Below are positions 1 through 64,000 of a stretch of 64,000 nt of DNA, in pieces. Source of the stretch: an uncultured Candidatus Poseidoniales archaeon (GTDB lineage Archaea; Thermoplasmatota; Poseidoniia; Poseidoniales; Thalassarchaeaceae); NCBI GenBank assembly GCA_964570065.1, contig CAZMVZ010000003.1, positions 7,512 to 71,511 on the forward strand, written 5' to 3'. How positions within the stretch are numbered: position 1 is the stretch's first letter; every line of letters starts with the position of its first letter. The position numbers and the translations under genes were made by a program. Under the pieces are notes generated by a model. That model saw only the letters and a program-made list of their open reading frames with translations. It made no database searches and was not told the DNA's origin.

Positions 1-495
1 TCGCTTGTGGGGGACCTTGCAGCATTCGCTGGGGCAGTCACAGTGGTGGGGTACATCCTGGTTGGCAGGCACCTCAGGTCGGAGAGGGGCATGCCGATTT
101 TCATTTACGCATTCCCCGTAACCATGGCAGCTGGGATTTGGCTCTCATTCGCGACGGTATTCTTCGAGGGAACCTCGTTTTCATCCATTGATCCATCCGA
201 CTCACTGACTGGTTGGTCCGATCCAATTTGGATAGCATGGGTCGCATACCTGTCTTTGGGTCCCGGGCTATGCGGACACACTGGGGTTAACACCGTGCTT
301 CGGTGGATTTCACCGATCGTCGTGTCGATCGCATTGCTGATGGAACCGGTGCTCGGCGCGATAATCGGATGGCTGTGGACCGACGAGGTCGTGATAGGAC
401 TGCCCACTGTAGCCGGTGGCTTGATGATGATGACTGGAGCAATCATGGTCACCCTCCAGGAGACGAGACAGAATTCCAGTGAATCGGTTTCATAA
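1..495 (+). CDS. EamA/DMT-family transporter, C-terminal part (5' end outside window)
   Basis: The frame is open from base 1. It has several hydrophobic spans and a glycine-rich last-helix pattern (EPVLGAIIGWLW) typical of EamA repeats. Confidence 0.55.
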   Translation, partial: SLVGDLAAFAGAVTVVGYILVGRHLRSERGMPIFIYAFPVTMAAGIWLSFATVFFEGTSFSSIDPSDSLTGWSDPIWIAWVAYLSLGPGLCGHTGVNTVLRWISPIVVSIALLMEPVLGAIIGWLWTDEVVIGLPTVAGGLMMMTGAIMVTLQETRQNSSESVS

Positions 496-512
496 CATGA
501 TTTCGGGACGCG

Positions 513-1442
513 ATGACGATGACATTCCCATTGCTCCTGACGAATGACGATGGCATCCACTCCCTAGGGCTGCAGGAATTGGCGTCATCTCTGAATGAGA
601 GGGGCCATCCAGTAGTAATCCTCGCTCCGCTTACCGAGCAATCAGCAGTAGGGATGAAACTCACACTTCGTGATGACATGGCATTCCAGGAGCACACTGG
701 CATAGCCGATAAGATCCGTGTCAATGAGGCGGCCCCGCTCCGTGTCTTCTCCCTGGATGGGTCTCCCTGCGACTGCGTCATTGTCGCAATAGACGGGGGC
801 CTGAGGACATGGGTGCCGGAGATCGAGCCATGGATGTGCATCTCAGGCATCAACAGGGGGCCGAACCTATCCGTCGACGTACTTCACTCCGGGACCGTTT
901 CTGCAGCCCGTGAGGCAGCTCTGTACGGCATGCCTTCGATCTCTGTAAGCCTAGCTACCTACTCGAACGAGAACTACTCCGATTCCATAGGTGCAACGCT
1001 GGATGTAATTGATCGGCTTTCCAGATTAGTGTCCAAGAAACCAGAAAACCTACTGAGGCCACTGGGGTCAAAGAAAGTACCACCAGTAGACTCCTCCCCC
1101 GACTCCATAAGGTCGTGGTTCCTGCAAGGTAACCTGTTTCTGAACCTGAATGTCCCGGAGGCTTGGGAAGGCGCCTTCCAGACAGTCCCGCTAGGCGCTA
1201 GATGGTATCACAATGCAACAGACATGCTACAAAAGGATGCCATGGGGGTGGCTTTCGAGGTCGGGGCGGCCAGAATAGAGGACGAGGATCTAGAAATGAC
1301 CGATTGCAACGCTGTAATTAACGGAAAGGCGGCGTTAACCCCACTAGCAAGCTGGCCCCAGAACCATCCACTAGGGGTGCCGCAGTCTGTGATGGAAGCA
1401 TCCAACAAGATGGGGGAAGATGGGATGCCAGAATGGTTCTAG
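513..1442 (+). CDS. surE: 5'/3'-nucleotidase SurE
   Basis: LLLTNDDGIHSLG at the N-terminus and SGINRGPNLSVDVLHSGTVSAAREAALYG match the SurE signature blocks. Confidence 0.85.
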   Translation: MTMTFPLLLTNDDGIHSLGLQELASSLNERGHPVVILAPLTEQSAVGMKLTLRDDMAFQEHTGIADKIRVNEAAPLRVFSLDGSPCDCVIVAIDGGLRTWVPEIEPWMCISGINRGPNLSVDVLHSGTVSAAREAALYGMPSISVSLATYSNENYSDSIGATLDVIDRLSRLVSKKPENLLRPLGSKKVPPVDSSPDSIRSWFLQGNLFLNLNVPEAWEGAFQTVPLGARWYHNATDMLQKDAMGVAFEVGAARIEDEDLEMTDCNAVINGKAALTPLASWPQNHPLGVPQSVMEASNKMGEDGMPEWF

Positions 1443-2029
1443 TCCCCATCAAGAAGATAGTGAAGAATGGCAATGCACGAGTGCCCCTGAAGCCACCTTC
1501 CCCCCAGTGAAAGGGAAACAGCCCCCTTGAGTGATTGAGTATCAAGTTCGGTCAATGGCTTGTCATCGGAGATGATGAAACCCAGATCCACCGAAGAGGG
1601 GACATCGGAGAAATCACCCCCACCAGCATCCAGTATAATAGGGCAAACACCCCTAGCAGTCCATTCCCCGACCGTCTGTTCAATACCTCCTCCCGAGTGT
1701 AGAATTCCTCTGCTGAACTCTCTGAAACGACCTCTGGGAGGGATTGCCTCCTTCAAAATCCCCTTAATCTGGCCAGAAATAGATCTCTCGTCAGGCCTAA
1801 CCCCGGCAAGAGAGGAACCATTGAACCAAATCCTCCTGCTTGGACCATCGCCACCCATCAGGTGGAGCAAAACATGGCTATCTTCCCTAATTCCATGTGA
1901 GACGAAAAGTGCTGAATTTACCGCCCTCGCAAGTACGTCCATCCGCCCTCCAGAACCAGCGAGGTCATTCAGGTTCAGAGCTCCCGAACTAGGCGCCCTA
2001 TGGCCAATGATCGCGAACCACCTTTCCAG
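1439..2029 (-). CDS. trmY: tRNA (pseudouridine54-N1)-methyltransferase TrmY (SPOUT, DUF358)
   Basis: LNLNDLAGSGGRMDVLARAVNSALFVSHGIRED and RPDERSISGQIKG match the MJ1640/TrmY family. The conserved N-terminal block lies in frame upstream of the first ATG (1942). I therefore extend to the codon after the in-frame TAG at 2030-2032; no canonical start is available there. Confidence 0.75.
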   Translation of the reverse strand: MERWFAIIGHRAPSSGALNLNDLAGSGGRMDVLARAVNSALFVSHGIREDSHVLLHLMGGDGPSRRIWFNGSSLAGVRPDERSISGQIKGILKEAIPPRGRFREFSRGILHSGGGIEQTVGEWTARGVCPIILDAGGGDFSDVPSSVDLGFIISDDKPLTELDTQSLKGAVSLSLGGRWLQGHSCIAILHYLLDGD

Positions 2030-2033
2030 CTAA

Positions 2034-3389
2034 TCACCCCAGATCGAGATCGTCATCGATCCCCATCATAGATTGCATTTGACGCCTCATCTTCCTGTCT
2101 CCTCTGAAGCCTCGCATCATCTTCTTACTCCTATTCCACTGCGTTAGCAGCTCTTTGACCTCCTTTTCCTCACAACCCGATCCTCGAGCAATACGCCTAA
2201 TCCTACTTGATTTGAGCAGAAGCGGGTCATCCTTTTCCTCTTGCGTCATTGAGTCCATAACAATTCTATATTTGTCGAGATTTGCCTGCATCTGCCTCTT
2301 CTGAGCCACCCCCATATTCCCCATGCCGCCGAACATCGTATCGGGCAAATGTGAGAGTACCTTGTCCAGCGTCCCAATCTTACTCATCATTTCCATCTGG
2401 GCATACATGTCCGTGAGCGTGAATCTGCCCGACATCAGCCTCTTCGTCAAGCGCATTGCTTCTTGTTCATCCAGATCCTCCGGGGCTAGATCGATTAGTC
2501 CTTTGATATCGCCCATACCCAGCAATCGTGAAATGAACCTATCAGACTCGAACTTCTCGATATCACCTATCTTCTCCCCCTCTCCAACGAAGACAATCGG
2601 AGCACCAGTGTTTGAAACTGCACTTAGAGCACCACCACCTCTTGCAGTACCATCTAACTTTGTCACTATGGTCCCAGTAACGCCCACTAGATCGTGGAAT
2701 GTTTCGGCCATCGGGCCAGCAGCCTGTCCAACCTGGGCATCAATCACTAGGAATCTCTCAGAGGCATTTGCAATCCGGGCAATCTCGAGCAACTCATCCT
2801 TCAACTCCGCATCAAGACTATCCCTACCAGCAGTATCTATGATCACGACATCAGACGTTCCTACTTTCTTCAGGCCGTTTCTGACTATTTCTGCTGCAAT
2901 CTTAGACCCCGGCTCTCCATAAACTTCTACACCAGTCCCTTCAAGCATCTGACTCAATTGTTCGAATGCCCCTGGACGGTGTACATCTGCCTCTATTACT
3001 GCTACCTTTGCACCATGGCTCCTCCTCCACCAATCTGCTAGTTTGGCAGTGGTTGTTGTTTTGCCCTGACCATACAGTCCAACCATTAGTACAGTCTGAT
3101 TGTGAGGTTTGATTTCCCTAGGAGGGCCAAGAATCCTAACCATCTCCGTGTAAATCAGATTCATTGCATGAGTCTCTAGCTTAACTCCCGGACGTGGCTC
3201 CTCCTCGACAATTCCTCTTTCGACTCGCTCTGTGAGCTCCTTAGCCTGCCTCACATTGAAATCAGCTTCCAGAAGTGCCCTTCTGAGTGATTTGCTGAGG
3301 TCCTTGACGGTATCTTCGTCAATCTTCCTCTTTCCCTTCAGAAGACCTATCGAACCTAGAACTCTATGCTTGAACCCCTCTAGCGCCAT
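2034..3389 (-). CDS. srp54: signal recognition particle protein SRP54
   Basis: GLYGQGKTTTTAKLA, DTAGR and a Met-rich M domain are present. The conserved N-terminus MALEGFKHRVLGS begins at the internal ATG 3389. The ORF-track extension to 3485 would remove the divergent promoter space. Confidence 0.9.
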   Translation of the reverse strand: MALEGFKHRVLGSIGLLKGKRKIDEDTVKDLSKSLRRALLEADFNVRQAKELTERVERGIVEEEPRPGVKLETHAMNLIYTEMVRILGPPREIKPHNQTVLMVGLYGQGKTTTTAKLADWWRRSHGAKVAVIEADVHRPGAFEQLSQMLEGTGVEVYGEPGSKIAAEIVRNGLKKVGTSDVVIIDTAGRDSLDAELKDELLEIARIANASERFLVIDAQVGQAAGPMAETFHDLVGVTGTIVTKLDGTARGGGALSAVSNTGAPIVFVGEGEKIGDIEKFESDRFISRLLGMGDIKGLIDLAPEDLDEQEAMRLTKRLMSGRFTLTDMYAQMEMMSKIGTLDKVLSHLPDTMFGGMGNMGVAQKRQMQANLDKYRIVMDSMTQEEKDDPLLLKSSRIRRIARGSGCEEKEVKELLTQWNRSKKMMRGFRGDRKMRRQMQSMMGIDDDLDLG

Positions 3390-3494
3390 GAGTTTCGGCA
3401 CCAATCGTGTGGTTTGAACATTGTCTGGCCGACAAGGGAGATGAAGACTGCCTAATATCCGCTGTACTGAAAGGGAACTCGCCATGGGGGGGAT

Positions 3495-4286
3495 ATGGCT
3501 GAAGCACCCATCGAGTTGTGGGAGATGCAGGTAGCCTTCGCAATCGGTCTTTTGGGGATATACGTCGGTTGGAGGGGAACTATAGCAAAAATGACGGGAT
3601 TCTACGACTTATCCGGGGCCGTTAAGACTTTGCTATATGGGATAATTTCAGGGGTCTTGGCCGCTTCAGCCATTGATGCCCTGATACTATCAGAAGTCAG
3701 AAATGAGACTCAGAACATCATCTCGATTAGTGCAATCGCACTAGTGATCGCTCTGGCCGAGTCTTCATTCACACTATTCGTACTTGGCCGCTCTAGAACC
3801 GTTGGTTTGAGGGCCTGTGCCCCATATGGTTGGACACTCGGATTGGGTTTTGGAGCAATGCGTTCAGCCCATCTGAACGTCCGATTATTCGACCCAGTAG
3901 TGTGGGAGGGAACTGGTTTCAGCATACCAAACATCGTCTTGGCATTGCTTCTCACTGTGATAACCTGTCTTGGTCACGCATCAATTACTACATGGCAGGG
4001 ATCCAGAATGATCGAAAACAGTAGATTCCGACCAGTAGTTTACGCTTCCATCGCACGCTCTGCTCTGATTCTTGCCACAGTTCTCACAGTCTTCTTCCCA
4101 CCGACTCTGGCACTAGTCGCCCCCATTGTGGCGTGGTCTTGGTTCCCTGCCCAGGAATCATGGCTGCCATCCGGACTCACTCCTTCTGCAAGACAGGCGT
4201 ATAGGAGAACAATACGGCAAGCGGAGATGATCAAATCCAAGGCAGACAGAAGAATCAGGGGAAAGTTTGTCGATTCCGAGGAATAG
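3495..4286 (+). CDS. hypothetical polytopic membrane protein
   Basis: It has 6-7 predicted hydrophobic helices and a basic C-terminal tail. I recognise no family motif. Confidence 0.45.
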   Translation: MAEAPIELWEMQVAFAIGLLGIYVGWRGTIAKMTGFYDLSGAVKTLLYGIISGVLAASAIDALILSEVRNETQNIISISAIALVIALAESSFTLFVLGRSRTVGLRACAPYGWTLGLGFGAMRSAHLNVRLFDPVVWEGTGFSIPNIVLALLLTVITCLGHASITTWQGSRMIENSRFRPVVYASIARSALILATVLTVFFPPTLALVAPIVAWSWFPAQESWLPSGLTPSARQAYRRTIRQAEMIKSKADRRIRGKFVDSEE

Positions 4287-4330
4287 TGCAGAAAAAGGTA
4301 ATTTCTCAATTTTCCAGTCATGGCGCAGGA

Positions 4331-4336
4331 TTATAT
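4331..4336 (+). promoter_or_regulatory. TATA-like box (TTATAT) 26-31 nt upstream of the trkA ATG, implying a leaderless or near-leaderless mRNA
   Basis: TTATAT lies in the 75-nt gap before the ATG at 4362. Similar elements occur upstream of metG, priS, Lhr and S12. Confidence 0.3.
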
Positions 4337-4361
4337 CCAATTCACATATTCATTTGGTTGA

Positions 4362-5786
4362 ATGCGAGTCATAATCGCAGGTGCCGGCGAGGTCGGCCGG
4401 GGTGTCGCCGCCGCGCTACGGGGTGAGAAGAGGGGTGTAGCGATGATTGACCCCGATCCCAGTGCAATTAGTGACTCGCAATCTTTGGATTGCCTCTTGA
4501 TTACTGGAAACGCACTCTCTAGGGACTCATTGGTAAGGGCCGGAATCAGCGACGCAGAAATTATCGTTTTCGCCACAAACGATGACAACGTGAATATTCT
4601 TGGTTGTGCATTTGCAAAACGAGTATTCAGTGAGCAGGTAGGCGATAGAACCGCTTCTGGATTGATTACGATAGCCAATGTTCGCGATTCTGAAATCACA
4701 CATCCTACAAGGGGGGCAGGGCCATTGGAGAACTGGGCTCGAACAAACTTCGTAGTCTCACCCTCCACCGATGTCGTAGAACAATTGATTTCCGGTTTAG
4801 TTGCACCATCGCTTTCTGACATTATCCCCCTGGGTGACAATGCCTGGATTGTCGAATCTAGCGTATCGATAGACTCGCCATTGATCGGTTCGACAACTGG
4901 AGATGCAAACTCTAGATCTCGTTCAGACCCCGTCTATCCTAGGATTATCGCGATGAAAGGACAAGGCAACAAGGGACGGATAGTTTCTGGGAATGAAATC
5001 ATCCAGGAAGGCGATATGCTGGTTTTCGTCATCGGCGCGACGAAATTCTTCGGAGAGGTCGCTAGAATGGTTGGAGATGTGGACTCAGAGATGCCAGAGA
5101 AGCCTAGGGTTGCTGTTTTCGGTGCAACAAGCTTTGGGAGCAAACTGGCTGAGCACTATCTCAGCAAAGGTTCGAATGTAGTGATTATCGAGCCCGACTT
5201 GGATGCAGCAAATGCAATAGTCGGCTCACGAATAGGTGTAAACAAGCGTCTAGATGTGATTCACGGTGACCCTCAGGACGAGGACTTACTCAGGGAGCTC
5301 GCTGTAGAGGATCATGATATTGCAATTTCTACTCTGAGTGATGACAACCTCAATATTTCAATCGCAATGCGGACCTTTGACAAAGGCGTTTCTAGGACTG
5401 GATTGATTCTGAAGGACAGAGCACTTGTGGAGGCTATACAGAGAATTGGGCTTAGGCCTGTCAGCAAGCGTAGAGTAGCCGTGAAGTCGATTCTCAAAGC
5501 AATCCACATGCATGTCCCGGGCCTTTACGAACCAATTCCAAGAATCCCATCCCTGGTCTCAATGTCTGCTGAAATCAACCCCGGAAACTCACTCATGGGC
5601 AAAGAATTGGACGAAGTTGAGAGCATTATTGGCGCGAATCTTGTGATGCTAGAGAGAATGGGGGCGGATGGGGCCTTCCACCATATCGTGGAAGGCAAAA
5701 TTGGCTCCTTGGAAGAAGGCGACCGAATCTACCTAATTCTAGAAATTGACGATGTAGGGAAGGCCGAGGAGTCACTACGGAGTTAG
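4362..5786 (+). CDS. trkA: Trk potassium uptake protein TrkA (two TrkA-N/TrkA-C units)
   Basis: MRVIIAGAGEVGRGVA is a Rossmann motif, and a second one follows (VAVFGATSFGSKLA). It sits immediately upstream of trkH. Confidence 0.85.
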   Translation: MRVIIAGAGEVGRGVAAALRGEKRGVAMIDPDPSAISDSQSLDCLLITGNALSRDSLVRAGISDAEIIVFATNDDNVNILGCAFAKRVFSEQVGDRTASGLITIANVRDSEITHPTRGAGPLENWARTNFVVSPSTDVVEQLISGLVAPSLSDIIPLGDNAWIVESSVSIDSPLIGSTTGDANSRSRSDPVYPRIIAMKGQGNKGRIVSGNEIIQEGDMLVFVIGATKFFGEVARMVGDVDSEMPEKPRVAVFGATSFGSKLAEHYLSKGSNVVIIEPDLDAANAIVGSRIGVNKRLDVIHGDPQDEDLLRELAVEDHDIAISTLSDDNLNISIAMRTFDKGVSRTGLILKDRALVEAIQRIGLRPVSKRRVAVKSILKAIHMHVPGLYEPIPRIPSLVSMSAEINPGNSLMGKELDEVESIIGANLVMLERMGADGAFHHIVEGKIGSLEEGDRIYLILEIDDVGKAEESLRS

Positions 5787-5787
5787 T

Positions 5788-7389
5788 ATGCGCTGGGAGG
5801 TAGTTAGCCTAGTTCTTGGATGGACCATTGGTTTGGTTTCATTGCCTTTGGCCGTTGTTGGATTCTACAGCCTTTATTCTGAGGGCCTAGAGCCCGCAAT
5901 CCGTACATTTGCAATTCCTACCCTGATTTCTATTTCTACCGGATACGCACTCGTCCTCCATTCTCGCGTTTCTGACCCTTCTGCAAGGGTAAGGGATAGA
6001 GAGGCATTTGCCTCAGTCGCCTTGGGGTGGATACCCGTGGTAATTGTAGGCGCGTTGCCTCTTTGGCTGGGAGGTATGTTCCATGGTCCCTTCGGTGAAT
6101 ATTGGGACCCGGGCCAAGAGAATTCGATTAGTCAGATTTTGTACGGCCTACTACATTCGTGGTTTGAGTCAATGTCAGGTTTTACGACCACCGGGGCCTC
6201 ACTTGTAGACCCATCAACTAGTCCTGTTTGTGGCTCTGGATTAGCCGGAATTAATGAATTTCAGGGAGACTGCCTGGGGAGTCAGAGGAAAAGCCTCATT
6301 CTTTGGCGCTCAATATCTCAGTGGATCGGCGGAATGGGGGTAATTATGCTAGGGCTCCTAATTTTCTCAAGGGCTCTCGGTGGAGGGATGGCGCTAGCCA
6401 GGGCCGAACTAACCGGCCCCTCGGTCTCGAATCTTGGAACTACTCTAGAGGGAACAGCCCGGAAACTATGGGCCATTTACGTCGGTCTCACACTCCTAGA
6501 GGCAATTCTGCTGTTTCAGTTTACAAAGATGGGTTCTTTTGACTCGATTAACTATGCTCTAACGACAATGCCATCCGGTGGTTTTGGAACCACTGATGAG
6601 GGGATTATGCACTTCAATGACGCCATCATTGAATCGATTGTAATGGTTTTCATGCTACTTACGTGCATTAACTTCAGCCTACTGTATTTTGCATTCTCGG
6701 GTAGATCAAACGACATCTGGAAGGACGAAGAACTCCGGACATATCTGCTAATTGTTTTCATTGCATGGGTTGCAATGACGATAAACATCTATCAATCGGA
6801 TGATCTGGGTTACGGTTTTCTGGAATCAATCCGCCACTCCATTTTCCAGGCCATTTCGATTACCAGTACTGGATTTTCTAGTGCCGACTTCTCCGATTGG
6901 CCTGTCTTCAGCCAGTTCGTTTTGCTCCTCTTGATGATTATAGGTGCCAGTGCAGGGTCTACCGGGGGCGGCCTCAAGGTTCTTCGAATTAGAATTGCAT
7001 TCGAACTGGCTAAGAGAGAAGTAATGAAAATAATTCAGCCACGGAGGGTTGTTGCGATTAGATTCAATCGTTCCGTAGTTGACGAGGAAAGGGTCTGGAT
7101 TATTCTGGGAATGATCAGCTCCTGGCTGGTCTTAGTCACTGCCTCCATGCTGACCATTTCTTTCCTAGAGCCAAATCTAGACATGGATGACGTATTATCT
7201 GTCTCCATCTCATTACTCGGTAATACAGGCCCTGCATTGGGTGATTTCGGACCTTCCGGAGCCGCTGCATCGTGGGCTGCCATGAGCACGCCCTCTCTAC
7301 TCGCGTCCACTATGCTGATGTGGCTAGGTCGACTTGAACTTCTCACAGTTCTGGTTCTCCTCCATCCAAAGACTTGGGAGTCGGACTAG
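5788..7389 (+). CDS. trkH: Trk/Ktr-type cation transporter TrkH
   Basis: Four selectivity-filter-like repeats are present: SGFTTTGAS, PSGGFGTTD, TSTGFSSAD and GNTGPALG. AGSTGGGLKVLR is also present. Confidence 0.85.
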   Translation: MRWEVVSLVLGWTIGLVSLPLAVVGFYSLYSEGLEPAIRTFAIPTLISISTGYALVLHSRVSDPSARVRDREAFASVALGWIPVVIVGALPLWLGGMFHGPFGEYWDPGQENSISQILYGLLHSWFESMSGFTTTGASLVDPSTSPVCGSGLAGINEFQGDCLGSQRKSLILWRSISQWIGGMGVIMLGLLIFSRALGGGMALARAELTGPSVSNLGTTLEGTARKLWAIYVGLTLLEAILLFQFTKMGSFDSINYALTTMPSGGFGTTDEGIMHFNDAIIESIVMVFMLLTCINFSLLYFAFSGRSNDIWKDEELRTYLLIVFIAWVAMTINIYQSDDLGYGFLESIRHSIFQAISITSTGFSSADFSDWPVFSQFVLLLLMIIGASAGSTGGGLKVLRIRIAFELAKREVMKIIQPRRVVAIRFNRSVVDEERVWIILGMISSWLVLVTASMLTISFLEPNLDMDDVLSVSISLLGNTGPALGDFGPSGAAASWAAMSTPSLLASTMLMWLGRLELLTVLVLLHPKTWESD

Positions 7390-8915
7390 CCGAATCTATC
7401 TAGGGTCGGCTGGTTTTCATCTTCGACTTGATCATCGGGAGGCTTCGATACTATAATTTCAGCACTCTCACCAGATCCTTCTTCCCCGAATAATTCCATT
7501 ATCTCCTTTGCACTCTTGCTAGATTTTGGAATCCCGTGCATGGCAAGATGATCCTCTGCGGACAAGCCGATCTTCTTTGCCACGCTAAAGTCATTCTCAG
7601 ATCCACCTAGGCCCGAATTATGGATTGCGAGCAGAGTCGGCCACAGGTCTTCTCTAATCGCCGCGCGACTCGCCCCAAATTCACCAGAAAGACTGGAAAT
7701 CAGACTACCTGTCCGCCAAGACTCTCCACCCCTCCTTAGAAAGTCCGGGAAACTGACGAATACCTCATTCTCACTTTCCGCCTTCGAGCCAGAAGCTATG
7801 GCTTGGGCAGGCAATGCTGAACCCCAGTACCAGGACCTGAATGCCCGATTGGTGAATTTTGTGGCAAGAAAGGAATCCGATTTGCACATAGCCCCAGAAA
7901 CTGCCTCCAAACTGGAAGCTGCCATTATCGACTGATTGTTCCAAGCGAACCAAGCCAACATCTCATCCGGATCCTTGTCGGAGTTCCGGACAATCTTGGA
8001 AATACTCGCGCCTGATCGAGTCGTGTATGCTCTCTTTAGGGAGTTGAAAACGTTGATCTGCGAGTCCCTTACGACTGAATCCGAGAGGTCTTGGACCGAA
8101 CTCATTTCTATGTGGCCGTCAACTACGCATGAAAGCGACTGCAGATCCCTGACTAGGGCTCTGAGATCGCCTGGATTTCCGTCAATTAGAGCATTAAGAG
8201 ACTCGGGATCGATCCCGACTCCCTCAGAATCCAGAACTCTGAGAGCTATTCTCCTAAGGTCAGATCGATCTACCCTCTCGAAAATGACATTCTCCGAGAC
8301 CCTCAGAACCCTATCTCTGTTGGATCTCCAATTTCCACCCCGCCCCCATAGCTTCATTGGGTCATTGCAGGTCATTATCACTGGATTTTTGGTATTTTTT
8401 AGTAGGTTGAGAAGCTCTGCCTTGCCGCCGGAGTCGCCCCTCAAAACAGCCCCATCATCCTCGTCCCCCATAGTCTTCTCAATGCGCTCCTCAGAGACCT
8501 TGGCGAATCCCCCACTGAGGTGGTCCACTTCGTCAAGCAGGATCACCGTCCTACTGGTCGCAGCGGATTCCATTGAGAAATGTTCGAGCGAGAAATTCTG
8601 AGACCCCCTCGTTGCTGAGCCTCTAATCGCAGCTGCATTCCTTTGCTCAGAAGCATTCAGTTCAACAACTGTCCACCCTCTTTCTTTGGCCAATGCATGT
8701 GCTATGGTAGTCTTACCGACACCTGGTGGACCAGAAAGAAGTAAACCTCTCTTTTTCGGCACCTTTCCCGCGGTCCAGCTATCTAACCACAACTTGACCC
8801 TTCTCAGCTTGTCTCCGTTTCCTTCCATCTCCGATAGTGTGGTGGGACGGTATCGCTCTGTCCAGTCATCTGGTCTGATGCCTCCTTCCACAGACATAGA
8901 TGCCCTCGGCGACAC
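7386..8915 (-). CDS. rfcL: replication factor C large subunit
   Basis: Matching blocks are WTERYRPTTLSEM, the LLLSGPPGVGKTT Walker A, and the ILLDEVDHL Walker B. The C-terminal QPTLDRFG fits a PIP-box (QxxLxxF). Confidence 0.85.
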   Translation of the reverse strand: MSPRASMSVEGGIRPDDWTERYRPTTLSEMEGNGDKLRRVKLWLDSWTAGKVPKKRGLLLSGPPGVGKTTIAHALAKERGWTVVELNASEQRNAAAIRGSATRGSQNFSLEHFSMESAATSRTVILLDEVDHLSGGFAKVSEERIEKTMGDEDDGAVLRGDSGGKAELLNLLKNTKNPVIMTCNDPMKLWGRGGNWRSNRDRVLRVSENVIFERVDRSDLRRIALRVLDSEGVGIDPESLNALIDGNPGDLRALVRDLQSLSCVVDGHIEMSSVQDLSDSVVRDSQINVFNSLKRAYTTRSGASISKIVRNSDKDPDEMLAWFAWNNQSIMAASSLEAVSGAMCKSDSFLATKFTNRAFRSWYWGSALPAQAIASGSKAESENEVFVSFPDFLRRGGESWRTGSLISSLSGEFGASRAAIREDLWPTLLAIHNSGLGGSENDFSVAKKIGLSAEDHLAMHGIPKSSKSAKEIMELFGEEGSGESAEIIVSKPPDDQVEDENQPTLDRFG

Positions 8916-8927
8916 TTGAAGATTAGC

Positions 8928-10664
8928 CTAGAATAGGGATTGCAGAGATTTCGAAGTAAGGCTCTCAATCAGAGTATCGATGTCAACACGAACCTGCCTC
9001 TGGTCATCCCTTCTTCTGATTGTCAATGTGCCGTCTTCAAGAGATTGGTGATCAACTGTAACAGCCCAAGGGACACCAATCTCATCTGATCTTGCGTACC
9101 TTCTCCCGATCGACCTGCTAGTATCAATTTCAGCGAAAATGCCAGAAGTTGAGCCAATCCGTTTCAAAACCTCTCTTGCCATTACCCCCATTCCGTCCTT
9201 GTCGAAAAGAGGCAACACCACTAGGTCATAAGGTGCCACAGAAGGTTCCAGAGACAAGATTGTGTACTCCTCTCCTTCTTTTTCCAATTCAAGATAGTTG
9301 TGATCGAGGATATGCCAGATGATTCTGTCTATCCCGAATGCTGGCTCGATTACGTGCGGCGTGAAGTACTCCCCGGAAACTACTGAATCTTGAAGACATC
9401 TTGTCACCATCCCCTCTTCGATTTCTACTGTCGTGCCATCAGCAAGTGTGAGTGTAAAGGGGGTGACTTCAGGCAAATCAGCCAGTTCAGATAATGCTTC
9501 TGCAACGTCCGAAGCCCTTTCCCTGAAAGCCGGTCCGATTACCGAACCCACTGGTTTGAGGATCTCACGACTCTCATTGACGGGGGTTTCGAAGTTCCTC
9601 CATCCTCTCAATAGCCCGGACTTGGAATACTTCTCGTGAGACTCCAAATCGTGACACGTCCTATTGGCTATCCCAACAACTTCAATCCACCCGTGCTCAC
9701 CACTTAGTTCGCAGTCCCAGCAGTCAGATGCGTAATGCGCCATCTCAGTACTAGCGTGCTGCCTGAATCTAACTTTCTCGGGATCAACCCCGACATCTTC
9801 AAGGAATTGCATCGTCATAGCTAGGAACCAAGCCACAGTTGGATGCTTAACAATTCCATTCTCGAAAGCTTCTTCGATAGTGGCCTCTATCTCACTCGGG
9901 TGGGGGCCATCGGGATCGGGGAGCATGCTGATCCTTCTTTTCCATCTGCTCAAATCAGTGGATGGCGGGTTTTCCGGGTCAATGAAATACTCCAATTCTG
10001 CCATATTGAACTCCCTGAGACGAATCATTCCCTGACGAGGGCTAATTTCGTTTCTGTACCCCTTTCCAGTTTGCATTGCCCCAAATGGCAACCTCTGTCT
10101 GAAATGTCTGTAGAGTGCTGGATAAAGCATGAACATCCCTTGCGCAGTCTCTGGTCTCATGTAAGCAGCCCTCGAACCACCCATTGCACCAATGCTCGTT
10201 TGAAACATCAGATTCATCGGACTGGCCCCGGACCAGTCCTGGGAACCACAACTGGGGCACTTCACCCCATTCGTCGAAATCAACTCATCAAGATCCGAAG
10301 AATCCAGGTTCTCCGGGTTGTCGTGAAGTCCGTCAAGAAGGTGATCACTTCTGAATGCCCCACCACAGGATTTGCACTCAGACATTTTGTCATTGAATTC
10401 GCCAACATGCCCGCTTGCAACAAGAACTGACTCGGGGGTAATCGTCGGCGAATCAATTTCCACCACATTCGGAACCTTGCCCCAGTGCTCAATCCATGAA
10501 TTAACTACGCGACGCTTAATTCTGGCTCCCACCGGCCCGTAGTCGATCAGTCCAGAAACGCCTCCATATATCTCGAAAGATGGGAGCACAATACCCCTCC
10601 TGCGGAGCAGGGAGGATAACCTCGGCATCCTTCCTTTGTCGTCCATATGGCCAACGACAACCAA
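8928..10664 (-). CDS. glyS: glycyl-tRNA synthetase (archaeal/eukaryotic type)
   Basis: RRGIVLPSFEIYGGVSGLIDYGPVGARIK, class II motifs, and an anticodon-binding C-terminus are present. The true start is probably one of the internal Met codons near the 5' end. Confidence 0.9.
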   Translation of the reverse strand: MVVVGHMDDKGRMPRLSSLLRRRGIVLPSFEIYGGVSGLIDYGPVGARIKRRVVNSWIEHWGKVPNVVEIDSPTITPESVLVASGHVGEFNDKMSECKSCGGAFRSDHLLDGLHDNPENLDSSDLDELISTNGVKCPSCGSQDWSGASPMNLMFQTSIGAMGGSRAAYMRPETAQGMFMLYPALYRHFRQRLPFGAMQTGKGYRNEISPRQGMIRLREFNMAELEYFIDPENPPSTDLSRWKRRISMLPDPDGPHPSEIEATIEEAFENGIVKHPTVAWFLAMTMQFLEDVGVDPEKVRFRQHASTEMAHYASDCWDCELSGEHGWIEVVGIANRTCHDLESHEKYSKSGLLRGWRNFETPVNESREILKPVGSVIGPAFRERASDVAEALSELADLPEVTPFTLTLADGTTVEIEEGMVTRCLQDSVVSGEYFTPHVIEPAFGIDRIIWHILDHNYLELEKEGEEYTILSLEPSVAPYDLVVLPLFDKDGMGVMAREVLKRIGSTSGIFAEIDTSRSIGRRYARSDEIGVPWAVTVDHQSLEDGTLTIRRRDDQRQVRVDIDTLIESLTSKSLQSLF

Positions 10665-10777
10665 TCGTGGTTTTCAAGCCATCCTAGTGACAAGGGCTAT
10701 TGTCGCGATTGAGTAGCCATGACTAGTTTTTCCGCCACAATAAGCCAATTTAGGACGATTTTCTGAGAAGCATTCAT

Positions 10778-10783
10778 TTATGC
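10778..10783 (+). promoter_or_regulatory. TATA-like element TTTATG upstream of the Lhr helicase gene
   Basis: It lies in the 146-nt divergent intergenic region, 37-42 nt before ATG 10820. The same hexamer occurs upstream of priS and aEF-2. Confidence 0.25.
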
Positions 10784-10803
10784 AATCGATAGCCTGAAAC
10801 GCA

Positions 10804-10809
10804 AGGTGG
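10804..10809 (+). promoter_or_regulatory. Shine-Dalgarno-like AGGTGG for Lhr
   Basis: AGGTGG lies 10 nt before ATG 10820. This favours 10820 over the TTG at 10811 used by the ORF track. Confidence 0.35.
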
Positions 10810-10819
10810 TTTGAAAAAA

Positions 10820-13800
10820 ATGCCAGAAATTACGTATGTCTCTGATTTTTCTGAGACCAAGGATATTCTGGAAAAACTCTCACCTCCTGTGAGAAATTGG
10901 TTTAAAGACAAGTTTCCCGATTTCACTGAGCCCCAGAAAGTTGCCATTCCTCAGATTCTGTCGGGAGAGCACCTGTTACTGTGCTCCCCCACTGGTTCTG
11001 GTAAGACATTGACGGCTTTCCTTTCAATTATTGACGACTTGGTCCGGAAATCACTAGAGGGTAAGCTAACAGATACTGTGCAATGCATCTACATCTCACC
11101 GATAAAGGCTCTAGCAAACGATATCCAGAAGAATCTCATAGGGCCTCTTACAGAAATAAAGGAGAGATTCCTACCTGGTAGGGCCCAGGAAATCAAAGTC
11201 GGACTCAGAACCGGTGACACGCCCCAGAAAGAAAGGGAGAGGATGCTGAGGAAACCCCCTCACATTCTGATTACTACTCCAGAATCATTAGCCCTCGCCC
11301 TCGCATCGAAGCGGTTCCGCCCACTTCTGAATGACTTGCAATGGTTAATTGTCGATGAGATGCATTCCCTTGTGCCTACAAAAAGAGGTACACATCTGTC
11401 TCTGAGTCTTGCACTTATGGACTCAGTAGTGGACTCCGATGTTCAGAGGATTGGTATCAGTGCAACAATGGAGCCACTTAGCGAAGTAGCAGAGTTCCTA
11501 GTTGCCAGTGACTCCAGAGAGGACCAAGGAAATCAACAGAGAGTCTCGATAGCCAAGATTTCTGGGTCAAGGAAACTAGATCTGGACATCATCCTCCCTA
11601 CTCCAAGATTCACATCAATACCCGTCAAGGAGGTCCTGGACCACAATATCGATAGAATCAAGGAACTAGTCGAGGCCCACACTACAACCCTTGTTTTCGT
11701 GAATACTAGGAACATGACTGAGACGTTTGTACAACGTCTGAAAGTTGCCGGGGTTGCGGGCGTGGAGGGGCATCACGGATCAATGGACAAATCCATTCGT
11801 CTAGATGTAGAACAGAGACTCAAAGATGGAAAGCTGAGGTGCGTGGTTTCCTCATCGAGTCTGGAGATGGGGATAGACATCGGCTCAGTTGACTTGGTAA
11901 TACAGGTTGGCTCTCCCGGTTCCATTGCCACGGCACTACAGAGGATTGGTAGGGCGGGCCATCAGGTAGGAGGTCTACCAAGAGCACGTTTCCTACCCAC
12001 ATCCTCCCATGATCTGTTGGAGATTGTTGCACTACAGAACGGCATACTATCGGGAAACATGGATCTGCTTAAGTTCCCCCAGAACTGCCTTGACGTTCTG
12101 GCCCAGTTCCTAATAGGATTGACAATTATCAGGGAATGGGATATCGACGAAGCCTACGAACTGGTTCAAGCATCGTGGCCATATCGTAATCTTCCCTATG
12201 ACGACTACATAGAAGTGCTAGATCTCTTGGAAGAGGAGAGAAGAGTTTGGGTCGACTGGGAGGAGAATCGTTTCGGAAAGCGGGGATATGCCCAAATGAT
12301 ATACTACACAAACATAGGTACCATTTCTCCAGACAATAACTATCTTGTCTTCACTTCAGATGGTACCCTAGTCGGACAACTCTCATCTTCATTCGTTTCG
12401 AGCATGAGGAATGGCGATGTTTTCTTGCTGGGCGGCTCAACATTTAGGGTTGCTAGCGTAATTGGAACAAGGGTGAACGTAACCCCAGCAACCGGATTCC
12501 GGCCCACCATACCTTCGTGGACCGGAGAAGCGATGAGCAGGACCAGCGAACTAAGCGACGAGGTCCTCGGATTATTGAGTATCCTATCTATCCAGTACAG
12601 AACTGGAAATTCGATAACTCCGTTCCTAGTCGATGTCATGGGGCTCAATAAGCCGGTGGCTAACGCTCTATCACAGTTCCTTGACGAGCACTCTGCGACT
12701 ACCTTTCAGGTTCCTTCCCAGGATCGAATCCTAGTGGAGCAGGTAGAAGCCCCCCTGCCGACCTATGTCGTTACAACATGTAGGGGGAGGGCCTTCAATC
12801 TAGCACTAGGTTACCTCTTTGCCGGAATGGCGACCAGAGACGACATCATCGTGCATGAACTCTCTTTCGACGAGAATGGATTCATGGCAAAATTGAGCCA
12901 CGAGGTCGAGGTTTCCCTGATCCCAGAAGTCTTCCGCGGCAAACGTAGCGAGGAAATTCTAAACAAGTACCTCATCGATTCGCAGCTCTTCGCAAAACGA
13001 TTCCGTGAGGTCTCATCTAGAAGCATGCTCAATCCCCGGAGGATAGGGGCCGAAGAAGTGAGCCCCAAGCAGTTCCAGGTCAAAGCAGAGCAGATCATGA
13101 ACAGGCATAGGAAGATGGATGAATCAGTAATCGTTAGAGAGGCGATGAATGAGATTCTTAATACTGACTTGGGGATGGGTCAATTAAGACAATTCATAGA
13201 GAGAATGGATGCTGAGGACGTCCGCATAGTCCATCGTAGGGTCAAGATTCCTTCCCCACTGGGACTAACCCTATTCATGTCCTCTTTCGAAGACCTACTT
13301 TCACTCAGAACACGCGCATACCTGATCAAAGACGTAGATCCTGAGATCCTTAGGCGTCTTCTGGGAGCAAGGTCGCTAGCAACTGAGCTTGACAAGGAAA
13401 AACTCGGCGATTACTATCAATCCAAGGTTTCGATACCAACAAGCGCCAACGAACTCCTCAGGCTGATGGACATGGGCGGCGGCCTAGAGAGGCAACTCAC
13501 TCATCCATTGTATAGCGACAAGCTGAAGAACATCGAATTCGAAACATTGCGTGGTTGGGTCCACGATCTAGCAGAGAGGGGCCTAATCACCAAGGTCAGG
13601 GGGACCGGCCTAGAGAAGATAGATGGCAAGTGGTTCTCGATGAGGATGACCGAGGTCCACGGAACTCTGGGTTGTCTCGCGGTAGCCGGAGCCGCAGAGA
13701 TGGATGATCTCAGAGAATTGTATACTGGCGGTCTGAACTATGAGATCGGCGAAGGTTATGTTGGCGGGGAGGCATCCAATTGGAAAAAGAAATCACTCTC

Positions 13801-16117
13801 TGACCCAATGGACTGCCTAAGACTCAAACTCCTAGATATGTTGGGATCAGAGGGCCCCCAGACAATTGAATCTCTCAGCGCACGTTTGCCTTTCCCGACT
13901 GCCCAAGTAGAATCAGTGCTACAAGAACTAGAGATGCGAAACCTAGTCTCAATTGGCTTCTTCACTCAAACAGACGAGGGAGAGTTCATACTCAGAATAG
14001 ATGAGTATAGAATTACTGGAGGGGAATTCAATGTCATTGACTATCGAACCCTTCAGACATTGATTCTGAACAAGTCATTTTCTAGGTTTGTAGAACCAGC
14101 CGATGCAATTCGTAATCTGACCTTTGTCCAGAGGAGGGAGGAGTTGCTGCATCGAGTTGAGAACTACAGATTCCGTGATTGGAAGGACATTAAACACGAT
14201 TCTGACGTTTACAATGGTAGATTACTCCACAATAGGGTTGGATACACTCTCAGTGAAAAACTACCCATGCTGATGGGCCTCCGTTCAGAGCCATGGTTCG
14301 GGCCTCTGGAAGAGGAGCTGATTGAGAAGATTCCCGAAGAGGGGATATCCAGAAACGATCTATTCTCGGAATATCCCAAGGGCAAGGAGAATGCACATAT
14401 CCAGAGGAGCCTGAAGTCCGCCCTCTCGAATATGGAGAGGCAGCTAGTGGTAGCGAAGCAATTCGTCGACGTCCCCAATCGAAAGAGGTCAATGGCCATA
14501 TTCAAGAGGCTGCACGGTAGAGTCAAACCATTACCTTTCGACAAAGCCCTAACTGAATTAATTGCCCGAATAGGCCCCGTTCGCCTACATACTCTGAGGC
14601 TTTTCGTCTCTAGGCCCGTCGAGGAACTGGCCGATACACTTCGGGATCTTGAGAATCGAGGATCAATTGCTAGGGTTGTTGCACTACAACCAGATCCCAC
14701 AGACTACTACGCTTCCCATGAAGACGCAGAAAGCCTCCTCTCACCTCTGCCAGAGGATAGGAAGATGCGCATTCTGGCGCAATCAGACCCATTCAGCAGC
14801 CGATTCATTCAGGAGGTCAGACTACTCCTCAAGCAAGGATGGTACTACCCAGTCTTCAAGGGAGTTGATCCAATTGGCAGAGTCCTTATGTTCGTCGTGA
14901 ACGACTACTTGGAAATTAAGGACATCAACATCCCGCACTCATATCTGGATGACTTCAAGAAAACTTTTGCTGAATTACTAGATAACTACAGGGACCGACT
15001 CGTGGATGTTTCCGTCCTACATGCCTTCAACGGCGTCCCAGTCCACGACTGCGACGAGAACATCCAACAAATCCTAGCCGAATTAGGATTCTCATCAATG
15101 GGCGATGGAGAACGGTATATCAGAGGAGGGGTGGTGGAACCAAGATCGAGAAAGGAAATCAACAGGATGCTTTTCTACCATCACTCAATTCACCAAAATA
15201 GTAGGTGGGAGAACGAGACCATCGCGCTCGAGAACTCCACAGAACTACGTGACGACTTCTCCCTTAGGGGGCGGTGCGAGATGTTCAGAGTAAACCTTGA
15301 CTCAATGGTCGCGGCTCACCAGTTGCATCAAGGATCAAATCTGCGAGGTCACCTTGTTTGGGCACGATATCCACACTTCCAGAGACTCCTATCTATTCGG
15401 AACGTACCTACTGATCCAGAGGACGAGGAGACTCTTCAGTTCTTCAGAGACACAAACGATCCCGATTTATTCATGGAAAGGAATGCAATGTCGAGGTCCG
15501 AGTTCCGCAAAATAGTGTCGCCTCTAGTGAGAAGCGGTCATCTGATCCAAGATTATCGAGGTGGCTTCCGGACGGTAGAACCTCTGCATAATGTGGATCT
15601 TTGGGATGCAAAAAGAAAGTATCTGAGAACGTTGGTGGAGGATTACCCAGTAATCTCTCTAAAGCAAGTAGAGAGGCTTGCCGGCTCTTCATTCACGCCC
15701 GAGGAGATTAGCGATGTGATGCATGATTTCGAGGATGATGGGACTTTGATCAAGGGATTCCTTGTGGATGATCTCCAGGATATATGCTGGGGGAGGCTCG
15801 ATATGCTGGAGGGAGAGGAGAGTATTAGCCGAACTCGTGACTTGGTCATACCCCCCTCAGACCCTCTGATACATTATTTCGGAAGTCTTCTCAGAGAGAG
15901 ATTCGGCTTTGGATCTGCATACCTAGTATTCCACAAGGAAGATCCAATTGCCGCATTCAAGGCTAATACGAGGAACAATAAGATCGAACTCACCGACTTC
16001 GTTGGAGACTCTGAGTTGGAGAAGGAAGCAATCAGAGTGATGAAGGAATTCGCTTGGGAGCACGATATGCCCTTATCGGGCAAGCTTTTCGAAAGAATCA
16101 GGTCAAGAATCGTCTAA
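10820..16117 (+). CDS. lhr: Lhr-family ATP-dependent helicase with a very long C-terminal extension (about 1765 aa)
   Basis: Core motifs are FTEPQKVAIPQI, CSPTGSGKT (motif I), DEMH (motif II), HHGSMDKSIRLDVEQRLKDGKLRCVVSSSSLEMGIDIG and QRIGRAGH (motif VI), followed by the Lhr WH/domain-4 region. About 850 further residues carry several winged-helix-like segments and a duplicated SDP...VF..DPI module. Confidence 0.85.
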   Translation: MPEITYVSDFSETKDILEKLSPPVRNWFKDKFPDFTEPQKVAIPQILSGEHLLLCSPTGSGKTLTAFLSIIDDLVRKSLEGKLTDTVQCIYISPIKALANDIQKNLIGPLTEIKERFLPGRAQEIKVGLRTGDTPQKERERMLRKPPHILITTPESLALALASKRFRPLLNDLQWLIVDEMHSLVPTKRGTHLSLSLALMDSVVDSDVQRIGISATMEPLSEVAEFLVASDSREDQGNQQRVSIAKISGSRKLDLDIILPTPRFTSIPVKEVLDHNIDRIKELVEAHTTTLVFVNTRNMTETFVQRLKVAGVAGVEGHHGSMDKSIRLDVEQRLKDGKLRCVVSSSSLEMGIDIGSVDLVIQVGSPGSIATALQRIGRAGHQVGGLPRARFLPTSSHDLLEIVALQNGILSGNMDLLKFPQNCLDVLAQFLIGLTIIREWDIDEAYELVQASWPYRNLPYDDYIEVLDLLEEERRVWVDWEENRFGKRGYAQMIYYTNIGTISPDNNYLVFTSDGTLVGQLSSSFVSSMRNGDVFLLGGSTFRVASVIGTRVNVTPATGFRPTIPSWTGEAMSRTSELSDEVLGLLSILSIQYRTGNSITPFLVDVMGLNKPVANALSQFLDEHSATTFQVPSQDRILVEQVEAPLPTYVVTTCRGRAFNLALGYLFAGMATRDDIIVHELSFDENGFMAKLSHEVEVSLIPEVFRGKRSEEILNKYLIDSQLFAKRFREVSSRSMLNPRRIGAEEVSPKQFQVKAEQIMNRHRKMDESVIVREAMNEILNTDLGMGQLRQFIERMDAEDVRIVHRRVKIPSPLGLTLFMSSFEDLLSLRTRAYLIKDVDPEILRRLLGARSLATELDKEKLGDYYQSKVSIPTSANELLRLMDMGGGLERQLTHPLYSDKLKNIEFETLRGWVHDLAERGLITKVRGTGLEKIDGKWFSMRMTEVHGTLGCLAVAGAAEMDDLRELYTGGLNYEIGEGYVGGEASNWKKKSLSDPMDCLRLKLLDMLGSEGPQTIESLSARLPFPTAQVESVLQELEMRNLVSIGFFTQTDEGEFILRIDEYRITGGEFNVIDYRTLQTLILNKSFSRFVEPADAIRNLTFVQRREELLHRVENYRFRDWKDIKHDSDVYNGRLLHNRVGYTLSEKLPMLMGLRSEPWFGPLEEELIEKIPEEGISRNDLFSEYPKGKENAHIQRSLKSALSNMERQLVVAKQFVDVPNRKRSMAIFKRLHGRVKPLPFDKALTELIARIGPVRLHTLRLFVSRPVEELADTLRDLENRGSIARVVALQPDPTDYYASHEDAESLLSPLPEDRKMRILAQSDPFSSRFIQEVRLLLKQGWYYPVFKGVDPIGRVLMFVVNDYLEIKDINIPHSYLDDFKKTFAELLDNYRDRLVDVSVLHAFNGVPVHDCDENIQQILAELGFSSMGDGERYIRGGVVEPRSRKEINRMLFYHHSIHQNSRWENETIALENSTELRDDFSLRGRCEMFRVNLDSMVAAHQLHQGSNLRGHLVWARYPHFQRLLSIRNVPTDPEDEETLQFFRDTNDPDLFMERNAMSRSEFRKIVSPLVRSGHLIQDYRGGFRTVEPLHNVDLWDAKRKYLRTLVEDYPVISLKQVERLAGSSFTPEEISDVMHDFEDDGTLIKGFLVDDLQDICWGRLDMLEGEESISRTRDLVIPPSDPLIHYFGSLLRERFGFGSAYLVFHKEDPIAAFKANTRNNKIELTDFVGDSELEKEAIRVMKEFAWEHDMPLSGKLFERIRSRIV

Positions 16118-17063
16118 GTTTTACTACTGGACTCATGACCTTAGTTACGTGTTTATGAAGTTCAGGAAGTAGGTCGAAAAGGGCCAGTGCCATAAGGAAC
16201 ATTGCAAATAGGCTAGCTACTTTCGCAGCATAACTATGGGCGAAGTCAAAGATCCCCATCCCCGATAGACTCCATACAGGATAGGTGTCTGTAAGCCAGA
16301 CAATTCCCGCGTTCCTGAAAACGTTCAGAACGTGTATGGTTGGTATGGCGATAACTAGTGCCCGTGCACGCCTCTTCCAGTGAACCGATTTTAATGCCAC
16401 AATTGCCCCGATGAAGACTGCCATAGACTGGAGAGCAGAGCAAGCCAGAATGAATGCAACCACCGATTCCCCCTCCTCGTTAATCATTGGCGCGTAGAAG
16501 CCCCCCTCTCCTAGTGGTTCGCTAAGCACAAATCTATTCCCTTCCCAATCAGAAACAGGGATTGCGACTTCCCCATGCCTCTCGATCATCATTGAACCAA
16601 TCTCGTAACCACTAAAACCTGCAAACTCAAGCATTAACTCGGCACTAACTGCAGTGAATTGCACGAATGCCATATTCAGATAAGGAATCCCGAAAACAAC
16701 ATAGTATGGAATCATCGACCAAACTACGAATCCCCTCAGCCAGACAATAGTATCATCCTCTCTGCCATCTGAAATCCACTCCCAATACGAAATTGCAAGA
16801 CCGGCTGGGAGGGCTCCAGCCGTCATGAAAATCAAAACGGGATCGGATATCTCTACAAAATGCCCCGAGTATAGATAGAAGAAGAGACCGATTAATGGCC
16901 ATGAAATTATGGCGAGGACTTTAGAATTCCTCTCAGAATGACGATGAAATGAAAATGACATCAGTACCAAACCAAGAGAGCCAATCAATAGCTGCATGGT
17001 CACGTCAGAGATTCCAAGACTTGTGGCAAATGTACCAACAACAGCCGATATCGGGTCCTCCAT
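16098..17063 (-). CDS. artA: archaeosortase (exosortase/archaeosortase family, ArtA-like)
   Basis: This polytopic membrane protein has ILACSALQS (candidate catalytic Cys) and NVFRNAG (Arg) 42 residues later, matching my recollection of the Cys173/Arg214 spacing in Haloferax ArtA. FDFAHSY provides a downstream His. The start is moved to ATG 17063 because the ORF-track extension overlaps the conserved N-terminus of gmhA. Confidence 0.65.
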   Translation of the reverse strand: MEDPISAVVGTFATSLGISDVTMQLLIGSLGLVLMSFSFHRHSERNSKVLAIISWPLIGLFFYLYSGHFVEISDPVLIFMTAGALPAGLAISYWEWISDGREDDTIVWLRGFVVWSMIPYYVVFGIPYLNMAFVQFTAVSAELMLEFAGFSGYEIGSMMIERHGEVAIPVSDWEGNRFVLSEPLGEGGFYAPMINEEGESVVAFILACSALQSMAVFIGAIVALKSVHWKRRARALVIAIPTIHVLNVFRNAGIVWLTDTYPVWSLSGMGIFDFAHSYAAKVASLFAMFLMALALFDLLPELHKHVTKVMSPVVKLRRFLT

Positions 17064-17121
17064 GACCTTCTTGCTTTCATCAACCCGTAAATAGGATGCC
17101 CCCTCCCGAACAATCGGACAT

Positions 17122-17691
17122 ATGACTTTCGACTTCACTGAATTCGCCGAAGCATACGCCTCCTCCCTAGTGGAGACAATAGGCAACTTGCCCATTTCGC
17201 AGATAGAAGAGTTCTGGCATCTAGTCGAGAATGCTAGAAATTCTGGCGCTACTGTGCACTTCATTGGAAACGGCGGAAGTGCTGGTACTCCATCCCATAG
17301 TTCAGGCGACTGGTCAAAAGAACTGTCACTTCGAACAATATCTCATTCAGACAATGCATCATCTCTGACTGCGTGGGCAAACGACACGGATTACGAAAAT
17401 GTGTTTGTCGGCCAACTTTCCACCTTCATCAGAACTGGCGATGTAGTGGTAGGCTTCAGTGGATCAGGGAATTCTCAAAACGTAATCAATGGGATTGAAT
17501 TCTCAAAAGAGAACGGTTGTAAAACAGTGGCAATAACTGGAAACTTCAGTGGATCAGGAGGAGGCAGGTTGGCAAAAATAGTAGATTTATGCATTTTGGT
17601 GCCTTCTCAGTCAATGGAGAGGATTGAGGACACTCAATTGATAATCAATCACATCATAAAAGAGGCAGTAAAGTCGAATAACGGGTTGTGA
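17122..17691 (+). CDS. gmhA: SIS-domain sedoheptulose-7-phosphate isomerase (GmhA-like)
   Basis: HFIGNGGSAGTPSHSSGDW, VVGFSGSGNSQNV and a size of about 190 aa are typical of GmhA/phosphoheptose isomerase. Confidence 0.7.
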   Translation: MTFDFTEFAEAYASSLVETIGNLPISQIEEFWHLVENARNSGATVHFIGNGGSAGTPSHSSGDWSKELSLRTISHSDNASSLTAWANDTDYENVFVGQLSTFIRTGDVVVGFSGSGNSQNVINGIEFSKENGCKTVAITGNFSGSGGGRLAKIVDLCILVPSQSMERIEDTQLIINHIIKEAVKSNNGL

Positions 17692-17695
17692 GAAG

Positions 17696-18337
17696 ATGTT
17701 GCCACCTCATCGGCACGGTTCTCCTCTTGAAGCCCCATTAAGCCTCAGTGATTTGCCCGAGAATGTAGATTGGGATGGAAGAATTGCATATCTGGATAGA
17801 GATGGTGTGTTAAATCGATGGAAGGAGAATTACGTCAATTCTCCCGACGAAGTAGAAATATTACTCGGTTCGGGAAAGGCAATTACTAGTCTAAGGAGAA
17901 TGGGTTTCAGGATTTGTGTAGTGACCAACCAATCACCTATAGGGCGCAATCTTTGGGGGCATGATGTCTTGGCTCAGATTAATGAGAGGTTACAGGAGCT
18001 CCTTCTCGAAGAGGATCGGGGAGCCGAAATAGATTTGATTCTGTATAGCCCATATTCACCATCCGAGGGCTCTTGGTCGAGAAAGCCTAACCCCGGAATG
18101 CTTGAAGCGGGAAGACAAATTGTTGACAATGCTCACAGATTCCCTGGAAAGCCGAATAATCTCTCATACGGTGACGAATGGATTGATCGGCCGGACGAAT
18201 CCGGCTCCATCCTAATTGGCGACCGGAAATCAGACATCATTGCTGCAGAGAGATTCGGAGTCAAAGGAATTCTATGCGGCCCCGAATCAGGAATCTCAGG
18301 AGTCATCGACCAGATCCTATCCGCCAAAGAGGGGTGA
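17696..18337 (+). CDS. gmhB: HAD-family D,D-heptose-1,7-bisphosphate phosphatase (GmhB/histidinol-phosphatase subfamily)
   Basis: The HAD motifs match the GmhB-type: YLDRDGVLN, VVTNQSPIGR, RKPNPGML and ILIGDRKSDIIAAERFG. Confidence 0.7.
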   Translation: MLPPHRHGSPLEAPLSLSDLPENVDWDGRIAYLDRDGVLNRWKENYVNSPDEVEILLGSGKAITSLRRMGFRICVVTNQSPIGRNLWGHDVLAQINERLQELLLEEDRGAEIDLILYSPYSPSEGSWSRKPNPGMLEAGRQIVDNAHRFPGKPNNLSYGDEWIDRPDESGSILIGDRKSDIIAAERFGVKGILCGPESGISGVIDQILSAKEG

Positions 18338-18341
18338 TCCA

Positions 18342-19589
18342 ATGAGGCTTTGCCGTATCGGTCTCGATGACACCGATCATGTTGATGTTGGTTGCACCAC
18401 TTCTAGTTTCGACCATCTTCTGACAGTGATTGAACAGGGGGTGGACTGCAAAGTAATCGAAAGAAGACTAGTACGCCTTTGGCCATTCGCCAGAAGAAGA
18501 ACCCGTGGGAACGGAGCTCTCGGTGCGATTCTAGAGATTCCCGATAATGGGGCTGATGATATTGAGAAAATCTGCTACGAGTGGTTCTCTGAATTATTGG
18601 AACAGGTTAGCAATCACCCACCTTCTGAGTTCAAAGCCTCTCCTTGCCTAGTAATTTCGTATGACTCAGCCCCTGATTATTGGTATTGGAACGCCGTCAG
18701 AAAACACGTCGATTCAGAAACACTGCTAGAAGATGCCACCCAGAGAGGGGCTGTAGTGTTCCGTTCAGAGACCACATTTGGAGTAGTGGGCGCCTGCGCT
18801 GCGATTTCCTGGGAAAACACTGGCAACTCTTCATGGGAACTTATCTCTTGGAGGGATGACTCCAGAATCGGTACGCCGAGGATTGTCTCATCCGAATCAG
18901 TCTTGGAACTGGAAAAAAGGCACCCAGAAACGTTCCTTAATCGGGATCCTACTAAGGGAAAGGGAATGATCGCCCCCAGAACTCCGTGCCCCGTCCTATA
19001 TGGTATTCGGGGGTCAACATACTCTGCAGTCGAAACGGCGCATCATTGGCTTCAATCGAGGAAGGATGTTGAGATAAGCAACTCTTTCGCAATTCATAGA
19101 ACAAATCAGCTCAGTGACGACCACATCGAGTCTTCAACATCAGGCACTGTAACCTCATTGCCGAAAGAGACCAGGGGAGGGCATGCACACATTTCCGTTT
19201 TCACTTCTGGAAAGGCAGCCAATCTCGTTGCTTTCTCAGAGGGAGGGCCAGTAAACAGACTCCTACGGTCTCTAATTCCAGGGGACAGGATTTCTTGGTC
19301 AGGGTTGGTTTCTCCCGATGGATCTATACATCTGGAGAAAATAAAACTCGACTCCGCAACTGCTAGAATTGTAGGAAGGCCCGTTTGCTGCTCTAGAACG
19401 ATGAGGAGTTCTGGCCGTGGACAGGGAATTCGTTGTTTATCGTGCGGGCGAAAAGAGAGAAAGTCATGGCTATGCATAGATTATGAGACAGCAATGGGGC
19501 ATTCTGTTGGCGAATGGCAAGAACCCTCTCCATCCAATCGAAGACACCTGTCTAGGCCTCTTTCACACGGTTTTCCTGGGACAAACTGA
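18342..19589 (+). CDS. tiaS: tRNA(Ile2) 2-agmatinylcytidine synthetase TiaS
   Basis: MRLCRIGLDDTDHVDVGCTTS and RTRGNGALG match the TiaS N-terminal kinase domain. A C-terminal zinc ribbon is present (CCSRT...CLSCGRK). The start at ATG 18342 lies just after the gmhB stop. Confidence 0.8.
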   Translation: MRLCRIGLDDTDHVDVGCTTSSFDHLLTVIEQGVDCKVIERRLVRLWPFARRRTRGNGALGAILEIPDNGADDIEKICYEWFSELLEQVSNHPPSEFKASPCLVISYDSAPDYWYWNAVRKHVDSETLLEDATQRGAVVFRSETTFGVVGACAAISWENTGNSSWELISWRDDSRIGTPRIVSSESVLELEKRHPETFLNRDPTKGKGMIAPRTPCPVLYGIRGSTYSAVETAHHWLQSRKDVEISNSFAIHRTNQLSDDHIESSTSGTVTSLPKETRGGHAHISVFTSGKAANLVAFSEGGPVNRLLRSLIPGDRISWSGLVSPDGSIHLEKIKLDSATARIVGRPVCCSRTMRSSGRGQGIRCLSCGRKERKSWLCIDYETAMGHSVGEWQEPSPSNRRHLSRPLSHGFPGTN

Positions 19590-19613
19590 AACGAGCCCCC
19601 CGAATCCGAAGCC

Positions 19614-19850
19614 ATGGTCGGGCTTAGTGAGATTTTGGCTACATTCGTAATGATCGCAATTTCAGGTTATTTGGTGTGGACCCTTCTAGGAATCAGGCAA
19701 CGAAGAATGAAATTTGCTGCAGAGGGTGGTGATGATTACAGTGGGGGGGCCAAGGAGCCTGAGGCCCTGACAAATCCCGACGAAGAAGCCTTGGAAGACA
19801 TGGACAATTTATTGGAACAGGCTGGATTCACTATGCCTGAGGAAGAATAG
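19614..19850 (+). CDS. small membrane protein with acidic C-terminal tail, hypothetical
   Basis: It has one N-terminal hydrophobic helix, then RQRR, then an acidic tail. I recognise no family. Confidence 0.4.
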   Translation: MVGLSEILATFVMIAISGYLVWTLLGIRQRRMKFAAEGGDDYSGGAKEPEALTNPDEEALEDMDNLLEQAGFTMPEEE

Positions 19851-20095
19851 TCAGTAAGGATAATCCCTCTTAGGGTCCTGCGAGTAATGTGCCAAAGGGA
19901 GTTAGGTCCACTGAGAGGATACCTCGTCGCCCACCTCCCGACTTTCTCGAATCCGAGACTTCTGTAATTGGAGGGGTAATTGAGGATGGGTTCTTCAGCG
20001 TTGCACTAGATGATGCGAACCAGTATGGCCCACATGCGATGATAATGCTTCTTTTCGCCGTGGCATCGATTACGGCTATTCTTCTGTTGATTGCA

Positions 20096-21451
20096 TCACT
20101 TTTCTGACGTTTCTTCTCTTGCAATTTCTATTGAGCTATTCACTATCTGTACCGATGAACCAAGATGCGACTCGGGTTCGAATAGACCAGAAATTTCATC
20201 CTCATCGAATAGGTCCATTATCGATTCTGAATCCCTGCAGACGGCTTCAAGGTTAGAGCCTGAATCAACTGCAATCATTGAAGCAGACCTTAGAACCTCA
20301 TGGGCCATGTCTCTTGGCATTCCGCGATCGACCAATTCGAGCATGACCTTCTCGGCCATGATCAATCCATTTTGTGACTCTATGTTCTCCTTCATCTTAG
20401 CTCTATTAACTACCAAACCCGAAAGAACCCTGTCACATTTTGCAATCACATCGTCAAGAAGTATCATGGAATGCGAAAGGGTAAACCTCTCGCTAGAGGA
20501 GTTCGCCAAGTCCCTTTCATGCCACAATAGAGCGTTTTCGTATGAGGGAATAATCATCGAACGAACTATCCTCGCTAGTCCGCAAGCATTCTCGGCAGTA
20601 ATCGGGTTCTTCTTGTGAGCCATAGTGGATGAACCCACTTGTTTCTTTGAATCGAACGCCTCTGCAACCTCACCTATCTCTGTTCTCTGGAGATTCCTAA
20701 TTTCTTGTAGGATCTTCTCTATGCTCGTTGCAACATTGGCCATCCATCCAACCCATTCTATGTACCGATCCCTTCCAACCACCTGTGTCGTTGCTATTGG
20801 AACTTCCAAACTTAGTTCCCCTAGCACTAAGTCTTGCAATTCCAGGGCCCTTTCTCCCTGCGCTGCACCAGTGCCGACCGCGCCGAGGAATTTTCCTGTA
20901 ATGCACCTAGGTCGGATTTCCCTCAATCTAACCAGATGACGCCTCATTTCATCAATCCAAACTGCAACCTTCAGTCCGAATGTAATAGGGACGGCCGCCT
21001 GACCGTGGGTTCTCCCCAGCATCACAGTACTCTTTTCCCTATCTGCGATTTCACACAAAGTCTCGATCAGTTTGAGGAGAGATTGATCCTGCAATTCAAT
21101 GCTGTCTTTGATTTGCAGGGCCACTGCCGAGTCGACGATATCATTGCTCGTTGCACCTAGGTGGACACACCATCCAGAATCACCAGCCGCTTCAGCCATG
21201 GCCTTAGTTAGTGCCATTATGTCGTGTTTTGTCTCTGCTTCGAGCTCATCCACTCTGTCAGCAGTAACAATGCCGGGATCGGCAATCTCAGCAATTGCAT
21301 CGTAGTCTTCCGGAGAAACTCTACCCATCTTGCTGTGGGCCCATATCAATGCCCTCTCGACTTCCAACGAACGGGCATGTCTTCCCTCTCGTGACCAGAT
21401 TTCCTTGGCAACATCCCTTCCATACCTGTAATCCAAGGGGGAAACTGGCAT
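20096..21451 (-). CDS. purB: adenylosuccinate lyase
   Basis: The fumarate-lyase signature VGSSTMAHKKNPITAEN is present. The conserved N-terminus MPVSPLDYRYG begins at ATG 21451; the ORF-track extension would overlap the next gene. Confidence 0.9.
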   Translation of the reverse strand: MPVSPLDYRYGRDVAKEIWSREGRHARSLEVERALIWAHSKMGRVSPEDYDAIAEIADPGIVTADRVDELEAETKHDIMALTKAMAEAAGDSGWCVHLGATSNDIVDSAVALQIKDSIELQDQSLLKLIETLCEIADREKSTVMLGRTHGQAAVPITFGLKVAVWIDEMRRHLVRLREIRPRCITGKFLGAVGTGAAQGERALELQDLVLGELSLEVPIATTQVVGRDRYIEWVGWMANVATSIEKILQEIRNLQRTEIGEVAEAFDSKKQVGSSTMAHKKNPITAENACGLARIVRSMIIPSYENALLWHERDLANSSSERFTLSHSMILLDDVIAKCDRVLSGLVVNRAKMKENIESQNGLIMAEKVMLELVDRGMPRDMAHEVLRSASMIAVDSGSNLEAVCRDSESIMDLFDEDEISGLFEPESHLGSSVQIVNSSIEIAREETSEK

Positions 21452-21497
21452 AACTACGAGACTTCCGACCGGGGTCTCCTGTTTGAGTATAGCGATT

Positions 21498-22244
21498 TCA
21501 TGTAAGCCTGCAAGATTTGACTTCCAAGACTCCCCTTGAGCCACGCCAAATCACCTCTCCATCCAGAAGTATCTTCCTCTTCATGTGCGGTGCGTCTGTA
21601 ACTATGGTCTCGAACTCTCCCCCCTCTCCATCTAGGTTGAATCTGTATTCTCTAGATGCTTCTTTTAGTATCCTCAAGGAATCCCCATCTAGATTCATAC
21701 CAACCCATCCTGCATCCATCCCCTCGGTTGAAACCGAGGTGAAAACCACTTCGAACCCATGCTCCACTAGTGACTCCATGTGCTCGACCTGGTCTTTGTG
21801 CCAGAGGGGGCAGAACGATCTAACACCCAGTCTTTCGCACATCCTCTCGATTCTGGTTTTCTGGTAGTCAGATCGAAGAGCCCCGACTACTAGCCCATCA
21901 ATTTTCAGTGGTCCATTGTGTATCTCAAGATCATCCGGAATTTCCACCCCTGCCGGCCAAATATCTTCGAGTGGAAAAGAAGCAGTCGATTTCCCGGCCA
22001 ACGCAATCTCTAGATCATCAATTTCCTTTTCCTCCTCGCCGTTTGAAAAAACGGGCTTCCACGACGTACCAATGGAGGATGCCTGAAGTCCAGCAATCCA
22101 TGAATTCTGCAACTGGAACATCATCGAGTCTTCACCTCGAACAAGTACTGTTACCAGTGAGACAACTTCCCATCCCTGGAGGCCTGCCCACCAAGCAGCA
22201 TACGTTGAGTCCTTTCCTCCAGAAGCCAAAATCGCTACCCTCAT
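21498..22244 (-). CDS. dph6: PP-loop ATPase of the MJ0570/diphthine-ammonia ligase (Dph6) family
   Basis: MRVAILASGGKDSTYAAWWA is a PP-loop, and the size is about 245 aa. The family is linked to aEF-2 diphthamide formation. Confidence 0.7.
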   Translation of the reverse strand: MRVAILASGGKDSTYAAWWAGLQGWEVVSLVTVLVRGEDSMMFQLQNSWIAGLQASSIGTSWKPVFSNGEEEKEIDDLEIALAGKSTASFPLEDIWPAGVEIPDDLEIHNGPLKIDGLVVGALRSDYQKTRIERMCERLGVRSFCPLWHKDQVEHMESLVEHGFEVVFTSVSTEGMDAGWVGMNLDGDSLRILKEASREYRFNLDGEGGEFETIVTDAPHMKRKILLDGEVIWRGSRGVLEVKSCRLT

Positions 22245-22340
22245 TCTTCCACCGAACTATTTTGCACATAATGGACACCCGATTGAGTCTTCCCCCGACC
22301 AAGATTGATAAGAGTCCATTATGGCATGGGGTCGATAGCG

Positions 22341-23051
22341 ATGCAGCCAAGCGGACGAGGATACGACCACGGGGTCTCCACTTTTTCTCCCGACGGTCGT
22401 CTGTATCAGGTAGAATATGCACGTGAATCCGTCAAAAGAGGGACAACTACAGTGGGTTTGGTCTACAAGGATGGCGTTGTACTAATTGTCGATAAGAGGG
22501 TTCAGAGCAAGCTAGTAATCACAGACTCAATTGAGAAGATGTACCAGATAGACAATCATGTCGGAATCACGACATCCGGACTGGTTGCAGATGCACGTCA
22601 GTTAGTTGACAGGGCAAGAGTACAGTGCCAGGTAAATCGAATGACATACGGCGACGACATCCCCGTCTCCACATTGGTCAAGAAGATGTGCGACTATAAG
22701 CAGTCATTCACCCAGTATGGCGGTGCAAGACCATTTGGAACAGCACTTCTAATCGCTGGCTTCGACGATGAAGGGGCTCATTTGTTCGAAACAGACCCTT
22801 CGGGTGCTTACCAGTCATACAATGCCGGTGCAATCGGTCGTGGAAAGGCCACTGCTATCGACTACTTCGAGGCGAAGTGGAAGAGTGGGCTAACTCAGAA
22901 CGCTGCAATCAAGATGGGTCTGGAGTCTCTCCGTGAGTCTCTCGAAGAAGATCTGAACCCAGAAACCGTTGAGATTGGTTGCGTGGATAAGGGTGGCTAT
23001 AAAAAACTAGGAAGAGAAGCAACTCTGAAGCATCTCGGAAAACTGTCTTGA
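22341..23051 (+). CDS. psmA: proteasome alpha subunit
   Basis: MQPSGRGYDHGVSTFSPDGRLYQVEYARE is the canonical alpha-subunit N-terminus. The start is set at that Met. Confidence 0.9.
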   Translation: MQPSGRGYDHGVSTFSPDGRLYQVEYARESVKRGTTTVGLVYKDGVVLIVDKRVQSKLVITDSIEKMYQIDNHVGITTSGLVADARQLVDRARVQCQVNRMTYGDDIPVSTLVKKMCDYKQSFTQYGGARPFGTALLIAGFDDEGAHLFETDPSGAYQSYNAGAIGRGKATAIDYFEAKWKSGLTQNAAIKMGLESLRESLEEDLNPETVEIGCVDKGGYKKLGREATLKHLGKLS

Positions 23052-23087
23052 ACCCCATTATGATAAGCCAATGCCATATCGGCAGTC

Positions 23088-23777
23088 ATGGTAAGTCTGG
23101 ATGACGCCGTTCTAGCCCGTCTTGAGAAGGGGGGCAGTAGATACGAAATTCTCGTCGATCCTGATTTGGTCGATATCTGGAAAGAAGATAACAACTCAGT
23201 CGAACTCGGAGAACTTCTCGCAATCGAAGAGATATGGTCAGATGCCCGAGCCGGGGAGAGGCCAACAGGAGAGGCTCTTGTGAAGACCTTCGGAACGACT
23301 GAGATTCTTGCCTGCGCACGAATAATTCTGGACAAGGGGGGCATTCAACTCACCACCGCTCAACGAAAGAAGATGGTCGAAGCGAAAAAGCTTCAGATAA
23401 TCAATGAAATAGCCAGTACTGCTACAGATCCTAAGACAAAACTGCCTCATCCGAGGACTAGAATAGAAACTGCACTTGATGAGATTCGATTCTCGATCGA
23501 CCCCTTCAAGTCTGTAGAAAGTCAGGTTGCAGATGCAGTTTCTGCACTTCGCCCAGTCATCCCTCTTCAATTCATTACTATCCGTCTCGCATTCATGGTC
23601 CAGGGAAAGGACTACGGAGGTGTGAGCCAGATGCTTAGGGATTCGATTCAGAAGGAAGAATGGACGAGTGATGGTAATTGGGTATGTGTTGTTTCAGTTC
23701 CAGGGGGGATGAAGAACGATATTATCGACAAAGTTGCTTCTAGGTCGTCTGATGTTGAAGTAAGGGAATTAGACTGA
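23088..23777 (+). CDS. SBDS-family ribosome maturation protein (Sdo1)
   Basis: ARLEKGGSRYEILVDPDLV and its position between psmA and rrp4 match the archaeal exosome superoperon. Confidence 0.85.
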   Translation: MVSLDDAVLARLEKGGSRYEILVDPDLVDIWKEDNNSVELGELLAIEEIWSDARAGERPTGEALVKTFGTTEILACARIILDKGGIQLTTAQRKKMVEAKKLQIINEIASTATDPKTKLPHPRTRIETALDEIRFSIDPFKSVESQVADAVSALRPVIPLQFITIRLAFMVQGKDYGGVSQMLRDSIQKEEWTSDGNWVCVVSVPGGMKNDIIDKVASRSSDVEVRELD

Positions 23778-23806
23778 TTCTATCATTATCGCCAGCATCA
23801 ACGGTT

Positions 23807-24505
23807 ATGAACAGCGGGCCGGTCGCGCGGCCCGATAACATGGCAAAAAAGAATGGCGCGGCGGGGCCGCGAGGAAATATTCGAGGGCAAACCCTCGTAG
23901 TGCCCGGGGAAGACCTAGGCGATTCAGAAGATTTTGAGGCAGGGCATGGTGTAATGGCCATCTCTGGGCGCCTCAAGGCAGTAAAGCAAGGAAGACTAAG
24001 GGAAAAGGGCGGATCAATCTCGGTTGACCCTACTCACACAAGATACATCCCTAGACCAGGAGACCTGGTGATTGGATATATCGAGGGTTGCACTAACAAC
24101 CTCTGGTTCATTGAATTGGGAGCACCGTTTAACGCAATTCTCCCAATGAGCCTTGGCCCGGGAAAGGTTGACTTCGGCGGGACCAGGTCAGTAATGGATA
24201 TCGGAGACGCGGTCCTTTGCAGAATACAAGAAGTTGAGGAGACACACTCAAGCGTAGTCACGATGAAAGGAATGGGGCTACGGAAGATCAGGTCAGGGGT
24301 AATCGAAGAGATTGACCCTCACCTTCTAGGCAGACTAATCGGAAAGGGCGGGGAGTCATTAAGAAGGCTGAAAGCAGAAACAGAGTGCCGAATAGTCGTG
24401 GCAGACAACGGTCGGATGTGGATTGACGGCGAACTTGATGGAATTCTAGATGTACGAAACAAACTTTCAGCAATTTCTCAGAGAAATAAGGGCGGTGAGA
24501 ACTGA
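23807..24505 (+). CDS. rrp4: exosome complex RNA-binding protein Rrp4
   Basis: It has an S1 domain (GDLVIGYIEG...WFIELG) and a KH domain (GRLIGKGGESLRRLKAET). Its stop overlaps the rrp41 start (TGATG). Confidence 0.85.
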   Translation: MNSGPVARPDNMAKKNGAAGPRGNIRGQTLVVPGEDLGDSEDFEAGHGVMAISGRLKAVKQGRLREKGGSISVDPTHTRYIPRPGDLVIGYIEGCTNNLWFIELGAPFNAILPMSLGPGKVDFGGTRSVMDIGDAVLCRIQEVEETHSSVVTMKGMGLRKIRSGVIEEIDPHLLGRLIGKGGESLRRLKAETECRIVVADNGRMWIDGELDGILDVRNKLSAISQRNKGGEN

Positions 24506-25224
24506 TGGGGGGTTACGGAGACGTGCAAATGATCGATGAGAACGGCCTACGCATGGATGGCCGCTCGCCAGGTGAAATCAGAGATATCACAATCGAGACT
24601 GGAGTCATTCCCGTGGCAGACGGGTCTTGCAGGATGACTTGGGGCACAAACGAGGCGATTGTAGCTGTTTATGGCCCTATGGAAGCACATCCTCGGAAGA
24701 TTCAGAGACAGGACAGGGCGGTTCTGGATGTGGCATACAACATGGCGCCATTCTCCACTACCGACAGGATGCGTCCAGGATTCAATCGTCGAAGCAGAGA
24801 GATTAGCAAGGTTACGAAGGACGCCCTTGAAAGCGTAGTTCTTCTGGAACTATATCCCCGTTCGAAGATTCGGGTAACTATTGAGATCGTGTCAGCAGAG
24901 GCCGGAACACGATGTGTCGGACTTACTGCCGCTTCGGTGGCCTTAGCAGATGCAGGAATTCCAATGACTGATTTGGTTGTTAGTGTTGCTAGTGGGAAGA
25001 TCAATGACGTAGTAGTTTGTGACTTGAACAAAGAAGAAGACAACTATGGCGAAGCAGACTTGCCTATGGGAATAATGCCAAATTCTGGAGAGCTTGTCTT
25101 CTTGCAGATGGATGGGGACCTCTCTCAAGAAGAATTCAAGCAAGCATGGCAGTATAACATGGACGCCGCCCAAGTTGTCCATGGGATGATGGTTGAGGCA
25201 CTGAAAGGGGGTGGCTCCCAATGA
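24505..25224 (+). CDS. rrp41: exosome complex exonuclease Rrp41 (RNase PH fold)
   Basis: DGRSPGEIRDITIETGVIPVADGSCRMTWGTNEAIVAVYGP is an RNase PH domain block. Confidence 0.9.
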   Translation: MGGYGDVQMIDENGLRMDGRSPGEIRDITIETGVIPVADGSCRMTWGTNEAIVAVYGPMEAHPRKIQRQDRAVLDVAYNMAPFSTTDRMRPGFNRRSREISKVTKDALESVVLLELYPRSKIRVTIEIVSAEAGTRCVGLTAASVALADAGIPMTDLVVSVASGKINDVVVCDLNKEEDNYGEADLPMGIMPNSGELVFLQMDGDLSQEEFKQAWQYNMDAAQVVHGMMVEALKGGGSQ

Positions 25225-26000
25225 CCATCCCAATAGTTCCAAAACTGCTGCGTGCTCATCTTTCCGATCTCGCTGTAAATGATGCCAGGATAGATGGAAG
25301 ATCACAGTGGGAAGGAAGAAATCTGGAGATTGAGCATTCTGTTTTGCCTAGGGCCGAGGGGTCAGCCCGAGTGAGAATGGGGGACACAATAGTTCTCGCT
25401 GGAGTAAAGTTCCAGATTATGCAGCCTTACCCAGACCGACCAAATCAAGGCGGTTTGATGTGTTCCGCCGACGTTCGCCCCATTGCAGGACGCAATTGGG
25501 AAGCCGGACCACCCAGTCCCGAGGCAATCGAGCTCGGTAGGGTGGTGGATAGGGGAATTAGAGAATCTGGTTGTATCGATGTCGACTCTCTTTGCATAAT
25601 CCCAGGTGAGAAGGCATGGCAGGTAATCCTAGATCTCTTCGCAGTATCTGATGATGGAAATCTATTCGACGCCTTCGCCCTAGCCGGGATAGCAGCCCTC
25701 AGGAACGCCACTGTTCCTGCAGAGCGTTTTGAGGTAGGCGAGGATTACGCTCTACCGGTTTCAAAGACTCCAATAATGTGCTCATTCCACAAGGTTGGCG
25801 GTCGTTTTGTCTACGATGCCTGTTCAAGAGAGGAACTAGGTGGGGATGAGAGAATCCACATCACCCTTGGCGACGACGATAACGTCCACTCGCTTCAGAA
25901 GGGTCTAAAGGGAATTTTCTCAACGGAGGAATTCGAAGAAATCATGACTAATGCCCAAGAAAGGACCAAGGAACTCAGAAAAATAGTAGATTCGTTGTAG
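25221..26000 (+). CDS. rrp42: exosome complex component Rrp42
   Basis: This is a second RNase PH-like protein (RIDGRSQWEGRNLEIEHSVLPRAEGSARV). It has an ATGA overlap with rrp41. Confidence 0.85.
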   Translation: MTIPIVPKLLRAHLSDLAVNDARIDGRSQWEGRNLEIEHSVLPRAEGSARVRMGDTIVLAGVKFQIMQPYPDRPNQGGLMCSADVRPIAGRNWEAGPPSPEAIELGRVVDRGIRESGCIDVDSLCIIPGEKAWQVILDLFAVSDDGNLFDAFALAGIAALRNATVPAERFEVGEDYALPVSKTPIMCSFHKVGGRFVYDACSREELGGDERIHITLGDDDNVHSLQKGLKGIFSTEEFEEIMTNAQERTKELRKIVDSL

Positions 26001-26008
26001 GTGGAAAA

Positions 26009-26377
26009 ATGGCTAAGAGAACACAGAAGGCGGGGGCAACAGCAAGATTTGGTGCTAGGTACGGCGTAAGCGTTAGGCGAAGAGCTGGGTCTGCACTTGC
26101 AAAGAAATCAAGGAAATACACTTGCCCAAGTTGTCACTACCCTAAGGTTAGGAGAAAGGCAGCAGGAATATGGGAATGTAGGAAGTGTGATCACACATTC
26201 TCTGGTGGTGTCTGGGAGCCTTACACAAGGGCCAGTGACGCCAATAAGAGGATAGTCCGGAGATCCCTGGAAGGGGCCACTGCAACTGATATGACGGTAA
26301 TCGCCCAACAGGCGGCACTCGACTTCGAGAGAAAGCTTTCCGAGAGAGATTCAGATGCAGCAACAGAAGAGGAATGA
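26009..26377 (+). CDS. rpl37ae: ribosomal protein L37Ae (eL43) with acidic C-terminal extension
   Basis: GATARFGARYGVSVRRR and a zinc ribbon (CPSC...CRKC) are present. About 25-30 extra C-terminal residues end in EEE. Confidence 0.9.
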   Translation: MAKRTQKAGATARFGARYGVSVRRRAGSALAKKSRKYTCPSCHYPKVRRKAAGIWECRKCDHTFSGGVWEPYTRASDANKRIVRRSLEGATATDMTVIAQQAALDFERKLSERDSDAATEEE

Positions 26378-26591
26378 CTCGGTTTCACTGGAGTTGCTAT
26401 TGGAGCACATCGATTCCGGGCCACTCTCATCATCTCTAATTACAGAGGCCGAATTCTCTCATGATGGAGACGAGATTTCGGTAACACTCTCGGCAAACTC
26501 CTTCAGTGACATCAGGGCAAGATGGAACTCAATAATGAGAGCATTAATTGCTTCCGAGCAATCTCTCGAAGCAACGGACGGGGGTGAATAG
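26355..26591 (+). CDS. Pcc1-like KEOPS subunit (tentative)
   Basis: It is about 78 aa. DEISVTLSANSFSDIRARWNSIMRALIASEQSLE resembles the Pcc1 block (ILDIKATDSSALRGTVNSYLRWIKAAIDVIE in Pyrococcus, from memory). Its position next to prefoldin beta fits the superoperon. Confidence 0.5.
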   Translation: MQQQKRNDSVSLELLLEHIDSGPLSSSLITEAEFSHDGDEISVTLSANSFSDIRARWNSIMRALIASEQSLEATDGGE

Positions 26592-26913
26592 GATCAGCGA
26601 GGAAGTTTCAGCCGAAGAAATACAGTCTATAGCAAGAGAATTGCAGATTCTGAGGAATCAGATTCAAACAATCTCCTCACAGTCTTCAGAGTATGGGATT
26701 ACCGTAGAAGCCTTATCCAAGCAAGACCCCGAGAGACCTGTTTACCGTTCCTTAGGGAATATTCTCCTTGAGGTCAGTGATCGAGTCTCATTGGAATCAG
26801 AGTTGAAGGAAGCACAAGAAGCACTGAACGAGCATCTTGGCAGACTCGTCGAGAGGGAAGAAAGCATCCGTAAAAAGTACGAAGAAATGGCTGAGAGCTT
26901 CGAGAGGGCGTGA
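26584..26913 (+). CDS. pfdB: prefoldin beta subunit
   Basis: Two coiled-coil arms flank a beta-hairpin region (PVYRSLGNILLEV). The start is placed at GTG 26584, overlapping the upstream stop by 8 nt. Confidence 0.8.
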   Translation: MNRISEEVSAEEIQSIARELQILRNQIQTISSQSSEYGITVEALSKQDPERPVYRSLGNILLEVSDRVSLESELKEAQEALNEHLGRLVEREESIRKKYEEMAESFERA

Positions 26914-26920
26914 ACATTGG

Positions 26921-27751
26921 ATGAGCAAAGAAACCGCTCCCATAGAAAAATCAACATCAGACTCACTACTTTTCCAGACATTATTGTCTGAAGGCAATAC
27001 CGAGAAGGCTTTGATCCTCAGTGAAAAGATTCTGGAACAATCGAGGAATCTAGGGGATAGGGATTTCGAGTCAGAGGCTTGGATAAGGATGGAAAGAGCC
27101 CTCTTAGGGGCAATCGCCCCAGAGAACGTTGGTAACGAGCTACGTTGGTGCGTCGATAGACTTGCTTCCGTTAACCCGGGCTCTCCTCTGCACGGGCTTG
27201 CTCTCTTGAATCTCGCATCTTGGCATCGAAATTCCAACGAGCGAATGATGGCTCTTGTAACACTCGCAGACATTTCCTCGGATTCAGGCCACCCCGTAGA
27301 TTTGATTGGGCTCTCGCGCCTAGAGTCGGGGAGAATACTCGCCTCTATCGGTGATCTCGAACCTGCAATGAGACACCTCTGGATGGCAATGAGGAGACTC
27401 TCATCATCGGACATGCCTGCCGAGGCAGTAGTATGTGCTATGGAATGGCTAGACCTGGCATTAGACGACATCGACCCCAATTCACCAACTATGGATGAAC
27501 GGATAGTCGATGCAAGGCCCAGGGAAAACCCGGGGATGACAACAACTCCATCAAATCCTTCAGACATCAAGGAGTCAGTGGAGATAATACTCTCAAATGC
27601 TCTAAAGGACGTTTCGGGGATGAAGAGAGATGACCTAGGCTTGGTCTTGGATGCTAGCGAAACCTTGGAAGAAGCACAATGGAGGGAAGCAATAGAAGAA
27701 AGGCAAAGTGAGATTCAAGACCCAAGGCTGATCGATGTGCTCCAATCATGA
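26921..27751 (+). CDS. hypothetical helical-repeat (TPR-like) protein
   Basis: The composition is protein-like and predicted helical. It starts at ATG 26921, just after the prefoldin stop. The opposite-strand ORF 26797..27570 is Ser-rich and looks like a shadow. Confidence 0.5.
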   Translation: MSKETAPIEKSTSDSLLFQTLLSEGNTEKALILSEKILEQSRNLGDRDFESEAWIRMERALLGAIAPENVGNELRWCVDRLASVNPGSPLHGLALLNLASWHRNSNERMMALVTLADISSDSGHPVDLIGLSRLESGRILASIGDLEPAMRHLWMAMRRLSSSDMPAEAVVCAMEWLDLALDDIDPNSPTMDERIVDARPRENPGMTTTPSNPSDIKESVEIILSNALKDVSGMKRDDLGLVLDASETLEEAQWREAIEERQSEIQDPRLIDVLQS

Positions 27752-28101
27752 CCCCTGATCTTCTCAATCTCGTCATCTCCCCAAGCCGAATTCTCCGGAA
27801 GTTGTAGACACCAACCAACTTCCTCTATGGCATCATCGGGTGATTTCCACGGTTCCGGGCTAACTGACATATCTACTTGGGCCAATACCACATGACCTCC
27901 CTGGATTAAATTTGCATCAATTGCCTTCGCAGTGCCAAGAACACCAGTTTCTTCGTATAATTCCCTCAAAGCCGCTTCCTCGGGTGCTTCATCTTGATTC
28001 ACACGACCTCCTGGCAATTCCCAGCCTCTGACCCTATTCTTCACCATAATCCAGCACCCATCTTCTTCAGAAGAAAAGGCCCATACAACAACAAAACTCA
28101 A
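27715..28101 (-). CDS. Nudix hydrolase
   Basis: The Nudix box is complete: GGRVNQDEAPEEAALRELYEETGV (Gx5Ex7REUxEExGU). Confidence 0.85.
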   Translation of the reverse strand: MSFVVVWAFSSEEDGCWIMVKNRVRGWELPGGRVNQDEAPEEAALRELYEETGVLGTAKAIDANLIQGGHVVLAQVDMSVSPEPWKSPDDAIEEVGWCLQLPENSAWGDDEIEKIRGHDWSTSISLGS

Positions 28102-28103
28102 AA

Positions 28104-29096
28104 TTAACCCTCCAAATCTTGCAGTATTTCAGATACCTTCTCTTCCGCACCATCAGCGCCTTCAGCGACCATTCTTCTCGCAAGAAAGAAAGCCTCTGTT
28201 GTTTTACCATCGGCCCTCAGCCTTTCAATCTTTGAGAACGGATCACGTTCATCATCCTCAAAGATTTCTCCAATCTCCGCGTATTGATCTGTTTTCGTTA
28301 GATTACCAAGCTTATCGAGAAAGGCAGCCCTATCCGAGATAGAGGGCGCTATCCAGGGGCCACCCTCACCGCCTCCTACAATCGACTCCATTCTGGACTT
28401 GAACCGCTCTATTGCTGTCGAATCGGGAAAAACACTCTTCGCCTGGTCATAACAAAGCCAGGCTTCGTCGTGCTGACCCCTTCTCTCATACATCATGCCC
28501 AATTCTTCCCACGCTTCGTGATTAATTGGCCTCTGTGAGAGAAGTATTCTCGTCAATTCAAGAAATAAATCTTCGAAACCACCCCTCCTGACTCTCTCAA
28601 GCCTTCTGGAGAATAGGATATTTGCTCTCTGATCGGAAACGTCAAGTCCTTTCAGCCTTTCAGAAAATGAGTCCATTCCGTCGGGTTCCCTGCTGATTTT
28701 ATCCCACCAATTGTCTGGGTCTAGTGGATCATTGGAGAAAGCCGCATGCAACAACCCTTCACACGAGTCTATGATGTCACGGTCCGCCAATTGCTCCATT
28801 AAATCAGGATCCCGCCCTAGGACCGAAAAGAGATCTGCTAGGACGGCCCTAGCTCCTTCGGAATCACGCATCAATACTTTGATTTTGATCAAAACTTCCC
28901 AATTTTCCTCATTCGTGAAGTCGTAGAGGACGCTTTGTTTGGCGCTCTGTTCTGCCCATGAGAGATTTTTGTCGTTTCCTTTCATTATTCTAAGGAACTT
29001 TTCAGCCTGACTCCTGTATCTGTTTCCCAGACTCCTACGGGGATGTTGAAGTGACTCTGATAGAAAACCATCTTCGCGCATTAGCCCCTCTCTCAT
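28104..29096 (-). CDS. TPR-like repeat protein, hypothetical
   Basis: It has a TPR-like segment (HEAWEELGMMYERRGQHDEAWLCYDQAKSVFPD). It is ATGA-coupled to the upstream UbiD-family gene and lies 2 nt before the Nudix gene. Confidence 0.5.
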   Translation of the reverse strand: MREGLMREDGFLSESLQHPRRSLGNRYRSQAEKFLRIMKGNDKNLSWAEQSAKQSVLYDFTNEENWEVLIKIKVLMRDSEGARAVLADLFSVLGRDPDLMEQLADRDIIDSCEGLLHAAFSNDPLDPDNWWDKISREPDGMDSFSERLKGLDVSDQRANILFSRRLERVRRGGFEDLFLELTRILLSQRPINHEAWEELGMMYERRGQHDEAWLCYDQAKSVFPDSTAIERFKSRMESIVGGGEGGPWIAPSISDRAAFLDKLGNLTKTDQYAEIGEIFEDDERDPFSKIERLRADGKTTEAFFLARRMVAEGADGAEEKVSEILQDLEG

Positions 29097-30364
29097 AGAA
29101 CAGACTCGAATGGCGAACGATCAATCCCCGGCTCTATGGTTGCATCGATGCCAATTTTGCTCGTTGTGCCATCTGAAGAACGACTTGGGTCCAAACTAGA
29201 GCCCTTTTGGCTTGAAAGAATTAGAGTGTCCCTATCCGGCTGCCATCGAGTCATCAAGGCCCACTCTACCCTTGATGAATCGGTTACATCAATGTCATTG
29301 TCAACCACAATGACCTGCTTCATTGATTTATGGCCATCTAATGCTGCCATAATGGCCTTCATACCATCGCCACTTTCCTCCGGAATAATCTGGACAACAG
29401 ATGACAACCATCCACTGCCACCATCTGTCAGATATACGTCAGTACAGGTCACTACTTCCGATACTGCTGTTTTGATGGTTGGAGCCCTGGGCATCCCCAT
29501 CAGAGTCATATGTTCTACTCCGGCCGGAATAAGTGCATGGAAAATTGGGTCATTCCTGTGGTGAATCTTGTCGTACTCGATAACTGGCTCAAGTCTAATG
29601 TCATCAACTGTTCCCGTAATATCCACATAAGGCCCCTCTTCTCCTGTGGAAGTTGTTATTCTCGCCTCCATGGCATATTCTGAAATTGCCGGGACAACAA
29701 CGCCGTTTGAAAGCTCCACAACTTCCAATTGGGAGTCATACAACCTTTCGTGAAGCGCTGCAGCAACTCTCAATTCGTCGAGTGGTTCGTCAAATGACAT
29801 TGCTGCTGCCAGGAGGACCACTGGATCGGGACCATTGACAACAGCAATGGGCACCTCATCATTTTTCTCCTGAGCATTATTTACCATTGTTCTCAGATGT
29901 CTGGGGACCAGTCTAACACAAGTGGTGCTCTCATCTTTGACTAATTGCCTATGGAAGGAAGTGTTCCGTAATCCCCCATATTGTGCTATGATAATGGAAG
30001 CTGACTGATACCTGCCCCCATCTTCTCTATAGTGCCAAGGAATTGGAATCCGCAATAAATCCGGAACATCCATGGTATTCTCCAATACAGACGAGTTCTC
30101 CCTTTCTATGAGGACCGGATCAGAGGGATTCTCCATCGCCCAAGAGAGTATGTCTATCAGTTCTCCAGGTTGTACTTCGAATGCTTCGCAAAGCCTCTGA
30201 CGAGTAAGTATGTTCATCGCAGCCCTGTGCCCGGGAGACTCAATAATCTCATTGAATAGGATAGGTTCGTTTCCCGATGTTTCAGACTCCTCTTTCATGT
30301 CAAAATTTACGCTCACCGGGACGTCACTTACTCGACTTCCATCGACAAGTTCCCTGAATCCCAT
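29093..30364 (-). CDS. UbiD-family (prFMN-dependent) decarboxylase
   Basis: EDGGRYQSASIIIAQYGGLRNTSFHRQLV and GEEGPYVDITG match the UbiD blocks (DGGPFIT...RN.G.YR; EGPFGE.TGYY). Confidence 0.75.
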   Translation of the reverse strand: MGFRELVDGSRVSDVPVSVNFDMKEESETSGNEPILFNEIIESPGHRAAMNILTRQRLCEAFEVQPGELIDILSWAMENPSDPVLIERENSSVLENTMDVPDLLRIPIPWHYREDGGRYQSASIIIAQYGGLRNTSFHRQLVKDESTTCVRLVPRHLRTMVNNAQEKNDEVPIAVVNGPDPVVLLAAAMSFDEPLDELRVAAALHERLYDSQLEVVELSNGVVVPAISEYAMEARITTSTGEEGPYVDITGTVDDIRLEPVIEYDKIHHRNDPIFHALIPAGVEHMTLMGMPRAPTIKTAVSEVVTCTDVYLTDGGSGWLSSVVQIIPEESGDGMKAIMAALDGHKSMKQVIVVDNDIDVTDSSRVEWALMTRWQPDRDTLILSSQKGSSLDPSRSSDGTTSKIGIDATIEPGIDRSPFESVL

Positions 30365-30454
30365 ACTATCTTCCGGAAAACTACGCCGCTTGAATGTTAG
30401 GCTTCCAAAATTGTCTACAGTGCAAATATGCTGGATGTCTCACCCGTCAGTCTC

Positions 30455-30460
30455 ATAAAT
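30455..30460 (+). promoter_or_regulatory. TATA-like ATAAAT upstream of the S12-S7-aEF2 cluster
   Basis: ATAAAT lies in the 135-nt intergenic region, about 40 nt before the S12 start. Confidence 0.3.
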
Positions 30461-30488
30461 GGACGGCAGGTCGCCGAGCCGTCATTTT

Positions 30489-30494
30489 GAGGTG
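30489..30494 (+). promoter_or_regulatory. Shine-Dalgarno GAGGTG for rps12
   Basis: GAGGTG lies 5 nt before the TTG start at 30500. The conserved S12 N-terminus ([17 protein letters not shown]) requires that start. Confidence 0.4.
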
Positions 30495-30499
30495 TATGC

Positions 30500-30940
30500 T
30501 TGGGACGAGGCCTATTCTCCGGTTCGAAGATGAAGTCAGATCGTAAGAGGTACAGGTGGAAGGAGAGGAAGTTTCGTAACAGGCAAGCCAAGCGAAAGCA
30601 AGGAGGAGTTCTGAAGCATGATCCTCTTCGCGGAAGCCCTCAGGCCAAGGGTATTGTGATTGAGAAGGTTGGTTTCGAGGCTAAGCAACCCAACTCAGCA
30701 ATCAGGAAGGCAGTGAAGATTAGCCTGATTAGGACAGGCAACAGACTCACTGCATTCGCCCCTGGAGACGGCGCAATCTCGTTTATCGACGAACACGACG
30801 AAGTTATGGTCGAAGGTATCGGTGGAAGTAAAGGACGTTCATATGGCGATCTACCTGGTGTTAGGTACAAGGTGATCAAGGTCAATGGCGTTTCACTAGA
30901 TGAAATGGTAAGGGGACGCAAGGAGAAACCAGTACGCTGA
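30500..30940 (+). CDS. rps12: ribosomal protein S12 (uS12)
   Basis: Matching blocks are [27 protein letters not shown] and [15 protein letters not shown]. Confidence 0.92.
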
Positions 30941-30951
30941 GGTGATTTCTA

Positions 30952-31572
30952 ATGGATGATTCAGAGGAAATTGACCAGTCTGAGAACTCAGAGGCACCCA
31001 TTGCAGGAATTGGTACAATGGTATTTGGCAAATGGGATGCTAGTGAGGTAGTTTGTAGCGATCCGGGCATTTCTAGATATGTCAATCTGAAGATGATAGG
31101 GGCTCCTCACACGGGAGGTCGACATGCCAACGCATGGTTTGGCAAGCAAGACCTTTCCGTTACTGAGCGCTTCATTAACAACTTGATGAGATCAGGAAAG
31201 TACAGTGGAAAGAAGCAATATTGTGCGAAATCACTGGACGAGGCATTTGATCGAATCAATGCTAAGAGTGGTAATAACCCACTCCAGACTTTCATCGATG
31301 CAATCACAGAGGCAGCGCCTTGTGAAGAGACGACAAGAGTAAGAATTGGGGCAGTCAGCCAGCCAAAAGCAGTCGACTCGTCTCCGAGCAGAAGGCTCGA
31401 CGTCGCACTACGGAATCTTGCCATTGGCGCTGCATCTGCAACAATGAAGAGCAAGAAATCCCTTACCGAGGGCATCATTTCAGAGATTACGAAGGCATCA
31501 GACGGCGATGTCAATTCCTTCGCAGTTGGGAAGAGGCACGAAGTAGAGAGGATTGCCGCCTCAGCCCGATGA
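30952..31572 (+). CDS. rps7: ribosomal protein S7 (uS7)
   Basis: MVFGKWDASEVVCSDPGISRYVNL, FINNLMRSGKYSGKK and the conserved S12-S7-EF2 gene order support the call. Confidence 0.9.
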   Translation: MDDSEEIDQSENSEAPIAGIGTMVFGKWDASEVVCSDPGISRYVNLKMIGAPHTGGRHANAWFGKQDLSVTERFINNLMRSGKYSGKKQYCAKSLDEAFDRINAKSGNNPLQTFIDAITEAAPCEETTRVRIGAVSQPKAVDSSPSRRLDVALRNLAIGAASATMKSKKSLTEGIISEITKASDGDVNSFAVGKRHEVERIAASAR

Positions 31573-31663
31573 TTAAAATTGTGCCACATTTATCCTATTC
31601 CCCGAAACTGCTCAATTGTCTTTATGAACCGTTTTCAGGTCGGAAAAATTACTGGATGAGAAT

Positions 31664-33871
31664 ATGGGTCGTAAGGAAGACAACATCAAGCGCGCTACAG
31701 AGGTAATGCACATTCGCGAGCGGATACGGAATCTAGCCATCGCTGCCCACATTGATCATGGGAAGACTACCCTATCAGACAACTTGATCGCCGGGGCAGG
31801 AATGATGTCAGAGGAGCTTGCTGGTAAGTCTCGAGTATTGGACTTCGATGACCAAGAAAGCGCCAGGGGAATCACAATCAATGCAGCCAGCGCATCTATG
31901 GTCCACGGAGTGAATGGTGAGGATTACCTGATCAATCTTATTGACACCCCCGGACACGTAGATTTCGGTGGAGATGTAACCCGAGCAATGAGGGCTGTAG
32001 ATGGGTGCATAATTCTCACCTGTGCCGTAGAGGGGGCAATGCCACAAACCGAGACTGTTGTTCGTCAGGCACTGAAGGAGAAGGTACGACCTGTCCTATT
32101 CATCAATAAAGTAGACCGTCTTATCAACGAGCTCCAAGTTACTCCAGAGGATATGATGGCTAGGTTCCAAGAGCAGATAAAGAAGGTTAACAATCTAATC
32201 AGGACCTTTGCGCCCGAACAGCACAAGTCGGATTGGCAAGTTGACGTAGCCAAGGGCACAGTTGCCTTCGGGTCGGCATATCACAATTGGGGGATAACCG
32301 TCCCATTTATGCAGAAGACTGGGGTCAATTTCACTCAAATTTTCGAGTATTGCAACAATGACCAACAGAAGGATCTTGCTAAGAAGGCTCCAGTACACGA
32401 AGTTTTACTTGATATGGCCGTGGAAAAGCTACCCTCTCCATTGATTGCTCAGGAATACAGGATTCCGAATATATGGCAGGGGGATCTTGATTCCGAAGTA
32501 GGAAAGACAATGATCAATTGTGATGCAGATGGGCCTCTATCTCTGATGATAACGAAGATTTGGATGGACCCACATGCGGGTGAGGTAGCTGTTGGCAGGG
32601 TTTACTCCGGCACCATCAAGCAGGGTGAGACCGTATGGGCTAGCGGAGCTGGCAAGGCCGAGCGTGTACAGCAGGTCAGCATGATGGTAGGTGGAGATAG
32701 GATCCAGGTTCCCGGAGTATCAGCGGGCAATATTGCTGCATTGACTGGAGTCAGGAGCGCAGCGGCCGGTGTTACCATTACAAGGGAAAAGGATGACACT
32801 CCATTCGAGGCAATTCGGCACTACTCAGAACCTGTAGTTACCGTTGCGATCGAGCCTAAATCAATGAAGGATTTGCCAAAATTTATTGGCGCATTACGAG
32901 GTCTGGCCAAAGCAGATGCTTCTCTTTCAGTGGATACAAATCATGAGACGGGCGAGGCACTACTCTCGGGTATGGGGGAGCTACACCTGGAGATCACTAT
33001 TTACCGTCTTGAGGAGGAGCAAGGAATCAAGGTTAACCAGAGTAATCCGATAGTTGTCTACAGAGAGTCAATCGGTAGTGACAACAAGGGCCGAGCTTTC
33101 GAGGGCAAGTCACCCAATCGGCACAATAGATTCTACGTCGAGGTAGAGCAACTTCCTGAGAATGTAATAGTTGCCTTGAGAGAGGGAGACCTAGGAGACG
33201 GACCAGTAAGGACCAAGGATGCAAAGGAAGTCGGAAATAAGTTTGGCGAGCTCGGAATGGACAAGGACCTAATGCGGAAGATATACGCCATAAATGCCAC
33301 AACTGTACTAGTAAACGACACAAAGGGCATACAGAACCTCCATGAAACAAGGGAATTGATTATTGAGGCATTCAACGATGTATGCAAAAAGGGACCAATA
33401 GCCGATGAACCTCTAACAGGGGTTCTGGTCAGACTAGTGGATGCCAAGTTACACGAGGACGCTATCCACAGGGGCCCAGCACAGACAATACCAGCAGTAA
33501 GGAATTCAATCAAGGGTGCGCTTCTTAGGGCTAACTCAGTGCTCTTCGAACCAATTCAGAAGATTAGAATCGATGCCCCCACAGAGTGGGCAGGGGGGAT
33601 TACCCGGCAATTAATCACTCGAAGAGGCGTAATTGAAGACATGCCGGTCGAAAACGATGTAACTTGTGTGATCGGTAAGATGCCAGTAGCCGAATCTTTC
33701 GGATTCTCCAATGACATTCGAGCTGCAACTCAAGGTAGGGCAGTATGGAATACTGAGAATGCCGGCTATGATCAGGTCCCTCCCGAACTCTTTCACAAGA
33801 TTGTTGGCGAAATTAGACAGAGGAAGGGCCTCAAAGAAGAGATTCCAGGTGAGTCTCAATACACTGATTGA
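31664..33871 (+). CDS. fusA: translation elongation factor aEF-2
   Basis: IRNLAIAAHIDHGKTTLSDNLI, DTPGHVDF, and the diphthamide-site block HEDAIHRGPAQ are present. Confidence 0.95.
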   Translation: MGRKEDNIKRATEVMHIRERIRNLAIAAHIDHGKTTLSDNLIAGAGMMSEELAGKSRVLDFDDQESARGITINAASASMVHGVNGEDYLINLIDTPGHVDFGGDVTRAMRAVDGCIILTCAVEGAMPQTETVVRQALKEKVRPVLFINKVDRLINELQVTPEDMMARFQEQIKKVNNLIRTFAPEQHKSDWQVDVAKGTVAFGSAYHNWGITVPFMQKTGVNFTQIFEYCNNDQQKDLAKKAPVHEVLLDMAVEKLPSPLIAQEYRIPNIWQGDLDSEVGKTMINCDADGPLSLMITKIWMDPHAGEVAVGRVYSGTIKQGETVWASGAGKAERVQQVSMMVGGDRIQVPGVSAGNIAALTGVRSAAAGVTITREKDDTPFEAIRHYSEPVVTVAIEPKSMKDLPKFIGALRGLAKADASLSVDTNHETGEALLSGMGELHLEITIYRLEEEQGIKVNQSNPIVVYRESIGSDNKGRAFEGKSPNRHNRFYVEVEQLPENVIVALREGDLGDGPVRTKDAKEVGNKFGELGMDKDLMRKIYAINATTVLVNDTKGIQNLHETRELIIEAFNDVCKKGPIADEPLTGVLVRLVDAKLHEDAIHRGPAQTIPAVRNSIKGALLRANSVLFEPIQKIRIDAPTEWAGGITRQLITRRGVIEDMPVENDVTCVIGKMPVAESFGFSNDIRAATQGRAVWNTENAGYDQVPPELFHKIVGEIRQRKGLKEEIPGESQYTD

Positions 33872-35599
33872 TTAACTGATTCTAATCAATTGGAAGTCAG
33901 TCAACTCCCTAAGAATCTCAACTGCTTGCGTGCTAGGCAGATTGTCCAAGCAATCGTGCGCCAACGAATGGTGATGCATAGCCCTGCTTCTTGCGTACTC
34001 TATTGATCCCGAGCTCCCCAATTCCAATACTGCCTTGGATAATGAATCTCCATCGGGATCACCAGAACCAAACACTCTTTCGAAATGCGGTAAATCATCG
34101 CCAGTCCGCTTTGCATGAATTGCTATCAGTGTCATCTTTCCTTGAACTATGTCGGATCCTGCGGGCTTCCCTAGAGTCTCCGTGTCCCCAGTGATGTCGA
34201 TTAGGTCGTCCATCAATTGGAAGCATAATCCTAGATTTAAGCCCCATTCTGCCATGTTTTCTACAGTCTCTTCATCCGCATTGGCTAGTATTGCTCCTGT
34301 TCTGGCGCAGGTCTCGAACATAGCACTAGTCTTTCCTGCGATCATTTCTATGTAGTCTTGTTCGGAGACCTCGTCACGGCTCTCAAATTCTATGTCCTCT
34401 TGCTGGCCCTCTGCAACCTTCCTAACCATCTCACCAATCGAACGAATAAGGTGGCTGAGCCGATTGTCTGGGATGTCTTCTGACTCTGCCAGTATTTCGA
34501 ATCCAACAGCCAACATTGCATCTCCAGCGTTTATTGCCGTGGCATCGTCGTATTCGACATGGACAGCATCAAGCCCCCTCCTAATTGGATCCTGGTCAAT
34601 TATATCATCATGAATTAAGGTAAAGTTATGGATAATTTCTATCGATGCACCTAGTGTATAATGACCATCATTTCCACCTCCTACAGCCTCTCCTACGAGT
34701 CTTGGCAAAATCGCCCTAAGCCTCTTACCACCTCCTTTGAACAGGTGCGTCATCGCTCCATGGAGGTTTTTCTGCTCCATCTTTCCTAGACTATCCATTA
34801 TCTCCCCCTCTACCCTGTCGCGATGGTCAGACAGAGCATCTAGCAGCGTCTGTCCCGGATTAACTGATTCTCCATCCATGTCTACTTCTCCACAGTAGAT
34901 TATACTCTCATTTATCGAACTTGCCATGGCATTTGGGTCGCAATCGTGGGGGATAGCAAATTTCTCCCAGATCAATCTGAACCAAGGGGCAATCACTTCA
35001 TCCCCCCAGTCTCCATCGCCTTCCATCATTCTGCTAATTTCTAATGAATCCGCCCAGAGAACATCTGAGATTTCATTTTCATTATGATTTACTTCAGTAT
35101 CGGCCTGAACTACCATGATGTGATCTATTTCCCTCTCTATCCAATCATTATCCCACCTGCAAGAATATTCCATTCTCCCAATGTGGCGGAAAGACCAAGT
35201 TTCAGTAATCCCCACCGGAATTCCAAGCTCTTGCTCTAATTTTCTCCTAGCGGCATTCTCAACTCCATTCGAACCCACATTTTCTGACACTATATCCAGA
35301 GGGTGACTACAGCAGCTGTTTGCCCATACTCCTGGGAATGTAATCTTCTCAGAAGATCTTTTCTGAACCAAAAGCCGTCCCAGTGAATCAAAAATTAGTA
35401 CACTGAAGGCCCGATGCCTAATTCCACCATCCTTGTGACAGACAAGTTTTGTCTCAGCACCAATGATTTTGTCATCACTATCTACAACTAGGCACATCTC
35501 ATCCATCATCCCTGCCTGAATCGAATCATGGTCTCCCACCTCGCCGATTTCAGGGGCCATTAAACTACATGGGGCAGAGTGGTGTATATGAAGACTCAA
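33872..35599 (-). CDS. fusion protein: type-1 isopentenyl-diphosphate isomerase (Nudix-type IDI) plus geranylgeranyl/polyprenyl diphosphate synthase
   Basis: The N-terminal half has HRAFSVLIFDSLGRLLVQKRSSEKITFPGVWANSCCSHP (IDI-1). The C-terminal half has LIHDDIIDQD (FARM) and FQLMDDLIDITGD (SARM). The exact start is uncertain: a TTG overlaps the ipk stop, or one of several Met codons up to MMDEMCLVV could be used. Confidence 0.85.
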   Translation of the reverse strand: MSLHIHHSAPCSLMAPEIGEVGDHDSIQAGMMDEMCLVVDSDDKIIGAETKLVCHKDGGIRHRAFSVLIFDSLGRLLVQKRSSEKITFPGVWANSCCSHPLDIVSENVGSNGVENAARRKLEQELGIPVGITETWSFRHIGRMEYSCRWDNDWIEREIDHIMVVQADTEVNHNENEISDVLWADSLEISRMMEGDGDWGDEVIAPWFRLIWEKFAIPHDCDPNAMASSINESIIYCGEVDMDGESVNPGQTLLDALSDHRDRVEGEIMDSLGKMEQKNLHGAMTHLFKGGGKRLRAILPRLVGEAVGGGNDGHYTLGASIEIIHNFTLIHDDIIDQDPIRRGLDAVHVEYDDATAINAGDAMLAVGFEILAESEDIPDNRLSHLIRSIGEMVRKVAEGQQEDIEFESRDEVSEQDYIEMIAGKTSAMFETCARTGAILANADEETVENMAEWGLNLGLCFQLMDDLIDITGDTETLGKPAGSDIVQGKMTLIAIHAKRTGDDLPHFERVFGSGDPDGDSLSKAVLELGSSGSIEYARSRAMHHHSLAHDCLDNLPSTQAVEILRELTDFQLIRIS

Positions 35600-36390
35600 C
35601 CGCTCAGAATCTTAGTCCCTATTGTTTCTCCAGATGTCAATAATTCAAGAACCCTGTCTGGTTTTCTACCATCAATAATCCATACTTCGTCGACGACCCT
35701 TGCAATCTCAAGAGACCTTTCAATTTTCAATCCAATCCCTCCAGTGACGTCGACATTGGCATCATGCTCTCCCTTTATTTCCGTATCGGGGCCCAAATGC
35801 GTAATCAATTCTGAATCCTTTTCACCAGGGGGTCCACTCAAAACACCCTCAGAATCTCCAATCAGAAAAATGCTGTGCGTGACTTCCAATTCAGTTGACA
35901 AACGTAGCATCAAATCATCTCCTGACAATATCCCGAACTCAGACTCATCACCAGTACCAACAACGTCACCGAATGTTACTGGGATTGGTTCTCCGGGCCC
36001 TCTTTCGAAGATTGAAATTTCACCCGAGAATCGGGCTCCGGTCCCCTTAGCCCAGTCTGATGGTGGGTGGCAACTGCATTCCAACCCTTTTTCTGAGAAT
36101 TTTCCCATGATCAGTTTATTCAATTCCCTCATGTCTGATCGAATTTCTCTAACTGCTTCCCACTGGTCCTTCACTTCGCGAATATTCAATCCATCTGCAA
36201 TTCCCCATTTCTTTGCGAGAAGATGTCCAAACGAGCCAGCCCCATGAACCAGAACAATTGAAGCTCCAAGTTCTGAAACAGAACATAGCGTCTCTACCAC
36301 TAATTCCACTGCTTTATGATCGAATTTCTTCATCTTGCCCTTATCAGTAATTAGGCCCCCGCCTAATTTTATCACCACTCTGATTGCCAT
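35596..36390 (-). CDS. ipk: isopentenyl phosphate kinase
   Basis: MAIRVVIKLGGGLITDKG and VHGAGSFGH fit the amino-acid-kinase fold IPK signature. The start is set at the Met preceding the conserved VIKLGG. Confidence 0.85.
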   Translation of the reverse strand: MAIRVVIKLGGGLITDKGKMKKFDHKAVELVVETLCSVSELGASIVLVHGAGSFGHLLAKKWGIADGLNIREVKDQWEAVREIRSDMRELNKLIMGKFSEKGLECSCHPPSDWAKGTGARFSGEISIFERGPGEPIPVTFGDVVGTGDESEFGILSGDDLMLRLSTELEVTHSIFLIGDSEGVLSGPPGEKDSELITHLGPDTEIKGEHDANVDVTGGIGLKIERSLEIARVVDEVWIIDGRKPDRVLELLTSGETIGTKILSG

Positions 36391-36476
36391 ATGCGACCAA
36401 AGGTCAAGAGCCACGTATTCTAACATTATTGAAATCACGGCATACAGTTTAACGCATAGCGCTCACTGGAAATAAT

Positions 36477-36797
36477 GTGATTGACACAGCCGAACTTGAA
36501 AGGTATCAGAGGTGGCTCCAGTCTGAACTAGCAATCGCAACTTCAATTGAAGACAAAACTGACAGGGACCGTAGGCTACTCCAGATTGAGATTGCTATAT
36601 CTGAGGTTGTTCGTTATCGAGAGGTTCTAAGTAGCCTGGAAAGCACAACTTCTTCACCATTCGTAGAAAGGGACTCGACTGTAAAGGAACAGAGCAATAC
36701 TGACGTAAAACCAGTTACGAAAACCGGAGAGTGCCACTCTTGCGGAGCGGAAAAAATCAGTGACTTGCAGTTCTGTCCAGTTTGTGGTGAGTTCTGA
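36477..36797 (+). CDS. small coiled-coil protein with C-terminal zinc ribbon, hypothetical
   Basis: CHSCGAEKISDLQFCPVCGEF lies at the C-terminus. I recognise no family. Confidence 0.4.
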   Translation: MIDTAELERYQRWLQSELAIATSIEDKTDRDRRLLQIEIAISEVVRYREVLSSLESTTSSPFVERDSTVKEQSNTDVKPVTKTGECHSCGAEKISDLQFCPVCGEF

Positions 36798-37487
36798 TCA
36801 CTCTTCTTCCAACCACGACTCTCTCAGTAACGAGAGCTCTGGATCGTCTTCGTCCACTATGGACAAGTACTCCCCAGCTACGCTGTCCGTGAGGAAAACA
36901 GTCACACCAGCGTGCCAGATTGTTTCTCCAGAGGCCACCATTCTTGCCGTATCTACCTCAATAATTGCAGGGTCATTGTGGTGGAACCTCCCCGCCTCTG
37001 CAGCATATCTGATTGAGGCTGAGAGATGAACGTGGGACCGATCACCGGGACTTATTCCTACTTCAACTAGATTTTCAGCCTCGGCAGGATCGGATGGGTA
37101 GTAAAGCGAATCGGGGATATCATTCGATGGGAGATCCAACTCAATTTCTACAGTGTGCCCGTAAGTAGCCCGCATCATATTCCCGCGGACTTCATACCTC
37201 CCCTTGGTATCAGTTTCAGATATTGCTCTAAGATGATGTGGCCTTAGCCAATGTTGCGGTCTCCGCCCCCCATCTTTGAACTTCCTAACAATATCTCTAA
37301 CGTCTATCCAACCGTTAATGTCCATTTCCAAGTCAAATTTCTCCGGCGCGTGCCTAAGTACAAGTGCCAACTTCCTTGCCATGCCATCTCTTTCTCTGGT
37401 ACTCAAGATGAACTTGCCCTCAGAGTTGCATGCAGGACAAAGATCGTCATCGGAAAAATATCCATGCATCGAGCATTCCCTAATCAT
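36798..37487 (-). CDS. kptA: RNA 2'-phosphotransferase Tpt1/KptA with possible N-terminal Cys/His knuckle
   Basis: ARKLALVLRHAPEKFDLEMDINGWIDV, RYEVRGNMMRATYGHTVEI and SHVHLS are Tpt1 blocks. Candidate starts are 37487 (MIRECSMHGYF...CPAC), 37382 (minimal) and 37529. The ORF-track start 37769 overlaps the thiolase gene. Confidence 0.75.
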   Translation of the reverse strand: MIRECSMHGYFSDDDLCPACNSEGKFILSTRERDGMARKLALVLRHAPEKFDLEMDINGWIDVRDIVRKFKDGGRRPQHWLRPHHLRAISETDTKGRYEVRGNMMRATYGHTVEIELDLPSNDIPDSLYYPSDPAEAENLVEVGISPGDRSHVHLSASIRYAAEAGRFHHNDPAIIEVDTARMVASGETIWHAGVTVFLTDSVAGEYLSIVDEDDPELSLLRESWLEEE

Positions 37488-37532
37488 GTGCGCACCTCGA
37501 TGTGGATTATTCAAGAACCCCACGGTCATTAG

Positions 37533-38717
37533 ATGAATCACATTCCCGGGAACCGTTATGGGCCAGCCTCCCGAGGAGGACTTGTGCGGTCGGTAATTGT
37601 CGATTGGCGGAGGTCCCCGTTTACCAAGGCACACAAGGGTGCTCTTTCGGGTACAAGGCCAGATGACTTCGCCGGCCAGGTAATCCATGCACTCATGCGG
37701 AACTCCACAATTGAAACAAATGAAATCGACGACATTATCGTCGGCTGTGCTTATCCCGAGGGGGAACAAGGATACAACATCGGTCGTCTAATGTCATTCC
37801 TAGGGGGGTTTCCCCCGGAAGTCCCCGGTTCAACAATTAACAGACTATGCGGATCCTCAATGCAGGCAATCCTTGCTGCATCGGCTCAGGTTTCCGCGGG
37901 TTGGGGAGATTGCTTCTTGTGCGGGGGTATTGAGTCAATGTCCCGGGTTAAAAGAAGGGGATTTAATTGGAGTCCGAACCCGACTTTGGAGAAAGAAATG
38001 CCTCAGGCTTACATTAACATGGGAATTACTGCGGAAAATGTTGCAGAGCTACACCGAATCTCCAGAGAAGAACAGGAAGAGTTCGCACTCAATTCCCATT
38101 TGAAAGCAGTAAAGGCGAATTTGGAGAAGAATTTCTCCGAGGAGTTGGTTTCCATAAATTCCGATGGCAGTGAAATCTCACAAGACGATTGTATAAGGCC
38201 AGAATCCACCCTTGATTCAATGTCTAGGCTTAGGCCGGCATTTGTTGAAGGGGGCTCTGTTACTGCCGCAACATCATCGCCACTTACTGACGGGGCCGTA
38301 TTCTCGTTAATTTGTAGTGAGGAGTTTGCAATTTCACACTCGCTCAGGCCTATGGCTGCAATCGTAGCTGGCGCAGTTACTGGATGCCATCCAGAATTAA
38401 TGGGACTAGGCCCAATATCATCCACCAATCTAGCCCTCGAAAGAGCAGGATGGGATGTATCTGACATCGATGTTTTCGAATTGAATGAGGCATTTTCCTC
38501 ACAGAGTATTGCCTGTATTAGGGAATTAGATTTGAATCCAGAGATTGTAAATATTGATGGTGGGGCCCTTGCAATAGGCCACCCTCTCGGCGCATCCGGC
38601 GCAAGAATAGCTTGCAAAGCCGCGAGCATTTTGTATAGAACAGGCAAACAAAGAGCAATGGCTTCCATGTGCATAGGGGGGGGAATGGGTATTTCCATAG
38701 CTCTCGAATCTTTGTGA
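37533..38717 (+). CDS. acetyl-CoA C-acetyl/acyltransferase (classical thiolase II type)
   Basis: Matching blocks are NRLCGSSMQAI (nucleophilic Cys), NEAFSSQ, GGALAIGHPLGASGARI and MCIGGGMGIS. Confidence 0.85.
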   Translation: MNHIPGNRYGPASRGGLVRSVIVDWRRSPFTKAHKGALSGTRPDDFAGQVIHALMRNSTIETNEIDDIIVGCAYPEGEQGYNIGRLMSFLGGFPPEVPGSTINRLCGSSMQAILAASAQVSAGWGDCFLCGGIESMSRVKRRGFNWSPNPTLEKEMPQAYINMGITAENVAELHRISREEQEEFALNSHLKAVKANLEKNFSEELVSINSDGSEISQDDCIRPESTLDSMSRLRPAFVEGGSVTAATSSPLTDGAVFSLICSEEFAISHSLRPMAAIVAGAVTGCHPELMGLGPISSTNLALERAGWDVSDIDVFELNEAFSSQSIACIRELDLNPEIVNIDGGALAIGHPLGASGARIACKAASILYRTGKQRAMASMCIGGGMGISIALESL

Positions 38718-38760
38718 CACATATCGACGCCCTCATCAATGACCCACCAATAGCAAGAAC

Positions 38761-39954
38761 GTGAGTGGGGATACCGGCGTCACTGTCCAGGGGTCTAGTC
38801 TGGAAGGCAAAAGAGTCATCCTCGCTGTTTCCGGGGGAATTGCCGCAACAGAGTCGATTAAGCTGGCGAGGGAGCTAAGAAGGCACGGGGCAGACGTTTT
38901 CCCTATGATGAGTAATTCTGCAGAGGGAGTAATTTCCCCACTTGCATTGTCCTGGGGGTCCGGAGTCGAAGTCATCACGAAGTGGGATCCAGAAATGACA
39001 CAATTGGATGATTTTGATGGACTAATTCTTGCACCAGCCACACGAAATTCAATTGCCAAATTCACTCATGGAATACTTGATTCGCCTATGATGATGGCGC
39101 TTTCTGCAGCATCAGGGCAAAGGATACCAATGTTGTTCGTACCGTCTATGCACAACGACTTGTTCCATGACGCCGTAACATTGGACCTTCTCTCGTCTTT
39201 GGAAGAACTAGGGGTGAAAGTGCTGTTGGAAGAGCCTTCCGAGGGTAGGAGGAAACAACCAAGTGCGACAAAAATTGTTGCTCAGTACTGCAATATGACA
39301 AATAGTAGACTGGAGCGGCGCAAGAGGGTTGTAGTGACATTGGGTGGAAACGTAGCACAAATCGACTCTGTCAGAAGAATCGTGAACGCTTCCACGGGCA
39401 AAACTGGATGGGCAATAGCAGAGCATCTGCATAGGATGGGGCATGATGTGGTGTGCGTAGTTGGTCATACAACCTGTGATTCTACATTTCCTCTACCGGA
39501 CGTACGATTAGACGAATCACCAGGGGGGATGCTAAACGAATCGATCCAACTTGCCAATACTTCACCAGATCCACAATTCTGGATTCATGCAGCAGCAATT
39601 CTAGATTATGAGCCCGAATATAATAGTGGAAAAATTCCTAGTGGCATTGACAATTGGAACATCGAACTCTCTCCCACAAAGAAACATCTCCAAGTTCTAA
39701 AGGAGCATGTTCGAGGCTCAAAGAGGATAGGATTCAAGCTAGAGGTTGGAGTAGATGAAGAAACGCTAATCTCCAAATCTATGGGTCTAATTTCAGACAA
39801 CGATCTTGTAGCAGTAGTCGCCAATCTTCTGGATGAGGTCCATAACTCATCCTCGAAAAGATGCAGAATAGTATTCTCGAATGGCAATGTGGAAAACATC
39901 GAGGATTTGTCAGGATTGTGTAAGAAAATTGAGGGAATCATCGTTTCAAACTGA
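38761..39954 (+). CDS. coaBC: bifunctional phosphopantothenoylcysteine decarboxylase/phosphopantothenate-cysteine ligase
   Basis: The N-terminal flavoprotein domain has KRVILAVSGGIAATESIKLARELRRHGADV. The CoaB domain has VVVTLGGNVAQIDSVRRIVNASTGKTG. Confidence 0.85.
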   Translation: MSGDTGVTVQGSSLEGKRVILAVSGGIAATESIKLARELRRHGADVFPMMSNSAEGVISPLALSWGSGVEVITKWDPEMTQLDDFDGLILAPATRNSIAKFTHGILDSPMMMALSAASGQRIPMLFVPSMHNDLFHDAVTLDLLSSLEELGVKVLLEEPSEGRRKQPSATKIVAQYCNMTNSRLERRKRVVVTLGGNVAQIDSVRRIVNASTGKTGWAIAEHLHRMGHDVVCVVGHTTCDSTFPLPDVRLDESPGGMLNESIQLANTSPDPQFWIHAAAILDYEPEYNSGKIPSGIDNWNIELSPTKKHLQVLKEHVRGSKRIGFKLEVGVDEETLISKSMGLISDNDLVAVVANLLDEVHNSSSKRCRIVFSNGNVENIEDLSGLCKKIEGIIVSN

Positions 39955-40005
39955 CTCTCGGACTTAAACGAATCATTCAAGCACTACTCCATATGGGAAA
40001 AGAAC

Positions 40006-41523
40006 GTGGCGAATCACTCTAAGGCTAAGAGGGGAATCCCCCCAAAGTCGGATTTCAATTCATGGTACCCTGCAATTGTAGAGATAGCAGACCTTGTCGA
40101 CAAGAGGTACCCCATCAAGGGGATGGATGTCTGGAAGCCATACGGCCTTTCCGCAATGAACCTGATTGACCAACTGGCTAGGGAAGAGATGTTACGCACT
40201 GGTCATCACGAGTATCGTTTCCCTCTGTTGGTGCCAGAGGGGCTACTCGACAAAGAGAATAGACTAGTTTCCAGGTTGAAGGCCGCTCGTGAAGCGGGTG
40301 TAGACCCTTCTGAATTAAGATTAGAAGAGGAGGAGTCTGGATTCAAGAAAGAAGTATACTGGGTAACTCACGGTGGTGAGAATAAACTGGAGATCCCGAT
40401 GTTCCTGAGGCCTACTTCCGAGACTCCCATGTACACAATGTTTTCACTATGGGTCAGGAGTCATGCTGATTTGCCGTTGAAGACATTCCAGATTGTAAAC
40501 ACCTTCAGATATGAGACAAAACAGACTCGTTCTTTTATCAGGGTTAGAGAGATTCATTTCTTCGAGGCCCATACAGTACATGCTGATCAAAATGGGGCAG
40601 ACATGCAGATTCAGGAGGATGCGGAAATGGTCCAGAGGATAATGCATGATCTCTGCCTCCCATCGCTGGTTTCCAAGAGGCCGGTGTGGGATACCTTCCC
40701 GGGCGCATGGTACACCAAGGCTGCTGACGTTGTGATGCCTAATGGAAGGACATTGCAGGTAGCGACATATCACCACTATCGGGATCAGTGGGCCGGTGCT
40801 TTCGATCTGTCATACGAAGATCCAAATGGCGAGACACAAATGTGTCACCAAACGACATTCGGAATGTCTGAGAGGTTACTCGGTGCAGTCGTCGGAATGC
40901 ACGGTGATGACAAAGGCCTGGTAATGCCACCTTCAATCGCTCCATTCCAAGTTGTGGTGATGCCTGTGGCTTCTCATTCGGATGGAAATGTAATCCCCGC
41001 TGTTCAGGCCCTGGCCGCCGACCTAAACGCCAGCGGCCTCAGGGCCACAGTCGATTCAAGAGACGTTAGACCCGGAGTGAAGCACTATGATTGGGAGATC
41101 AAAGGAGTCCCAATCAGGGTTGAACTAGGACCGAGAGATCTAAAATCGAGCAAATGCGTTGCAACTCTAAGGACTGGGGGGAAGGTTGAGATTGATTTGG
41201 ACGACGCACCTGCGAAGATTAGGGAAATGCTACTGGAGATCTCCGATGAACTGCGAAACAGGGCCAACTCGCTTGTATCCGATCTTATCCAGGAATTCCC
41301 CATTGAGAATCTCGATTCCAAAGATAACACCGACTCCGTAATTGATGATGGAATAGTCTACGAGATCGCTTTCGACGGAAATGACTCAGATGCAGAGTTC
41401 CTCGAGAGGAAGACAGGATTGACACTGTTGGGAGAATGCGATGAACCCTTTGGAGAACCGAGGAAATGCTTAGTTACTCATAATCCTACTACAAAGAAGC
41501 AGTACATTGCAAGGATGTACTAG
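40006..41523 (+). CDS. proS: prolyl-tRNA synthetase (archaeal/eukaryote-like type)
   Basis: FNSWYPAIVEIADLVDKRYPIKGMDVWKPYG, FRYETKQTRSFIRVREIHFFEAHT and a C-terminal Tyr (IARMY) are characteristic of this ProRS type. Confidence 0.9.
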   Translation: MANHSKAKRGIPPKSDFNSWYPAIVEIADLVDKRYPIKGMDVWKPYGLSAMNLIDQLAREEMLRTGHHEYRFPLLVPEGLLDKENRLVSRLKAAREAGVDPSELRLEEEESGFKKEVYWVTHGGENKLEIPMFLRPTSETPMYTMFSLWVRSHADLPLKTFQIVNTFRYETKQTRSFIRVREIHFFEAHTVHADQNGADMQIQEDAEMVQRIMHDLCLPSLVSKRPVWDTFPGAWYTKAADVVMPNGRTLQVATYHHYRDQWAGAFDLSYEDPNGETQMCHQTTFGMSERLLGAVVGMHGDDKGLVMPPSIAPFQVVVMPVASHSDGNVIPAVQALAADLNASGLRATVDSRDVRPGVKHYDWEIKGVPIRVELGPRDLKSSKCVATLRTGGKVEIDLDDAPAKIREMLLEISDELRNRANSLVSDLIQEFPIENLDSKDNTDSVIDDGIVYEIAFDGNDSDAEFLERKTGLTLLGECDEPFGEPRKCLVTHNPTTKKQYIARMY

Positions 41524-42110
41524 TGACCTTTCTTCGAAATCACTCCGAAGACGGCAACTATAGTGAAAATTACAATTAGAACCAAGTCGCCAATCAGTAT
41601 CTCGGTCATTGGTTTGACCCATGAGTCAACCTCATGCAAACGATCGTAAGTATAGCCCTCAGTCCACACTACCTTAGTCTGCCCGTAATCATCATTGCAT
41701 ATTTGCCTCATATTCGCCGCCCCAACAGAGCACAGAGCAGCACCCATCCCTATTGTCATGTTGAAAACTGTTACAATGGCGCCAAAAATCCCTGAAAATA
41801 GTACAAACCAACGTCTCCGTGCTCTATTACCAGCATCCTCACTCTTCATTTCGGATAAATCTGGTACGAAATCCGGGAGGCTAACGTCTTCAGAAATCAC
41901 TCCAATATCTACAACTGTTTCCACGGGTCCAATTATTGGAGCTTGGACCCCTAGTTCCTCCAGAGCTTCACTTCCATATATCCTCTCGGCCATAGAGTAA
42001 AGGTCAGCATCGCCCTCTATTTCGACAGCGTCAATATCCCCTTCTAGAAGTCGCCTAACTGCCTCTGGGTCGGGCATATGAAAAATCCTCGGAATCAAGG
42101 GACGTATCAA
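41520..42110 (-). CDS. hypothetical membrane protein (acidic N-terminal domain, two TM helices)
   Basis: Hydrophobic spans are WFVLFSGIFGAIVTVF and LIGDLVLIVIFTIVAVFGVI. I recognise no family. Confidence 0.4.
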   Translation of the reverse strand: MIRPLIPRIFHMPDPEAVRRLLEGDIDAVEIEGDADLYSMAERIYGSEALEELGVQAPIIGPVETVVDIGVISEDVSLPDFVPDLSEMKSEDAGNRARRRWFVLFSGIFGAIVTVFNMTIGMGAALCSVGAANMRQICNDDYGQTKVVWTEGYTYDRLHEVDSWVKPMTEILIGDLVLIVIFTIVAVFGVISKKGH

Positions 42111-42132
42111 ATGAACCCCATTACGGACAAGT

Positions 42133-43089
42133 TCAAGAGGAGTTTTTCCGGTTTATCGAGTTCCGCACTGCCTGACAAATCTCTTCGCTTGTCAAACCTA
42201 CTTCTTCCATTAACTCTGATGTGCCCCCACTTTCTCCGAATCTGTCCCTTACTCCCACCATCTCCAGTGGGATCGGTTTGTTTGTAGATAGCCATTCTGA
42301 TATTGCACCTCCAAGGCCTCCGATAACCGAGTGATCCTCGGCCGATACAAAGCATCCACATCTTTCCGCTAGCTTTGATAACAACTCTATGTCTAGCGGT
42401 TTGATTGTATGCATATCAACTACAGTGCAATCGATACCCTCTTTCGCAAGTTTAGCTGATGCATTCCGAGCCCGCTCTACCATCACCCCACATGCGAATA
42501 TAGCAACGTCGCCTCCTTCTTCAAGGACCGAACCAACTCCAATGCTCAATCCCATTTTACTTCCTTCATCATACATTCTGGGTACTTTGTTCCTTGCAGT
42601 TCTCATGTACGAGGGGCCTTGGACGTCTAATAGCTGTACCGTCAACTCTTCCGCTGATAAATCATCACATGGGTGAATGACTGTCATTTTGGGGATTGAT
42701 CTGTAAATCGACAAATCTTCTATTGACTGCGCGCTGCTCCCATCAGTACCTGTGTGAATACCACCATGACTTCCGCAAATGTGCACCTTAAGACCGGGTC
42801 GTGCTATCCCGTTGCGTACCTGCTCGAAAGCCCTCTCAGTGAAAATAGCGAATGTGCTTGCAAAGGGAACCTTTCCGGAGGATGCCATTCCTGCAGCAAC
42901 CAGCATCATATTTTGCTCTGCAATACCCAACGATATTGTCCTCTCTGGGAACTTTTCACGGAAATGGCATGATTTTGTCGACTTGCCCAAATCCGCCTCT
43001 AATACTACCACACGTGGGTCATCCGAGAGTCTGAGAAGTGCTTTCCCATATCCGTCACGCGAGGCCCCTTCACTCGATGGAGCACTCAT
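42133..43089 (-). CDS. transketolase, C-terminal (pyrimidine-binding) subunit
   Basis: GIAEQNMMLVAAGMASSGKVPFASTFAIF is present. It has an ATGA-type overlap with the N-terminal subunit gene. Confidence 0.85.
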   Translation of the reverse strand: MSAPSSEGASRDGYGKALLRLSDDPRVVVLEADLGKSTKSCHFREKFPERTISLGIAEQNMMLVAAGMASSGKVPFASTFAIFTERAFEQVRNGIARPGLKVHICGSHGGIHTGTDGSSAQSIEDLSIYRSIPKMTVIHPCDDLSAEELTVQLLDVQGPSYMRTARNKVPRMYDEGSKMGLSIGVGSVLEEGGDVAIFACGVMVERARNASAKLAKEGIDCTVVDMHTIKPLDIELLSKLAERCGCFVSAEDHSVIGGLGGAISEWLSTNKPIPLEMVGVRDRFGESGGTSELMEEVGLTSEEICQAVRNSINRKNSS

Positions 43090-43964
43090 GATAATTCCTC
43101 CAGGGCAATAGCCAACTGCTCATCATCGGGGGCCTTTCCATGAAATTCGGGATTGTCCTCCATGAACGAAACACCCCGCCCCTTGGTAGTGTTTGCAATA
43201 ATTGCAATGGGCCCCAAATCAGAAGTTTCTGTCCAGCGCAAGGTCTCAACTAGTTCAGCCATATTGTGACCGTCTACTTCTCGGACACTCCAACCAAAAG
43301 ACTCGAACTTCGCCCCTATATCTCCAATTTCCATCTGGACTCCCATGAAGTCATCATTCTGTATCCTGTTTCTATCAATGATCACCCGCAGATTTTTCGC
43401 ATTGTGATAATTTGCCGCCATCACAGCCTCCCAGATTTGCCCTTCCTGTGTTTCCCCATCGCCGAGCATTACCCAGATGCGCCTTTCGCTGGAATCCATT
43501 CTGGCCGATAACGCGCACCCTAGTCCGAACGACAAGCCCATTCCTAGACTGCCAGCGGAAAAATCGACTCCATCTGTCCAATTCATATCTACGTGACCCT
43601 GGCAAACAGAGCCTAGGGTCCTGAAACCCATTAGGTCACTTTCCTCAAGAACCCCCATCTGGTGTAGGAGGGCGTACATTGCAGGGCTTGCATGGCCCTT
43701 GCTCATCACAAACCTGTCTCGGTCATCCCAGTTTGGGTTACTCGTGTCGAACCTTAGGCTGGTCCCATATAGCGCCACCATGCAGTCAATGGCTGATAGA
43801 GACCCACCGGGATGGCCCGCCCCTGCTGCATGGGTCATCTTAACAATATCAATTCTGCATTGTCTTGCCATTTCCTCTAGTTCCGCAATTCTGTCTTGCG
43901 CTGCATCGCCCACGAAATAGAATTCTGGAGTAGGGCTATTGATAGTTTTCAATGTCCTTTTCAC
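43086..43964 (-). CDS. transketolase, N-terminal (TPP-binding) subunit
   Basis: Matching blocks are GAGHPGGSLSAIDCMVALY, GSLGMGLSFGLG and LGDGETQEGQIWEA. Confidence 0.85.
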   Translation of the reverse strand: MKRTLKTINSPTPEFYFVGDAAQDRIAELEEMARQCRIDIVKMTHAAGAGHPGGSLSAIDCMVALYGTSLRFDTSNPNWDDRDRFVMSKGHASPAMYALLHQMGVLEESDLMGFRTLGSVCQGHVDMNWTDGVDFSAGSLGMGLSFGLGCALSARMDSSERRIWVMLGDGETQEGQIWEAVMAANYHNAKNLRVIIDRNRIQNDDFMGVQMEIGDIGAKFESFGWSVREVDGHNMAELVETLRWTETSDLGPIAIIANTTKGRGVSFMEDNPEFHGKAPDDEQLAIALEELS

Positions 43965-43993
43965 AACTATCTAGCAGAGTGATTCAAATCATA

Positions 43994-44001
43994 CCATTTA
44001 C
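43994..44001. promoter_or_regulatory. A/T-rich TATA-like element (CCATTTAC) in the 52-nt divergent transketolase/mqn intergenic region
   Basis: It is the only A/T-rich element in the gap. It lies about 34 nt from the transketolase ATG (43964) and 19-25 nt from the two candidate ATGs (44017, 44023) of the radical SAM gene. Confidence 0.25.
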
Positions 44002-44016
44002 TCGCATTGATTAGAG

Positions 44017-45216
44017 ATGCTAATGGGATCCATATTAGAGAAAGATTGGAGGGCAGAACTGTCCAAAATTCCTATACCAATTTCTGTAAAAAACGACACA
44101 TTACTCTCACTTTCACTGGGGATTCTAATCGAAGGGGGAAGGATTCCAAAGGACGTCGGTTCCGATTTGCACAGGAATTCTGATCTCCCCGGCCTTACTG
44201 CACTAGCAAGTATGATTAAGCAATCCAGATTTGGCAATCATGTATTCTTTAACGAAAATCTACACGTAAATACTACGAACGTCTGTACTCTAGCTTGCCG
44301 TTTCTGTGCCTTCAGGAAGGGGTCAAGGCATAGTGAGGCATATTCACTTTCTGCAGAGGAGTTTGTATCTAGGATTGAGCCATATCGTGGATTAATTGAT
44401 GAGGTACACGCTGTTGGTGGCTTGCATCCAGAATGGACCATAGATAATTACTCGGAGATTTACGAGATGACAAAGAGAAACTTCCCCGAAATTAGCATCA
44501 AGTCACTGACTGCGGTAGAAGTGAAGCACATAGCATCTAGATCACAACTTTCGATAAAGGAGACTCTCAAGTCTCTGAAGAAATCAGGCCTCAATTCTCT
44601 GCCGGGGGGCGGGGCCGAAATATTGGTGGACTCAATTAGAGATCGGATATGCATGGGGAAGGAGAAGTCATCGGAATACTTGGAAATCCATGCAATTGCT
44701 CACGGACTAGGTATCCCTACAAATTGTACAATGCTATTCGGAACTATAGAGACTATCGAGGATAGAATGACGCACTTCGAAATGCTAAGAAACCAGCAGG
44801 ACAAATCTGGCGGTTTCCAGTGCTTCGTCCCTTATCCTTTCCTGGAAGACAATACCCGACTCCCAGAAGCCAAGTTAGCATCAGGTGAGGAGGTAATCAG
44901 AGTAATTGCTTTGTCCCGAATAATGTTAGATAACATCCCACACATCAAGGCTTACAGGATGAACATCGGCGACCACCTTGCTTCAATAGCAATCAATTCG
45001 GGCGCCGATGATATCGATGGTACAGTCGGCCATGAGGAGATTATGCACTTAGCTGGGAGTGCCACGAGTACTGATTATGACAGTTCTAAACTAGCCCGAC
45101 TAATCGAATCAGCTGGTCAAGAACCTGTGAAGAGGGACTCCACTTACGAAAGATTCGAATCGTTTGACTCCGAGTTAATGGGAGAAAAATTGGTTCTGCC
45201 AATAGTAGGTCAGTGA
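44017..45216 (+). CDS. radical SAM enzyme of the futalosine pathway (MqnE/MqnC family)
   Basis: NTTNVCTLACRFCAF contains CX3CX2C. LFGTIETIEDRMTHFEMLRNQQDKSGGFQCFVPYPF is typical of the MqnC/MqnE/CofH clade. It is adjacent to mqnA. I cannot separate MqnE from MqnC by eye. Confidence 0.7.
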   Translation: MLMGSILEKDWRAELSKIPIPISVKNDTLLSLSLGILIEGGRIPKDVGSDLHRNSDLPGLTALASMIKQSRFGNHVFFNENLHVNTTNVCTLACRFCAFRKGSRHSEAYSLSAEEFVSRIEPYRGLIDEVHAVGGLHPEWTIDNYSEIYEMTKRNFPEISIKSLTAVEVKHIASRSQLSIKETLKSLKKSGLNSLPGGGAEILVDSIRDRICMGKEKSSEYLEIHAIAHGLGIPTNCTMLFGTIETIEDRMTHFEMLRNQQDKSGGFQCFVPYPFLEDNTRLPEAKLASGEEVIRVIALSRIMLDNIPHIKAYRMNIGDHLASIAINSGADDIDGTVGHEEIMHLAGSATSTDYDSSKLARLIESAGQEPVKRDSTYERFESFDSELMGEKLVLPIVGQ

Positions 45217-45220
45217 CAGA

Positions 45221-46018
45221 ATGTCTTGGAAGAGGACTCTTGGTAGGGTTTCATTCATCAATTGCGAACCCATTTTCCATTCAATTGGCCAGAATTGGCA
45301 TATTCTGGCCGCACCTCCTTCATGGCTAACGGGGCACCTTCTTAGGAGGGATTGCATAACTGCTCCCATACCAGCGGCCGACTATGCAATAAATTTCAAT
45401 GAGCTAAATCTATTACGGGACATAGGAATAGTTGGTAGAGAGTCTGTTGGTTCTGTCATTCTTTTCGGCAACAGATCCCTTGAGTCAATGCGGGACATCG
45501 CATTACCCTCTGACTCATCGACATCAAACATGCTCCTGAAGTGGATTCTTGGACAGAGGTGCTTAGACCCAAAACTGGTACCAATGGGTCCAGACATAGA
45601 AACGATGCTGGGTGAATGCGATGGAGCGCTAATTATCGGGGACCGGGCATTATCAGCAGCACTCGCGAGCCCTGAACTTGTTAGGATGGATTTGAGCAGG
45701 GAGTGGACAAACATTACTGGTCTCCCGATGGTCTTTGGAGTATTTGCTGCTAGAAACGACTCTTCGCCAAGTATTGTCGATGAAGCAAGGGAATCAATGC
45801 TCAGAAGCTACAACGGATTCCTGATTGATGATGATACAAGGGGCGATGTAGTCTCTATTGCGTCGCAGAAGATTGGCCTCCCCTTGGGCAGAATTAGCAA
45901 ATATTTCGAATCTGAGGTTTCGAATATTCTCGACAAATCTTCCATCGAAGGACTGAGAGTGTTCCTCGATGAAGTGTGCAGGATGGGTTCGCAACCACGT
46001 TGGTTCGACTCTGTTTAA
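45221..46018 (+). CDS. mqnA: chorismate dehydratase MqnA (VitK2 biosynthesis family)
   Basis: LGRVSFINCEPIFHSI resembles the MqnA N-terminal block. The size is about 265 aa and it has mqn neighbours. Confidence 0.6.
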   Translation: MSWKRTLGRVSFINCEPIFHSIGQNWHILAAPPSWLTGHLLRRDCITAPIPAADYAINFNELNLLRDIGIVGRESVGSVILFGNRSLESMRDIALPSDSSTSNMLLKWILGQRCLDPKLVPMGPDIETMLGECDGALIIGDRALSAALASPELVRMDLSREWTNITGLPMVFGVFAARNDSSPSIVDEARESMLRSYNGFLIDDDTRGDVVSIASQKIGLPLGRISKYFESEVSNILDKSSIEGLRVFLDEVCRMGSQPRWFDSV

Positions 46019-46491
46019 TCCGTGTAATCTAACCTATCACTAGAAACCCAATTTAGTAAATCAATTGCCACTTCGCATGATTCGGCTACTACAATCTCAT
46101 CGTCCATTGCGAATTTCTCCAATGTCGCCATTGCAATTCTGTTTCCAATTGCACCTAGAGCCTCAGCAGCCTCGTGCCTAACCATGACATCCTCTCCCAT
46201 GTCCTCCAATCGGCTAATCAGATGTGGGACCGCATGATCATCCTGCATCTGCCCCAGTACGTATGCAACTTCATGCTTCAATAGTGCAGATGATGAGTCA
46301 AAGGCAGCAGCCAATGAGTCAACAGCATCCTTTCCCCCGATGTTCCTTAGAGCAAACAGGGCCCTCATCCGTTGGAACATCCGCTCTTCTTCATCACAGA
46401 GCCTTGCCCTAAGGTCCCCTACAGCCAAACTCTCGTTGGCTGGTGCAGGGTCAACCGAACCGAACTCGCTTACATCTGGTCTTTCTGTCAT
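46015..46491 (-). CDS. HEAT-repeat protein homologous to one half of deoxyhypusine hydroxylase (DOHH-like, two His-Glu motifs)
   Basis: RMRALFALRNIGG, SSALLKHEVAYVLGQMQ, VMVRHEAAEALGAIG and VVAESCEVAIDLLNW line up with the N-terminal half of human and yeast DOHH as I recall them. It has an ATGA overlap with the mqnD stop. Confidence 0.7.
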   Translation of the reverse strand: MTERPDVSEFGSVDPAPANESLAVGDLRARLCDEEERMFQRMRALFALRNIGGKDAVDSLAAAFDSSSALLKHEVAYVLGQMQDDHAVPHLISRLEDMGEDVMVRHEAAEALGAIGNRIAMATLEKFAMDDEIVVAESCEVAIDLLNWVSSDRLDYTD

Positions 46492-47351
46492 TGCTCTTCA
46501 GCCCCAATGAACTCCATTCCTCTCGCATCGAAGGTACTCCTGACCAGCCCAACTTCCTGACCTCTTTCAAGGAATAACCTAACTGCTTCACGTCCCTCAG
46601 GACCATAGTCTATCGTTCGATCGTTCACATACATTCTGACGAACTCCTCGTTTGTATCCTCATCGATTCCTCTTCCCCACTTAATTGCATCTCGCAGAGC
46701 AAGTTCAGGATTGGAGAGGGAATACTCAATGCTCTTCTTGATGTCATTAGAAATCCCCTTGCACATTTCTTCTCCGAGATCCCTTCTCACAACATTCCCC
46801 CCAAGTGGTAATGGTAGGCCAGTGGTGCGATTCCACCAAACTCCAAGGTTGATGACCATGAACGCGCCTTCATTGGACCATGTTAGCTGACCTTCGTGGA
46901 TTATCACTCCTGCATCGTACTCACCACTCAGAACACCCGGTTGAATTCTATCGAAAGGCACCTCCTTTACTTGGACATCGCCCAATGCAAGTACAAGTGA
47001 TAAGTATGAACTCGTGCTCTTCCCAGGAACAGCGATCACCCTATTCTTTGCATCCTCAATACTCATTTCCCTATTAGAAATTAGTATTGGCCCATAACCC
47101 TCTCCCATCGACGCTCCACAATTCATTAGAGCGTACTCTTTGGAAATCTTGGGGTACGAGTGTATGCTTACAGCAGAAACCTCGAAGTTACCACGCTGCG
47201 CCTCTTGATTAAGGGTATCAATGTCCACCAATACATGCTCATATTTCCTTCCAGGGGTATCAATGAGGCCCTGAGTCAGGGCATGGAACATGAAAGCATC
47301 ATCGGGGTCCGGTGAATGCCCTACACGAATCCTCAGCACCTCCTCAACCAT
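46488..47351 (-). CDS. mqnD: 1,4-dihydroxy-6-naphthoate synthase MqnD (VitK2 biosynthesis family)
   Basis: IRVGHSPDPDDAFMFHALTQGLIDT resembles the MqnD block (SPCPNDTF.FhAl). The size is about 285 aa. Confidence 0.6.
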   Translation of the reverse strand: MVEEVLRIRVGHSPDPDDAFMFHALTQGLIDTPGRKYEHVLVDIDTLNQEAQRGNFEVSAVSIHSYPKISKEYALMNCGASMGEGYGPILISNREMSIEDAKNRVIAVPGKSTSSYLSLVLALGDVQVKEVPFDRIQPGVLSGEYDAGVIIHEGQLTWSNEGAFMVINLGVWWNRTTGLPLPLGGNVVRRDLGEEMCKGISNDIKKSIEYSLSNPELALRDAIKWGRGIDEDTNEEFVRMYVNDRTIDYGPEGREAVRLFLERGQEVGLVRSTFDARGMEFIGAEEQ

Positions 47352-47416
47352 TATTCGATGCGCGAAGATTTGAGTTGAAATGGGTTTTCGTCAACACCTC
47401 TCCTCGCAATGATGAA

Positions 47417-47635
47417 ATGGTCACCTCCAAAGGGCCAAACATGGTCGACCCCTCCAAGCTCTCTACAGCATCCGGACAACTGGGGCCAGTCTGTGCAATA
47501 ACCGGCAAGGCCCTCAAGTTCTCTGAGGCAATTGTCCTCGACAACGAGTATGTTTGCTGGGAGGCATATATCGAGGCAACCGGGGCTTCTCCATCTACTG
47601 ATGGTAAGGAAGTTGGCGGACTAAAGCTGGGCTGA
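47417..47635 (+). CDS. small hypothetical protein
   Basis: This is a 72-codon ORF from the first ATG that does not overlap mqnD. I recognise no family. Confidence 0.3.
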   Translation: MVTSKGPNMVDPSKLSTASGQLGPVCAITGKALKFSEAIVLDNEYVCWEAYIEATGASPSTDGKEVGGLKLG

Positions 47636-47642
47636 TTGAAAA

Positions 47643-47648
47643 TTTATG
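47643..47648 (+). promoter_or_regulatory. TATA-like TTTATG upstream of priS
   Basis: It lies 26-31 nt before ATG 47674, suggesting a leaderless priS mRNA that starts at that ATG rather than the TTG at 47665. Confidence 0.3.
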
Positions 47649-47673
47649 GCCCTCGCCCCTTTATTTGCCTCTC

Positions 47674-48876
47674 ATGGCGGGAGGCTGGAGCAGGTTCGCG
47701 TTGCGATTCTCTGAGTATTACGACTCCATTTCGCCAAAATCACTCTGGACTCCACCAAGACTGAGAACAAGGGAATGGATGTTCATTCCTTGGGGTGGAG
47801 CCCCCCCTGACAGGCACAGGTCATTCTCGGACAAGAATTCACTTCATTCTTACCTTCGAAGTAGAGCACCACACTCTTGCTTTCATAGCACTGCGTACTA
47901 CCAAGAACCCTCTCAACTAAAGATGGCCGAAAAGGGCTGGCTGGGTGCTGACCTAATTTTTGATTTGGATGGTGACCATCTACCGGGAGTCTCAGGTAAC
48001 GACTTTCCTGCGATGATTGAAGTTATACAAGGTCAAGCATGGCGGTTGTGGAACGAATTCCTAGAGCCTGAATTTGGTTTCAAAGAAAAGCATGCTCAAT
48101 TCACATTCTCTGGACACAGGGGATTCCACATTCACGTCAGAGATCCAAGTCTACTTCACCTAGATTCCAATGCGCGAAGGGAGATTGTAAATTACATAAG
48201 AGGCGAAGGAATTGACATCCAGTCAACAATTTCAGACAACTCCGAGTGGGGGCGCAGAGCTTTGCAAGGAATTGACTCGACCCTGGAAAAATTGTCTAGT
48301 ATTTCCAGCGGAGAAACGGGAAAGGGAGCTTTGCTTGATGAATTGCATGGGATTCTTAGAACTAGATCTAACTCTCCACAGGTCAATCTGAAATCCTCTT
48401 CTAGAGCCAGTATTGTAGAACTCGCAAAGTTATGTGATAACGAGGAAAAAGTTAGCAGGCTGAAGAACGATCCAAACCTTGCGGTTTTTGGCCCAAAATG
48501 CACACCAATATTCTGGGAACTTGTGAAGGGGGACTCTTCTGTAGTAATAGGTACTGCCGGAGAGACCGACGAGGTAGTGACCGTAGATACGAAGAGAGTG
48601 ATCAGATGGGTAGGAAGCTTGCATGGAAAATCCGGCCTTCGCGTGACTGAGTTTCCTCTAGGAAGGCTAGACCCAGATTCTGGGACCAAATTCGATCCAC
48701 TATCAGAGGCGGTTGTCTTTAGAGGAGGGACAGTGAAGGTGAGGGTTCTTGCCGAAGACGTAACGGCAGAGATCTCTGGGGATAGGGTTGAACCAAGATT
48801 GGGAGAGGAAATAGAGGTGAAGGAGTCAATGGCAATGTTCCTCTGCCTGAAAGGCTGGGCGGAGATTTGCAAATGA
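47674..48876 (+). CDS. priS: DNA primase small (catalytic) subunit PriS
   Basis: Matching blocks are ADLIFDLDGDHL (catalytic DxD) and FSGHRGFHIHV, the archaeo-eukaryotic primase motifs. Confidence 0.85.
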   Translation: MAGGWSRFALRFSEYYDSISPKSLWTPPRLRTREWMFIPWGGAPPDRHRSFSDKNSLHSYLRSRAPHSCFHSTAYYQEPSQLKMAEKGWLGADLIFDLDGDHLPGVSGNDFPAMIEVIQGQAWRLWNEFLEPEFGFKEKHAQFTFSGHRGFHIHVRDPSLLHLDSNARREIVNYIRGEGIDIQSTISDNSEWGRRALQGIDSTLEKLSSISSGETGKGALLDELHGILRTRSNSPQVNLKSSSRASIVELAKLCDNEEKVSRLKNDPNLAVFGPKCTPIFWELVKGDSSVVIGTAGETDEVVTVDTKRVIRWVGSLHGKSGLRVTEFPLGRLDPDSGTKFDPLSEAVVFRGGTVKVRVLAEDVTAEISGDRVEPRLGEEIEVKESMAMFLCLKGWAEICK

Positions 48877-48935
48877 GTCCGATTTCCCAAAATCAGTGAA
48901 TAATTGAATCATCTCAATTACGAAGCCACAGAATA

Positions 48936-49946
48936 TTGAATAGTGTTGAACTACGGAAACTATCCGTGATTGACCCGTTGGACGATGTTGATACGGATTC
49001 TGAAGGCCCCCCCAAGCCACTGCCACCCCCTCCTCCGGGAATCAACATGCCAATGCCAGAACCAGAAGTTCCATTGCCTGAGATTCCATCAGTTCCTGAT
49101 ATTCCACCACCTCCCCAGTTCGGCTTTGTGCCAGAGCCTTCTGCCGATGGCGACCTTTTAGACGCTGCAAATTCCCTATCCGCCAATACTCCAAGCCCAT
49201 CTGTGAATCAACCTTCTGATTTCAAATCAGTTTGGGATAAGAGGAAGACATCAAACCCCTCGATATCGAGTGGCTCAAGAGATAGCATTTACAACAGAAT
49301 AGACAGGATCTCAACAGGTCGAGGCGAATCTCTGATGGACAGATATGCCGACCGGTTCGGATCCGATCTAGACAGGGAAATTATCGTTCTTAGGAAGAAG
49401 GATCAAGACGATTTGACCACTATTAAGCCAACAGTTGAGCTTATCTCTGAGGCCAGTAAAACTGAAATGTCACTAGCAGAATTCCTTGAGGCCATGGACG
49501 ATTCTGATTTCGTAGGGCGTGTAGCGGAGAAGACAGGTGTCTCCGTGGACAAGATAGACGAACTAGATCTGGACTCTATGCAAGAGTTCTTCCAGAGCGC
49601 TGACAAAGACAACTCCGGATCGTTGGATTTCGACGAGTTTGTCAATGGAATTATCGAGAGCTTCAGGAGCTACGACGAGGACTTCTCACACTTCTTCACG
49701 GTGGTTAATGGCCTCCTCGGCCAATTGCCCGATGACAAGACTCTAGCATTCATAGAATCGGACGGATTCAAACTATTCGAGTCAGTCGGTAATGACCCAA
49801 AGGCCATCGATAAGGAATCACGGGGCGAGTTCTTCACGATGGTTAATGAACTGCTTGTAGACCTGCCCGAAGCAGTCATGAAGTCATTCACGGAATCTAA
49901 TGATTTTGATTTGTACAAGCTCATAGCTAGCAGGTATGGTGTTTGA
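48936..49946 (+). CDS. hypothetical protein with polyproline N-terminal region, one canonical EF-hand loop and a duplicated C-terminal module
   Basis: Seen in sequence: PPKPLPPPPPG...IPPPPQ, and DKDNSGSLDFDE flanked by helices. FFTVVNGLLGQLPDDKTLAFIESDGFKLFESVG repeats as FFTMVNELLVDLPEAVMKSFTESNDFDLYKLIA. The start codon is uncertain (TTG 48936 or GTG 48966). Confidence 0.5.
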   Translation: MNSVELRKLSVIDPLDDVDTDSEGPPKPLPPPPPGINMPMPEPEVPLPEIPSVPDIPPPPQFGFVPEPSADGDLLDAANSLSANTPSPSVNQPSDFKSVWDKRKTSNPSISSGSRDSIYNRIDRISTGRGESLMDRYADRFGSDLDREIIVLRKKDQDDLTTIKPTVELISEASKTEMSLAEFLEAMDDSDFVGRVAEKTGVSVDKIDELDLDSMQEFFQSADKDNSGSLDFDEFVNGIIESFRSYDEDFSHFFTVVNGLLGQLPDDKTLAFIESDGFKLFESVGNDPKAIDKESRGEFFTMVNELLVDLPEAVMKSFTESNDFDLYKLIASRYGV

Positions 49947-50765
49947 ATGGGTCTATTGGAGAAGGCTGGCCAGATAAATGCCGGAGAAACAACCAACGTT
50001 GTCCCAGCTGAAACTGAGGTCAAGCCACCACCCGTCGCTGCTGAAACCGTCTCTGAGCCAGAACCGGTTCAATCGAAGAAAAGATCCAGGAAGAGGGCCC
50101 CTAGGAAGAAGAGGGAGCCGAGAGCGAAGAAAGTCCGTGTGGCGAAGGAACTACCAGAAGGATTTGTGGAGGCATCGAGAAGCCAGAGGGTAATCAGGCG
50201 GGGTTCCGATTTCGCCGTTTCATATGGGTGGACCGTACCTCTTTCTGTTCTAACTGCCTGGGGGTCTTACTTCGACCCAACCTATGCGTTCCTACTGGGA
50301 ATTCTCCTAATAAGCTTCAACCTTGGTTTCATGCCGTACACCACTGGACGGACAGTCGGGAACTGGATCAGTAGGACTACCTTCATCACCACTAAGTTGG
50401 GCACCCCCCACCAGTCTTACCTTTTCCTGAAGGGACTCACTTTCCCTTTGGTGATGCTAGGATTGATTTTGTTCCTGACCTCAACCTCAGAGGGCTTCGG
50501 AAGCAAAAGCGGCCAAGTTCTCCTGGTAACCTCGTTAGTATTCCTATTCCCCCCCCTACTGGACTATCTGTTCTACCGTTTCAAGAGGGACGATCTAGGA
50601 CTCTGGGACACCGTATACGGAGGTGTTTGGATGGTAAAGACCAGCAAATCAGCAGAGTCCAAGGGCTGGTTGAAGAGGCTTGAGCAGCTTGGGGACTATT
50701 CTGAGGCCCAAGGATGGTGGTCTGACAAGGAGTCTAGCGAAGACTCCGGGACCACGGAAGGTTAG
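49947..50765 (+). CDS. RDD-family-like membrane protein with a highly basic N-terminal tail
   Basis: A KKRSRKRAPRKKREPRAKKVRVAK tail is followed by three to four TM helices and FKRDDLGLWDTVYGGVWMV (RDD-type motif). Its TGAATG junction with the upstream gene leaves no spacer. Confidence 0.45.
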   Translation: MGLLEKAGQINAGETTNVVPAETEVKPPPVAAETVSEPEPVQSKKRSRKRAPRKKREPRAKKVRVAKELPEGFVEASRSQRVIRRGSDFAVSYGWTVPLSVLTAWGSYFDPTYAFLLGILLISFNLGFMPYTTGRTVGNWISRTTFITTKLGTPHQSYLFLKGLTFPLVMLGLILFLTSTSEGFGSKSGQVLLVTSLVFLFPPLLDYLFYRFKRDDLGLWDTVYGGVWMVKTSKSAESKGWLKRLEQLGDYSEAQGWWSDKESSEDSGTTEG

Positions 50766-50768
50766 CTT

Positions 50769-51398
50769 TCAGTATTCCACTGGAATCGGGTCTAGTGTCC
50801 TCCAAAGGAACCAACATGCAGCACTCCGAAATGGACGCCACGCTTCAGCCACATCCAGCATCTCCTTGTTTGTCAGTGCCTCGGGAACGAGGCTTTGTAT
50901 TCCCTTCACAACTCCAAGGTCCCCCAGACTCAGAACATCGGGCCGCATAAGTGAGAAAATGAGCATCATCTCTGCTGTCCACGGCCCCACCCCTTTGAAA
51001 CGGACTAGATGTTTGAGGATGGAATCATCATCCATCTCTTCAAAGCCTACTGGTAGTAATGGGGTTTCGTTGATTGCTATTTCATGTATGAACTGGGTCT
51101 TTTTCCGTGAAATCCCACAAGATGCTAATTCTTCTAGCGTACGAGACCCAATCGACTCCCTGCTGATTCCACCGCACAGTACCTCCAAGCGTCCGTGAAT
51201 GGTATCCGCAGCCTTCACAGAAATCTGTTGTCCGACGATGCTTCTTACCAGAGTCTGGAAGATTTCGCCTCGTCCAGTCAAGAATCCGCCACTATGCAAT
51301 TGGACAATATGACCGAGCAATGGATCTTCTGAAAGGTGTGCTATTGCTTCGTCCCACCATTCGGGCTTTCCTTTCTGCACATACTCATTAGAGGTCAC
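50769..51398 (-). CDS. alkA: HhH-GPD DNA glycosylase (AlkA-type 3-methyladenine DNA glycosylase II)
   Basis: Matching blocks are VRSIVGQQISVKAADTI, the FKGVGPWTAEMMLIF hairpin-helix-hairpin, and LSLGDLGVVKG with the catalytic Asp. Confidence 0.75.
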   Translation of the reverse strand: MTSNEYVQKGKPEWWDEAIAHLSEDPLLGHIVQLHSGGFLTGRGEIFQTLVRSIVGQQISVKAADTIHGRLEVLCGGISRESIGSRTLEELASCGISRKKTQFIHEIAINETPLLPVGFEEMDDDSILKHLVRFKGVGPWTAEMMLIFSLMRPDVLSLGDLGVVKGIQSLVPEALTNKEMLDVAEAWRPFRSAACWFLWRTLDPIPVEY

Positions 51399-51462
51399 TA
51401 CTCTATGAGGATAGATGTCAGCGACTCATCATAATTCAAATTTGCAACATGTAGAAAGTACT

Positions 51463-52521
51463 CTATTCCGGATCTGAGTCGTACCTACTCCTAGCCAACT
51501 CTCTCATGTCTTCATGGAGAACCCCATCATCTATGGCATCTTGATCAGACTCATCTACAATCTCAACACCCAGTAGAGTCTCGATGATGTCCTCCATGGT
51601 AACAAGTCCTGCAGTCCCGCCAAATTGGTCCTTTGCTACCAATAACTGCTCCTTGTTCTCTAGAAGGATATCGAGAGCCTTGTCAACTGATGTGTCCACA
51701 TCGCATGTCACAATTACCCTACATAGATCCTTCATTTTGGTTTCGAAATCATCATCAGCTGCTCTCCTCAGAATCTCGCTCCTCAGTACCAAACCAGACA
51801 TCTCATCCACATTTTCTCCAAAAACTGGCATCCGGCCATGAATCATTATTGGAAGCCTATCCAAGACTTCCTTTACGGTCTCAGTTGACTTCACAGAGGT
51901 CATCACAACTCTTGGCGTCATTATTTCGGTGACCTTCATCTCCCTTAGCTTCAACAGATTCTGGATCACAGCCTCTTCATCCTCTTCGATAACATCCGAT
52001 TCCTCGGCGATATCTGCTAGTACTGAGAGCTCGTTACGAGTAACCGTTTCAGTCTCAACCTGTGGGAATGGGGCTCGCATTAACTCAATGATGACGACAA
52101 TCGGCCAGAGGACCCACATCAGCCAACCAAGTACGTGGTAGGAAGAAACAGTCATCTTCCTCCAGTATAGTGCCCCAATAGTCTTTGGAAGGATCTCGCT
52201 CAACAGTAGTATTGCGATGGTTAGGACTGCCGCCGACCCCGCAACAACGTACTCTCCCTCGAAGTTGTTCTCGACCTCTGAACCAACACCAAGAGCCCCA
52301 ACTGTGTGGGCAATTGTGTTCAGTGTCAGAATTGCCGTGAGAGGCCTCTCAGGATCATCCTTCCATTTTGACCATGTAGCACTGACCTTCGCATGTGTGT
52401 CTTTCAGAGCCACGATGTGCCCATGAGAGGTCGATAGCAGCACCGCCTCGAGTATACTGCATAGGAAGGAGGCCCCCAACGCCAGAACGGCGTAAGCGAT
52501 CATCATAGTGTAATCAGCCAA
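51463..52521 (-). CDS. CNNM/DUF21 transmembrane domain plus CBS-pair protein (CorB/hemolysin-like divalent cation transporter family)
   Basis: It has the DUF21 N-terminal four-TM region (EILPKTIG). It also has VTEIMTPRVVM plus a second CBS motif. No CorC/HlyC C-terminal domain is present. Confidence 0.75.
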   Translation of the reverse strand: MADYTMMIAYAVLALGASFLCSILEAVLLSTSHGHIVALKDTHAKVSATWSKWKDDPERPLTAILTLNTIAHTVGALGVGSEVENNFEGEYVVAGSAAVLTIAILLLSEILPKTIGALYWRKMTVSSYHVLGWLMWVLWPIVVIIELMRAPFPQVETETVTRNELSVLADIAEESDVIEEDEEAVIQNLLKLREMKVTEIMTPRVVMTSVKSTETVKEVLDRLPIMIHGRMPVFGENVDEMSGLVLRSEILRRAADDDFETKMKDLCRVIVTCDVDTSVDKALDILLENKEQLLVAKDQFGGTAGLVTMEDIIETLLGVEIVDESDQDAIDDGVLHEDMRELARSRYDSDPE

Positions 52522-52614
52522 TTCTTATGCCTCTAGGAGTCTTTGTGTGTGTTTAGAATGGTCCAGTTTGGTTTTCCAAGCGTTTGTCTCCATGCTGCTC
52601 CGGGCGAACATGAC

Positions 52615-52622
52615 ATAAATAT
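52615..52622 (+). promoter_or_regulatory. TATA-like ATAAATAT upstream of metG (leaderless arrangement)
   Basis: It lies 29-36 nt before ATG 52651, with no Shine-Dalgarno sequence in between. Confidence 0.35.
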
Positions 52623-52650
52623 CTAACTTTACGGAACGTTCGGGCTAAGA

Positions 52651-54843
52651 ATGGGATATGTCACTATTTTCATGGCCTGGCCTTACGCAAACGGCCCACT
52701 TCACCTTGGTCATGTAGCCGGAAACTGCCTTCCAGCTGACATTCAGTATAGATACGAGCGTGCTCGTGGTAGAAGAGTGCTGATGTGTAGTGGCTCAGAT
52801 GAACATGGGACGCCAATAACACTAACCGCAGAGGAGATGGGCATTAGCCCCCAAGATGTCGTGGACAAGTATCACGAGGTTAACACCCAGGCCCTGGCTG
52901 ATCTAGGTTGCTCATGGGTAAATCCTGTTGATCCACGGGGGATAGAATTTGGAGGTGCATTGTACAATCGCACTTCTGACCCTATGCATAAGGAAATCGT
53001 GCAGGAGGTCTTCGCACAATTGCTTAACTCCGGATTTCTGGAACGCGAGTCCATGCAGCAGTATTGTTCAGTTAACAAGGATGGAAAGGCTAGGTTCCTG
53101 CCAGATAGGTACGTAGAGGGAAAGTGCCCTTCGTGCTCAGAAGATGGTGCTAGAGGCGATCAGTGCGACTCTTGTGGTGCCACTTACGAGGCTCACGAAC
53201 TCATCGACCCCCGTTCCAAGTTAGAAGGCGAGTCTGATATTGAAGTCAGGGACACAGAGCATTATTTCCTGCGTCTTAATGACTTCCAGGAATCATTGGT
53301 GGCCCATTCGTCCGAGAGGCAAGGTGTTTGGAAGGCAAATGTCCGTTCTATGTCTAAGAACTGGCTCGATATGGGACTTCGTCCTAGGGCAGTAACCAGG
53401 GATATTGAGTGGGGAATAGAGATTCCACTCGATGGTCCGGAATGGGAATCAAAACGAATCTACGTTTGGTTTGAAGCCGTACAGGGATACTACACCTGTG
53501 CTCGTATTTGGGCAGAGAGATACGCCGAACCATCCGGTCATTCAGATGGAATTGATGCTTGGAAGAATTGGTGGTTGGTTCCAGAAGAAGGAGAAAGCCC
53601 ACGTCACATCTACTTCATGGGGAAAGACAACATCCCCTTCCACACAATTATCTGGCCTGCTATACTGATGGGTCTGAATGCCGTTGATGCAAGCGAGGTT
53701 TCCCATGTCCCAGAGCCCGGGGATATGGTTCTGGAGGACAATGTATCTTCGAACGAGTTTCTGATGCTTCAGGGCGGCCAATTCAGCAAGAGTAGGCGAC
53801 ATGGCGTCTGGCTCCCTTCATACTTGGAGAGATATGACCCGGACGCACTCAGATATTACCTCTCCATCAACATGCCAGAGACCCATGATACAGATTTCAG
53901 ATGGGACGAGTATGTCGACAGGGTGAATAACGAACTCATCGGAACGTATGGGAATTTCGTTCACAGGGTGATGACTCTGACACACCGCCTGCATAGCGAC
54001 GGGGGGAATCCGCTAGCTAGCTATGACGAAAACGAGTTGCATCTAGAAACAATTAGCTCTGTCAAAGAAAAGATATCCAGTGCTATCGATTCTATGGAGA
54101 GACAGCGTTTCAAAGAGGCACTGAGGAGCATAATGGGAATCGCCCAGATTGGCAACTCACTACTCCAAGAAGCTGCCCCATGGAAGCACCTCAAAGGGGA
54201 AGAGAACCCAGATAGGCACCAATCACTGTCTTCATTGGCCCTGTCCTGGAGGATTTGCAGCTGCCTAGCTGTATGTATGAGGCCATTCATACCCTTTTCC
54301 TCCGAGAGGCTATGGTCGATGCTCGGGAACGAATCGGACATCGACACCATCCTATTGGAGGATTCCATGAATGGCATAGAGCCACTATCGTGGAACCCAG
54401 CGGCACCACAACCTCTCTTTTCACGATTAGACTTGGAGGAGATACTCGAGAGCGAGGAGTCCTTGTCTGACAGTAAGGACAATGACGGCCCACCCAGTCC
54501 CACGGACGGGGGGGATTACATCGACTTCGAAGATTTCATGAAGGTTGAGATGAGGACGGGTAGGATCATTTCTGTAGAGGACCATCCCAACGCGGACAAG
54601 CTTTTCGTGATTACAATCGACGAAGGTTCCGACTCAACTAGAACTGTTTGTGCAGGGTTGAAGGGGCATTACGAGCCATCTGAGTTAGAGGGCCTGAACG
54701 TTGTATTCGTAGCCAATCTGGAACCTAGGAAGCTCAGGGGGGTAATGTCCGAGGGCATGATCCTGGCAGCAGACGACGGTGAAGGCGGAGTCAAGGTTCT
54801 GACTACCGAGGGTGACATCCTCTCGGGTTCGAAGGTGCGGTAA
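52651..54843 (+). CDS. metG: methionyl-tRNA synthetase with C-terminal Trbp111/EMAP-like tRNA-binding domain
   Basis: Matching blocks are WPYANGPLHLGHVAGN (HIGH), the zinc knuckles CPSC...CDSCG, and QFSKSRRHG (KMSKS). The C-terminal OB fold has VEMRTGRIISVEDHPNADKLFVITID. Confidence 0.95.
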   Translation: MGYVTIFMAWPYANGPLHLGHVAGNCLPADIQYRYERARGRRVLMCSGSDEHGTPITLTAEEMGISPQDVVDKYHEVNTQALADLGCSWVNPVDPRGIEFGGALYNRTSDPMHKEIVQEVFAQLLNSGFLERESMQQYCSVNKDGKARFLPDRYVEGKCPSCSEDGARGDQCDSCGATYEAHELIDPRSKLEGESDIEVRDTEHYFLRLNDFQESLVAHSSERQGVWKANVRSMSKNWLDMGLRPRAVTRDIEWGIEIPLDGPEWESKRIYVWFEAVQGYYTCARIWAERYAEPSGHSDGIDAWKNWWLVPEEGESPRHIYFMGKDNIPFHTIIWPAILMGLNAVDASEVSHVPEPGDMVLEDNVSSNEFLMLQGGQFSKSRRHGVWLPSYLERYDPDALRYYLSINMPETHDTDFRWDEYVDRVNNELIGTYGNFVHRVMTLTHRLHSDGGNPLASYDENELHLETISSVKEKISSAIDSMERQRFKEALRSIMGIAQIGNSLLQEAAPWKHLKGEENPDRHQSLSSLALSWRICSCLAVCMRPFIPFSSERLWSMLGNESDIDTILLEDSMNGIEPLSWNPAAPQPLFSRLDLEEILESEESLSDSKDNDGPPSPTDGGDYIDFEDFMKVEMRTGRIISVEDHPNADKLFVITIDEGSDSTRTVCAGLKGHYEPSELEGLNVVFVANLEPRKLRGVMSEGMILAADDGEGGVKVLTTEGDILSGSKVR

Positions 54844-54969
54844 TCATACTTCTCTCCTGCCAATGAACATCGACGAAGCCAAAAGGGCCGAGATTGCTGC
54901 GATGAGCCCGAACCCTGGAGTGAATACTCCCCCTGTTGGCATACCTATCACTAGTGCTTGGTACTTCAT
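54844..54969 (-). CDS. 41-aa mini-ORF consisting essentially of a PGF-CTERM archaeosortase sorting signal
   Basis: My manual translation gives MKYQALVIGMPTGGVFTPGFGLIAAISALLASSMFIGRREV, that is PGF, a hydrophobic helix, then RRE. It is not in the ORF track because it is under 60 aa. It abuts the metG stop and lies 26 nt downstream of folA on the same strand. Confidence 0.4.
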   Translation of the reverse strand: MKYQALVIGMPTGGVFTPGFGLIAAISALLASSMFIGRREV

Positions 54970-54995
54970 AGCATTAGTCCGAGAAGTAGGGCAAA

Positions 54996-55505
54996 TCAAC
55001 TCTTTGTCCAAACCGAGTATGTTGTTGCATGTTCATTGTCCTCATCCGCGGTCGTTTGCTCAATTACGGCCTCGGACCAATCCGACCTGTCCCATTCGGG
55101 GAAGGAAATGTCCCCGCTACCGCTGACGTGGACAGTAGTAACGTGGACCTCGTCCACCCTGTCTAGGAACATCTCGTAAATCTGCGATCCACCAATGACC
55201 CAGCACTCTTCACTGCCCTCTGCAAATGCTATCTCAATTGCCCTACCGACGTAAAGGGCTGTGTCTGCACCGTCAGCATTCCAGTTTGTATCCCTAGACA
55301 TCACTATGTTGGCCCTCTCAGGAAGGGGCTTGAACTCATCAGGAAGGGAGTCCCAGGTCCTCCTGCCCATGATTACAGAATTGAATCCGTCACCCTCAGT
55401 GAGTGACTTGAATCGCAGCATATCGCTCCTTAGTCTCCAGGGGAGCTCTCCCGAGGAACCTATGTTGCCATCCTCGTCCATTGCGACGATCATCGCCATC
55501 TTCAT
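54996..55505 (-). CDS. folA: dihydrofolate reductase
   Basis: MKMAMIVAMDEDGNIGSSGELPWRLRSDMLRF and VIMGRRTWDSLP match DHFR. The start is set at ATG 55505, just after the thyA stop. Confidence 0.85.
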   Translation of the reverse strand: MKMAMIVAMDEDGNIGSSGELPWRLRSDMLRFKSLTEGDGFNSVIMGRRTWDSLPDEFKPLPERANIVMSRDTNWNADGADTALYVGRAIEIAFAEGSEECWVIGGSQIYEMFLDRVDEVHVTTVHVSGSGDISFPEWDRSDWSEAVIEQTTADEDNEHATTYSVWTKS

Positions 55506-55512
55506 TGTATCA

Positions 55513-56307
55513 CTATACGGAAATGGGTGCTGATATGTGAGGATGGTGGTCATAGCCTTCGATAGTGATGTGCTCGTACGTGAATTCATCGATGCTGGAA
55601 ATAGCTGGGTCGAGTCGCAACGTCGGGAGCTCTAGTGGCTCCCTCACGATCTGCATCTTCGCCTGTTCCATGTGATTTAGATAGAGGTGACAGTCTCCTC
55701 CTGTCCAAACGAACTCACCCGGCTCCAGTCCGCATACTTGGGCAATCATGCAGGTAAGGAGGCTATACGATGATATGTTGAATGGCACTCCTAGGAAAGC
55801 ATCGGCACTCCTCTGATATAGATTGCATGACAACTTCCCCTCATTCACATAGAACTGGAAGAAGGCATGGCATGGCATCAGAGCCATCTCGTCTAATTCG
55901 CCTACATTCCATGCAGATACGATGATCCTTCTACTTCGAGGGTTGTTCTTAATCAGATCAATTGCGCCTTCGATTTGGTCAATGACCCTACCATCATTTG
56001 ACTCCCAGAATCTCCATTGCTTTCCGTAAACCGGCCCGAGATCACCATTTTCATCCGCCCACTCATTCCAGATTCTTACATTGTTCTCCTTCAGGTATGC
56101 TATATTGGTCTCGCCCGAGAGGAACCAAAGCAACTCATGTATTACACTGGGCCAGTGGACCTTCTTCGTGGTGATAGCTGGAAAACCCTCAGATAGATCG
56201 AACCTCATTTGATGCCCAAATACGGAAATTGTCCCAGTCCCAGTCCTATCTCCTTTGGCTGCGCCTTCATCAAGAATCCTCCTCAGTAGATCGAGATATT
56301 GCTCCAT
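55513..56307 (-). CDS. thyA: thymidylate synthase ThyA
   Basis: Matching blocks are [27 protein letters not shown], the [14 protein letters not shown] active-site Cys, and the length of 264 aa. Confidence 0.95.
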
Positions 56308-56348
56308 GTACCATACCCGGTGCGAGCAGGTAGTCCATCAAGAATGCG

Positions 56349-57125
56349 CTAAGGGGCGCCCCTCATTTTCTGGGTCTCAATAAACTGGTCTGCGAATTTC
56401 CTGTAAAGGGACCTCATGGAATCCTGCCTCTGCTCGACTCCTTGATCCGCCATCTCCTCCACCCAGTTATCGTCTATTCCACCGCCTTCTGGGAGGTGTG
56501 CCCACTCAGCGAATGTTATGGGATCATCCACAATCAACTCGATCCTCTTCCATGGCTTGGGGAATTTACTTCCAGGTGGCATGAAGTCTCTCGCCCCAAT
56601 CGACATGGTAACAGGAACAACCGGGACATTGGGAAATCTCGCTGCAAGCCTTGCGAAACCAGTCTTTGCCGGCTGAAGCAGGGGGGGCGACTCTCTCCTG
56701 GATCTGGTTCCCTCTGGAAAAACTCCCAGACAACGTCCACTCTGAATCACATCCACTGCCCTAGCCAAGGCATCCCTCCCGCCATGTTCTCTGAAGGTCT
56801 CAATCTGTCCGGTCGAGATCATAACAAACCTGTTGGGTTGCCTTTCGAAATGCCCTTCCTTTGCCATGAAATGAATTGGCCTCTGGGATGCGAGGATCTT
56901 GATGAAAGGGTCCAGATTTCCCAGATGGTTGCCACAGAAAATTGCCGCTCCCTGCATCGGGACCTTGTGCGCCCCTCTGATATGCACATTTGTTATTGAC
57001 CTCAGTAGTGCAGGGACATACTTCTCAAGGAATCTGTAAATCGCGGGTGTAGAGAACCCCTCACCAGTTCCTTCTAGTCCGACCCAAGAAGAAATCTTCT
57101 CCAGCGACCCGTCGGAGAGACCCAT
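56349..57125 (-). CDS. plsC: lysophospholipid/1-acyl-sn-glycerol-3-phosphate acyltransferase family protein (PlsC-like)
   Basis: All four LPLAT blocks are present: FCGNHLGNLD (HX4D), HFMAKEGHF, VFPEGTRSR and VPVVPV. Confidence 0.8.
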   Translation of the reverse strand: MGLSDGSLEKISSWVGLEGTGEGFSTPAIYRFLEKYVPALLRSITNVHIRGAHKVPMQGAAIFCGNHLGNLDPFIKILASQRPIHFMAKEGHFERQPNRFVMISTGQIETFREHGGRDALARAVDVIQSGRCLGVFPEGTRSRRESPPLLQPAKTGFARLAARFPNVPVVPVTMSIGARDFMPPGSKFPKPWKRIELIVDDPITFAEWAHLPEGGGIDDNWVEEMADQGVEQRQDSMRSLYRKFADQFIETQKMRGAP

Positions 57126-57200
57126 GCCCCTCGCCAGTAGTACCCTGTTTCATAGTTTACAGTTGAATACGTTGAATAAGCAAAACTATCAGAGAGTGCC

Positions 57201-58325
57201 ATGGGGGGGAAATTGCAAACACTGCTAGTTTCTGCTTTGCTTTTCATACCACTTATTGCACCCTCAGTTGCAGGTGAATGGGGCACCGATACTTGGCTCT
57301 CAAGCGTAATTTCTGAAGAACGCCTGGCTAGCGGTGATGAGTTCGGATGCCAAGGCTATGAGGGCATAGTGACGACCGATGAGCCTTGGGTCATCGCTGC
57401 ATGCAAGGAATATCTGGAAGGGCAAACAAACGCCTCAAGATGGGGAAATAGCCCCATTTCATTCGGAATAGATTCAGATGTCATTACCGCCGAATTGGGA
57501 GCCTCTCTGAAAAATTCCGGATTCCAGATCGTAGGTGACATGGTCGAAGAGGCTCCCGAAGGCCTGTCTATTGCAATTAGGAATGGCGCCAGTCTGGAGA
57601 AGGGAGTAGCCGATAAAACACTGATTGAATCGGCTGAGGAGGACTCCCTCGTAAGCGTTCACTGGAGGGCTCGAATCGGTGATCTACGCGTTCGCGAGGA
57701 CAAGGATGTGATTTCTTGGATTGAGGAGCAACAGGTTTGGTTCACAACTTGGGGTGAGTGGCATAATCATAGAGAATCAGGGATCTCTACTACAGCGTCT
57801 GTGAATGGCTCTACAATTACTATCGATTCATCCCCCCAGCAACTGGGAACTCACACTTGGTCGGTTCCCGGTACTGTGATGATCGAATTCGAATCCACTG
57901 TGGCAGATGTGTCTGATTCCGAGGGTAAATCTCTGCCATTGCTAACTGGTACGGAACGTAAACTCGTTACTGGGTGGCGTCACGTTGAGGGGGGAATTAT
58001 AGTAACCCAAGACCCTCATTCAACGATAATTGTTGAACTGGAAAATAGTACTAATAATGTTGAAACTACTCCGATGGTCACATTCAACGACCTCGACTAT
58101 TCGATTACGATAGTCGGTCACCACACAACTAATCTTTTCAGGTGGACTCAGGATTTCTCTGGTACCGAACTAACCTTCACATGGTTGGTTGAGAGGCCAA
58201 CAGAAGACGTGGTGGGTTGGAAATTGCCCCTATTCGCTCTAACGATGCTCATTGCCGTTCCACTTTCGATAGTATTTCTACTTAGAAACGACCAATTCTG
58301 GGGATCTAGAGATCAGGACCACTGA
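57201..58325 (+). CDS. secreted/cell-surface protein with N-terminal signal peptide and C-terminal TM anchor, hypothetical
   Basis: It has a signal-like N-terminus (LLVSALLFIPLIAPSVAGEW) and a C-terminal helix (LPLFALTMLIAVPLSIVFLL) followed by RND. No PGF motif is present. Confidence 0.5.
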   Translation: MGGKLQTLLVSALLFIPLIAPSVAGEWGTDTWLSSVISEERLASGDEFGCQGYEGIVTTDEPWVIAACKEYLEGQTNASRWGNSPISFGIDSDVITAELGASLKNSGFQIVGDMVEEAPEGLSIAIRNGASLEKGVADKTLIESAEEDSLVSVHWRARIGDLRVREDKDVISWIEEQQVWFTTWGEWHNHRESGISTTASVNGSTITIDSSPQQLGTHTWSVPGTVMIEFESTVADVSDSEGKSLPLLTGTERKLVTGWRHVEGGIIVTQDPHSTIIVELENSTNNVETTPMVTFNDLDYSITIVGHHTTNLFRWTQDFSGTELTFTWLVERPTEDVVGWKLPLFALTMLIAVPLSIVFLLRNDQFWGSRDQDH

Positions 58326-59406
58326 TCAAAGGCCCTTCGATTTCCACGCCCTCACGAATCATTCGGGATACTATTCTCCCCACTGCTTCGGGAGGAAGTG
58401 CCTCGGGGGGGTGAACTCCTGGTGGAAGCATATTGGGATCGTTTAGCCACTCTTCAACACAGCATATTGTTACTAGGCCCGTGGCTCTAGCCATTGAATG
58501 CCCATCATCGCCACCGTGATCCTGCACACGCCAAGTCATTTTCTTCCCATTATGGTCCTCTGCAGTAACCTCCATCCAGGTGAACTCAGGTATTTTTTCG
58601 TTATACTGCCATTCGTTTGTTAGCATCTGAACGTCTATTTTCCCAGACTCTCTTTGATCAATGAACCTTTGGATGTGCCCTGGCCACCTAACGGTATACT
58701 CGGAAAGGTCAACAGCGGGAATTGTGGTTAGGACGCTCCTAAGCCCATCTGTCAGGAAGGCTTCCATCGTTCCTTTCTCGGGCACTTCTATCTCGTGCCT
58801 CTCAGAGAGTGCCGGCAACGTCACTAGCTCAGAATCTCTGATTACCCTCGCAGGCCTAGTATACTCAGCTACAACGTCAATTGGTGAAAATGGTGCCATG
58901 TAGTTCCAACCTTCGGTGGGACCCGTTGGATTGCCCCCGACTCTCACTTCTCCATTCTTCAAAGCCCCCATCTCACCGTAAGCCAATGAAAGAAGCATGT
59001 TGGATAGGCCAGGTGCAATGCCTGTATCCCACAGGATTGTTGCCCCGTATTCCTTAGCCTTCTCATCATCCCTGTCCGGTGTGAACTCGCTGAAACTTAG
59101 GTCAACGGTTCTCCATGGCAACTCTGCAAGTGATGTTGTGCTTGAATGCCCTATGTCCCCAGGTAGCATATTGACCACAATGTCACTATTCGGTTCGAAT
59201 GTAATGCCTTCCCGCGAGTATACTAGTTCCAGCATCAGATCTATCGGGTCTTCATCTGGCTCTAGATGATGAATTTCGATTCCGGGAATCCCCATAACAC
59301 GATGTGGCTGGGGGTCATAGGCATGGACAGTAAAACCCGACTCTGCAAACTTCCTAGCTACATAGGAACCCACTAGTCCAACCCCGAAGCAGTGTATGAC
59401 GGCCAC
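58306..59406 (-). CDS. saccharopine dehydrogenase-family NAD(P)-dependent oxidoreductase
   Basis: It has an N-terminal Rossmann motif (VIHCFGVGLVGSYVARKF) and GIAPGLSNML, and is about 366 aa. The substrate is not inferable. Confidence 0.6.
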   Translation of the reverse strand: MAVIHCFGVGLVGSYVARKFAESGFTVHAYDPQPHRVMGIPGIEIHHLEPDEDPIDLMLELVYSREGITFEPNSDIVVNMLPGDIGHSSTTSLAELPWRTVDLSFSEFTPDRDDEKAKEYGATILWDTGIAPGLSNMLLSLAYGEMGALKNGEVRVGGNPTGPTEGWNYMAPFSPIDVVAEYTRPARVIRDSELVTLPALSERHEIEVPEKGTMEAFLTDGLRSVLTTIPAVDLSEYTVRWPGHIQRFIDQRESGKIDVQMLTNEWQYNEKIPEFTWMEVTAEDHNGKKMTWRVQDHGGDDGHSMARATGLVTICCVEEWLNDPNMLPPGVHPPEALPPEAVGRIVSRMIREGVEIEGPLISGPDL

Positions 59407-59484
59407 ACCTTTCGGGGTGCGGCGGTGTTATTCGTTGTAACTGTCCGCAAGTATTGGCACTACAATTAGCGATGCCTTGATTGG

Positions 59485-60888
59485 GTGCAATACATGCCGC
59501 ATTACATGGATAAGGCCGGAAGGATAGACCCATGGTCATCTGAGCAATCGACTGACTATGGCCGAATTGTCAGCCAGTTTGGGTTGTCTTCTGTTGATCA
59601 AGACTCCCTCCCAAATCCTGGGATGCTACATCGTAGAGGCATAGTTTTCGGCCACAGGGACCTCGATGTAGTAGTTGACTGCATGAGTGCCAGGGATCCA
59701 TTCGGAGTTCTTACCGGCCTGATGCCTAGTGGAAGGATGCACCTAGGGCATAGCATGGTAATTGATCAAGTTCGATGGTTTCAGGAGCAGGGTGCGGATG
59801 TCACAGTTGCTGTTGCTGACCTAGAGGCCCTTGCCACCCGTGGCACTTCACTTGCAGAGGGTCGTGAGACGGCATTACGTGAATATGTACTCAACTATGC
59901 CGCTTTGGGTCTTGATCCAGACAACACTAGTGTATACTTTCAGAGCTCTAGGCCAGCTGTTCAGAGGCTTGCCTTCACTTTAGGTCAGAGAACAAATCTT
60001 TCTGAATTCGAGGCGATTTACGGGTTTAATGGCGAGACAAATCTTGCTCACGTCCAAGCACCGCTCGTACAAGTCGGCGATATAGTACACCCGCAGATGG
60101 ATGAGTACGGCGGCCTGAGGCCAATCGTTGTTCCAGTAGGTGTTGACCAGGACCCACACCTGAGATTGACTAGGGACATTACTCAGAAGAGTAACTGGTT
60201 CAACGTAAAGCAAAGAAAGTCTGGAGGACTGACAGTCGCACTCTCTATTCAAGATGGTAATCGTTCAGATCTAGGAGTTACAGATTCAGGCAAGGTTGAC
60301 ATGGACTCGAGAAAGTCTATGATGGCAAATTTGGAATCTTCAATAATCGATCTCGGGTTCTCTGATGTAATATCGAACCCCAAGCACGGAACTATTGAGA
60401 TTCCCGCCGCAACGACTACTGACAAATTCCGAATTAGAATGAAACTGCTATCAATAGAGAGGAATATGGGTGGAATGGGTCTCTTGCCACCATGCTCAAC
60501 ATACCATAGATTTGCAGTTGGCATGACTGGTGATAAGATGTCATCTTCAAAACCAGAAAGTACGATTTTCATGGACGACGACGTAGGAGTGATGACGAAG
60601 AAGGTCAAGAGGGCGATTAGTGGCGGGCAACCTACGGTCGAGGAACATCGTAGGCACGGTGGTGATGTATCCAAGGACGTAGCCTTCCAATACTTGCAAT
60701 TCTTCTTTGAAGAAGATGACAATGCTTTGCAAGAGATTCAGGACGAATACGAAAGTGGAAGGTTACTGGCCGGAGAGATAAAGCAAATATGCATCGACAG
60801 CGCTACCGAATGGTTGTCCGAACTCGCAAAAAAGAGAATACAGTGGGAAGACAGAGTGGACGAGTTCCTCGCTCCAGATGCAATCTAG
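59485..60888 (+). CDS. trpS: tryptophanyl-tRNA synthetase (archaeal/eukaryotic type) with an insertion of about 100 aa before the KMSKS loop
   Basis: Matching blocks are IDPWSSEQSTDYGRIVSQFG, PSGRMHLGH (HIGH), VDQDPHLRLTRDI and KMSSSKP. The exact start among GTG 59485, ATG 59494 and ATG 59506 is uncertain. Confidence 0.8.
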   Translation: MQYMPHYMDKAGRIDPWSSEQSTDYGRIVSQFGLSSVDQDSLPNPGMLHRRGIVFGHRDLDVVVDCMSARDPFGVLTGLMPSGRMHLGHSMVIDQVRWFQEQGADVTVAVADLEALATRGTSLAEGRETALREYVLNYAALGLDPDNTSVYFQSSRPAVQRLAFTLGQRTNLSEFEAIYGFNGETNLAHVQAPLVQVGDIVHPQMDEYGGLRPIVVPVGVDQDPHLRLTRDITQKSNWFNVKQRKSGGLTVALSIQDGNRSDLGVTDSGKVDMDSRKSMMANLESSIIDLGFSDVISNPKHGTIEIPAATTTDKFRIRMKLLSIERNMGGMGLLPPCSTYHRFAVGMTGDKMSSSKPESTIFMDDDVGVMTKKVKRAISGGQPTVEEHRRHGGDVSKDVAFQYLQFFFEEDDNALQEIQDEYESGRLLAGEIKQICIDSATEWLSELAKKRIQWEDRVDEFLAPDAI

Positions 60889-61463
60889 CTTAGATCGAAT
60901 ACTGGGATCTCGGGCCCTGTTTCCAAGTCCCCACTCTCGGTATCATTCAATTCCCTTGATATCGCTTCACCATGGATAATCTGACTTCTTCCTCGAGGGT
61001 CAAGTAACTCTACACTGACCCTATCCTTGCCCTGCTTGACAAGTCGCAGTCTATCCAAGATTTTTTTCGCAATTTCTGTACCCATTCCGTCATCATCACC
61101 TCTAATGATAGTCTCGATAGCATTTTCGAATCGTTTTATCACTCCCTCTATGTTTGTCACGTATCCACTAGATGAACCACCAGGGGAGACCTCAAGGTCT
61201 AGCTCTGGTATTCTTATGGTACACGAAGATGACCTCACTACTCTCGCCATCGTCTTTTGGTCATTATCGACAACCAGAGACGAGAATCCAGGCTTTTGCC
61301 CGTCCGATGGAATGAAATCCGTGTGCTTCCAACCGCAAGATGAACATAAGACGGTGATCTGTGTATGTTCTCCGAAATATGGTATTTCAGAGTTCATCGC
61401 TAGCATGGTCAAAGTGTCACCTTCTGCACATTGTGGACAGGGCGCGTCTACCTCGCTCTGCAT
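60885..61463 (-). CDS. ZPR1-type zinc finger protein
   Basis: CPQC...IPYFGEHTQITVLCSSCGWKHTDF is followed by the ZPR1 A-domain-like region. Confidence 0.7.
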   Translation of the reverse strand: MQSEVDAPCPQCAEGDTLTMLAMNSEIPYFGEHTQITVLCSSCGWKHTDFIPSDGQKPGFSSLVVDNDQKTMARVVRSSSCTIRIPELDLEVSPGGSSSGYVTNIEGVIKRFENAIETIIRGDDDGMGTEIAKKILDRLRLVKQGKDRVSVELLDPRGRSQIIHGEAISRELNDTESGDLETGPEIPVFDLS

Positions 61464-61465
61464 GA

Positions 61466-61990
61466 TTACTTCACTCTCGCACTATCGAAAGTAGGGGGTA
61501 GTAGGAGCAGTCTTGCATTACCTAGACGTACTAACTGTCCACGCATGTCACCTTCCACAAACTCCTGGATTCTACCAACTGCCAATTGCAATTCCATATC
61601 CCTGGACATCAAATCAGTCATTTCTACGATTACGATATCTCCATCGGATATCCAATCCATTAGTTGAGCTATTCCAGTAACATCTTCCAGTAAGGCCCTA
61701 TGGACTATCACATCGCCCTGGGTTCGGGGAACAGGAGCATTCGGAAACTTCATTCCTAAGTCGTGATAAGGTTCACCAGGCTCAATACTACCGCTGCTCT
61801 GATCAGAAATACTTGGCATTTCGACCCATTTGGGGCCTTTGTCTTCGGAACGCACGCAGTTACGACATTCATTTGACGCTTCATACCTTCTACTTTGGCG
61901 GAATATATCCGCCCATTGTAATACATTTTCTCGCAGCCCCACCTCCCGTCGCATTGATAAGGGGTCGATTTTAGTGAATATCACTGGCAA
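61466..61990 (-). CDS. sepF: SepF-like cell division protein (DUF552), tentative
   Basis: The C-terminal core DWISDGDIVIVEMTDLMSRDMELQLAVGRIQEFVEGDMRGQLVRLGNARLLLLPPTF fits the SepF fold pattern. The start is uncertain (TTG 61990 or ATG 61954). Confidence 0.5.
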   Translation of the reverse strand: MPVIFTKIDPLSMRREVGLRENVLQWADIFRQSRRYEASNECRNCVRSEDKGPKWVEMPSISDQSSGSIEPGEPYHDLGMKFPNAPVPRTQGDVIVHRALLEDVTGIAQLMDWISDGDIVIVEMTDLMSRDMELQLAVGRIQEFVEGDMRGQLVRLGNARLLLLPPTFDSARVK

Positions 61991-61998
61991 CTCCGCCG

Positions 61999-62634
61999 GT
62001 GATTACTATGGACGCAACATCTACCCCAATCAAGACTGGCACCAGCACAGTTGGCATTACTTACGATGGTGGGGTAGTTGTTGGTGCAGACCACAGGGCA
62101 ACAATGGGACATTTCATCGCGAATAAATCCGTTCAAAAACTATTCAGGATATCTGACAACATTGCACTGACCACAGCAGGTCTTGTTGGACACGCCCAAT
62201 CCCTCTCAAGAGTTCTTGCAGCTGAGTTGAAGTTGTACGAACTAAAGAGGGATGCACCCATGACTGTTAAGGGAGCTGCGACATTCACTGCTAACATTCT
62301 CTCCGGCAGACCACACTACGTCCAGTTGCTAATTGTGGGTGTTGATCCCTCCGGTTCAAGCGTCTATAGTATCGACTCGGCTGGTGGATCTATCCCCGAT
62401 GTCTACTGTGCAACTGGATCAGGGAGCCCATACATGTACGGGGTACTGGAGGACCAATTCAAGGAGGGGATGTCCAAACATCAGGCTTTGTCCGTTGCCG
62501 CAAAGGCTCTCCTAGCATCTGCTCAGAGGGATGCAGCAAGTGGAAATGGCATGGATCTAGCCTTTATTACCAACGAAGATGGATTCACCCAACTATCTGA
62601 AGAGGAAGTCAGCGAGCTTCTCTCTTCACTTTGA
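61999..62634 (+). CDS. psmB: proteasome beta subunit
   Basis: A short propeptide is followed by TSTVGITYDGGVVVGADHRATMG. The likely true start is ATG 62008. Confidence 0.9.
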   Translation: MITMDATSTPIKTGTSTVGITYDGGVVVGADHRATMGHFIANKSVQKLFRISDNIALTTAGLVGHAQSLSRVLAAELKLYELKRDAPMTVKGAATFTANILSGRPHYVQLLIVGVDPSGSSVYSIDSAGGSIPDVYCATGSGSPYMYGVLEDQFKEGMSKHQALSVAAKALLASAQRDAASGNGMDLAFITNEDGFTQLSEEEVSELLSSL

Positions 62635-62693
62635 TCACATTCCCGGCCTAGCGCCGACTTGGCCTAGTTGCCTGTGGATAAGAGGAGAATACT

Positions 62694-64000
62694 ATGCGAT
62701 TGACCCTACCGGAGATTAAGAGGAAGATCTCCAAATTGATACCTGACGATATAGAATCAGAGGTGACCTTGGAAGCTGGATCCATTTCAATAATCACCAA
62801 ACAACCTGGACGATTCACTGGTGGTAGTGAAAGTCTTACGGTACGAATTGCCAAGACTATCAAAAGAAGGGTTGTTGTTAGGCCGCACCCAGATATTCTG
62901 GCCGACGATGCCGCAGTTCATGATGCAGTTAATCGGATTATTCCACCAGAGGCAAAGGTGAGGAACACATGGTTGGACCCTGCATTATCTGAGGTTATAC
63001 TGGAATGTGACGACCCATCTTCTGCAGTCGGCCCCAAGGGGGCCCATATCAATTCCCTGAGGGATGAGATTGGTTGGCTGGTTAAGGTTGAGCGTGCCCC
63101 TGCAAGGGAAAGCCGCACCCAACACGATATCCGCCGATACCGAAAGGAACTGGCCGATGAGCGGAAATCACTATTGAAGAAATTCGGAACTAGGATTTAT
63201 CGACCCCAAAGACCCGGGGAATCTTGGGTCCGGGTATCTGCACTGGGATCTTATAGGGAGGTCGGCAGAGCGATGCATCTTGTTACTACCAATGAGTCGA
63301 AGGTACTAGTTGATGTTGGTGCCAAACCAACAAATAACCAAAATGAGGTTCAACCATTCTTCTCTGCTCCCGAACTCCTTCCGCTTGACAATTTAGATGC
63401 CGTAGTTATCACCCATGCTCACGTGGATCACATAGGCATGCTCCCAGTTCTATTCAGGTACGGTTACAAGGGTCCTGTCTACTGTACTCCACCTACTCGT
63501 GATTTGATGACGCTACTTCAGATTGATTACATCAAAGTCTCCCAAGCGGAGGGAAACGAACCACCATACTCCAAGGCCGATATACAAGAATGCATTAAGC
63601 ACGTCGTAGATGTCAACTGGGGAGACAAAACAGATATCGCACCTGACGTCAAGATGACGATGGAGAATGCCGGGCACATACTCGGCTCGTCAAGTGTTTA
63701 CATGCAGATTGGAGAAGGCAAGTCAGAACACAGGCTTCTTTTCTCAGGAGATATCAAGTATGAGAAATCATGGCTGTTTGATGCGGCAACTGTTCGCTTT
63801 CCTAAGGTTGACACTCTGGTAATAGAATCCACTTACGGAAGCCCTCAGAGCATCCAACCTACTAGACAGCAAGCTAGCCAGGAGTTACAGGATCTTGTCA
63901 CTGATACCTTGAACAGGAAGGGCAAGATTTTCTGCCCGGTGTTCGCCGTGGGTAGATCCCAGGAGGTGATGTTAGCAATTGACGAGCTCTTCAAGTCCGG
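62694..64000 (+). CDS. aCPSF1/FttA: KH-domain beta-CASP metallo-beta-lactamase ribonuclease (3' end outside window)
   Basis: My manual translation from ATG 62694 shows two N-terminal KH-like modules (AVGPKGAHINSLRDEIGW). These are followed by VLVDVGAKP and HAHVDHIGMLP (HxHxDH). The frame stays open to the window end and is absent from the ORF track because it has no stop. Confidence 0.85.
   Translation, partial: MRLTLPEIKRKISKLIPDDIESEVTLEAGSISIITKQPGRFTGGSESLTVRIAKTIKRRVVVRPHPDILADDAAVHDAVNRIIPPEAKVRNTWLDPALSEVILECDDPSSAVGPKGAHINSLRDEIGWLVKVERAPARESRTQHDIRRYRKELADERKSLLKKFGTRIYRPQRPGESWVRVSALGSYREVGRAMHLVTTNESKVLVDVGAKPTNNQNEVQPFFSAPELLPLDNLDAVVITHAHVDHIGMLPVLFRYGYKGPVYCTPPTRDLMTLLQIDYIKVSQAEGNEPPYSKADIQECIKHVVDVNWGDKTDIAPDVKMTMENAGHILGSSSVYMQIGEGKSEHRLLFSGDIKYEKSWLFDAATVRFPKVDTLVIESTYGSPQSIQPTRQQASQELQDLVTDTLNRKGKIFCPVFAVGRSQEVMLAIDELFKS

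What the first reader, a model, noticed from the sequence alone, without database searches (positions are those of the whole stretch)
46015..46491. Half-size deoxyhypusine-hydroxylase-like di-iron HEAT protein in an archaeon, translationally coupled to mqnD
Seen in sequence: the 158-aa product aligns by eye along nearly its whole length with one half of eukaryotic DOHH.
- RMRALFALRNIGG aligns with RFRALFTLRGLGG.
- SSALLKHEVAYVLGQMQ aligns with SALLKHELAYCLGQMQ.
- VMVRHEAAEALGAIG aligns with PMVRHEAGEALGAIG.
- VVAESCEVAIDLLNW aligns with VAETCQLAVRRLEW.
The human and yeast sequences are recalled from memory. The product carries exactly two His-Glu pairs (KHE, RHE).
Established knowledge: DOHH is a two-lobed HEAT-repeat enzyme whose di-iron site is built from four His-Glu pairs, two per symmetric half. 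It is regarded as eukaryote-specific. To my knowledge the enzyme that hydroxylates deoxyhypusine in those archaea that contain hypusine has not been identified.
Inference: a single-lobe protein would have to homodimerise to form the di-iron site. It could be an ancestral-type DOHH acting on aIF5A.
Alternative: its ATG overlaps the mqnD stop (ATGA at 46488-46491) inside a futalosine cluster, so it could instead be a di-iron oxygenase acting on a naphthoquinone intermediate.
Basis: partly seen in the sequence, partly recalled or inferred. Interest (0 to 1): 0.78.

Follow-up and report, generated by a model that had tools for sequence, protein, structure and literature searches.

The report
Single-lobe archaeal deoxyhypusine hydroxylase homologue
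A marine archaeon (Marine Group II) encodes a well-conserved, half-length version of the eukaryotic enzyme that completes the hypusine modification of translation factor 5A, although the papers I could read say archaea have no such enzyme, and it resembles the single unit from which the two-lobed eukaryotic enzyme was built.

Summary
ORF 46015..46491 (-) encodes 158 aa that match human deoxyhypusine hydroxylase (DOHH, PDB 4D4Z) at E=1.8e-70. Each DOHH lobe scores 112-128 bits, against 44 bits or less per stretch for generic HEAT proteins. Both His-Glu pairs (H73-E74, H106-E107) and Gly80 are invariant in 35 homologues. These residues correspond to the human iron ligands and the substrate-binding Glu and Gly.

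The window is from a Marine Group II archaeon (Poseidoniales). At least 365 stretches in prokaryotic species-representative genomes encode a relative. A second group of 164-198 aa proteins occurs in other Thermoplasmatota.

The mqnD adjacency holds in 79 of 80 Poseidoniales loci, but the whole neighbourhood is syntenic there. The adjacency is absent in all seven non-Poseidoniales contexts read. A menaquinone role is therefore unlikely.

The archaeal unit scores equally on profiles of eukaryotic N-lobes and C-lobes. It is therefore undifferentiated, not a truncated C-lobe.

The most likely function is a homodimeric di-iron hydroxylase that converts deoxyhypusine to hypusine on aIF5A. Dimerisation, iron binding and substrate are all inferred.

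Automatic pipelines already name it "deoxyhypusine monooxygenase". I found no paper describing it, and reviews state that archaea have no DOHH homologue. I rate it a new variant of a known kind.

The parts
46015..46491 (-). Gene for the 158-aa single-lobe DOHH homologue. It comprises an N-terminal extension, four HEAT hairpins and a C-terminal tail.
   Evidence: ORF. Human DOHH match at E=1.8e-70. AF2 model with pLDDT 88.3 and eight helices. Best structural match is 4d4z at TMq 0.82-0.83. dN/dS 0.05-0.11.
46270..46275 (-). Codons for His73-Glu74, the first His-Glu motif. It corresponds to human H56-E57 and H207-E208.
   Evidence: Read in the sequence. Aligned to the human HE motifs. Invariant in 35 homologues. 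Roles of the human residues are given in PMC9117371.
46171..46176 (-). Codons for His106-Glu107, the second His-Glu motif. It corresponds to human H89-E90 and H240-E241.
46252..46254 (-). Codon for Gly80. It corresponds to human G214 and its N-lobe counterpart G63, residues implicated in binding the deoxyhypusine side chain.
   Evidence: Alignment positions. Invariant. PMC9117371; that review prints the N-lobe residue as G65.
46441..46458 (-). Codons for S12-V-D-P-A-P17 in the N-terminal extension. This is the same motif as in the inter-lobe linker of eukaryotic DOHH.
   Evidence: Aligned with human 'SVDPAP'. S12, D14, P15, A16 and P17 are invariant in archaea. The motif is invariant in 19 eukaryotic DOHH sequences.
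46488..46491 (-). ATGA overlap of the mqnD stop codon with the start codon of the DOHH homologue.
   Evidence: Overlap or a gap of at most a few bases recurs in relatives.
46488..47351 (-). Upstream gene mqnD (1,4-dihydroxy-6-naphthoate synthase family). It is context, probably co-transcribed.
   Evidence: Pfam VitK2_biosynth at 1e-69. PDB AF1704 at 230 bits and TTHA1568 at 180 bits.
45221..46018 (+). Convergent downstream gene, mqnA-like (chorismate dehydratase family). Its stop codon overlaps the stop codon of the DOHH homologue. Context only.
   Evidence: Pfam VitK2_biosynth at 5.6e-42. PDB chorismate dehydratase at 66 bits.
44017..45216 (+). Radical SAM gene of the MqnE/MqnC/CofH type. Context only.
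   Evidence: NCBIfam MqnE 373.6 bits and MqnC 321.4 bits, both below the equivalog cut-offs.

Best explanation
The gene encodes a single-lobe member of the deoxyhypusine hydroxylase (DOHH, EC 1.14.99.29) lineage.

Each chain folds into four HEAT hairpins and carries one half of the DOHH active site: two His and one Glu as iron ligands, plus the Glu and Gly that hold the deoxyhypusine side chain.

Two chains would associate about a two-fold axis, in the way the N- and C-lobes of the eukaryotic enzyme pack against each other. That would build one di-iron centre at the interface.

The centre would activate O2 and hydroxylate C2 of the deoxyhypusine residue on archaeal initiation factor 5A, giving hypusine.

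In Marine Group II the gene is read from the same transcript as mqnD. I take that as operon bookkeeping in an aerobe, not as a shared pathway.

Shown here: homology, fold, conservation of catalytic residues, purifying selection, distribution and gene context.

Inferred: dimerisation, iron binding, O2 chemistry and the identity of the substrate.
For: 1. DOHH-specific similarity. The match to human DOHH has E=1.8e-70. The lobes score 111.6 and 127.5 bits, against about 44 bits or less per stretch for designed HEAT proteins. All close full-length relatives in a 1.84-billion-protein library are about 300-aa proteins matched in two stretches. The few whose source was checked are eukaryotic.

2. Fold. 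The AF2 model has pLDDT 88.3. Its best PDB match is 4d4z at TMq 0.82-0.83 and 50-51% identity. The next matches have TMq about 0.67 and 32-35% identity.

3. Catalytic residues. H73, E74, G80, H106 and E107 are invariant in 35 sequences from two archaeal groups only 53-59% identical to each other. They align with human H56/H207, E57/E208, G63/G214, H89/H240 and E90/E241. The roles of those human residues in iron and substrate binding are given in PMC9117371.

4. Selection. dN/dS is 0.05-0.11.

5. Dimer compatibility. Two copies fused head to tail model with pTM 0.87 and superpose on human DOHH at TM 0.93 and rmsd 1.5 A over 285 columns.

6. Substrate pathway. aIF5A is used as a universal archaeal single-copy marker (PMC9258230). 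DHS is reported in all archaeal genomes (PMC5178350 and PMC7773846). A Poseidoniales MAG carries a speDA-speB-speY cluster, where speY is a DHS homologue (PMC10407285).

7. Independence from menaquinone genes. Non-Poseidoniales Thermoplasmatota keep the protein with no mqn neighbour. One Poseidoniales locus keeps it without mqnD.
Against: - There is no biochemical evidence of any kind.
- No DHS or aIF5A gene lies in the window or in any of the fetched loci. Gene context therefore gives no positive link to aIF5A.
- The only cultured Thermoplasmatota examined ('thermoplasmales') were reported to contain deoxyhypusine with little or no hypusine (PMC5178350). Whether those organisms carry this gene was not tested.
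- The tandem model used an alignment of eukaryotic two-lobed DOHH. It shows compatibility with the two-lobe arrangement, not an independent prediction of a dimer.
- The tight, conserved coupling to mqnD in Poseidoniales (79 of 80 loci) remains unexplained.
Confidence: 0.62

Rival explanations
1. It is a di-iron oxygenase of quinone metabolism. Co-transcribed with mqnD, it would hydroxylate or otherwise oxidise a naphthoate or menaquinone intermediate, or make a modified quinone.
For: - A 4-base ATGA overlap with mqnD sits inside an mqnD / mqnA / radical-SAM cluster.
- The adjacency is present in 79 of 80 Poseidoniales species-representative loci.
Against: - The whole neighbourhood (PriS, transketolase, mqn genes) is syntenic across Poseidoniales, so conserved adjacency says little about function.
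- In seven contexts from other Thermoplasmatota the orthologue, with all key residues invariant, has no mqn neighbour.
- Locus L065 keeps the gene although mqnD and the radical SAM gene are absent there.
- Identity of 45-47% to both lobes of eukaryotic DOHH, including the residues that bind the deoxyhypusine side chain, is hard to reconcile with a change to an aromatic substrate.
- From my own knowledge, the futalosine pathway has no known hydroxylation step.
Confidence: 0.1
2. It is a DOHH-derived di-iron hydroxylase that acts on something other than aIF5A, for example a free polyamine such as homospermidine or another aminobutyl-lysine-bearing protein.
For: - The active-site residues are conserved, but nothing here ties the enzyme to aIF5A.
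- Poseidoniales carry a DHS homologue that one paper labels SpeY, a homospermidine synthase type (PMC10407285).
- A homodimer would present a symmetric surface, unlike the differentiated lobes of the eukaryotic enzyme.
Against: - Eukaryotic DOHH is strictly specific for eIF5A (PMC9117371).
- Sequence conservation between the archaeal and eukaryotic proteins is very high for a changed substrate.
- DHS homologues clustered with agmatinase genes are the arrangement used for aIF5A modification in other archaea. That the Prunetti paper (PMC5178350) reports this arrangement is my recollection; the passages I retrieved from it do not cover it.
Confidence: 0.17
3. It is a non-catalytic HEAT-repeat protein (scaffold or binding protein), or a relic fragment of a eukaryotic gene acquired by transfer or contamination.
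For: - Pfam sees only generic HEAT_PBS / HEAT_2 repeats.
- NCBI names most members 'HEAT repeat domain-containing protein'.
Against: - The metal-ligand and substrate residues are invariant, and dN/dS is 0.05-0.11.
- At least 365 stretches in prokaryotic species-representative genomes encode a relative. The 80 loci read are all Poseidoniales and have a conserved archaeal gene context.
- Length is constant at 157-163 aa.
- The protein is not a truncated C-lobe. It scores equally on N-lobe and C-lobe profiles (difference -2 bits), whereas eukaryotic C-lobes differ by +32 bits with a minimum of +13.
Confidence: 0.04

Closest known systems
Eukaryotic deoxyhypusine hydroxylase (human DOHH, PDB 4D4Z/4D50; yeast Lia1; EC 1.14.99.29)
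   Same: - HEAT-hairpin fold with TMq 0.82-0.83 to 4d4z.
- Mean identity of 45-47% to each lobe, and 49-53% to the human lobes.
- His-Glu motifs and the substrate-binding Gly lie at the same positions.
- The [FY]-x-S-V-D-P-A-P motif of the linker and the aromatic C-terminal tail are shared.
   Different: - It has one lobe (158 aa, four hairpins, two His-Glu pairs) where the eukaryotic enzyme has two (about 300 aa, eight hairpins, four pairs). The di-iron site cannot form within one chain.
- The lobe is undifferentiated. It scores equally on N-lobe and C-lobe profiles.
- A dimer would carry two SVDPAP extensions where the eukaryotic enzyme has one linker.
- The host is an archaeon, and the gene is operonic with mqnD.
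Half-size DOHH-like proteins of other Thermoplasmatota (for example P0387, named 'deoxyhypusine monooxygenase [Thermoplasmata archaeon]' by NCBI; P0257)
   Same: The one-lobe architecture and all invariant residues are the same, at 53-59% identity.
   Different: They are 164-198 aa, with longer and more variable N-terminal extensions. They have ALLRHE where Poseidoniales have ALLKHE. Their gene contexts differ (Peptidase_M28, purH and folate genes, and others) and contain no mqn genes.
PBS-lyase-type HEAT proteins (CpcE/CpcF, NblB, MTH187, designed alphaRep proteins)
   Same: They share the repeat type (Pfam HEAT_PBS at 3.7e-16) and a four-hairpin solenoid fold with TMq about 0.66.
   Different: Similarity is much weaker. 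NblB scores 40 bits against a cut-off of 300, CpcE 27 against 330, and alphaRep 44 bits or less per stretch. The alphaRep sequences aligned carry no His-Glu at the positions of the two DOHH motifs.

Membership tests
DOHH (deoxyhypusine hydroxylase/monooxygenase) | Sequence similarity specific to DOHH, clearly above that to generic HEAT_PBS proteins | tested here: met
   The match to 4d4z has E=1.8e-70, with lobes at 111.6 and 127.5 bits. The best stretches of alphaRep proteins score 37-44 bits. NblB and CpcE fall far below their cut-offs. In the representative library, the relatives beyond the archaeal half-size clusters are about 300-aa proteins matched in two stretches.
DOHH (deoxyhypusine hydroxylase/monooxygenase) | HEAT-hairpin alpha-solenoid fold of a DOHH lobe | tested here: met
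   The AF2 model has pLDDT 88.3, with eight helices forming four hairpins. The top Foldseek hits are 4d4z_A and 4d4z_B at TMq 0.82-0.83.
DOHH (deoxyhypusine hydroxylase/monooxygenase) | Eight HEAT repeats in one chain arranged as a symmetrical dyad with four His-Glu motifs | tested here: not met
   The chain has 158 aa, four hairpins and two His-Glu motifs. All archaeal homologues are 157-198 aa. The feature could be met only at the level of a dimer.
DOHH (deoxyhypusine hydroxylase/monooxygenase) | Iron ligands conserved (human H56, H89, E90 / H207, H240, E241) | tested here: met
   H73, H106 and E107 align with these residues in both lobes and are invariant in 35 sequences. Ligand assignment comes from PMC9117371.
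DOHH (deoxyhypusine hydroxylase/monooxygenase) | Residues that bind the deoxyhypusine side chain conserved (human E57, E90, E208, E241, G63/G214) | tested here: met
   E74, E107 and G80 are invariant. Their positions are taken from the alignment and their roles from PMC9117371.
DOHH (deoxyhypusine hydroxylase/monooxygenase) | Two lobes pack so that the His/Glu ligands converge on a di-iron site (here, by homodimerisation) | tested here: inconclusive
   A head-to-tail tandem of two copies models with pTM 0.87 and matches 4d4z at TM 0.93 and rmsd 1.5 A. However, the alignment used was of eukaryotic two-lobed DOHH. No multimer prediction could be run and no coordinates were available to measure ligand distances.
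DOHH (deoxyhypusine hydroxylase/monooxygenase) | Binds two Fe and forms a peroxo-diiron(III) intermediate; hydroxylates deoxyhypusine on a/eIF5A | not testable with these tools
   Biochemistry is required.
DOHH (deoxyhypusine hydroxylase/monooxygenase) | Co-occurs with deoxyhypusine synthase and a/eIF5A in the same genome | not tested
   Neither gene is in the window or the fetched loci. No tool could target Poseidoniales DHS. Literature only: aIF5A is a universal archaeal marker (PMC9258230), DHS is reported in all archaeal genomes, and a DHS homologue is reported in a Poseidoniales MAG (PMC10407285).
Phycobilin lyase / NblB type HEAT proteins | Score above the NCBIfam equivalog cut-off | tested here: not met
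   NblB scores 40.3 against 300, CpcE 27 against 330, and CpeY 14.2 against 600.
Futalosine (mqn) pathway enzyme | Gene linkage to mqn genes conserved wherever the protein occurs | tested here: not met
   Linkage is present in 79 of 80 Poseidoniales loci. It is absent in L085 and L088-L095 from other Thermoplasmatota and in L065.

The most novel reading that the evidence does not exclude
The Thermoplasmatota half-size protein would be a living representative of the pre-duplication form of DOHH, a homodimeric di-iron enzyme. Eukaryotic DOHH would have arisen from such a unit by head-to-tail duplication and fusion, with the tail of unit 1 plus the SVDPAP extension of unit 2 becoming the inter-lobe linker. 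The two lobes would then have differentiated. It would follow that aerobic planktonic archaea make true hypusine with a DOHH of their own, and that the complete hypusine pathway is not a eukaryotic invention.
Probability: 0.35. Interest if true: 0.85.

Novelty: new variant of a known kind. Interest (0 to 1): 0.72.

Why it matters
Reviews of hypusine biology state that DHS is universal in archaea but that no DOHH homologue exists there (PMC5178350, PMC7773846, PMC8153317). This leaves the origin of the second step of the pathway unexplained.

This family is abundant. Marine Group II are among the commonest archaea in the surface ocean. The protein is highly conserved and carries every residue known to matter in the human enzyme, yet it has only one lobe.

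If it is active, four things follow:
- Hypusine formation by a DOHH-type enzyme occurs in archaea.
- There would be a natural minimal, symmetric version of an unusual HEAT-repeat di-iron oxygenase, useful for mechanistic and structural work.
- The origin of the eukaryotic enzyme by internal duplication becomes directly testable.
- Searches for hypusine versus deoxyhypusine on aIF5A in marine metaproteomes gain a clear motive.

It does not explain hypusine in Crenarchaeota. I did not see the family there.

Tried and rejected
1. Looked for aIF5A and DHS in the window and in 84 related loci, by motif scan and by tblastn with human DHS and M. jannaschii aIF5A sequences written from memory. Nothing was found. 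The window does not cover those genes.

2. Could not retrieve a Poseidoniales DHS. The third homologue search was therefore left unused.

3. Searched the supplements of Rinke et al. (PMC6461757) for K00809, K06072 and 'deoxyhypusine'. There were no occurrences. The supplement of PMC10407285 holds no sequences.

4. Tried to read Park, Aravind et al. 2006 (PMC1324997) and a review by Wolff et al. for earlier evolutionary analysis. Neither is held.

5. Considered an origin as a truncated C-lobe of a eukaryotic gene, because the end-to-end alignment is with the linker plus C-lobe. Rejected for any modern C-lobe. N- and C-profile scores are equal. Lobe-discriminating consensus sites split 4 C-like to 3 N-like. 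In the neighbour-joining tree the archaeal clade joins at the N/C junction on a short arm (0.33, against 0.57 and 0.61), although bootstrap support is weak, with the three clades recovered in 19-42% of replicates.

6. Considered two paralogues forming a heterodimer. The only genome with two loci (UBA105: L046 and L047) has the same gene context at both, which looks like a strain mixture in a MAG.

7. Treated gene context as functional evidence. It was discounted because the whole region is syntenic within the order.

8. NCBIfam gave no equivalog for the protein itself or for either VitK2_biosynth paralogue.
Full report
**The observation**

The ORF at 46015..46491 (minus strand) exists as described and encodes 158 aa. 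Its ATG overlaps the TGA of the upstream gene as ATGA at 46488-46491. Its TAA overlaps the TAA of the convergent downstream gene at 46015-46018.

The upstream gene is MqnD-like: Pfam VitK2_biosynth at 1e-69, and Thermus TTHA1568 'menaquinone biosynthetic enzyme' at 180 bits. The downstream convergent gene is MqnA-like, matching chorismate dehydratase at 66 bits. Next to it lies an MqnE/MqnC-type radical SAM gene.

The product has exactly two His-Glu dipeptides: H73-E74 (46270..46275) and H106-E107 (46171..46176).

**Is the match DOHH-specific or generic HEAT?**

Pfam sees only HEAT_PBS and HEAT_2. NCBIfam gives NblB at 40 bits against a cut-off of 300, and CpcE at 27 against 330.

Against PDB sequences, human DOHH stands far above everything else:
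- E=1.8e-70 and 239 bits overall.
- Query 29-150 against chain positions 17-138 scores 111.6 bits.
- Query 5-146 against chain positions 144-285 scores 127.5 bits.
- Designed alphaRep proteins give 37-44 bits for their best stretches.

Chain positions in 4d4z are UniProt numbering plus 5.

In a library of 1.84 billion representative proteins, the relatives beyond the archaeal half-size clusters are about 300-aa proteins matched in two stretches. Those whose source I checked include a fungus, a EukProt transcript, and metagenome proteins named deoxyhypusine monooxygenase.

An AlphaFold2 model built on 35 archaeal homologues has pLDDT 88.3, with eight helices forming four hairpins. Its best structural match in the PDB is 4d4z, at TMq 0.82-0.83 and 50-51% identity. 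AlphaRep proteins follow at TMq about 0.67 and 32-35% identity.

**Who has it**

The best 120 homologues are all 157-163 aa, apart from one of 173 aa. They come from marine metagenomes. Where named, they are Candidatus Thalassarchaeaceae, Thalassarchaeum or 'Euryarchaeota archaeon' MAGs.

A scan of one genome per prokaryotic species found 365 stretches that encode a relative. The best 80 are all Poseidoniales / Marine Group II records, and the top one is 98% identical to the window.

The most divergent half-size representative (P0257, 169 aa, 58-60% identical) led to a second large group of 164-198 aa proteins. These come from MAGs labelled Thermoplasmatota or Thermoplasmata archaeon.

JGI names many members 'deoxyhypusine monooxygenase', and one NCBI record does the same. 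Most NCBI records say 'HEAT repeat domain-containing protein'.

I saw no member from outside Thermoplasmatota. However, only the tops of the hit lists are visible, so absence elsewhere is not shown.

**Conservation**

The alignment covers 35 sequences from both archaeal groups, which are 53-59% identical between groups. Its invariant positions include H73, E74, G80, H106 and E107, and S12, D14, P15, A16 and P17 of the N-terminal extension.

By the alignment, these residues correspond as follows:

| Archaeal residue | Human N-lobe | Human C-lobe |
|---|---|---|
| H73 | H56 | H207 |
| E74 | E57 | E208 |
| G80 | G63 | G214 |
| H106 | H89 | H240 |
| E107 | E90 | E241 |

The review by Park and colleagues (PMC9117371) assigns H56, H89, E90, H207, H240 and E241 to the di-iron centre. 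[quoted passage not shown] That review prints the N-lobe glycine as G65.

dN/dS between the window gene and five relatives is 0.05-0.11. This is a real gene under strong constraint, and every residue known to matter in the human enzyme is kept.

**Gene context**

MqnD lies immediately upstream in 79 of 80 Poseidoniales loci. PriS, both transketolase halves, mqnA and the radical SAM gene are conserved in place as well. The linkage therefore reflects order-wide synteny more than a functional tie.

One locus, L065, keeps the gene while mqnD and the radical SAM gene are absent.

In seven contexts from the non-Poseidoniales group (L085, L088/L089, L090, L091, L093, L094, L095) there is no mqn gene nearby. 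The neighbours there are a Peptidase_M28 gene, purH and folate genes, alanine racemase and others. No context contains aIF5A or DHS either.

This weakens the naphthoquinone-oxygenase alternative. It also means that gene context gives no positive evidence for the aIF5A assignment, which rests on homology.

**One unit, not a broken gene**

End to end, the archaeal protein aligns with the second half of eukaryotic DOHH: linker, C-lobe and C-terminal tail. That might suggest a truncated C-lobe. Four analyses of the 118-column core argue against it.

1. Mean pairwise identities:

| Comparison | Mean identity |
|---|---|
| Archaeal unit vs eukaryotic N-lobes | 45.3% |
| Archaeal unit vs eukaryotic C-lobes | 46.6% |
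| Eukaryotic N-lobes vs C-lobes | 38.7% |
| N-lobes vs N-lobes | 42.6% |
| C-lobes vs C-lobes | 48.5% |

For human DOHH alone the values are 49.6% (N-lobe), 53.0% (C-lobe) and 41.7% (N against C).

2. At the seven sites where the N-lobe and C-lobe consensus residues differ, the archaeal consensus follows C at four and N at three.

3. Neighbour joining gives three clades that meet at one node. The arms are 0.33 (archaeal), 0.57 (C) and 0.61 (N). Bootstrap support for the individual clades is weak, at 19-42%.

4. Scores on profile HMMs built from the eukaryotic lobes:

| Sequences scored | N-lobe profile | C-lobe profile |
|---|---|---|
| Archaeal units | 154-157 bits | 150-154 bits |
| Eukaryotic N-lobes | 151 bits | 120 bits |
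| Eukaryotic C-lobes | 132 bits | 165 bits |

The smallest C-minus-N difference among eukaryotic C-lobes is +13 bits.

The archaeal unit is therefore undifferentiated and lies close to the point where the two lobes diverged.

The boundaries fit a head-to-tail fusion. The eukaryotic linker ends in [FY]-x-S-[VI]-D-P-A-P, like the archaeal N-terminal extension. The distance from the conserved aromatic residue that ends the N-lobe to that Ser has a median of 18 residues (range 11-37) in 37 eukaryotic sequences. A direct junction of two archaeal units would give 21.

These data fit a pre-duplication lineage. They do not exclude an early transfer from a stem eukaryote, or secondary 'symmetrisation' of a lobe that was forced to homodimerise.

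**Can two chains make the site?**

One chain carries only half of the ligand set, and I found a single copy per genome. The one MAG with two loci (UBA105: L046, L047) looks like a strain mixture. A homodimer is therefore the simplest solution.

No multimer predictor was available. As a proxy I modelled two copies fused head to tail, using an alignment of eukaryotic DOHH sequences. The result had pLDDT 88.9 and pTM 0.87. It superposes on human DOHH at TM 0.93 (normalised to the target) and rmsd 1.5 A over 285 columns.

This shows that the archaeal sequence is compatible with both lobe positions. It is not an independent prediction, because the alignment came from two-lobed proteins. I had no coordinates with which to measure the metal site.

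In the tandem model the residues around DPAP in the second copy reach a pLDDT of about 87. In the monomer model they reach about 50. This hints that the extension packs against the partner lobe.

**The substrate side**

Neither DHS nor aIF5A lies in the window or the fetched loci, and I could not retrieve them from a Poseidoniales genome with the tools available. The evidence is published statements:
- aIF5A is used as a universal archaeal single-copy marker (PMC9258230).
- DHS is reported in all sequenced archaeal genomes (PMC5178350 and PMC7773846).
- A Poseidoniales MAG and a Marine Group II/III fosmid carry a speDA-speB-speY cluster, in which speY is a DHS homologue (PMC10407285).

The window also encodes TiaS. 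From my own knowledge, TiaS uses agmatine.

Early amino-acid analyses found deoxyhypusine, with little or no hypusine, in cultured 'thermoplasmales' (PMC5178350). I did not test whether those organisms carry this gene.

**What is known**

Papers from 2016, 2020 and 2021 state that no DOHH orthologue or homologue has been identified in any archaeon. Searches combining deoxyhypusine, DOHH or hypusine with Marine Group II, Poseidoniales, Thermoplasmat*, Asgard and aIF5A found no paper that describes one. A 2026 review was among the papers checked.

The library does not hold most subscription journals. Automatic annotation already attaches the DOHH name to some members. The claim of novelty is therefore limited to this: the protein is present in databases under an automatic name and, as far as I could find, undescribed in the literature.

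**Verdict**

The protein is a genuine single-lobe homologue of DOHH. It is widespread in Marine Group II and other Thermoplasmatota, under strong purifying selection, and has the full half-set of catalytic residues.

The best explanation is a homodimeric di-iron deoxyhypusine hydroxylase acting on aIF5A (confidence 0.62). The rivals are a DOHH-like oxygenase with another amine substrate (0.17), a quinone-pathway oxygenase (0.10) and a non-catalytic HEAT protein (0.04).

It fails one defining feature of the eukaryotic family, eight repeats and four His-Glu motifs in one chain. I therefore file it as a new variant of a known kind rather than a plain new member.

Noticed in passing
window 44017..45216 (+): The mqn cluster here holds only one CofH/MqnC/MqnE-type radical SAM gene, whereas the futalosine pathway needs both MqnE and MqnC. 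The gene scores below both NCBIfam equivalog cut-offs: MqnE 373.6 against 434.55, and MqnC 321.4 against 428.1.
   Followed up: no
L035, L055, L057, L063, L069-L071, L075, L079 (gap of about 2.6 kb after the match at 10001-10470 or equivalent); L086 8542..10902: In a subset of Marine Group II species there is a gap of about 2.6 kb between the half-size DOHH gene and mqnA. In L086 a 786-aa WD40 beta-propeller gene of about 2.4 kb occupies that position. I did not read the gap in the other loci.
   Followed up: partly
L065 1955..4784: This is one Poseidoniales MAG contig. The half-size DOHH gene (3508..3990) sits directly between PriS and the mqnA-like gene. mqnD and the radical SAM gene are missing from the locus. 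This could be a real deletion or a MAG assembly artefact.
   Followed up: partly
window 33872..35599 (-): A 575-aa protein combines a NUDIX domain (residues 61-206) with a polyprenyl synthetase domain (residues 277-514).
   Followed up: no
window 28104..30364 (-): A UbiD-family decarboxylase (TIGR00148, 300.7 bits; only 82.7 bits to the menaquinone decarboxylase model) lies next to a TPR protein. It may be the later decarboxylation step of the futalosine route, about 16 kb from the mqn cluster.
   Followed up: no
window 58306..59406 (-): A 366-aa protein has a saccharopine dehydrogenase C-terminal domain and no NCBIfam match. Its neighbour at 57201..58325 has no Pfam or NCBIfam match at all. 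From my own knowledge, this domain family includes carboxyspermidine dehydrogenase and homospermidine synthase, so the protein could bear on polyamine supply.
   Followed up: partly
window 10811..16117 (+): A 1768-aa Lhr-type helicase (DEAD, Helicase_C, WH_Lhr and DEAD_assoc domains) has a long C-terminal region with a weak AlkZ-like match.
   Followed up: no
window 48936..49946 (+): A 336-aa protein has a proline-rich N-terminus and an EF-hand. A 327-aa gene with a weak EF-hand_1 hit sits in the same place beside PriS in the four loci L001-L004.
   Followed up: no
window 18216..19589 (+): A TiaS gene (tRNA-Ile2 agmatidine synthetase; TiaS_FLD and TiaS_TCKD domains) is present. It is an archaeal marker and, from my own knowledge, implies that agmatine is available in the cell.
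   Followed up: no
L046 and L047 (both from MAG UBA105): Two copies of the whole mqnD / half-DOHH / mqnA region, 71-72% identical to the window protein, occur on different contigs of one MAG. This is probably a mixture of strains, not paralogy.
   Followed up: no
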